This document shows, piece by piece, positions 1 through 39,556 of a DNA stretch of 39,556 nt. The number at the start of each line of letters is the position of its first letter. The first letter of the stretch is position 1. The notes under the pieces were generated by a model, which was not told where the DNA came from, did not search any database, and saw only the letters and a program-made list of their open reading frames with translations. Made by a program: the position numbers and the translations under genes. This DNA comes from Gemmatimonadota bacterium (GTDB taxonomy: Bacteria > Gemmatimonadota > Gemmatimonadetes > Gemmatimonadales > GWC2-71-9): contig JAZDCY010000057.1 of assembly GCA_036679645.1 (NCBI GenBank), positions 1 through 39,556 of the forward strand, read 5' to 3'.

Positions 1-3000
1 CCCGGATTGGCATTGATGGTCACCGTAATCAGCGTCCCCAGCTGGGCTACAGCATTCCCCGCCCCATCCTGTACCTGAATGACAGGCTGTGTGGTAAGCG
101 CGATGCCGCTCTGTGCGGCTGCAGACGGTGCCGTCGTGATACCCAACTGCGCCGCGGTGCCAGCCGAGAGCGTGATCGTCCCCGAGGTCGCCGTCGTGAG
201 CACGCCGTCGTCGAAGTTGAGCGTGTAACCACCGATGAGACCTGTGATCGCGAGACCGGTAAACGTCGCACTACCATTCGCGACGGTGGTGGCGGTGGCG
301 CTCGTGAGGCTCGGTGTCCCACCCGGATTGGTGTTGATGGTTGCCGTGATGAGCGTCCCCAGCTGAGCTACAGCATTCCCCGCCCCGTCCTGAACCTGGA
401 TCACCGGCTGCTGAGTCAGCACGATGCCGCTTTGCCCCGCTGTCGGAGGCGCTGTCGTGATGCCAAGCTGTGCCGCGTTACCCGCCGAGAGTGTGATCGT
501 GCCGGACATCGCCGTCGTCAGGCTGCCGTCATCGAAGTCGAGCGTGTAGCCACCGATAAGGCCCGTGACGGCCAGGCCACTAAAGGTTGCGCTGCCGTCG
601 GCGAGTGTCGTGGCGGCCGCACTCGTGAGACTCGGGCTCCCGCCCGGATTCGTATTGATCGTGGCGGTGACCGCCACTCCGGCGCCCGCGACATCATTAC
701 CTGCCCCGTCCTGTACCTGGATCACCGGCTGCTGCGTCAACGCGATCCCGCTTTGGCCCGCTGCGGACGGTTGCGTCGTAATACCGATTTGGGCCGCAGT
801 CCCAGCGGACAACGTGATCGTACCCGACGTTGCCGTGGTGAGGGGAGGTGCGTCGAAGTTCAACGTGTAGGCGCCAACCAGCCCCGTGATCTCGAGACCA
901 GTAAACGTCGCACTCCCGTCCCCGAGGGTTGTGGCCGTGGCGTTCGCCACGCTTGGCACACCGCCGGGATCGCTCGCGATCGTAGCGGTCACAAGGACGC
1001 TGGCCTGACTCACAGCGTTCCCAGCCGCATCGCGCAGCTGCAGTACCGGCTGTTGCAGGAAGGCGATGCCGCTTTGTGCCGCCGCTGACGGCTGTGTGGT
1101 CAACGAGAGCTGGGCGGCGGGGCCGGCGGTGACATTGATGCCGCTCGAAGTTGCGCCCGTGAGCGACAGGGCCGTGAAACTCAGGGTCCGCACGCCAATG
1201 AGTCCGGACAACGCAAGGTCGGTGAACGCCGCGCTGCCGCTGGCGTTGGTCGTAGCCGTTAGTGTCCCGCCGAGCGCGACGCCACCGGTTGCGATGGCCG
1301 CCGTCACTACCACACCCGACTGGCTCACCGCATTGCCCGCTCCGTCACGAATCTGGAGCACGGGCTGCTGCGGGAAAGCCACGCCGCTCTGGACAGTGGC
1401 CGAGGGCTGGGTCGTGATGGACAATGCCGCCGCAGCCCCCGCAGACAAAGTGGTCGTCGTCGAAGTCTGTCCGGTGAGTGTCGGTGCGTTGAACGACAGC
1501 GAGTAGCCACCAATCAATCCGGTGATCGTGAGCCCGGCGAACGTCGCGCTACCATTCGCAATGGTTGTGGCGGTGGCATTGGTGAGTGACGGTGTACCTC
1601 CCGGACTCGTCGCAATCGTCACAGTCACAACCACGCCGGTGCCGGCGACCGCGTTGCCGGCGCCATCCTGCACTTGGATCACCGGTTGCTGTGCCATCGC
1701 GATGCCACTTTGCGCAGCGGCAGAAGGTTGGGTCGTAATGCCGAGCTGAGCAGCCGTCCCCGCTGCAAGGGTCACCGCATTCGACGTCGCGCCCGTCAGC
1801 GTTAGAGCATCGAAGTTCAACGTGTACCCGCCGATCAACCCGGTGACCGTGAGCCCCGCGAGCGTGGCCACACCGCTCGCGTTCGTCGTGGCCGTAGCCC
1901 CCGTGAGGCTCGGCGATCCGCCCGGACTCGTCGCGATGGTTGCGGTGACGAGCACGCCCAGTTGGCCCACGGCGTTGCCGGCGCCGTCCTGTACCTGGAT
2001 CACCGGTTGTTGGGTGAGGGCAATGCCACTCTGCCCGGCCGCGGACGGTTGTGTCGTGATACCGAGTTGGGCCGCGGTGCCCGCCGACAGCGTGATCGTT
2101 CCCGACGTCGCGGTTGTCAGGCTGCCGTCATCGAAGTCGAGCGTGTAGCCACCGACCAATCCCGTGACGGCCAGCCCCGCGAAGGTTACGCTGCCATCCG
2201 CTATCGTCGTGGCCGTGGCATTGGTGAGACTCGGGGTCCCGCCCGGGTTCGTATTGATCGTCGCGGTCACGACCACCCCGGCGCCGGCGACGGCATTCCC
2301 CGGGTTGTCCTGCACCTGGATGGCCGGCTGCTGTGTCAACGCGATGCCGCTCTGCCCCGTCGCCGACGGCGGAGTCGTGATCGCGAGCTGAGCGGCGGCA
2401 CCGGCGGAGAGTGTGATCGTCCCCGAGGTCGCCGCAGAAAGCGTTGGCGCGCTGAAGTCCAACGTGTATGCGCCAATCAGGCCCGTGATCGCCAAACCTG
2501 CAAACGTGGCGCTCCCGTTCGCAATCGTCGTGGCAGCCGCGTTCGTAAGACTCGGCGTGCCACCCGGGCTCGTCGTAATCGTGGCGGTTATGAGAATCCC
2601 AGATTGACTTACGGCGTTACCGGCGCCGTCTCTCAGTTGCAGGATCGGTTGCTGTAGAATCGCGATGCCACTCTGTGCCGCGGCCGAGGGTGGCGTCGGG
2701 ATCGTGAGCTGGGTAGCCGGTCCCGCGCCAACGGTAATCGTCCCGGAAGTCGCCCCGGTGAGCAAGGCGGCACTGAAGCCTAGTGTGCGAGGACCGATCG
2801 CCCCCGTTATGGTGAGGTCCGCGTAGGCGGCCACGCCGGAAGCGTTGGTTGAGGCAGTCAAAGCACCGCTAAGCACTCCTGCGCCCGTCGCTATGGCCGC
2901 GGTGACCACTACGCCACCTTGACTAACCGCGTTGCCGCTGACGTCACGCAGCTGCAACACCGGCTGCTGGCTGAAGGCCACGCTGCTCTGCGCCGTACTC

Positions 3001-6000
3001 GATGGCTGCGTGGTGATCGTGAGCTGGGTCGCCGAGCCCGCGGTCACGTCGACGGTGTTCGAAGTTGCTCCTCCAAGCGTCGGTGCCGAGAAGCTCAGGG
3101 TCCGCGCACCCGTCGTGCCCGTGATAGCCAGGTTCACGAAGCTCGCGACGCCTGCCGCATTGGTCGACGCGGTGAGCGTTCCACCGAGTGCAGCACCACC
3201 CGACGCTATCGCCGCCGTGACGACAACGCCGAGCTGACTGACCGCATTACCGCTCGCATCCTGGAGCTGGATAATGGGCTGCTGTGCAAGGGCAATCGTG
3301 TTCTGCACGGTCGCCGACGGCTGGGTCGTGACACCAAGCTGGCTCGCGGGACCCGCGCTCAACGTAACCGCGCCGGACGTTGCCGCCGCGAGGCTGGGTG
3401 CGGTAAAGCTCAGTGTGCGCGCGCCGATCACGCCAGAGATATCGAGATCGGTGAACGTCGCGACACCACCTGCGCTCGTTGACGTGGTAACAGTCCCGCC
3501 GAGTGTCCCGCCGCCGGTCGCGATGGCGCCGGTGACCACGACGCCAAGCTGGCTCACCGCGTTCCCCGCGGCATCCCTTAGCTGCAGCACGGGTTGTTGC
3601 GGGAAGACCACCCCGCTCTGAACGGCCGCTGAGGGTTGGGTCGTGATCGTCAGCTGGGTCGCCGTTCCCGCGGAGAGCGTAATGGCACCGGATGTTGCCG
3701 CGGAAAGAGTCGCTGCATCGAACGACAGCGTGTAGCCGCCTATCAGACCGGTGATCGCGAGCCCACTGAACGTCGCGGCGCCGCTCAGGTCGGTCGTGGC
3801 GGTAGCGCTCGTGACCGTCGGTGTGCCGCCGGGACTCGTGGCGATTGACCCAGTGACGAGGACCCCGCTCTGACTCACCGCGTTGCCCGCACCGTCCCGA
3901 AGTTGAATCAGCGGTTGCTGGGCAAAGGCAACGCCGCTTTGCGCCGCAGCGGAGGGTTGGGTTGTGATGCTGAGCTGGCTAGCGGTGCCGGCGGACAGGA
4001 TGACCGTGCTGGATGTGGCGCCCGCGAGACTCGCCGCATCGAACGAGAGTGTACGCGGGCCTACCGCGCCGGTGAGTGTGAGGCCCGCAAATGTTGCGAC
4101 TCCGCTCGCGCTCGTCGTTGCCGTTGCGTTGGTAAGCGTCCCTCCGGCACCCGTCGCGATCGTTGCGGTGACGACGACTCCCGATTGACTGACGGCATTG
4201 CTGCTGGCATCACGCAACTGCAGGGCCGGTTGCTGTACGAAGGCAATACCACTCTGTGCCGCAGATGATGGCTGTGTGCTGATCGTGAGCTGACTCGCGA
4301 GACCCGCCGCGAGCGTTATCGCGCTCGACGTGGCCCCGGCCAGTGCGGTTGCATTGAAACTCAACGTCCGCACGCCGACGGATCCAGTGATCGTGAGGTT
4401 CGTGAAGCTGGCCACGCCGCTCGCGTTCGTCGTTGCGGTGAGCGTACCACCCAACGCGACTGCGCCCGATGCGATCGCTGCCGTCACAACAGTACCGGAT
4501 TGACTCACCGCGTTTCCCGCGCCATCCCGCAGCTGAAGGACAGGTTGCTGCGGGAAGGCGATACCGCTCTGCGGCGTCGCTGATGGCTGCGTCGTGATCG
4601 ACAGGGCAGCGGCAGTGCCCGCCGTGACCGTGACCGTGCTCGAGGTGACCCCGGTGACCGCTGGCGCGGTGAACATGAGCGTTCGCGCGCCAATCGTCCC
4701 CGTGATCGTGAGGTTCGTGAATGTCGCCACACCCGACGCGTTGGTGGTGGCGGTGAGCGTGCCACCCAACGTCCCACCGCCCGTCGCGACAGCCCCGGTA
4801 ACCACGACGCTGGCCTGACTCACGGAGTTGCCCGCCGCGTCCTCGAGTTGAATGACCGGTTGCTGTGCAAACAGGATTCCGCTCTGTGGGGCGCCCGACG
4901 GCTGGGTCGTGATCGAGAGTTGTGCCGCGCTGCCCGCCGACAACGTGATCGTCGTGGAACCCACGCCCGTGAGCGTCGGGGCATCGAAGGAAAGCGTGTA
5001 GCTGCCAATCGTGCCGCTGATCGCCAGACCGCTGAACGTGGCGACCCCGCTCGCGTTCGTCGTTGCGGTGGTGCTAGTGAGTGAAGGACTCCCACCGGGC
5101 GACGTCGCGATCGTGGCGGTGACAACGACACCCGCCTGACTGACGGAGTTGCCGGCTCCGTCTTGCAGTTGGATCACCGGTTGCTGCCCAAGCGCGATCC
5201 CGCTCTGCGCGGTCGCCGAGGGCTGCGTGCCGATCGCCAACTGCGCCGCCGTTCCCGCCTCGAGAGTGATCGTGCTGGACGTCGCGCCCGTCAGCGCCGG
5301 AGCCGTGAAGCTCAACGTCCGCGGGCCCATCGTCCCCGTGATTCCCAGATTCGTGAACGTCGCCACGCCGCTCACGTTCGTTGCCGCCGTGAGGGTACCG
5401 TCCAACGTGCCCGAGCCCAATGCTAGCGCAGCCGTCACTACGACCCCGGCCTGGCTCACGGCGTTGCCCGAACCGTCCCGTACCTGGATAGCCGGCTGTT
5501 GGACGAACGCAATCCCGCTCTGTGCCGTAGCCGAGGGCTGCGTGGTCAACGTCAACTGCGCCGCGGTGCCCGGCGTTACCGTCACCGCACCCGACGTCAC
5601 CGACGAGAACCCGCTGGCCGCGAAGATCAGCGTGCGGTCACCGATCACGCCCGTGATCTGGAGATTGGTGAACGGCGCCGCACCGGTTACGTCGGTCGTC
5701 GCAACCGCCGTGCCGCCCAAGGTGCCGCCACCCGTGAGAATCACGACCACCACGTTCACACCCGCCTGGGCTACGTCGTTACCGCCGCCGTCCTGTAGCT
5801 GGATCACGGGTTGTTGCGTGAACACGATCCCACTCTGGACGCTCGACGAAGGCGCCGTCGTGAGTGCCAATTGCGATCCGGTCCCAGCGCCGAGCGTGAC
5901 GGTGTTTGACGTTACCGGCGTCAGCGGCGTGGTCGTGAACTGGAGCGTGTAGTCTCCGGTCACTCCTGTGATCGACAGGTTGGCGAACGTAGCCGTCCCG

Positions 6001-9000
6001 TTGGCATCTGTGACGACCGTGGCCGTCCCACCAAGGGTGCCTGTACCGGTTGCAATTGTCGCCGTGACGGCGCGGCCAGTTCCCATGACTGCGTTACTGG
6101 CTCCGTCCTGGACCTGAACGATCGGTTGCTGTGGGAATGCGACGCCACTCGCCGCGTTCGCGGAAGGCTGGGCTGTCAATGCGAGTTGCGCGGCTAGCCC
6201 CGCGGTCACGGTTACGGAGTTCGACGTTGCCCCGGTCAATCCCGTTCCGTTAAAGCTCAAAGTCCGTGAACCGATCGTCCCGGTGATCATGAGGTTTGAG
6301 AACGTCGCGACACCACTGGCGTTGGTACTTGCCGTCAACGTTCCGCCAATGGTCCCGCCACCAGTAGCGATCGTCGCCGTGACGACCACCGCAGCTTGAC
6401 TCACGGCGTTACCGCTGGCGTCCTGTAACTGGACGGTTGGTTGCGCGGCGAAGGCGATGCCGCTCTGGACCGAGCTAGATGGCTGTGTCGTCAATACCAA
6501 CTGTGCCGCGGCTCCAGCGGTGAGGCCGATGGCGGTCGAGGTCGCACCTGCCAATCCTGTGGCCGTAAAGCCGATCGTCTGCGGTCCGGCGGTTCCGGTA
6601 ATCTCGAGGTTGGTGAATGTCGCTATTCCTGCCAGATCGGTCGTGGCGGTGAGGGTGCCGCCAAGCACGCCGCTACCGCTGGCTATCGCAGCAGATACCA
6701 CCGTTCCACTCTGCGCGACCGCGTTCCCGCCCCCATCTCGCAACTGGATCACGGGTTGCTGAACCAACGGCACACCGCTCTGCGCGCCGGACGACGGCTG
6801 TGTCGATATCGAGAGCTGGGTCGCCGCGCCGACGGATAGTGTGATCGTGGTCGAGGTCGCGGTTGTGAGCGTGGGAGCGTCGAAGTCCAGTGTGTAGGCG
6901 CCCGACAAGCCGGTAATCGAAAGACCGGTGAACGTGGCGGCCCCAGCCAGATCGGTCGTTGCCGTCGTGTTCACGAGACTAGGGGTTCCGCCGGGGTTCG
7001 TGGCGATCGTCGCCGTGACAACAACCCCGGCTTGACTGACGGTGTTGCCTGCTCCGTCTCGCAGCTGCACTACGGGCTGCTGTGCCAAAGCGACACCGCT
7101 TTGGCCGCTGGACGATGGTGGTGTCGTGAGGCTTAGTTGGGCGGCCGTGCCCGCCGATATCGTTACGGCTCCCGAGGTCACGCCTGTCACGCTGGCCGCG
7201 TCAAATGAGAGCGTGTAGCCCCCGATCAATCCCGTTACCGTCAGATCGGCGAACGTCGCGACGCCGGCACCGCTCGTTGTCGCGGTGGCGTTCGTGAGGC
7301 TCGGCGTCCCGCCTGGGTCGGTTGCGATCGTGGTCGTGACGACCACGCCCGCCTGGCTCACAGCGTTGCCGCTAGCGTCGCGCAATTGTACGACCGGCTG
7401 CTGCACGAACGAAAAACCGCTCTGCGCCGCGGCCGATGGTTGCGTCTCCAGCGTGAGCTGAGAGGCTGCGCCGGCCGTGATGGTGACGGTGCCGGACGTC
7501 GCGACGGTCAGGCTGGGAGCGGTGAAGCTCACGGTGCGCGGGCCGATCGTACCGGAGATGGCGAGATCGACGAATCCCGCCACGCCGCTGGCGTTGGTCG
7601 TGGCAGTGAGGGTTCCCCCAAGGGCGGCACCACCCGTGGCGATCGCGGCGGTTACGACCACGCTGGCCTGGCTCACTGCGTTTCCGCTCGCATCACGCAG
7701 TTGGATAACCGGCTGCTGCGGGAATGCGATACCGCTCTGAGCCGACGGCGAGGGCTCGGTCGTGACGGACAACTGACTCGCAGTCCCGGCGGTCAAGGTG
7801 ACCGCGCCTGACGTGACACCAGCGAGCGTTGGCGACGTGAAGTTGAGCGTCCGGTCACCGACGGTACCCGAGATGTCGAGGTCAACGAACCCGGCGGCAC
7901 CGCTTGCATTCGTCGTGGCGGTCAGGGTACCGCCGAGTACTCCCCCACCGGTCACAATCGCGGCGGTCACGACCACGCTCGCTTGGCTCACCGCGTTGCC
8001 ACTCGGGTCCCGCAGTTGAATGACCGGTTGCTGCGGGAACGCGATCCCACTTTGCGCCGTCGTGGAAGGCGGCGTCGCAATCGAGAGCTGGCTCGCGATG
8101 CCGGCCGAAAGCGTGATGGTGTTCGACGTGACGGTCGCGAGCCCGGTTGCCGTGAAGCTCAACGTCCGCGGACCCACCGTGCCGCTGATATCGAGATTGA
8201 CGAACGTTGCGACACCCGCCGCGCTCGTCGTTATGGCGGTGGTGCCACCCAGCGCACCCCCACCGCTCGCGATGGATGCCGTTACCACCGTCCCAAGCTG
8301 GCTCACGGCGTTGCCCGCCCCGTCCCGCACCTGCACCACGGGTTGCTGCCCGAACGCGATGCCGCTCTGTGCGGTCGCCGATGGCTGCGTGGTCAACGTC
8401 AACTGGGCCGCGGTGCCCGGAGTCACCGTCACCGTGCCCGACGTCACCGACTGGAACCCGCCGGCCGCGAAGATCAGCGTCCGATCGCCAATCAATCCCG
8501 TGATCTGGAGATCCGTGAACGTCGCCACGCCACTGGCGTTCGTCGTGGCCGTCAGCGTCCCGCCCAGTGTCCCGCCCCCCGACAGAATCGCCGCTACCAC
8601 GTCCACGCCCGCCTGGGCCACGGGGTTGTTGCTCCCGTCCTGAAGTTGGACGACCGTCTGTTGGCCGAAGGCGATGCCACTCTGCGCGCTAGCCGATGGC
8701 GCCGTTGTGATGGCCAATTGCGATCCGGTACCCGCGCCAAGCGTGATGGTGTTCGACGTCACCGGTGTCAGCGGAGCGGACGTGAACTGCAGCGTGTAGT
8801 CGCCCGTCGCACCGGTGATTGCAAGGTTGGTGAAGGTCGCGCTGCCACCCGCGTCGGTGACAAGGATCGCGGTGCCGTTGAGCGTTCCCGTTCCCGAGGC
8901 GAGGGCCGCAATCACGTTCCGCCCCGCCTCGCTCACCGCGTTGCCGGACACGTCCTGGAGTTGGACCACTGGCTGCTGCGGGAACGCCACCGCGCTTTGC

Positions 9001-12000
9001 GCAGCTGCCGACGGCTGTACGGTGAGAGCCAGCTGCGCTGCGACCCCCGCGGTGAGAGTGATGGTGTTCGAGGTCGCGCTCGCCAGCGACGGGGCACTGA
9101 ACGTCAGTGTCCGAGGTCCGATGGTGCCAGTGATAGACAGGTCTGCGAAAGTGGCAACACCGCCGGCGTTGGTCGCCGCCGTGAGGGTGGTACCCAACAC
9201 TCCCTCGCCCGTCGCGATCGCGGCCGTGACCAGCACGCCTGACTGGCTGACCGGATTCCCGCTGGCGTCCTGCAACTGCGCGGTCGGTTGCTGTCCAAAC
9301 GCGATGGCATTCTGCGCGGTGGCCGAGGGCTGAATGGTGATAACGACGGACGTCGCGGCGCCCGCTCCCAGCGTGATACTGCTCGATGTGACGCCCGTAA
9401 GAGTTGGCGCCGTCAAGCTCAGTGTCCTCGCCCCACCAGTGCCGGTGATGCTCAGGCTCGTGAACGTCGCTACGCCGCTCACGCTGGTCGTTGCGGTCAG
9501 CGTACCGCCCAGTACACCTCCACCCGTCGCAATCGCCGCAGTTACTACCACTCCCGATTGTGCCACCGCGTTACCGGCACCGTCTCGCAACTGCACGACG
9601 GGTTGTTGGGCGAAGGGAACACCGCTCGCCGCACTAGCAGACGGTTGCGCCGTGAGCGACAACGCCGCTGCATCTCCCGCACTCAGCGTCACCGTGTTCG
9701 ACGTCAAGCCCGTTACACTCGGCGCGTCGAATGACAGCGTGTACGCCCCGATCAGGCCCGTCACCGTCAACCCCGCGAAAGTCGCCACCCCGCTCGCGTT
9801 CGTCGCCGCCGTCGCACTCGTGAGGCTCGGCGCGCCCCCGGGATCGGTTGCAATCGTGGCCGTTACCACCACCCCCAGCGCGCTCACCGCATTCCCCGCC
9901 CCATCGCGCACCTGCACCACCGGCTGCGTAGGCAACGCTATCCCGCTCTGACCCCCAGCTGCGGGCTGGGTCGTCAGGCTCAGCTGCGCCGCCGTGCCCG
10001 CTGCCAACGTGATGGTCCCCGATGTCACCCCCGTCAGAGTCGGCGCATCGAACGTCAGCGTGTAGCCGCCGATCAGGCCCGTCACTGTGAGCCCCGCGAA
10101 TGTCGCCACCCCGCTCGCGTTGGTTGTGGCCGTCGCACTCGTGAGGGATGGTGTGCCGCCGGGGTCGGTCGCGATCGTCGCCGTCACCACCACCCCCGCC
10201 TGGCTCAGCGCGTTGCTACTTGCGTCTCGCAACTGCACCACCGGCTGCTGCGCCAGCACGATCCCACTCTGCCCCGCCGCCGACGGCTGCGTCGTCAACG
10301 TCAACTGCGTTGCGGCGCCCGCGCCTACGGTGATCGTCCCCGAAGTCACCCCCGTCAGCGCGGGCGCATCGAAGGACAGCGTGTACGCGCCGACCAGACC
10401 GGTAACTGAAAGACCGCTGAACGTCGCCGTGCCGGATAAGCCGGTCGTAGCCGTAGCGCTCGTCAGGGTCGGTGTGCCCCCCGGATCGGTCAGGACGGTA
10501 GCGGTGACGACAATACCGGCTTGATTCACCGCGTTGCCGCTGCCATCGAGCACCTGGATGACCGGCTGTTGCGGGAACGGAACGTTGCCCTGCACCGCCG
10601 CCGAGGGTGGCGTGCTGATCGAGAGTTGGCTGGCGCTGCCCGCGGTGATGTCAACGGTCGTCGACGTGATCCCGGCAAGAGTCGGTTCGCTGAAAGCCAG
10701 GGTCCGCAGCCCGATCGTGCCGGAGACACTCAAGTCGGTGAAGCTCGCGGTGCCGCTGGCATTGGTTGCTGCGGTCAGAGTCCCGCCAAGCGCGCCTCCG
10801 CCCGTCGCGATCGCCGCCGTTACCACGAGACCGGTTTGACTGACCGCGTTACCCGCCGCATCCCGCACTTGTAAGACGGGCTGTTGTGGGAAAGGAATGC
10901 CGCTCTGCGCGGTGCTCGGAGGCTGCGTCGTGATGCTGAGCTGTGAGGCAGTGCCGGCAGACAGGATCACTGTGCCGGATGTAGCTGGTGTAAGCGCTGT
11001 GGCGTTGAACGACAGCGCGTACGCACCGATCAGACCGTTGATCGCGAGGCCCGCGAATGTAGCCGTCCCATCCAGCGCGGTCGTCGCAGTGGCGTTCGTC
11101 ACGGTGGGCGTGCCGCCGGGCGAGGTAGCGATCGTCGTGGTGACGAGGATGCCCGACTGACTCACCGCGTTGCCCGCCGCGTCGCGCAACTGGATCACGG
11201 GTTGCTGAATCACGGCGACACCGCTCTGCGCGGTTGCCGAGGGTTGCGTGACCACGCTGAGTTGGGTTGCCGCGCCTGCGGTAATCACCACCGGATTGGA
11301 CGTCGCGCCCGTCAAGGTTGAGGCGCTGAAGGTCACCGTGCGCGGGCCAATGGTGCCGCTGATGGCAAGACTAGTAAACGTCGCAACACCGCTGGCGTCC
11401 GTCGTGGCCGTGACGGTCCCTCCAAGAGACCCACCACCTGATGCAATCGCGGCGGTTACCACGACCCCACTCTGACCAACCGCGTTTCCGGCACCATCCC
11501 GAAGTAGGAGCACAGGTTGTTGGGCGAACGGGGCCCCGCTCGCCACCGATGCGGATGGCTGAGTAGAGATCGTGAGTTGAGTCGCTGCGCCGGCCGACAA
11601 AACGACGGTGGATGACGTTGCCGCCGCGACGCTCGACGCGGTAAAGCTCAACGTGCGCGGTCCGACCACACCAGCAATACTCAGGTCGGCGAATGTCGCG
11701 GTACCGCCGAGAGTCGTGACTGCCGTGACTGTGCCGCCGAGCGCACCACCTCCGGTTGCGATCGATGCGGTCACCGTAACGCCCGCTTGGGCCACCAGGT
11801 TGCCCGCCCCGTCACGCAGCTGGGTCACCGGTTGCTGCGTGAACGGTGCGTCACTCTGAGCGCTTGGTGACGGCTGTGTCGTAATGCTTATCTGTGACGC
11901 CACCCCTGCGGACAATGTGACCGTGCCCGAAGTCGCCGCGACCAGCGTAAGGGCGTCAAAGTCCAGCGTGTAGGCACCTATCAGCCCGTCGACCGACAGC

Positions 12001-15000
12001 CCGGCGAACGTCGCTATCCCACCTGCGCTCGTGGTTGCGGTCCCGTTTGTCACGCTCGGTGTTCCGCCCGGTGATGTCGCCACGCTGGCCGCGACCAGCA
12101 CACCGCCCTGGTTAACCGCGTTACCGCTCGCATCCCGCAACTGTACCACCGGCTGCTCGGAGAGCGGCAGGCCACTCTGTCCGGCGGCCGACGGCTGGGT
12201 CGTGAGTGTGAGTTGGCTCGCTACCCCGGGCGTGACGTCGACGTTGCCTGAGGTCGCGGCGGACAGTGTCGCAGCTATGAAGCTGAGCGTACGCACCCCG
12301 ACGGTCCCGGTGATGCGCAGATTCGTGAAGCTCGCCACCCCACTCGCATTGGTCGTTGCCGTGAGCGTGCCGCCGAGAACACCCACTCCGGAGGCGATCG
12401 ATGCTGTCACGATCACACCCGTCTGACTCACCGCGTTGCCGGCTCCGTCACGCAGCTGCACAACCGGTTGCTGGGGGAACGCGACGCCGCTCTGAACCGT
12501 ACTGGACGGTTGCGTCGTCATCGACAACGCGGCCGCAGTACCCGCAGAAACAGTGATGGCTGCGGAAGTGGCACCGGTAAGGGTGGGCGCCGTGAAGGTC
12601 AACGTCCGTAACCCGATGGTCCCCGTGATCGTGAGATCGACAAACGTCGCGATACCGGAAGCATTGGTTGTGGCAGTGAGGGCGCCACCAAGTGCGCCGC
12701 CACCGGTAGCGATTGCCGCCGTGACGATGATTCCCGCTTGACTCGCGGGGTTGCCGCTCCCATCTCGCAGCTGAATGGTCGGCTGTGCGGGGAACGGAAT
12801 GGCGCTCTGGACCGCCGCCGACGGCTGCGCTGTGATTGAGAGTTGGGTCGGGGTGCCGGCAGTGAGCGACACGGCGGCGGAGGATATCCCGGTGAGGGTC
12901 GGAGCGCTAAAGCTCAGCGTCCGTGAGCCGATGGTACCAGTTAGCGTCAAATTGGTGAAGGTCGCCGTACCAGCAGCGTTGGTGCTCGCGTTGAGCGTAC
13001 CACCGAGGGTGCCGCCGCCAGTGGCAATCGCGGCGGCAACGACCACTCCGGCTGAGCTTACCGGGTTGCCGGCACCATCTTGCAGTTGGATCACCGGCTG
13101 TTGGCCAAGTACGATCCCGCTCTGCGCTGTCGCCGAGGGCTGCGTGATGATCGCCAGTTGCGCCGCTGCTCCCGCCACCAGATTGACCGTGTTCGAGGTG
13201 GCGCCCGTCAGCGTCGGGGCCGTGAAGCTCAACGTGCGCGGGCCGATCGTCCCCGTAACGCCGACATCAGTGAACGTTGCCACCCCGCTCGGGCTAGTCG
13301 TTGCCGTGAGCGTCCCGTCCAACGTCCCCGAGCCCAACGCCAGCGCGACCGTTACGACGGTCCCGGTCTGGCTCACGGCGTTGCCGGCCCCGTCCCGCAG
13401 CTGCACTACCGGCTGCTGGGCAAACGCGACGCCGCTCTGTGCCGTCGCCGACGGCTGCGTGGTCAATGTCAATTGCGCAGCCGTGCCCGGAGTTATCGTC
13501 ACCGTTCCCGACGTCACCGACTGGAACCCGGCGGCGGCGAAGATCACCGTCCGAGCTCCGATCAACCCGGTGATCTGAAGATCCGTGAACGTCGCCACCC
13601 CACTCGCATTCGTCGTCGCCGTCAGGGTGCCGCCCAGAGTACCACTCCCGGTCAGGATCGCCGTTATCACACCCACACCCGCCTGGGCCACGGCGTTGCC
13701 GCTACCGTCTTGGAGTTGGATTGCCGGCTGGAGACCGAAGACGATACCACTCTGCGCACTCGCCGACGGTTGCGTGGTGATGGCCAGTTGCGAGCCTGCA
13801 CCCGCACCGAGGGTGATGGTATTCGACGTTACCGGGGTGAGCGGAGCAGACGTAAACTGCAGCGTGTAGTCGCCCGTGGGGCCGGTGATGGCTAGATCAG
13901 TAAAGGCCGCGGTGCCATTGGCGTCGGTCGTCGTCGAGGGGTTCCCGTTCAACGTCCCGCCACCCGTGGCGATTGCAGCTGTCACCAGCACGCCGCTCTG
14001 ACTCACCGGATTGCCGGAGACATCCTGCAGTTGGACAAACGGCTGCTGTGTGAACACGACGCCGCTCTGTGCTGCTGCGGACGGCTGCGCCGTGAGCGAT
14101 AGCTGCGCGCCTACTCCGGCGCTCACGGCGATTGCGTTGGATGTCGCCCCCGTCAGCGAGGGCGCGCTGAAACTCAGCGTACGTGAGCCAATCGTGCCGG
14201 TAATCGCGAGGTCAGTGAAGGCGGCCACACCGCTGGCGTTGGTCGTCGCCGTGAGCGTGGTACCCAACGCTCCACCGCCCGTCGCGATGGCGGCGGTAAC
14301 CACCACCCCCGACTGGCTGACCGCGTTCCCGCTGGCGTCCTGCAACTGCACGCTCGGCTGCTGCGCAAACACAATCGCGTTCTGCACGCTGCCCGACGGT
14401 TGCACCGTGATCACCACAGCCGTCGCCGCCCCCGCGCCCAACGTTACCGTGCCTGACGTCACTCCTGTCAGCGTCGGCGCCGTGAAGCCCAACGTCCGCG
14501 GTCCGCTGGTTCCAGTGATAGTCAAATCCGTGAACGTTGCCACCCCACTCACCGACGTCGTCGCCATCAACGTCCCGCCCAAGGCGCCCCCACCAGTGGC
14601 TAGCGCCGCCGTGACCACTACGCCCGACTGGCTCACCGCGTTCCCCGCCCCATCACGCAGTTGCACCACCGGCTGCTGGACGAGCGGCACACCGCTCTCT
14701 GCACCCGCCGAGGGCTGCGTCGTGAGCGTCAACTGCGCTGCATCCCCCGCACTCAGCGTCACCGTGTTCGATGTCACGCCTGTCACACTCGGTGCGTCAA
14801 ACGACAGCGTGTACGCCCCGGTCAGACCCGTCACCGTCAACCCCGTAAAGGTCGCCACCCCGCTCGCGTTCGTCGTCCCCGTCGCGTTCGCTAGAGTCGG
14901 CGTGCCCCCGGGGTCGCTCGCGATCGTCGCCGTCACCACGACCCCCAGCGCGCTCACCGCATTCCCCGTCCCATCGCGCACCTGCACCACCGGCTGTGCC

Positions 15001-17600
15001 GACAGCGCCAGCCCGCTCTGGCCAGCCGCCCCTGGCTGCGTCGTCAGGCTCAGCTGCGCCGCCGTACCCGCCGCAAGCGTGATCGTCCCCGAGGTCGCCC
15101 CCGTCAAACTCGGCGCACCGAACGTCAGCGTGTAGCCGCCGATCGCGCCCGTCACCGTGAGCCCCGCGAACGTCGCCACACCACTCGCGTTCGTTGTGGC
15201 TGTAGCACTAGTGAGGCCTGGAGTACCGCCGGGATCCGTGGCGATCGTCGCCGTGACCACCACACCAGCCTGGCTCACGGGGTTGGCGCTCGCGTCCCGT
15301 AGCTGTACCACTGGCTGTTGCCCCAACACGATCCCGCTCTGCCCCGCCGCCGACGGCTGCGTCGTCAACGTCAACTGCGTCGCGGCACCCGCGCCCACGG
15401 TAATCGTCCCCGAGGTCGCGCCGGTCAACGAGGTGGCTGCGAAGCCAAGTGTTCGAGTGCCGGCGATTCCCGTAATGAGCAGGTCGGTGAACGCCGCGAC
15501 ACCACTTGCATTGGTGAGCAGGCTCAGCGTGCCACCCAGCGTTCCAGCGCCGGACTCGATCGTCGCAACGACCTGCACACCGGCCTGGCTCACGGCGTTC
15601 CCGCTCGCGTCACGCAACTGGATGACCGGTTGCTGCAAGAACAGCACACCGCTTTGCGCGTCCGCCGACGGCTGCGTGGTGATCGTCAACTGGTTAACCG
15701 GTCCGGCGCCCACGGTGATCGGATCGGACGTCGCCTGGGCGAGCAGTGGTGCCGTGAAGCGCAACGTGCGGACGCCGATGGTGCCCGAGAGACCGAGATC
15801 GGTGAACGCGGCTGTGCCGCCGGCGTTCGTCGTTGCGGTCGCAGTACCGCCGAGCGCGCCCCCGCCCGTCTCGACGGCCGCCGTCACGAGGACACCGCTC
15901 TGGCTCACGGCATTCCCCGCGGCGTCCTGTATCTGAACCACGGGCTGCTGCGGGAACGTCACGCCGCTCTGCGCCGCGCTCGACGGCTGGGTAGTGAGAA
16001 ACAGCTGGGCCGCGGCACCGGGACTCAGCGTAGTTGTGCCGGACGTGGCCGGCGTGAGGGAGGGCGCGGTGAATCTGAGCGTGTACGTGCCAACGGGTCC
16101 CGAGATGGAGAGATCGGAGAACGTCGCGATGCCGAAGGCGTCCGTTGAGGCGGTGAGCGCGCCACCGAGCGTACCTCCCGGACCAGAGGCGATCACGGCG
16201 GTGACGACCACGCCGCCCTGACTGACGGGGTTCCCGCCGGCATCCTGGATCTGGACGGCCGGCTGCGTGGTGAGAATCACGCCACTCTGCGCCGACGAGG
16301 GTGGCTGTGTCACGATCGCCAGTCCGCCGGCAGATCCGGCGGTCGCCATTGCCGTGAAGACAACCGGGCTACCCGCCAAACCAAACGACGTCGCGGTCAG
16401 CGTGTTCGTGCCGGCGACTGCGCTCAACGTCCATGACGTCGCGCTCGCGATTCCAGTGATTCCCGAGGTAACAGGCGTCGGGGGCGTGACTGCTCCGTTC
16501 CCGGGGGCCGCGGCGAACGTGACCTGGACACCGGACACGGGGTTTCCGCTGATGTCGGTGATCAGCACTGACGGGGGCGTCGCGACGGACGTGCCCACGA
16601 TGGCCGACTGGTTATTGCCGTCGTTCATGGCAATCTGGGCTGCGGCACCCGCCACGACGTCTATCCCGGTGGAAACCGGGTCTGGTGCCACACCCACCGC
16701 GGAGAATTGCAGCGTGCGAATGCCCGTGACGCCGGTGACGCGCAGGTCCGTGAACGCCGCGACCCCGCTCGCGTCGGTCGTGACGGTTAGGGTACCGCCC
16801 AACGTTCCGGCGCCTGTCGCGAGCGCCGCGGTTACGACGACTCCGCTCTGACCAACGGCGTTCTCCGCTGCGTCACGCAACTGCAGAACGGGCTGTGACG
16901 CGAACACGACGCCGTTCGCAACAGTTCCGGACGGTTGGGTAGTGATGGTGAGATGCGTCGCGGTCCCAGGGCTCAGGACCACCGCATTTGAGATCACCGC
17001 CGTGAGGTTGGGAACGGAGAACCTGATCGTGTACGTGCCGACCGGCCCGCTCAGCGTGAGAGCGCCAAAGGTGGCGATCCCCGCCGCGTCGGTGCTGGCG
17101 GTCGTCGAGGCAAGGACGCCGCCGAGCGGACCCGTTGCGATCTCGGCGGTCAGCGTGACGCCCGGCTGGTTCACCGGGTTGCCGTTGACGTCGCGGAGTT
17201 CGACGCGCGGTTGGACGGCAAAGGGTTGACCGCTCTGCGCTGCGCCCGATGGTTGTGTCAACACGGCCAGTTGCGTCGCGAGACCTGCCGTGATCGAAAA
17301 CGCGCTGCTCGAGGCATCCGGCAGACCGGCGGCGCTGGCCCGCAAGGCAAAGCCGCTGCCCGCGACGTTAATCGTCAGGTCGACGAACGTCGCCACGCCG
17401 TTGGCGCCGGCGACGGCAAGCGTCCCGCCGAGCGTCGCTCCCGGGACACCAGTACCAGGCGCAATCGCAATCGTAATCGTGCCGGCAAAGGCGGTATCCA
17501 CTCCCCCGCCGGGCTCGTGTGCCTCGACGACGATCGGCGGTGTTATGACCGCCCCCGCCGGAGTGTTATTGGGCTGTGTCGTGAAGACCAACTGGCTGGC
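1..17600 (-). repeat. ~56 tandem Ig-like repeats of 315/321 bp (105/107 aa)
   Basis: The 'DxxGNxV' motif recurs at ~52, 373, 694, 1015, 1330, 1651 ... 15910, 16228, 16540, 16858, 17176 and ~17495. Consensus is approximately GxAxQLxITTQPSxxAQSGxxFxQQPVxQLRDxxGNAVSQxGVVVTAxIATG..LTATTNASGVATFTxLxITGxIGxRTLxFxAxxLTGxTSxxITL. Confidence 0.9.
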
Positions 17601-19522
17601 GGGAACCGCAACCCGCAGGTCTGTCGCCGACTCAGAATTCGCACCGAACGGCGCCCACGCGCTGGCGTTCCCGAGACTGTCGACGGCGCGCGCCTGCCAG
17701 TGATAGTCCGTATCATCGTTCAGGCCCGGGACGCGCACGAACGCCGTCGTGCTACCCGGGCCGAGTGTGCCGCTCGCGGTGGGTACTCGAGTGAAGGCCT
17801 GGCCCAAAGGTAGTATCTCGACCTCCAGCCGAATCCGATCGCCAGGATCCGGATCCGTCAGCATCGCACCGACCACCACGGCGTTCTCACCCGTGGACGC
17901 GCCTAGTGCGATGAGCGACGTACTATCTGTCTGGAACTGCTCGAGACCCGACGGCACGTCTGGCACAGACGGGACGGCAACGAAGAAATCGGTAGCGCTC
18001 TCGGGATTCGCGCCGAAGGAGACCCAGGGGCCGCTGCGGCCGGTCTCGTCGACCGTGCGCGCCTGCCAGTGGTAGTTGGTGTTGTCGCTGAGTCCCGTGA
18101 CCGTCGCAAGCGCCGGTACGCCCGGCGGAACGAGCTGACTCGCACTGCTCACGATCTGGGTGAAGGGTGCTCCTATCGGCTGGATCTCGACCTCGAGGCG
18201 CAGCAAGTCGCCCGGATCCGGATCTGCCAACGTCCCCTGGAGAACGATGGTCGCCTCGTCTGTGGTACCTCCCACCGCGATGACGGTGACCTGATCGCTC
18301 TTGCGTTGTCCCAGCGATGCCGTGGTGAGTGGGGCCTCGGGAATCGCCACCTGAAAATCTGTGACACCTTCCGAGTTCCCGCCGAACGGTATCCACGCGC
18401 TCGCGCGTCCCGTGCGGTCGATCGCGCGGGCACGCCAGTGGAAGGGCGTATCGTCGGCAAGGCCGTCCACTCGCACGACCGCGGTATCACCAGAGGAGAC
18501 GAACGAAGTCCCTCAGCCGCCGCCGCCGGATTCGTGAAGGGGGTACCGATGGGCACGACCTCCACCTCGAGGCGGATCTGATCGGTCGTATCGGGATCGG
18601 TTACCACGGCGCGGAAGACCGCGCTGGTTTCCAGGATCGACGCGCCGACGGTCAGGACTGTGGTGCTGTCGCTGGCAAGCTGTTGCGGTGTGATGGGATC
18701 GGCCGGTGGGCGCGGTCGTGTCACTTCGAGTGAGAAGGTGCCGGTCGCGCGCGCGTCGGACGAGCTGACTTCGAGGAGGTAGTTCCCGCTTCGCGGAAGG
18801 AGCAGGTAGACAAAGCAGGCGTCGGGTGTCGTACCGAGGCAATCATCTGTCTGCGCCAGCGGTGGAGCTGCCGCCGCCGTCGCGCTGTCCACCGTGAGGA
18901 ACGGGTCGAAATCGGAAGACCGGACGGTGACGGTGATGGAGTCCCCACCCACCGCTGCCAAACGGAACAGCTTCCCAAATCGATCCGGGCGGTGTGGTGC
19001 CTCACAGTCGGCTTGTCCGAGGGAATCGGTTGCCACGCCATCGACCACCGCAGGCGAGACCGAGCAGGGCGTGATGTGGAACCGCACCGGGACCCGGACC
19101 GGATCACGGCCGGAACTCGGCACGTCGATGATCAACGTGTCGTTGTAGTCGGCGACGGCGAGCCCCGCCGGATTGAAGGTGAGGGTGACCGCCATTGGAG
19201 TTGACCCGCTCGTCGCCGACAGGGCCAGCCAGGTACTGCCGCGCGCACGCGAGGCGGTCCACGAGATCGACCCAGGGCCCTGGTTGTCGATTTCGAGCGT
19301 TACCTGGCGCAGCTGTGCGCTACCAACGGCCGCGGAATCGAGGAGGATCGCCTCCGAGATTACGAGCGACCCCAAGTCGGGTGTGGTCACGAGTTCGTCG
19401 AGCTTGCAGGTGGACAACAGCACGGCCGACACCGCCGAGAGGAGGCCGGCGATGACGCGGCGCGAGGTGCGCCGTGGGGTAGTAGCTGCCGTGGGGCCGG
19501 GAGGGGTCCCGAGTGGTCTCAC
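1..19522 (-). CDS. Giant repetitive Ig-like lipoprotein/adhesin (>6,500 aa, 3' end beyond window, 1-nt frameshift at ~18511)
   Basis: The N-terminal ~337 aa are in ORF 18173..19522: lipobox-like VLLST-C, BACON-like ISWTAS..WLALSATSGSTP, PPC-like GDSITVTVRSSDFDPFL..LPRSGNYLLEV. After GAG GG|ACT the protein continues in another frame (TSFVSSGDTAVVRVDGLADDTPFHWRARA...). I translated that frame at both ends (it reads ..GNAVAQLGTLITVTINANP at positions 59-3). The ORF track lists no stop-terminated ORF in this frame below 18512, and all antisense shadow ORFs from 565 to 17749 keep one phase, so the frame appears open to position 1. Confidence 0.9.
17605..18710 (-). repeat. Three tandem ~120-aa FN3-like repeats in the giant protein
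   Basis: Three copies of DPD..D.(I/L)RLEVE..P.G..FT...GL.D.T.(F/Y)HW.AR.(I/V)D..G....W..FG.N.E..TD. The first copy is cut by the frameshift. Confidence 0.75.
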
Positions 19523-19605
19523 GTGCGTAATCAGGTGTCGAGCGTTGCCAACCAGCCACGGGCCGACGCGAATCCCGCGGAGCGAGCCTATCTAGTGATA
19601 GGGAG

Positions 19606-19621
19606 GGCGAATATTGTGCCC
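19606..19621 (-). promoter_or_regulatory. Possible sigma-54 -24/-12 promoter of the giant adhesin gene
   Basis: The minus strand reads GGGCACAATATTCGCC. This has GG-N10-GC spacing with a GGCAC core, ~85 bp upstream of the GTG start at 19522. It deviates from TGGCAC-N5-TTGC at two positions. Confidence 0.4.
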
Positions 19622-19669
19622 TCGATGAGGCTGGGGTGAGGGGTGCCTATTCGGACATCGGCCGGGTGA

Positions 19670-19689
19670 CTGTTGCGCCCATGCAACAG
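19670..19689. promoter_or_regulatory. Palindrome CTGTTGC-N6-GCAACAG (candidate activator site, or hairpin)
   Basis: Perfect 7-bp inverted repeat in the intergenic gap between the SDR gene and the giant gene. Confidence 0.35.
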
Positions 19690-19712
19690 GCTTTTTGGCC
19701 CACCTCCTCGAA

Positions 19713-20462
19713 TCAGGTCTCCTGCTCCGTAGGGCGCACCAACAGCTCGTTCACATTCACCCGCGACGGTTGGCTGACCGCATAGACGATTGCGTGGGCG
19801 ACGTCCTCCGCTTCGAGCGGGGTCCGCTCGGCCCAAGTCGTTTTGAATCGGTCGCGAATCTCCACATTGGGGATCGTGTCGGTGAGTTCGGTAGCGACGA
19901 CCCCGGGCTCGATGTCGGTAACCCGGATGTTCATGGTCGGCGAGAGTTCGAGTCTCAGCCCTGCGGATATGGCACGAACGGCGTATTTCGTTGCTGCGTA
20001 CACGGTCCCGCCTGGGAACGGGCGGCGGCCGGCCACCGATCCCACGTTGACAATGTGCCCGCAGCCCCGCTCGATCATGTACGGCAGGACTTCCGCCGTG
20101 CAGTAAAGTAGGCCCTTGATGTTCACATCGATCATGCGGTCCCAGTCCTCCACCCGGGCCTCGCGCACGGGTGAGAGCGGCATGATGCCAGCGTTGTTCA
20201 CCAGGATATCGATCCGCTCGAACATGTCCGCCGCGAGGCCAACCATACACTCCACTTCCACTCGCCGCGCGACATCGGTCTGGACCGCCAACGCACGACC
20301 TCCTTCCCCGACGATGCGGTCGCGCAGCGCGCTCAGCCGATCCTCCCGGCGAGCGGCGAGGACCACAGCAGCTCCCGCGCGCGCCAGCAGTCGCGCCGTG
20401 GCTTCACCGATTCCGCTCGACGCGCCCGTCACGATGGCAACGCGCCCGCTCAGGGCACTCAT
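19713..20462 (-). CDS. Short-chain dehydrogenase/reductase (NADP-type SDR)
   Basis: TGASSGIG, ARR, NNAG and YAATK catalytic motif. Likely start ATG 20462 (MSALSGR). Confidence 0.95.
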   Translation of the reverse strand: MSALSGRVAIVTGASSGIGEATARLLARAGAAVVLAARREDRLSALRDRIVGEGGRALAVQTDVARRVEVECMVGLAADMFERIDILVNNAGIMPLSPVREARVEDWDRMIDVNIKGLLYCTAEVLPYMIERGCGHIVNVGSVAGRRPFPGGTVYAATKYAVRAISAGLRLELSPTMNIRVTDIEPGVVATELTDTIPNVEIRDRFKTTWAERTPLEAEDVAHAIVYAVSQPSRVNVNELLVRPTEQET

Positions 20463-20624
20463 GGGCCCTGTCCCGGGCCACATCGGCAAATGGGTGGCCC
20501 GGATTTTCCTGCGATTCTGGGCACGTTCATGTGAGGTGGCCCCGTAAGGTTAGCACTGACAGGGATTTGAGAGTAAGTTATCGTGCGGCTGACGTAACGA
20601 CCGTTCACGAAGGTGGCGCAGCTC

Positions 20625-22025
20625 ATGTCTACCATAACTCGACCCGAACTAGAGACGATGTCCCCTCACAATTCTTCAGCAATCGGCAAGACTGGCGAAG
20701 ATCTCAATCCGTTTCACATTGCGCAACAGCAGTTCGATGCGGCCGCGCGCTATATGCCGGACCTTCCCCAAGGGGTGGCCGAATTCCTCAAGCGTCCGGC
20801 GCGCATGCTAGTTGTGGAATTCCCCATCGAGACATCGGATGGCACCGTACTGAACTTCGTGGGGTACCGCTGCCTCCACAACAGTGTGCGCGGTCCGGGC
20901 AAGGGTGGCATCCGCTATCATCAGGATGTGACGGCGGACGAAGTGCGGGCGCTTGCGTGCTGGATGACGTGGAAGTGCGCGGTGATCGACGTTCCCTTTG
21001 GCGGAGCCAAGGGTGGGGTCGCCTTCAATCCCAAGGAGTTCCCGGAATCTGACATCCGCAAGGTCACCAGGCGGTTCATCGCGGCACTGGGCGACAACAT
21101 CGGGCCGCACACTGATATTCCGGCGCCGGACGTCAATACGAATGCCGGGACGATGTCGAGGATATACGACACGTTCGACATGATGCACGCCGGCGCGAAC
21201 AACCTTCCGGTGGTGACGGGTAAACCCGTCGATATCGGTGGGTCGCTCGGGCGGCGCGAAGCCACTGCGCGCGGATGTCTTTTTGCCACGCGGCGCGCGC
21301 TCGAACGGGGAATCGTCGACGGCCTCGATACGCTTCAGGGCGCGACGGTAGTCATCCAGGGGTTCGGGAACGCCGGCTCGATTGCGGCCGAGCTATTCGA
21401 GGGCGACGGCGCCCGCATCATAGCGGTGAGCGATTCACGGGGCGCCATTACCTGCGCGGAAGGTATCGACCTCACCGCGGCGCGGGCGCACAAGCAGCAG
21501 ACCGGATCGGTCGTGGGCCTCCCGGGCACCAAGGATATCTCGAACGAAGAACTTCTCGCTGCCGAATGCGATGTCCTCATACCGGCGGCGCTCGAGAATC
21601 AGATTCGGGAAGACAACGCACACACTATACGCGCACGAATCATCATCGAGGCCGCAAACGGCCCGACCACCCCCGCCGGCGATCGCATTCTGTTCAGTCG
21701 CGGTATTCCCGTCATGCCGGACATCCTCGCAAATGCGGGCGGTGTCACGGTCAGCTACTTCGAGTGGGTGCAGAACATCGAGAACGAGCAATGGGATCTC
21801 GAACAGGTGAACACGAAGCTGCTGAAGAAGATGCGGCGCGCGACAGACGCCGTGATAGACAAGCAGCAGGAGGTCAACAGTTCACTCGCCGAGTTGGAGA
21901 CGGAACGGGAACGGAACGGTGACAACGGCTCCAAGCTCACACCGGTCGACCTGCGCATGGCCGCCTACGTTTTGGCCATCCGCAGAGTTGCCAGCGCCAC
22001 GCTCGAACGAGGCATCTGGCCGTAG
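20625..22025 (+). CDS. gdhA: Glu/Leu/Phe/Val dehydrogenase (glutamate dehydrogenase-like)
   Basis: RGPGKGGIRY, MTWKCA, PFGGAKGG, DIPAPDVNT, GFGNAG, EAANGPTT, NAGGVTVSYFEW. Start is uncertain (20613/20625/20658). Confidence 0.92.
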   Translation: MSTITRPELETMSPHNSSAIGKTGEDLNPFHIAQQQFDAAARYMPDLPQGVAEFLKRPARMLVVEFPIETSDGTVLNFVGYRCLHNSVRGPGKGGIRYHQDVTADEVRALACWMTWKCAVIDVPFGGAKGGVAFNPKEFPESDIRKVTRRFIAALGDNIGPHTDIPAPDVNTNAGTMSRIYDTFDMMHAGANNLPVVTGKPVDIGGSLGRREATARGCLFATRRALERGIVDGLDTLQGATVVIQGFGNAGSIAAELFEGDGARIIAVSDSRGAITCAEGIDLTAARAHKQQTGSVVGLPGTKDISNEELLAAECDVLIPAALENQIREDNAHTIRARIIIEAANGPTTPAGDRILFSRGIPVMPDILANAGGVTVSYFEWVQNIENEQWDLEQVNTKLLKKMRRATDAVIDKQQEVNSSLAELETERERNGDNGSKLTPVDLRMAAYVLAIRRVASATLERGIWP

Positions 22026-22031
22026 ACGCGC

Positions 22032-22814
22032 TCACCGCCGCTGCATTCGCGACCGTTGCCGCTCGGCAATTTCCACGAGTCGGCGCAATTCGGCGATTGG
22101 TTGGTCGTGATCATCGACCTGGAGTTGTAGCACGACATCATTGTTGAGCCATACGCCGCCGTCTTCCTTGACGATGAGCATGGCGGCGGATTGCATGCCT
22201 CGTCGGTCCCCGCCTGCCGCCTGACCCGCCTCGAGCGCCGCAAGCAACCGCAGTGACAAATGGCCTTCGGTCGCTTCGAACGCGCGCACCATCTCAGCTA
22301 CCACCTCCGGCCCGGCCAAGATGTTGCCCTGGGCCGAGCAAAACTCACCGATCACATGGCCCGCCCATTCGCTAGCCCGGGGCCCCGTATGCGTGGCGAC
22401 ATTGCCCGTCGCATCCATGACCGAGAACTGGCGTCCCGCCTCGGGCCAGCGTTCGGGGAGAGGGTCGGGGTCATCCGCCAGAATTCGCTCTACGATGTCA
22501 CGAGGCGTCATTGCCTGCCTCAGAAGTCGGAGCCCCTGCGGACCGTACGAGACATCGACCCATGCCTGCGTCGCGACCACGCCCACACCAGCCTCGGCCC
22601 AGAGCACGCCGTTCCCGACCGAGAAAACGCGGGACTGAACGGCTCCGCCGACCTCGCCCGTTTCGGGGTCGTAGCCGAGGATGGAAAAGGTGGCGACGGG
22701 TGGCCACGGCATCCGGGCGAGGTCGGGACGATCCTGCGCGTCGAGCGAGCCGGGCCAAACGAGTCCCAGTGCGACGAGCGCGAGCCACGGGCCACGTAGG
22801 CGTTCATTGTTCAT
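22032..22814 (-). CDS. Secreted DUF1028 family (Ntn-hydrolase-like) protein
   Basis: Signal peptide followed by ATFSI..DP.TGE.G, GVVATQA, AQGNILAG, GGDRRGMQSAA and VDDHDQPIAEL. Confidence 0.88.
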   Translation of the reverse strand: MNNERLRGPWLALVALGLVWPGSLDAQDRPDLARMPWPPVATFSILGYDPETGEVGGAVQSRVFSVGNGVLWAEAGVGVVATQAWVDVSYGPQGLRLLRQAMTPRDIVERILADDPDPLPERWPEAGRQFSVMDATGNVATHTGPRASEWAGHVIGEFCSAQGNILAGPEVVAEMVRAFEATEGHLSLRLLAALEAGQAAGGDRRGMQSAAMLIVKEDGGVWLNNDVVLQLQVDDHDQPIAELRRLVEIAERQRSRMQRR

Positions 22815-22985
22815 CGAGCACTTCCCGGTTGAGTACATGTCAACATCGTAGTACCAGATGACCGCCCTCTGTCACACCATCGTATGGCACTACCCCTCAG
22901 AAGATGCACGGTCTACGTTCTCGGCTTGTTGCACCCAGAGAGCGATGGAGCACCAACGGCTGGGAGTGAACCTCGGGCCGTTGAG

Positions 22986-23178
22986 CTAGGGGAGGTTCGG
23001 GTTGGGCGCCATCGATACGAGTACCACGAGCCTCACTTTGCTGAGGTTCTCCACCCCGTGCGCCTCGTCGGGCGCGGACCAAGCAACGCCGCCGGGGCCG
23101 AAGGTGCGCGTGGCGGTTCACCTTCTGCATCCTATCCGCCGCGAAGCGACGTAAGGCGCTAGTGTCCAGAAACCCCAT
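22986..23178 (-). pseudogene. Cupin-domain gene with internal deletion/frameshift
   Basis: ATG 23178 gives MGFLDTSALRRFAADRMQKVN. One base later a second frame gives ATRTFGPGGVAWSAPDEAHGVENLSKVRLVVLVSMAPNPNLP* (TAG at 22986), which resembles cupin motif 2. Cupin motif 1 (HxH...E) is absent. Confidence 0.65.
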
Positions 23179-23427
23179 GCGTGGAGTGTAACGTCCCGAG
23201 AACACCGCCGCACGGAACCTAGGTGCCGGGGACGCACGTCCGTGACGCCGACACACGCCCCTCCGTGCGCGAGCACCCGGACCGCAGCGCGTGACCGCTC
23301 AGGCTCATCGGGTGGTTTCTCTTTCCCCCCGCCGGAGATCTGGCTCGTTGCCGGTTGCAATTCCTGTCTCCAGGTCTTACGGTCCCGATTGACGGTATTG
23401 AATTGACCGACTACATCGGCCACGACC

Positions 23428-25515
<2,088 letters not shown>

Positions 25516-25604
25516 GTACGCATCAACCACATGCGTGGGTCTCCACACCGCGCCCCAAGCTGAGCGGCCGAGCGATCTGGAGAAGGGGTGACCGGAAGAC
25601 AGCG

Positions 25605-26849
25605 TCACTCCGTACTTCCCACACGTATGTCGAGTCGCTGGTGAGCCCGCCGGAGGTCCGCCTCCACTTGCTGGGGAGTCTCGCCCCTGGCAAAGATGAA
25701 TCCAAGGTAGCGCGATCCCTCGGGCAGGGGGACCAGTTCCATGCCCCGATGGGCGGTGATGACCACGTCTTCGATCCCGGGTTGCTCTCGGGCCTCTTCG
25801 ACCCCACCTACCTCCTCCAGGATTCCGGCGGTCGGGGTCGGAATCATCATGACTCCCGCCGCACAGCCCTCCCGAGGGGGCACCCCAATCAGGGGTCTCG
25901 TGGCGTGGCCCAGGATCACGTATTCAAGTGAATACTGACTCCGATCTCCGAATCGTAGTACCCGCCCACACTTGCCGCCGATGGGGCGGGCTGCCAACTC
26001 GATCAGCCAAGGACCGTGGTCGTTCAAGCGCAACTCGACGTGGACCGGTCCGTGAACCAGGCCGAGCGCTGCCGCGGTGCGTTGGGCGCAGTTCACCAAC
26101 CTGTCCTGCTGGTGACGTGGCAGACGCGACGGCGTTACATAGATGGTCTCCTCGAAGTACGGGCCCTCGAGAGGATCGGGCTTGTCGAACAGTGCCAGGA
26201 CCTGAAGCGCCCCGTCTATGAGCAAGCCCTCGATGGCGAACTCCGGTCCCGGTACATAGCGCTCCACTAGATACTCGCGGTCGTCGGCACCGGCCGTCTC
26301 GAGAATTCCTCGCAGTCTGGCATGTGCCACCGCGAACTCCTCGGACGTATTTGCCCGAATAACGCCTCGGCTGGCCGACAACGCGACGGGCTTGAGGACA
26401 CATGGGTATGGTACCTCGGCAGCGATCTGGCTCTGGTCGCCATCTAGAGCAACGAGCCGGAATTCCGGCACGGGCACACCCCGCTCACAAAGCACGTGCC
26501 GTTGCCGTGCCTTGCTCCTGGCGGCCTCGACCGCCGCGAGTGGATTCGCGGGAAGACCGAGGGCCTGGGAGAGGACGGCCGCCAATACCGCCGTATCATC
26601 GTCTACACCCACCACGGCAGAGAGTGGGTACCGCTGCGCGAACGCGCGGACTTTCTCTGCGGCCGCCGGCGGGCTATCCAGCGGCAACGTGATCAGGTCG
26701 GCGGGGTGTTGGTCCTGAAACGAGCTAGGCAGCTCGGACGCCACAGTCAGATCCCACCCGAGATCCTTGGCGGCTGCGACGAATGCGTCGGCCCGATAGG
26801 TCGTGGTCGGTAGCAGGAGCAGTAGGCGTGCCCGGGCGGGCGCATCCAC
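25605..26849 (-). CDS. ATP-grasp domain protein (carboxylate-amine ligase family)
   Basis: YPCVLKPVALSASRGVIRA, LVERYVPGPEFAIEG, HVELRL, IELAARPIGG. Starts directly after the NifU-like stop codon. Confidence 0.88.
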   Translation of the reverse strand: MDAPARARLLLLLPTTTYRADAFVAAAKDLGWDLTVASELPSSFQDQHPADLITLPLDSPPAAAEKVRAFAQRYPLSAVVGVDDDTAVLAAVLSQALGLPANPLAAVEAARSKARQRHVLCERGVPVPEFRLVALDGDQSQIAAEVPYPCVLKPVALSASRGVIRANTSEEFAVAHARLRGILETAGADDREYLVERYVPGPEFAIEGLLIDGALQVLALFDKPDPLEGPYFEETIYVTPSRLPRHQQDRLVNCAQRTAAALGLVHGPVHVELRLNDHGPWLIELAARPIGGKCGRVLRFGDRSQYSLEYVILGHATRPLIGVPPREGCAAGVMMIPTPTAGILEEVGGVEEAREQPGIEDVVITAHRGMELVPLPEGSRYLGFIFARGETPQQVEADLRRAHQRLDIRVGSTE

Positions 26850-26851
26850 GG

Positions 26852-27393
26852 TTACTTTTTCTCAGAGCTGAAATAGGGATTCGTTCCGCCGGAATGATCG
26901 GTGATGTCCTGAATCCCCCGAAGGGCCGGCAGGACCCGTTTCAGGCTGCCCTCTATTCCCTGTCGCAGGGTTACGTTGGCCATGCCGCACCCCTGGCACC
27001 CGCCCTGCATGCGCAACACGACGGTGGCGTCCTGCACACCATGTCATACATCATGTCATCGTCCATCTCCGGCTCCAGCGACCCCTCGCCTGCCGGCGCG
27101 GCCTCCATCCCTGACACGGCCGCCGTGATGGCATACTGCACCTGTTCTTCCAGATCGCACCACTGGAACGACGGGTTCTTCTCCACCTCGACGACGTGAT
27201 CCGCGAGCACGACCTCCACGATGCCTGGGACGCCCAGCACGGCTTCGGCAACAGGAACGCCAGCGGCATCACCGGGGGACACGAAACGGTGGGCCCCCGT
27301 CTCGGGAGCCGTGGGGTGGACGGGTTCGCTGACCCGGAATCGATACCGGGCGTCATTCATTGGTTCGGCGGCAATCGTGATTGAGTTGGGCAT
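26852..27393 (-). pseudogene. NifU/Nfu-type Fe-S carrier (Nfu_N + NifU-C), frameshifted with apparent internal deletion
   Basis: N-part runs MPNSITIAAEP...DDDMMYDMV. A different frame from 27037 gives VQDATVVLRMQGGCQGCGMANVTLRQGIE..DITDHSGGTNPYF. The family segment INP...HGG.V.L that normally precedes it is missing. Confidence 0.8.
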
Positions 27394-27533
27394 GACGTTA
27401 TCTAACAATCGCCGGGGTCGGAGGACAACAGTACGGGACGTAGAGCCGCCCGTGCGCGCGTTTTCATGTCATTCCTAAATACTCATGGTGTTTGATCACG
27501 GACAGGTATCCTTGCTCAACAAAGGGGGCAACG

Positions 27534-27827
27534 GTGGACAAGACCTTGCGAACCGAGCGATTGGAACTGGTTGACCGGCACGGTCGCCTTCGTGCAGCGC
27601 TTGCCTGTGAGAAAGATTCCGACGCTCCGTCCTTGAGATTGCTCGATGCCGACGGCCAAACGCGCGTGATCGTGGGGATCTCGTGGAACGAGATGCCGCA
27701 GGTCCAGCTTACCGCGCCGGACGGCACGGCCCGCGTTGCACTTGTAGTCCGGCCTGAGGGCATGGGGATGGTGGTTCTCATGGACGAACAGCAGCGCTCG
27801 AAGACGATGACGCCAACCGACGCATAA
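27534..27827 (+). CDS. Hypothetical protein with repeated L.D..G..R..L beta-hairpin motif
   Basis: AAGGGGG RBS before GTG 27534. Internal repeats LVDRHGRLRAAL, LLDADGQTRVIV and LTAPDGTARVAL. Confidence 0.6.
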   Translation: MDKTLRTERLELVDRHGRLRAALACEKDSDAPSLRLLDADGQTRVIVGISWNEMPQVQLTAPDGTARVALVVRPEGMGMVVLMDEQQRSKTMTPTDA

Positions 27828-28089
27828 GAGCCCCGATCTGTGCCCGCATTCCAAGATCCTTCGGCCAGGGTATCCCGCGGGAATACGGCCATGGGTTAGT
27901 GCTTGCGCATGTCTGGTGGCTCGGAGTAATGGCATGACGTACAGTCAACGCACTCCTGCCGCATGTCGGCGTTCGCTCCCATGAAATCCCGGTTATGACA
28001 GGCTTCACAGACTCCATATGAAACAGGACCAAAGGTGAACTTCCTTTCGCACCACTCAGCGTTGGTACAGCCGCTCCTGCTGTGACAGT

Positions 28090-28206
28090 TCCTGCAGAGA
28101 GGGCTTCGTCCACGGACTCGGGTGTCAACAGTTCATCGAAGCCTATCTGCGTGAGCTCGTCTCGCATCGGTTGAACCATGGCTGGGTCGTATCGAGAATC
28201 TCTCAT
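28090..28206 (-). pseudogene. 5' fragment of BrxA/BrxB (YphP/YqiW) bacilliredoxin-family gene
   Basis: ATG overlaps the MarR stop (ATGA). MRDSRYDPAMVQPMRDELTQIGFDELLTPESVDEAL matches the family N-terminus, but similarity ends before the NSVCGCAA active site. Confidence 0.7.
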
Positions 28207-28805
28207 ACTTGACATCTGAAGGCGCGCTTCATGGCCGATTCCTTGCCCGGCTGAAAGTTGATACAGATCTGCGCTAGCTCGGTCTCTTCGAGCAGTTCGC
28301 CGAAATAGCCGCATTCAAGACGGGGCTCTCCGTCCCGCAAGCAGGATTCTGCTTCCAGGTGCGCGCAGGATGTACAGACGCCAAACGGCCGTCTGCGGCG
28401 TCCTTGCACCAGGTGACCAAGTAGTCGCTCGAGGCCGGTGGCTAACCGGGTGCGGGCGCCCGCGGGCAACGCACTCGCGGCGCGCACGAGAGCCTCACAG
28501 GGGTCGCGCGCGAGAACGGCCCTCGCGTTGTCGGTTATCTCCAGGCTGGAGCTGCGTCCGTCGTGCCGCGAGCGGGTTCGGCTGAGGTAGCCCCGGGCGA
28601 CCAGGCCCTTGACCGTCTGCGATGCCGTGCCCCGGGTTGTGGCATGGAACTCCGCGAACGCCGACACCGTGCGCGAGAACCGGTTGGCCCGCGACAGGTA
28701 TCGCAGCGCACTCCACTGGGCGGGCGTGAGCCCGTCCGCGTAGCCAATGCCATGGGCGATTCGCCCGAGCTGAGCTACCAACTCAGCGACGTCCCGTGCG
28801 CTCAC
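28203..28805 (-). CDS. MarR-family regulator with C-terminal Cys cluster
   Basis: GLTPAQWSALRYL...TRGTASQTVKGLVARGYLSR...DGRSSSLEIT. C-terminal CTSCAHL...C...ECGYF...ICINF. Confidence 0.9.
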   Translation of the reverse strand: MSARDVAELVAQLGRIAHGIGYADGLTPAQWSALRYLSRANRFSRTVSAFAEFHATTRGTASQTVKGLVARGYLSRTRSRHDGRSSSLEITDNARAVLARDPCEALVRAASALPAGARTRLATGLERLLGHLVQGRRRRPFGVCTSCAHLEAESCLRDGEPRLECGYFGELLEETELAQICINFQPGKESAMKRAFRCQV

Positions 28806-28829
28806 TTGGGTCCCTTGCTCATGCGAAAA

Positions 28830-28882
28830 TAGTAGCGTTTCGAGACTAACTTGACAAGCACAATAGTTTCGTTACGCTACTA
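28830..28882. promoter_or_regulatory. Two 19-bp operators TAGT-NN-CG-NNN-CG-NN-ACTA overlapping a sigma-70-type promoter
   Basis: TAGTAGCGTTTCGAGACTA (28830-28848) and TAGTTTCGTTACGCTACTA (28864-28882). TTGACA lies at 28851-28856, with TACGCT 16 bp downstream on the + strand. Confidence 0.7.
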
Positions 28883-29124
28883 TATTGTTGGTGAGTTGGC
28901 AACGATAAGGCAGGAACATGGGGGTTTTCCTGCGCTCTGTCTACGGAGGAACAGAGCCACTTGCCGTACGACGAGCATCAATCCACGTGCCGCCCGGTTG
29001 AAGTTGCCCGATGGACGATTCGCTGGGCGAAACGTGCCAACCCATCCCGTCGTTGTCGGTCGAAGGTTAGGAGATCCAAGTTGACGTACCTCAGAGAACC
29101 GTTACCCGCAGCTACTGAGAAACC

Positions 29125-29397
29125 ATGACGTACATCATTGCCGAGTCGTGTATCAACGTTCTCGATCGAGGCTGCGTCGATGTGTGCCCGGTCGACTGCA
29201 TCTACGAAGGGCCGGACCAGCTCTACATTCACCCCGACGAGTGCATTGACTGCGGGGCGTGCGAGCCGGAGTGCCCTGTGACCGCGATCTTCCCGGAAGA
29301 GGATGTGCCGGAAAAGTGGGCCAGTTACATCAAGAAGAACTATGCCTATTTCGAAACGGGTGAAGTCCGAGACGTCGCGAAGGGACGACTCGGCTAA
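29125..29397 (+). CDS. fdxA: 7Fe-type ([3Fe-4S]+[4Fe-4S]) ferredoxin
   Basis: [19 protein letters not shown] and [18 protein letters not shown] motifs. Confidence 0.92.
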
Positions 29398-29432
29398 GCA
29401 CCGCAGGCGCGCAAGCCTGAGGCTCCGCTCGG

Positions 29433-30458
29433 CTAGTGGGTAGCCAAGACCGGCTCCCCAACCTGAATCAGCCCAACCGCGCCCTTCTCGGCGTCGGCAA
29501 AGGCGTGGGTCACGAACGGGTAGAGTCCGACGCCGCTGGCACCTTGCTCGAACACCGTCTCGAATACCGCGCCACCGCCCGCCGGGATCGTGTACGTCTG
29601 CACGCTCTCCAGGACGTTGTCGGGATTGCCGTCCGGGTAGACCCGATCGAAGATGGCACCCACGACGTGGAAATCGCTGTGGAACGATGGGCCCGCAGCC
29701 ACAACGAACAGCCGAACGCGGTCGCCAAGGTCGACGCGTAGCGGGTTGCTCTTGTACTGGAAGGCGCGACCGTTGAAGACAACGTACGTCGCGTCCTTGG
29801 CCCGCGCGGCAGCGAAATTCGGCTGGGTTCCCGCCCCGTCAGTGGCCTGCGTGTAGAACTCGCTCTGGATCAGGACGAACTCCTTGTCGGCCTCGGTGCC
29901 CCACCCTTCACGGGGATCCACTATGATCGCCAGATACATCCCCTGCATGATGTGCATGGTGACCGGGGGCGTACCGCAGTGGACGAGGTAGACGCCGGGA
30001 TCCCTGGCCGTAAACTCGAATTGAAGCTCTTCACCCGGGTTGATGGAACGGTATGCTTCGTTCCACGGAATCCGAGCGGAGTGGAAGTCGATCGAGTGAG
30101 GCATCGGCGACTCGTTCGCGAGTTGGATGCGCACCAAGTCACCCTCGCGCACGCGAATTACTGGACCCGGCACCGTACCGCCGAACGTCCATCCGGTGTA
30201 CGTCACACCGTCCGAGATCTCGATCGTCTCGTGGGTGATCGGGATACGAAACTCCTTGATCGGTGCGGTTGAGGCCGGTTGCACCTGCGCAACGAATGCG
30301 GGGTTCGTCGGCGTCTTGACCGAGCCGAAATCCGTAAACTCGACGTTGCGCATACCGGAAGCTTCCGCGGGCAAACAACCGGCTGCGCCGGTTGCCAGAA
30401 CGGCCACCGACGCCAGGAGTCCAAGTTTCGCTGCTGTATATGACATGAATCTCTCCAT
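29433..30458 (-). CDS. nirK: Copper-containing nitrite reductase-like two-domain cupredoxin, probable lipoprotein
   Basis: PHSIDFH (T1 His, catalytic Asp, T2 His), HCGTPPVTMHIMQGM (T2 His, T1 Cys/His/Met), FHVVGAIFD, YPFVTH. Signal peptide with AAGC. Confidence 0.8.
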   Translation of the reverse strand: MERFMSYTAAKLGLLASVAVLATGAAGCLPAEASGMRNVEFTDFGSVKTPTNPAFVAQVQPASTAPIKEFRIPITHETIEISDGVTYTGWTFGGTVPGPVIRVREGDLVRIQLANESPMPHSIDFHSARIPWNEAYRSINPGEELQFEFTARDPGVYLVHCGTPPVTMHIMQGMYLAIIVDPREGWGTEADKEFVLIQSEFYTQATDGAGTQPNFAAARAKDATYVVFNGRAFQYKSNPLRVDLGDRVRLFVVAAGPSFHSDFHVVGAIFDRVYPDGNPDNVLESVQTYTIPAGGGAVFETVFEQGASGVGLYPFVTHAFADAEKGAVGLIQVGEPVLATH

Positions 30459-30774
30459 AATTCTGTTGGAGCGGACCGACCCAGATCGCCAGGGCGAGCC
30501 GACGGTCGACGCGCGTATTGCCTACTAATACTCTCGGGATTATGCGAGGTGTGCGCCCAAACCTTCGTGAGGCGACCGTGAAGGACCGCTCATCCTCCCT
30601 CACCATGACTCTTGGGGTCAGCGAAAGAGACGACGGCGCTCGTTCATGCCCGCGTCGACGTTCGGTCCTGCAAGTCGGAACACGGTGGAGTCGCGTTTTG
30701 GCAGCAGGCCAGGTTCAGAAAGCGACATCTGGCGCCGATATTTGCAATGACTAGATAGGGAGGAAGAACCACGG

Positions 30775-31821
30775 ATGGCCACGACCCTGCTCAGACACGC
30801 CCTCGAGGCACGCCCGACAAAGGGAGAGGTCGCGCGCGTCAAGCGTAAGCGCATGAAGGAGTTTGCCCCGCAGGCGATCCTCGGTAAGCACCCCAAGATC
30901 GAGGAGGTACGGCACTTCGTCAGCCGGATCGCCGACATCCCCCGCCCGACGGTCCTGCTCCTCGGCGAAAGCGGGACTGGCAAGAATCTGGTCGCCCGCG
31001 CAATTCATTACTCGAGTCCACATTCCACCGGACGATTCGTCGAAGTCAACTGCTCGGCGCTCCCGTCGCAGCTCCTGGAATCAGAGCTGTTCGGCTACCA
31101 GAAGGGAGCGTTTACCGGCGCCCGCGAGTCGAAGCGCGGGTTGATCGAGGTGGCCGATGCCGGGACCCTCTTCCTCGACGAGATCGCCGATCTCTCCCCG
31201 GAGCTTCAGGCCAAACTGCTCAACTTTCTGGAGTCCCGACGATTCCGACGGGTGGGCGCTACCGAGGAAATCGAGGTCAACCTGCGGCTCATAACGGCCA
31301 CGAACCGCGACCTGGAGGAGGCGGTGCGTAACGGACTGTTCCGCAACGATCTGTACTACCGGGTCAGTGTGGCGACTCATACCCTCCCGCCGCTCCGGGA
31401 GGTCAAGGAGGATATCCCCCTTCTGGCTCATCACTTCCGAGAGGTTTTCAGGCGGGAGTTCCGCAAGGAGGTCAGCTCCATCAGCCCGGAGGCTCTCGAA
31501 GTCTTTCAGCAGCGGGACTGGCCGGGCAACGTGAGGGAGCTGCGGAATGTCATCGAGCGGGCGATGGTTTTCACCGACCGGGCCGTGCTCGACGCCGCCG
31601 ACCTTCCCAAGATGGGCACGCTCGATGTTACCGCCGCGCCGGCTGATAGCAGGGACGCGTTCCAGATCCCGAAAGATCTGACGCTGGCCCACGTGGAGAA
31701 GGAATACATCCGCCGGACCATGGATGACGGTGAGCCATCGGTGGAGCAGGCCGCCGAGATCCTCGGCATCTCTCGGAAGAGCCTGTGGGCGAAGCGAAAG
31801 AGGTATGGACTGCTCGAATAG
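30775..31821 (+). CDS. Sigma-54 enhancer-binding protein (AAA+ plus Fis HTH) lacking an N-terminal sensory domain
   Basis: GESGTGKN, ESELFG..KGAFTGA, LFLDEI, FRNDLYYR, WPGNVRELRN and a C-terminal HTH. GGGAGGA RBS precedes the ATG; only ~33 aa come before the AAA+ domain. Confidence 0.93.
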   Translation: MATTLLRHALEARPTKGEVARVKRKRMKEFAPQAILGKHPKIEEVRHFVSRIADIPRPTVLLLGESGTGKNLVARAIHYSSPHSTGRFVEVNCSALPSQLLESELFGYQKGAFTGARESKRGLIEVADAGTLFLDEIADLSPELQAKLLNFLESRRFRRVGATEEIEVNLRLITATNRDLEEAVRNGLFRNDLYYRVSVATHTLPPLREVKEDIPLLAHHFREVFRREFRKEVSSISPEALEVFQQRDWPGNVRELRNVIERAMVFTDRAVLDAADLPKMGTLDVTAAPADSRDAFQIPKDLTLAHVEKEYIRRTMDDGEPSVEQAAEILGISRKSLWAKRKRYGLLE

Positions 31822-31832
31822 TCCCACCCTGT

Positions 31833-31965
31833 GCGGAGGCGGTGGAGCGGCGCTACATCGAGCGCACCCTGGACCAGCACTCCGAGCTTCAGCGCGCCGC
31901 GGAGTGCCGGGGGATCTCTCCCAAGCAACTCTGGCGGCAGCTCAAGAATCTCGGAATCCCGGTCA
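31833..31965 (+). pseudogene. Relic second Fis-type HTH segment
   Basis: In the frame of ORF 31785, AEAVERRYIERTLDQHSELQRAAECRGISPKQLWRQLKNLGI aligns with the activator tail AHVEKEYIRRTMDDGEPSVEQAAEILGISRKSLWAKRKRYGL. Confidence 0.55.
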
Positions 31966-31971
31966 GATCCC

Positions 31972-34656
31972 ATGAGCCCTGTGCCGCGCGTCTCGATCCG
32001 CTACCGCCCTCGTACTTTCGTTTCGTCGCTCGGGCTGGCGGCGCTCGGGCTGGTCCTCCTGAGCACACAAGCGTCCGCCCAGGGGTGGTACAGCCCCAAC
32101 TGGCAGTACCGGAGGTCCATCACGGTGGATCGCACCAACGTGAGCGGCACTGTGACGAACTTCCCTATGCTGGTCTTCCTGGGCTCGGACGGCGATCTGG
32201 CCGCCGACGCACGGGACGACGGCTTCGACATCCTCTTCACGTCGTCGGACGGCACCTCGAAGCTGTCCCACCAGATCGAGAAGTTCGACGGAGGCACGGG
32301 CGAGCTGGCGGCGTGGGTGAAGATGCCGGGTCTGTCGTCCGCGGCGGACAGCGTCATCTACATGTACTATGGTTACGCCTCCGCCCCGGACCAGCAGGAC
32401 GTCTCCAACGTGTGGGACGTCAACTATAAAGGAGTCTGGCACCTCCACGACGACTTCCTGGACGCCACGGGCAACGCCAACGGGACCAACCAGGGCTCTA
32501 CGGACACCACCGGGAAGATTGCGGACGGTCAGAGCTTCGACGGCGTCAACGATGACATCTCACTGGGAACCGGCTGCCTCGTGTTGTCGAGTTGGACGGT
32601 GGAGTTCTGGGTGAAGCCCAACTCTCCGGGCAACTATGAGCGGATCTTCATCCAGGGCGCCAGCGGGTGCGCCAGCCGGCAGATCATGCTCTACTGGCAC
32701 ACCGACCACATCGAGATCCGAACTAGCACTGGGAGCGCCGGCAATCCCCAGGCAGCGTCCCTGAGCATCACAAACGGGGTGTGGACCCACCTCACGTGGA
32801 CCTCTACCGCCACCACCGGAACCCTTTACCGGAACGGCCAGTCCGGCCTGGGAACGATCACGGGCGGCAACGTGGGGGTGGACGGGGCCAACTTCATCGG
32901 CGCCCGCAACGGCGGCAATTACTGGACCGGCGACCTGGACGAGGTGCGAGTGTCCAACCTCGTTCGCTCCGCCAATTGGGTCCAGACATCCTACAACAAC
33001 CAGAATTCTCCCGGCTCCTTCATCACGCTGGGTAGCGAGCAGGTGATCGACACGAGCACTCCGGCCGCCGTCACCGACCTGGCCACCGGCGTCGTGACCT
33101 CGTCATCGGTCGTCCTCAGCTGGACGGCCCCCGGCGATGACGGCAGCGCGGGCACCGCCAGCTCCTACGACGTCCGCTACTCCACGAGCACGATCACCGA
33201 GGCCAATTGGGCGTCAGCCACGCAGGCAAGCGGAGAGCCTTCCCCGCAGGTCGCGGGCAGTGCCGAGTCGTTCACGGTCACGGGGCTCAGCTCGGGCACC
33301 ACGTATTACTTCGCGATCAAGACCTCGGACGAAATCCCGAACGAGAGCGCGCTCTCCAACGTGCCGAGCGCAGCCACGATCGGCGACATCGTCACGCAGA
33401 CCGGGTACGCCTGGTCGGAGGACGTAACGAGCTTCACGTCGAAAGGCGACGACGTGCCGCTGGATATGCTGATCGGGACGACCTACGTCCTGGGTATCCA
33501 GGTCTCCATGACCTTGGGAGCCGCCAGCGGCGATTGGGTGCTGCAGGTGCGCGAGGACGGAGCCGGCTCGTGGCTCAACGTGTTTGCTTTGGGCGCCGGC
33601 GACAGCCCTGTGTGGGAGACGGATGCGACGCACACGTTCAGCAAGTCCAACGGTGTGGTGGTCACGACCGCGGAGTTCGGCAACGGCACGGCGCCCGCGG
33701 GCTTCACTGCCGTCGACGGCGAGTTCTCGGACGATAACAACGGCCTGACCGACGGATACGCGGGCACCGACATCTACACGGAGCTGCAGTACACAGTGAG
33801 GGCCCAGGCGGCCGCCGCGGGCCACTGGTATGAGTTCCGCGTCCTGTATAACGGGACGGTGCTGAACGCGTACGACGTGTACGCTCTGACCGAGACCTAT
33901 GCGGTCAGCGTGACCCCCGACGGGAGCGACACCCTCTCTGTGCTGCCGTCCAACGGCACTCCGTCCTCATACGCCTTCAGCGTCACCAACAACTCCAACG
34001 CCACCGAAGAATTCGACCTCCTAGGCTTTCCCGGTGACACCCTCGCCACCTTCCTGACCGTCGACTCGATCACCGGGCCCAACGTAACCGGGGCGCCAGC
34101 CGTGCCCGACAGCGCCCGCATGGCCAGCGTCGCGGTCAGCGGCAGCGACAACGCCTTCGTGTGGTACAGCGTGGCCAACGTTGCTGCCGGCACGCTCGAT
34201 TCCCTGTATCTCGAGGGACGTTCCGTAACCGACAACTCCGTCAGCGACTCCGGCTGGGTGTTCGTCCAAGTCATCAAGCCCAACGTGGCCACTGCCAAGG
34301 CGGTGAACCCTAGTGGAACCCAGCTACCAGGCACCAATCTCACCTACACCGTCACCATCACCAACGATGGGAGCGATGACGCTGTCAACTTGGTGATCAT
34401 CGACTCGCTGGCCGTCGAGGTCCAGTTTCAGGTTAGCAGCATCGTGAACAACTTGCCGTCCGGAATCACGGTCACCGTGGAGTACTCCAACGACGGCGGA
34501 AGCACCTGGACCTACACCCCCGTCAGCACCGGCTGCGCCGCACCCGCGGGCTACGACGCGTGCGTCACCCACATCCGCTGGTCCCTCCAGAACGACTTGA
34601 GCCATGTCGCTCCGGACAACACCGGCAACGTGGAGTTCGGCGCCCGAATCAAGTAG
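31972..34656 (+). CDS. Secreted DUF2341 + LamG/ConA-like + FN3 + C-terminal DUF11 protein (putative tip adhesin)
   Basis: Signal peptide ending ASA-Q. W...WQYRRSITVD, DILFTSSDG..KLSHQIE and IYMYYG (DUF2341). WTVEFWVKP..GDLDEVRVSN (LamG). LSWTAPGDDG..YDVRYS (FN3). AKAVNP..PGTNLTYTVTITNDG..IIDSL (DUF11). Confidence 0.85.
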   Translation: MSPVPRVSIRYRPRTFVSSLGLAALGLVLLSTQASAQGWYSPNWQYRRSITVDRTNVSGTVTNFPMLVFLGSDGDLAADARDDGFDILFTSSDGTSKLSHQIEKFDGGTGELAAWVKMPGLSSAADSVIYMYYGYASAPDQQDVSNVWDVNYKGVWHLHDDFLDATGNANGTNQGSTDTTGKIADGQSFDGVNDDISLGTGCLVLSSWTVEFWVKPNSPGNYERIFIQGASGCASRQIMLYWHTDHIEIRTSTGSAGNPQAASLSITNGVWTHLTWTSTATTGTLYRNGQSGLGTITGGNVGVDGANFIGARNGGNYWTGDLDEVRVSNLVRSANWVQTSYNNQNSPGSFITLGSEQVIDTSTPAAVTDLATGVVTSSSVVLSWTAPGDDGSAGTASSYDVRYSTSTITEANWASATQASGEPSPQVAGSAESFTVTGLSSGTTYYFAIKTSDEIPNESALSNVPSAATIGDIVTQTGYAWSEDVTSFTSKGDDVPLDMLIGTTYVLGIQVSMTLGAASGDWVLQVREDGAGSWLNVFALGAGDSPVWETDATHTFSKSNGVVVTTAEFGNGTAPAGFTAVDGEFSDDNNGLTDGYAGTDIYTELQYTVRAQAAAAGHWYEFRVLYNGTVLNAYDVYALTETYAVSVTPDGSDTLSVLPSNGTPSSYAFSVTNNSNATEEFDLLGFPGDTLATFLTVDSITGPNVTGAPAVPDSARMASVAVSGSDNAFVWYSVANVAAGTLDSLYLEGRSVTDNSVSDSGWVFVQVIKPNVATAKAVNPSGTQLPGTNLTYTVTITNDGSDDAVNLVIIDSLAVEVQFQVSSIVNNLPSGITVTVEYSNDGGSTWTYTPVSTGCAAPAGYDACVTHIRWSLQNDLSHVAPDNTGNVEFGARIK

Positions 34657-34707
34657 CTACGCGTACCGCCCCGATCCACTCCAGCGACCCAGTCGCCACA
34701 CCGTACT

Positions 34708-34739
34708 GCGTTACCAGAAGCGTTACCGTCGGGTAACGC
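34708..34739. promoter_or_regulatory. Candidate upstream activator sequence GCGTTACC-N4-GGTAACGC plus extra half-site
   Basis: Perfect 8-bp inverted repeat at 34720-34739, with a direct copy of GCGTTACC at 34708-34715. It lies ~110 bp upstream of the -24 element. Confidence 0.6.
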
Positions 34740-34836
34740 GATCACAAAACTGAGCCATCGCGAGCCACTCCCTCCAAGCACCATAAGTAGCTGCAGTACT
34801 GCTACTTACGTGTCCATGTGGCACAGGCCTGGAGTG

Positions 34837-34852
34837 TGGCACAGCCCCTGCA
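34837..34852 (+). promoter_or_regulatory. Sigma-54 -24/-12 promoter
   Basis: TGGCAC-AGCCC-CTGCA with exact GG-N10-GC spacing, upstream of the DUF11 operon and 3 kb from a GAFTGA activator. Confidence 0.7.
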
Positions 34853-34880
34853 CTCAGGCAGGTTCGACGACAACAGCAAC

Positions 34881-35078
34881 GTGGAGATACTAGTGGTTCT
34901 GAGCTGCCCGAATTGCGACAGCAACGACCGGTACGCACCGGGTGACTTCTTAGGGAACTGGGTTGTCTGCCCCAGGTGCGAAACGCCCTTCGGATGGCAG
35001 CAGACGCGGACCGATCGATATGCCGACGGCGCGATGCGGATTGCGGCCGGATCCGAAACAAAGGAGATCGAGCAATGA
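34881..35078 (+). CDS. Small zinc-ribbon protein (two CxxC pairs)
   Basis: SCPNCDSNDRYAPGDFLGNWVVCPRCETPF. The stop overlaps the next start (ATGA). No clear RBS; start is uncertain. Confidence 0.5.
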   Translation: MEILVVLSCPNCDSNDRYAPGDFLGNWVVCPRCETPFGWQQTRTDRYADGAMRIAAGSETKEIEQ

Positions 35079-35653
35079 GGAGCTGGCGACAGGTGTGGGT
35101 TGTGGCAACGACCGCTGCCGCGCTGTGGGGCGCGCCCGCCGTTGCACAGAACGGGGAGGGTGCCGAAGCACTCGCGATTACGGCGGAAAACATCATGGCA
35201 GGCGACGCCCGCCACCAGGCGCTCGCGGAACGGGGAGGCGATCCGAACGCGCTCTTTCCCGGGGACATCGTGCACTACCGGCTGGTGTTCACGAACGTCA
35301 CCGGCGCACCCGTGCGCAGGGTTGAGTTCAGGGACCCGCTTCCGGGCGGGTTGCGGTACGTGGCCGGGTCCGCGGCCTCCGATCGGGACGACATCGTGAT
35401 CGAGTACTCGATCGACGGCGGAGCGTCGTTCTTGGTGCAGCCCATGATCGAGGAGATCATCGACGGCGAGCGGGTGCAGAAACCGGCGCCGCCGGAGCGA
35501 TACACGGACGTCCGTTGGCGCGTGACGGGCTGGGTGCAACCCGACGCGCACGTGCTCGCGGAATTCCGGGCGGAGCTGCCTCAGGCAGTCCCTGTACTAC
35601 AGACGTCTATCGAGGAGCCGGGCAACGGGCAGGCTTCCCTTCCGAGTCGATAA
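35075..35653 (+). CDS. Secreted single DUF11-like domain protein
   Basis: AAGGAG RBS and signal peptide ending AVA-Q. PGDIVHYRLVFTN...FRDPLPGGLRYVAGSA...EYSIDGG..YTDVRW. Confidence 0.85.
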   Translation: MRSWRQVWVVATTAAALWGAPAVAQNGEGAEALAITAENIMAGDARHQALAERGGDPNALFPGDIVHYRLVFTNVTGAPVRRVEFRDPLPGGLRYVAGSAASDRDDIVIEYSIDGGASFLVQPMIEEIIDGERVQKPAPPERYTDVRWRVTGWVQPDAHVLAEFRAELPQAVPVLQTSIEEPGNGQASLPSR

Positions 35654-35676
35654 CGCAGGCGTAGGGGGAGACAAGC

Positions 35677-36903
35677 ATGTCGAGACTACAGAGATGGGTC
35701 CGCACCCTGGCGTTGGCCGGCATTATCGCGGCCCTGGCCGGGACGACTGCGCGGGCGCAGACGCCGGAGGGCACCGTCATCACGAACACGGCGACGGTGA
35801 ACTGGACCGACGCCAACAGCAATTCGTACACCCCGGTCATCGCGAACGTGAGCGTCACGGTCGGATTCCAGGCTGGTATCGACGTGATCGCGGCGGCGGC
35901 CGCGGTGAACCCGGCGTCGCCCAGCACTGCGGACACGCTCACGTTAACGGTGCAGAACATCGGGAACGGCACCGATAGCGTGACGATCTCGGAATCGATC
36001 TCGGTTGGCGGGATCATCACCGTTACCGGCTATCGGTACGGCGTGACCACGTACGCCTCGCTGGCGGCTCTGAACACCGCGCTGTCCAGCGTGGCGATCG
36101 CGCAGGGCGCCAGCATCGCCATCAAGGTGGTCTACGACGTGGCGGCAGGACAGGGTGGTCAGCCGACCGTCTACACCATGACGGCCGCGTCGCGGCGTAC
36201 ACCGGCTGTGTCGGACTTCGACGCCACCACGATCACTCCAGGCGAGACGATCGCTGCGGCGGTGACGCCGGACGGTGCGCAGAACGTGCAGCAGCTGCCA
36301 AGCAACGGCACGAACTACACCTTCACCTTCACCGTGCAGAACAACGGTAACGGGCCGGAAGACTTCGATCTACTGGCGTCAAGCCCCGGTTCGGCGGTGA
36401 TCAGCATCGTGTCGGTGAACGCGGTGGCCGGAGACAGCACGCAAATCAACCTGGCGTCCGGCGTGTCGACGACCATCGACGTCGTGTATTCGGTCGCCGA
36501 CGTACCAGCCGGCAGCACCGACACCCTGAGCTTGCGGGCTCGCTCCGTCACGAACAGCACGATCTTCGATGACGGGTTCGCCGATCTCACGGTGATTCGC
36601 CCGTCGATCACGATTGCCAAGGACGCGTTTCGCGACGACCAGGTGACGCCCATTGGTGCCGGTACGGTCGTTCCGGGTGAGTTCATGCAGTACCGGATTA
36701 CGGTCACCAATGCCGGCGACGCGAACGCATCCACCGTTCACATCGATGACCTCCTACCGGCGGAAGTGGCGTACGTGTCCAACAGTCCCGACGCCGCCGG
36801 TTGGACCATCGTGAACGCTGGGAACGACGTGGATGCAGATCTGTCCGGAACATTAGCGCCCGCCGCAAGCAGGTTCTTCTGGATCCGGGTTCAGGTCAAC
36901 TAG
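35677..36903 (+). CDS. Secreted DUF11 protein, putative major fibre subunit
   Basis: GGGGGAG RBS and signal peptide ending ARA-Q. Mature N-terminus QTPEGTVITNTATVNW, two Ig-like domains, and C-terminal DUF11 IAKDA..PGEFMQYRITVTNAG..IDDLLP..FWIRVQVN*. Confidence 0.88.
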   Translation: MSRLQRWVRTLALAGIIAALAGTTARAQTPEGTVITNTATVNWTDANSNSYTPVIANVSVTVGFQAGIDVIAAAAAVNPASPSTADTLTLTVQNIGNGTDSVTISESISVGGIITVTGYRYGVTTYASLAALNTALSSVAIAQGASIAIKVVYDVAAGQGGQPTVYTMTAASRRTPAVSDFDATTITPGETIAAAVTPDGAQNVQQLPSNGTNYTFTFTVQNNGNGPEDFDLLASSPGSAVISIVSVNAVAGDSTQINLASGVSTTIDVVYSVADVPAGSTDTLSLRARSVTNSTIFDDGFADLTVIRPSITIAKDAFRDDQVTPIGAGTVVPGEFMQYRITVTNAGDANASTVHIDDLLPAEVAYVSNSPDAAGWTIVNAGNDVDADLSGTLAPAASRFFWIRVQVN

Positions 36904-36919
36904 GCGCGGTGAGTCTCCC

Positions 36920-37834
36920 ATGCAGTCGTTCGCCGTACTGCACGGCGAGGCGGCGCAGGGGCACTGTTCCGGTCACGTGATCGGCCGGGTCCTCTGCGCG
37001 CTCGTCGCTCTGGCGCTCATCGCGCCATCGGCGGGGGCGCAGACCCCGGCCGGCACACAAATCAGTTCTCGGGCGCTGGTCAGCTACGAGGACCCGAGCG
37101 GGCTTCAGTACACCGCCGAGTCCAACACGCTCGTCTTGATCGTCGCACAAGCGGCGGGCGTGGACATCGAGGCGCCGCGCTCGACCATCGGTGACCCCGG
37201 AACTACGGTCGTATTCAGTCACACAGTCACGAATATCGGTAACGCCACCGACAGTGTAATGGTCGGTGCCACCTCGCGGGTGGGTTGGCCTACCCGCGTG
37301 CACCTGGACGCGAACGCTGACGGCGCGCTGGATGCAGGTGATCCGCAGATCGTCGGTCCTATCACTCTCTCCATGGGCGAGGCCGCGCCGTTGCTCCTGG
37401 CGGTCGACGTCCCGGGAACGGCTGCCGTCCGCGGTACGGTGGATACCATCGCCGTCACGGCGATGAGTACGACCGACGGGGCCGCATCCGATGCCCTGCA
37501 GAACGTCTTGACCATCCGCGACGTCGGGATCGTCGTTACCCTGAGCAAAGTCGTCGACCGACCGAGCGCCACGACCGGCGATATCCTGACCTATACGATC
37601 AGCTACGCCGTCGTCGGATCGGGTAAGGCCGACAGCCTCGTCATCACCGATCCAATCCCGTTGGGTACGTCCTACGTGCCCGGCACCATGCGATGGAACG
37701 CCGCGCCACTGACCGACACCGACGGCGACGACGCCGGCTTCTTCGATGTTGTCGCCAATCGCGTCGTCTTCCGACCCGGCACGGTCTTTGGCGGGGACAG
37801 CGGAACCGTCACGTTCCAGGTGCGGGTGAGCTGA
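36920..37834 (+). CDS. Secreted DUF11 protein, putative minor subunit
   Basis: Signal peptide ending AGA-Q. QTPAGTQISSRALVSY, DANADGALDAGD acidic loop, and C-terminal LSKVVD..GDILTYTI..ITDPIP..VTFQVRVS*. Confidence 0.88.
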   Translation: MQSFAVLHGEAAQGHCSGHVIGRVLCALVALALIAPSAGAQTPAGTQISSRALVSYEDPSGLQYTAESNTLVLIVAQAAGVDIEAPRSTIGDPGTTVVFSHTVTNIGNATDSVMVGATSRVGWPTRVHLDANADGALDAGDPQIVGPITLSMGEAAPLLLAVDVPGTAAVRGTVDTIAVTAMSTTDGAASDALQNVLTIRDVGIVVTLSKVVDRPSATTGDILTYTISYAVVGSGKADSLVITDPIPLGTSYVPGTMRWNAAPLTDTDGDDAGFFDVVANRVVFRPGTVFGGDSGTVTFQVRVS

Positions 37835-39556
37835 TGTCACACCGCGGGCGGCAGACGTGGTCTCGCGTTTTCGCGCGTCGCACCCTCGAGTCGTGTGCGC
37901 TGGCTGCGGCCGTGCTCGCGTCTACGCGGCTCCAGGCACAGACCGTCCTGTCCAATACGGCCGCGGCGACCTATGAAACGATCGCCGGGAGGGACTCGGT
38001 CGGCTCGAACACCGTCGAGACAACGCTCGTCTTTCCAGACCTCTTTGTCGAGAAGGCGCTCAGCGGTCCCAGCCTGGCGCGGATCGGAGAGGAGGTACGC
38101 TACACGATCCGCTACAGCAACGCCTCGGGCGCGGCAATCGCGCGGAATGTCGAACTGATCGACACGCTGCCGGTCGGACTCGAGTTCGTTTCCTCCCAAC
38201 CGACAGCGCAAGTCGCCGGTCAGATCCTGACATGGAACCTGGGCGATATGGCGCCGGGCGACTCGTCGAGCGTTATGCTCACCGCGCGTGTGAGCGAACA
38301 GGTGCGCGATACCGTGTACGTGCGGAATATGGCGCTGCTCCTGGCACTCAACTCCAGAACAGAGGCGGCTGTCGCCGCAGGCGTTCAGTTGGTAGGCGTG
38401 TTCAGCACACAGCTCTCACTCGAAAAGTCGGCGGATGTGTTGGAGGTGGGCATCGGCGAGACCGCACCCTATACGCTGGTGTTGGAAAACACGGGATCCG
38501 CGCCAATCTCCGATCTGCGCGTTCACGATAGGCTCCCCGAAGGAGCGAGATACGCGAGAGGGAGCGTACTCGGCGCAGACTCGGTCCAGGTCGACGGGCG
38601 CCGCCTGACGCTGTTCATTGCCGGTCCGCTGGCCCCGCGCGCCCGGCATACGGTCCGCTACGCGGTGGCCGTCGTCTCCGCCGAGAGTGACGTCATCGGC
38701 AACACTGCGTACGCCACTGCCGAGGGGGAGTTCGTCCGGTCGGAGGATGTGGTGGCGTGGCTGCGTGTGCGCAGAAGCTGGCCCATGGAGACCCGCGCCG
38801 CGATCGGGAAGGTGTGGGTCGACCTGGATGGTGATGGCGGACAGGATGCCGGCGAGCCGGGCGTTGAGGGCGTGGATGTTTGGACTGACGACGGAGAGGT
38901 TGCAAGTACCGACACCGAGGGCAAGTTCTCGTTCCGCAACCTCCGGCCCGGGCGTCACGTCTTCCGGCTCGACCGAAGCACCGTGCCGGCAGCCTATGGG
39001 CTCCCGCGACAGGGCCCAACTGAAGACCTGGTCGCGTTCGACGCCGACGGCTGGACGACCCCACGTATCAACTTCCAACTCGTACCGCGTGGCGGCAGAG
39101 TCACACAGGTTCATCTCCCCGTCCCCTGGCGCTTCACAGCCCGTCCGCTCGGCGGCAGCCGTCTGGAGACCATGCAGCGCGTGGAAGACGAGCGTCCGAT
39201 ACCGGTTGTCCAGAACCCACTCGCGCTGGCGCGACGCCCGGCCCAGACGCTCACGGAACGGCCCGAGTGCTCCGTCGAGGTCGCCGGGTATGCCGATCCC
39301 CGTCCCATCCGGGGCGACCGGTTTCGGGACAACTGGCAACTGCCCGCTTCCCGAGCTGACTCCGCAGCCCAGCTTGTGAGCGCGCTGGGGGTCCCAGAGC
39401 CCCGGCTGACCGTGCGGGGCTCCGGCGCCACCCAGCCAGTGCCGGCGGGGACAGATCCTCTCTTGCTGAGACTGAAACGGCGTGCCGAGGGCCGGCTCAT
39501 CTGTCCCAAACCGAACACGCTCGTGGCCGAGCGGCCGGTGGTTGAGTACGAGGTAC
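37834..39556 (+). CDS. Large DUF11 x2 + SdrD-B/Cna-like + OmpA/MotB-like protein (partial, runs off window)
   Basis: Not in the ORF track. ATG overlaps the previous stop (TGATG) and the frame is open to the window end. Motifs: QTVLSNTAAATY; VEKALSG..IDTLP..VRNMA; LEKSAD..HDRLP..IGNTAYA; GKVWVDLDGDGGQDAGEPGVEGV..TDTEGKFSF; VEVAGYAD..NWQL..SRA..LGVPEPRLTVRGSGATQPV..KRR. Confidence 0.88.
   Translation, partial: MSHRGRQTWSRVFARRTLESCALAAAVLASTRLQAQTVLSNTAAATYETIAGRDSVGSNTVETTLVFPDLFVEKALSGPSLARIGEEVRYTIRYSNASGAAIARNVELIDTLPVGLEFVSSQPTAQVAGQILTWNLGDMAPGDSSSVMLTARVSEQVRDTVYVRNMALLLALNSRTEAAVAAGVQLVGVFSTQLSLEKSADVLEVGIGETAPYTLVLENTGSAPISDLRVHDRLPEGARYARGSVLGADSVQVDGRRLTLFIAGPLAPRARHTVRYAVAVVSAESDVIGNTAYATAEGEFVRSEDVVAWLRVRRSWPMETRAAIGKVWVDLDGDGGQDAGEPGVEGVDVWTDDGEVASTDTEGKFSFRNLRPGRHVFRLDRSTVPAAYGLPRQGPTEDLVAFDADGWTTPRINFQLVPRGGRVTQVHLPVPWRFTARPLGGSRLETMQRVEDERPIPVVQNPLALARRPAQTLTERPECSVEVAGYADPRPIRGDRFRDNWQLPASRADSAAQLVSALGVPEPRLTVRGSGATQPVPAGTDPLLLRLKRRAEGRLICPKPNTLVAERPVVEYEV

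Follow-up and report, generated by a model that had tools for sequence, protein, structure and literature searches.

A split-DUF11 operon of Gemmatimonadota as a candidate source of donor-hairpin fibres

Genes and proteins of the locus

The window (the whole stretch of DNA analysed here, 39,556 nucleotides from a Gemmatimonadota bacterium) ends in an operon of five genes, called P1 to P5 below, which lies downstream of a gene for a sigma-54-type regulator. The features are:

30775..31821, + strand: sigma-54 enhancer-binding protein (AAA+ and Fis-type HTH; Pfam Sigma54_activat, E 1.6e-64, and HTH_8)
31972..34656, + strand: P1, predicted tip adhesin, 894 aa, acceptor only
35075..35653, + strand: P2, 192 aa (TIGR01451 35.6 bits, cut-off 24)
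35677..36903, + strand: P3, predicted shaft subunit, 408 aa, hairpin and acceptor
35758..35868, + strand: P3 donor hairpin, residues 28-64 (Asn37 = codon 35785)
36592..36900, + strand: P3 acceptor domain, residues 306-408, seven strands (Lys315 codon 36619, Asp358 codon 36748)
36920..37834, + strand: P4, predicted adaptor, 304 aa, hairpin and acceptor
37040-37150, + strand: P4 donor hairpin (Ser50 at the Asn position)
37834..39556, + strand: P5, predicted base, N-terminal 574 aa (truncated by the end of the contig), hairpin and whole DUF11 domains
37939-38034, + strand: P5 donor hairpin (Asn41 = codon 37954)

The reading frames and coordinates of the initial annotation stand, and the codons that it had named are correct (P3 Asn37 at 35785, Lys315 at 36619 and Asp357/358 at 36745/36748). 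It had described a set of four components and overlooked P2 (35075-35653), a conserved fifth component that sits between P1 and P3 in 66 of the 76 loci. The operon synteny that it had put forward as a check is present, the gene order being kept across 76 Gemmatimonadota loci. In the window, the stop codon of P4 and the ATG of P5 overlap by one base, and the signal peptides of P1-P5 have an Ala-x-Ala / Gln cleavage motif without a lipobox Cys. Atlas searches returned only unnamed or DUF11 clusters.

The gene for the sigma-54 enhancer-binding protein is conserved next to the operon, a homologue being found upstream of P1 in 31 of the 76 related loci; the window copy lacks the receiver domain that is present in the homologue of locus L001. 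Upstream of P2, the sequence at 34837-34851 matches a sigma-54-type -24/-12 element; this match was rejected, since it is found in 2 of 61 related loci, and the number of matches over the whole window equals chance expectation. Upstream of P1 in the window there is no such match. In some loci, P2 and P3 are preceded by long open frames that look like P1-P2 and P2-P3 fusions; these were likewise rejected as high-GC read-through.

The signal peptide of P1 (mature N-terminus Gln37) precedes DUF2341, LamG, fn3 and Ig-like domains, and the protein ends in a truncated DUF11 acceptor with Lys776 (codon 34297) and Asp811 (codon 34402). Only its C-terminal ~250 residues are conserved across loci, the heads differing between LamG/DUF2341, beta-helix, PATR repeats and extra DUF11 domains. 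The earlier reading of P1 as an acceptor-only tip agrees with these variable heads and with the absence of a hairpin. P2 has a signal peptide and one truncated DUF11-like acceptor related to the last domain of P1, and we predict that it is a headless cap or hairpin holder. P3 has two Ig-like (CARDB-like) domains between the donor hairpin, which follows its signal peptide, and the truncated DUF11 acceptor at its C-terminus; P4 has the same layout with one Ig-like domain, its acceptor containing Lys210 (codon 37547) and Asp244 (codon 37649).

In the window, the signal peptide and hairpin of P5 are followed by two whole DUF11 domains and one SdrD_B/CnaB-like domain, and an OmpA-like domain begins before the contig ends, in line with the donor-bearing anchor proposed earlier. 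The rest of the protein is found on contig C65 of the same genome (locus L077, bases 3-3806). Along the chain, the N-terminal stalk is followed by the OmpA-like domain and then by a C-terminal region of 720 aa, for which an all-beta structure of about 30 long strands is predicted. The best Foldseek matches of this region are large outer-membrane barrels; FimD ranks 20th, with a TM of 0.24, below SlpA, LptD and TonB-dependent receptors. A homologue search gave matches that, among those listed, are all at the level of Gemmatimonadota. From these models, P5 is predicted to be a huge outer-membrane protein with a ~30-strand barrel. The initial statement that no sortase, classical usher or chaperone is visible has to be divided. 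No sortase family was matched among the scanned proteins, and PapD-like chaperones and the PF00577 usher were absent from Pfam scans of P1-P5, the regulator and the rest of P5. However, P5 has a very large predicted outer-membrane barrel of its own on the next contig, and no usher was visible because the window edge cuts P5.

Truncated acceptors and N-terminal hairpins

The C-terminal DUF11/CLIPPER domains of P1, P3 and P4 stop at about position 84-88 of the family profile; Lys and Asp are present, and the chain ends before the Asn strand, as had been claimed for these three proteins. In P3, the Pfam DUF11 match runs from position 11 to 84 of the 114-position profile and reaches residue 407 of the 408 in the protein. 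With hhalign (probability 97.9, E 3.8e-13), residues 306-408 correspond to positions 1-88 of an alignment of whole DUF11 domains that is 124 positions long. The match in the P4 homologue of L001 spans profile positions 2-84 of 114 (residues 209-306 of 308), and P1 and P2 terminate on the same strand, the seventh, as the acceptors of P3 and P4. With Pfam DUF11 (cut-off 24.6 bits), P3 (42.0), P4 (28.1) and P5 (87.6) score above the cut-off, and P1 (22.5) and P2 (16.1) below it; TIGR01451 (cut-off 24) is passed by all five proteins, with 26.8 to 66.9 bits. Residues 306-408 of P3 superpose on 9ifr_A (VIA-align: Z 10.1, rmsd 1.9 Å, 91/123 residues, 20% identity); since similar scores are obtained with many other Ig-like chains, the CnaA-like fold alone is unspecific for CLIPPER. 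A search of solved structures with the P3 family profile gave no match at E up to 10.

The missing two-strand hairpin is found directly after the signal peptide in P3, P4 and P5. The AF2 model of P3 contains it as two confident strands, 34-41 and 54-61 (pLDDT 87-89), and it is the best conserved region of P3, with 10 of 38 positions invariant among 35 homologues versus 13-15% in the other domains. Aligned in isolation against the DUF11 tail with hhalign, the hairpins fall on positions 91-108 of 124, Asn on Asn, with scores that are not significant (E 0.15 and 0.014, against 0.09 and 0.46 for reversed controls), P3 doing no better than its reversed control. HMMs built from the whole domains of P5 matched the acceptors of P1-P4 and not the hairpins, and HMMs of the DUF11 tail only gave scores near zero; at this level, one of them had its best match in the P3 N-terminus in 63 of 71 targets, as opposed to 22 of 65 reversed controls, and the other showed no enrichment there. 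An acceptor without a hairpin is found in P1 and P2, and in P5 the hairpin is accompanied by whole domains only, so that the tally of hairpins and acceptors balances only across proteins.

Natural fusions and bond-forming residues

P4 and P5 form one reading frame in 52 of the 66 loci that have both genes, about 50 of these being clean cases. The fused junction has no signal peptide, and DUF11 matches across it cover positions 3-109 and 4-110 of 114. In 11 loci and in the window, P4 and P5 are separated by a stop, followed by a new signal peptide and the hairpin, and a quick tree requires at least two changes between the split and the fused state. P3-P4 fusions occur in P0015, P0069 and a same-genus genome, G070; here the P4 hairpin comes immediately after the last P3 strand and the Lys is lost, and in G070 both acceptor Lys residues are replaced. 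In the 75 genome loci, no P3 acceptor end is fused to P4 and both P3 ends are free, and no fusion of P3 to P1 or P2 was found in related loci.

The proposal of in-trans complementation in the order P3, P4, P5 is supported by the natural P3-P4 and P4-P5 fusions, the best evidence for it. Judged from the sequences, it is most likely that each hairpin completes the domain of the preceding protein in trans, in the order tip P1, P3, P4 and base P5. The accompanying claim that the missing element follows the signal peptide holds for P3, P4 and P5, whose hairpin forms a whole DUF11 domain at the fused junction, except that the Asn assigned to P4 is Ser50 in the window.

Among the domains of P1-P5 examined, the full Lys/Asp/Asn set lies inside one chain only in domains 1 and 2 of P5 (K74/D110/N165 and K198/D232/N290), with Lys-to-Asn spacings of 91 and 92 residues; in the solved CLIPPER domain 9IFR, Lys715 and Asn806 are described as 91 apart (PMC12617251). 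Where the set is divided between proteins, P3 has Lys315 in 75 of 75 rows, Asp358 in 73 of 74 and Asn37 in 68 of 71, the P4 acceptor has Lys in 67 of 68 rows and Asp in 66 of 66, and the Asn of the P5 hairpin is present in 65 of 66. The Asn is missing from the P4 hairpin in 26 of 75 rows, the window included, and P1 is without the Lys in 14 of 44. In P2, none of the 40 rows listed has a Lys at the corresponding position (Glu38 in the window), and the Asp position is occupied by Asp (35/66) or Asn (31/66). Conservation of the three residues, on which the initial reading depended, consequently holds for the P3 set, the Lys and Asp of P4 and the Asn of P5, and fails for the Asn of P4 and the Lys of P1 and P2. 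All three residues are available in the window at the P1-P3, P3-P3 and P4-P5 joints; at the P3-P4 joint, the Ser of P4 stands where the Asn would be and precludes a Lys-Asn bond.

Two of these patterns suggest that P3 repeats. Most loci fuse P4 to P5, a joint that has no bearing on polymerisation, while the ends of P3 are unfused, and P3 keeps its Lys and Asn even in loci where P4 is without the Asn or P1 without the Lys; the few P3-P4 fusions have lost the Lys. Since G070 has P3 and P4 fused and both acceptor Lys residues replaced, neither covalent locking nor the repetition of P3 can be essential everywhere.

A proposed fibre, its alternatives and its relatives

We propose that hairpin complementation links the five exported proteins head to tail in a fibre of tip, shaft, adaptor and base, likely locked at some joints by Lys-Asn isopeptide bonds, and we hold this to be somewhat on the probable side of even. 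All five proteins would be exported by Sec. The hairpin of P3 would be received by P1, the adhesin with the variable head, or by the small Lys-less P2, and further P3 hairpins would likely be received by P3, giving a repeating shaft. The P4 hairpin would enter the last P3, in a joint that would be non-covalent in the window, and P4 would in turn receive the hairpin of P5. P5 would tie the chain to the peptidoglycan by its OmpA-like domain and to the outer membrane by its predicted barrel, which would be the likeliest route to the surface; as stalk and barrel are separated by the OmpA-like domain, the stalk would have to thread a pore to get there. At joints having the Lys, Asp and Asn, a spontaneous isopeptide bond would make the connection irreversible, as in whole CLIPPER domains. 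The repetition of P3 (that is, a true polymer), the isopeptide bonds and the surface exposure are parts of this scheme that we infer. A more far-reaching version, which we put forward only tentatively, is that of a covalent diderm pilus class without sortase, chaperone or separate usher. Natural Tag/Catcher-like CLIPPER halves would polymerise P3 into an isopeptide-locked shaft with an exchangeable adhesin tip, and the fibre would be threaded through, ended by and anchored to P5, acting as pore, terminator and peptidoglycan anchor.

A possible though less probable arrangement is a split adhesin of fixed stoichiometry, in which one P1 (or P2), P3, P4 and P5 are joined in trans into one modular stalk, a fibrillar adhesin made from separate pieces, with neither a P3 repeat nor a polymerising pilus. 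The joints are exchangeable with peptide bonds, as the repeated changes of the P4-P5 state indicate, the P3 groove is filled in cis in the fusions of P0015, P0069 and G070, and the norm of the family, as far as its description in PMC12617251 goes, is a whole single-chain DUF11 stalk. Such an arrangement is at odds with the finding that both ends of P3 are free in the 75 genome loci while P4 and P5 are readily fused, with the conservation of Lys315 and Asn37 in P3 where the only 1:1 partners are without Asn or Lys, and with the loss of the Lys exactly in the P3-P4 fusions. It is very unlikely, in our opinion, that each hairpin is instead inserted into the C-terminal domain of its own chain, making P3 and P4 closed monomers with a circularly permuted DUF11 domain and forming no chain, even though the hairpin is modelled confidently in the P3 AF2 monomer and a closed form of the major subunit before activation has been modelled for haloarchaeal tafi (PMC11821415). 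P1 and P2 are truncated without having a hairpin, and P5 has a hairpin without a truncated domain. Moreover, the fused form found in the majority of loci fills the P4 acceptor with the contiguous P5 hairpin, and therefore the hairpin of P4 itself must go elsewhere; the P3-P4 fusions argue likewise for P3.

The chain could also stay between the peptidoglycan and the outer membrane, as a periplasmic tether held by the OmpA-like domain and barrel of P5. The termini of outer-membrane barrels are usually periplasmic, and the OmpA-like domain adjoins the N-terminal stalk of P5, both of which would suit a tether. We nevertheless regard this location as improbable, as the P1 heads are variable and contain PATR repeats and beta-helices, which are typical of exposed adhesins, and a barrel of ~30 strands is bigger than an anchor would need.

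With regard to known systems, the proposed fibre resembles chaperone-usher pili (type 1 and P pili) in having a receive-only tip adhesin, subunits with an N-terminal donor and a groove on the C-terminal side, a donate-only last subunit, and an implied polarity in which the tip comes first and the base last. It differs from them in that a CnaA-like domain supplies two strands, as a hairpin, in place of a single donor strand, covalent locking is possible, and the base, peptidoglycan anchor and barrel are one protein, P5. Sortase-assembled pili are a poor match, given that P1-P4 end on their last beta-strand without an LPXTG-type sorting signal. Unlike type V pili (Bacteroidota Fim/Mfa), which have lipoprotein precursors, proteolytic activation and a C-terminal donor, the operon has N-terminal donors and no lipobox Cys.

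SpyTag/SpyCatcher is an engineered system in which the CnaB2 isopeptide domain was split into a strand-bearing tag and a catcher that reconstitute and ligate spontaneously. That pair is man-made, has the CnaB fold and forms a Lys-Asp bond, whereas the split in the operon is natural, recurrent and used in a multi-protein assembly. The closest family relatives are the DUF11/CLIPPER domains (PF01345; 9IFR; PMC12617251), with which the operon shares the family, the fold and, in the whole domains of P5, the spacing of the Lys (first strand), Asp and Asn (penultimate strand). As described there, CLIPPER domains are stalk domains of surface adhesins of diderm bacteria, and they are whole, with an intramolecular bond. 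In the operon, the last two strands with the Asn are on another polypeptide, and any bond would therefore join two proteins.

We class the proposed fibre as a variant of donor-strand "exchange-and-lock" fibres. The BsaA fibres of Clostridium perfringens (bioRxiv 10.1101/2024.11.04.621531) and the Sulfolobus threads (PMC9715654) are described as combining donor-strand complementation with intermolecular isopeptide bonds, without a sortase. By the same accounts, they have a TasA-like or thread-subunit fold, are homopolymers not made from a split adhesin domain, and belong to a monoderm bacterium and an archaeon with no outer membrane to cross. A TasA/camelysin-fold subunit and a SipW-type signal peptidase were absent from Pfam and NCBIfam scans of our proteins, whose subunits are composed of DUF11 and Ig-like domains. 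Haloarchaeal Tat-fimbriae (tafi; PMC11821415) have been modelled with a LamG-bearing tip, an adaptor, a major subunit, a membrane anchor and N-terminal donor strands; they are archaeal and Tat-exported, consist of DUF1102-type subunits, have another polarity and anchor, and no isopeptide residues are reported for them. Literature searches found no printed description of a pilus built as proposed here.

If true, the proposal would add another route of fibre building for outer-membrane bacteria, in which subunits self-ligate by reconstituting a split isopeptide domain, a principle so far known from engineering, a clostridial matrix fibre and archaeal threads. The isopeptide domains of diderms, for which only intrachain bonds have so far been described (PMC12617251), would then also provide bonds that join subunits. 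Because there are three different hairpin-acceptor pairs in one operon, these would form a natural set of orthogonal tag/catcher pairs, and a gene cluster that is conserved in soil Gemmatimonadota but lacks annotation would gain a function. The repeated fusing and splitting of the P4-P5 joint is a rare natural experiment, and the idea can be tested with short peptides and single domains.

Truncated domains in an exported five-protein operon

The five genes of the operon and the regulator gene ahead of them lie in the 3' quarter of the window, all on the + strand:

30775-31821, +, sigma-54 enhancer-binding protein
31972-34656, +, P1 (proposed tip), 894 aa
35075-35653, +, P2, 192 aa
35677-36903, +, P3 (proposed shaft), 408 aa
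36920-37834, +, P4 (proposed adaptor), 304 aa; its stop shares one base with the P5 ATG
37834 to window end, +, P5 (proposed base), open frame

Each of P1 to P5 carries a signal peptide with a terminal Ala-x-Ala, and the next residue, Gln, is the predicted mature N-terminus (codons at 32080, 35147, 35758, 37040 and 37939). The mature start Gln-Thr of P3 is invariant among 35 homologues, and it is conceivable that the mature Gln becomes a pyroglutamate or plays a part in the joint.

P5 contains two whole DUF11 domains, with the residues expected of an isopeptide bond at K74/D110/N165 and K198/D232/N290. The distance from Lys to Asn is 91-92 residues, and Lys715 and Asn806 of PDB 9IFR are likewise 91 apart (PMC12617251, which renames DUF11 as CLIPPER). 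In P1, P3 and P4 the final domain is cut short but still has the Lys and the Asp. The match in P3 covers profile positions 11-84 of 114 and runs up to residue 407 of 408, and that in the P4 homologue of the related locus L001 covers 2-84 of 114 and ends two residues short of the stop (Pfam). Residues 306-408 of P3 align with positions 1-88 of 124 of a whole-domain alignment (hhalign, probability 97.9, E 3.8e-13). In the AF2 monomer model of P3 (mean pLDDT 89.2, pTM 0.66), this acceptor domain has seven strands and superposes on 9IFR with a Z of 10.1 and an rmsd of 1.9 A over 91 of 123 chain residues; immediately after the signal peptide, residues 34-41 and 54-61 are modelled with confidence as the two strands of a hairpin. 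The pattern of Lys strand, Asp and Asn, with truncated acceptors, that was described in the initial annotation is thus confirmed, and its codon coordinates are exact.

Natural fusions and the probable order of the chain

Comparison of the isolated hairpins with whole DUF11 domains by hhalign places them at positions 91-108, Asn on Asn, and these matches are not significant because the hairpins are too short (P3, E 0.15 versus 0.09 for the reversed control; P4, 0.014 versus 0.46). HMMs of the DUF11 tail only gave scores near zero against the hairpins. It is the comparative evidence from fusions that is decisive for the hairpin as the missing piece. A pattern scan, limited to one genome per species, yielded 76 related loci, all in Gemmatimonadota, with the gene order regulator-P1-P2-P3-P4-P5. 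P4 and P5 form a single reading frame in 52 of the 66 loci holding both (two of the 52 are ambiguous, owing to an N-run or garbled frames). Where the two are fused, the last strand of P4 is followed by a few residues, the hairpin and the first whole domain of P5, with no signal peptide at the junction, and DUF11 is matched there over positions 3-109 and 4-110 of 114 (Pfam). Eleven loci are split like the window, with a stop after the last strand, a new signal peptide and then the hairpin; three further rows scored as split are ambiguous. A quick maximum-likelihood tree built on P3 (58 rows, those with a partial P3 or an ambiguous state being excluded) shows five changes between the fused and the split state, at least two of which are required by well-supported branches. 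P3 and P4 are also fused, with the P4 hairpin directly after the last strand of P3, in the metagenome proteins P0015 and P0069 (two among 120 matches listed) and in the same-genus genome G070 (687 aa). A DUF11 domain has thus been repeatedly cut and rejoined at the same loop, and would therefore be reconstituted when cut.

Whether this occurs in cis or in trans is decided by which protein has a truncated domain and which a hairpin. In P1 and P2 a truncated domain comes without a hairpin, and P5 has a hairpin and whole domains only. In the majority, fused form the groove of P4 is filled by the contiguous hairpin, so that the N-terminal hairpin of P4 itself must have its partner in another protein, which the P3-P4 fusions identify as P3. 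The trans complementation and chain order proposed in the initial annotation are well supported by these natural fusions; the predicted order P3, P4, P5 is supported, and a position of P1 or P2 ahead of P3 follows by elimination.

Proposed covalent locking and repetition of P3

Residues at the isopeptide positions in the window and related loci
P1 Lys: 30/44 (Asn in 11)
P1 Asp: 45/45
P3 Lys315: Lys in 75/75
P3 Asp358: Asp in 73/74
P3 hairpin Asn37: Asn in 68/71 (2 Asp, 1 Ser)
P4 Lys: 67/68
P4 Asp: 66/66
P4 hairpin Asn: 49/75
P5 hairpin Asn: 65/66

The equivalent of the Lys in P2 is never Lys (40/40 rows printed), and its Asp position holds Asn in 31/66. The missing Asn element had been assigned to the N-termini of P3, P4 and P5; the Asn itself is there in P3 and P5, and the P4 hairpin of the window has Ser at that position, so that a Lys-Asn bond would be possible at P1-P3, P3-P3 and P4-P5 and not at P3-P4. 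In the P3-P4 fusions the Lys of P3 is replaced by Gln or Ala and the acceptor Lys of P4 by Thr. Covalent locking, which we infer from these residues, is thus likely to be common and dispensable in some lineages. In G070 (L081, G070:C11, 1208-3271 and 3159-8993), where P3 and P4 are fused and both acceptor Lys are replaced, Met stands in place of Lys in the first whole domain of P5; the isopeptide residues are apparently being lost in this lineage.

The weakest step of the argument is that P3 repeats. Against repetition, the fusions show that a fixed order of the line-up is workable too. Several observations count for repetition. Only P3 combines a near-invariant donor Asn with an invariant acceptor Lys, and it keeps both in loci in which Lys or Asn is absent from the alternative partners. 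Both of its ends are free in 75/75 genome loci, whereas the P4-P5 joint is mostly fused, and in the rare fusions that block the P3 groove the Lys is lost. Given trans complementation, we consider repetition of P3 rather probable.

Proposed base and tip, distribution and neighbouring sequence

The P5 frame of the window carries on into another contig of the same genome (C65), and the full-length homologue in L001 has 1818 aa. P5 consists, in order, of the hairpin, two DUF11 domains, a CnaB-like SdrD_B domain, an OmpA-like domain, ~600 residues with weak Ig-like matches and a C-terminal region predicted to be all-beta, in which AF2 models ~30 long strands plus a small beta-sandwich insert (pLDDT 79.7). 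The best Foldseek match of this region is the 30-strand SlpA of Deinococcus (E 4e-9, TM 0.37-0.39), followed by LptD and TonB-dependent receptors, with FimD only at rank 20. By this ranking, the C-terminus is predicted to be a very large outer-membrane barrel that is not recognisable as an usher. The fibre may pass through it. The chain could instead be a purely periplasmic tether, but surface exposure is favoured by the variability of the P1 heads. Among 17 orthologues scanned, the heads are LamG/DUF2341 in the window and L001, and beta-helix, PATR repeats or extra DUF11 elsewhere; one acceptor module therefore carries different heads. In the P1 homologues of loci L030, L020, L062 and L006, LamG/DUF2341 gives way to PATR repeats or a right-handed beta-helix. 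The P1 acceptor also has an insert with a Cys pair (P1 ~850-866, window ~34520-34570), found in most aligned homologues and absent from P3 and P4, which may form a disulfide. P2, kept between P1 and P3 in 66/76 loci, resembles the last domain of P1 without the head and without the Lys; as a speculation, it may act as an alternative cap, joined non-covalently, or may hold free hairpins.

Of 201 genomes sampled evenly across the phylum (the window's own included), 20 have a P3 match at E <=1e-20, as do 18 of the 96 other genomes of the same family; the window's own genome has one copy, and the names that its homologues bear assign it to Gemmatimonadota. The literature searches brought up no account of a fibre built from split DUF11 domains. 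The nearest printed systems include BsaA of C. perfringens, the Sulfolobus threads, tafi and the single-chain DUF11 grappling hooks (bioRxiv 10.1101/2025.08.19.671072); the CLIPPER paper, also among the nearest, describes intramolecular bonds only (PMC12617251). The P1-P5 fibre would work like chaperone-usher fibres and exchange-and-lock fibres without being a member of either.

The sigma-54 activator (30775-31821) lacks the receiver domain of its L001 homologue, the alignment beginning at residue 124 of 469. Between the stop of the activator and the start of P1 there is a second fragment, resembling a Fis-type HTH (31842-31958) and 45% identical to residues 428-467; together, these features suggest a past rearrangement. 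A near-match to the sigma-54 -24/-12 consensus (34837-34851, +, one mismatch), 224 bases upstream of P2, was rejected as a promoter candidate: it is conserved in only 2/61 related loci, and the number of matches across the window equals that expected by chance. At the other end of the window, an ORF of at least 6158 aa (3-18476, - strand) runs past the window start; its CarboxypepD_reg-like repeats are numerous (E 1.9e-79, 4999 aa scanned), it also has matches to DUF2057, and it probably encodes a giant repeat surface protein.
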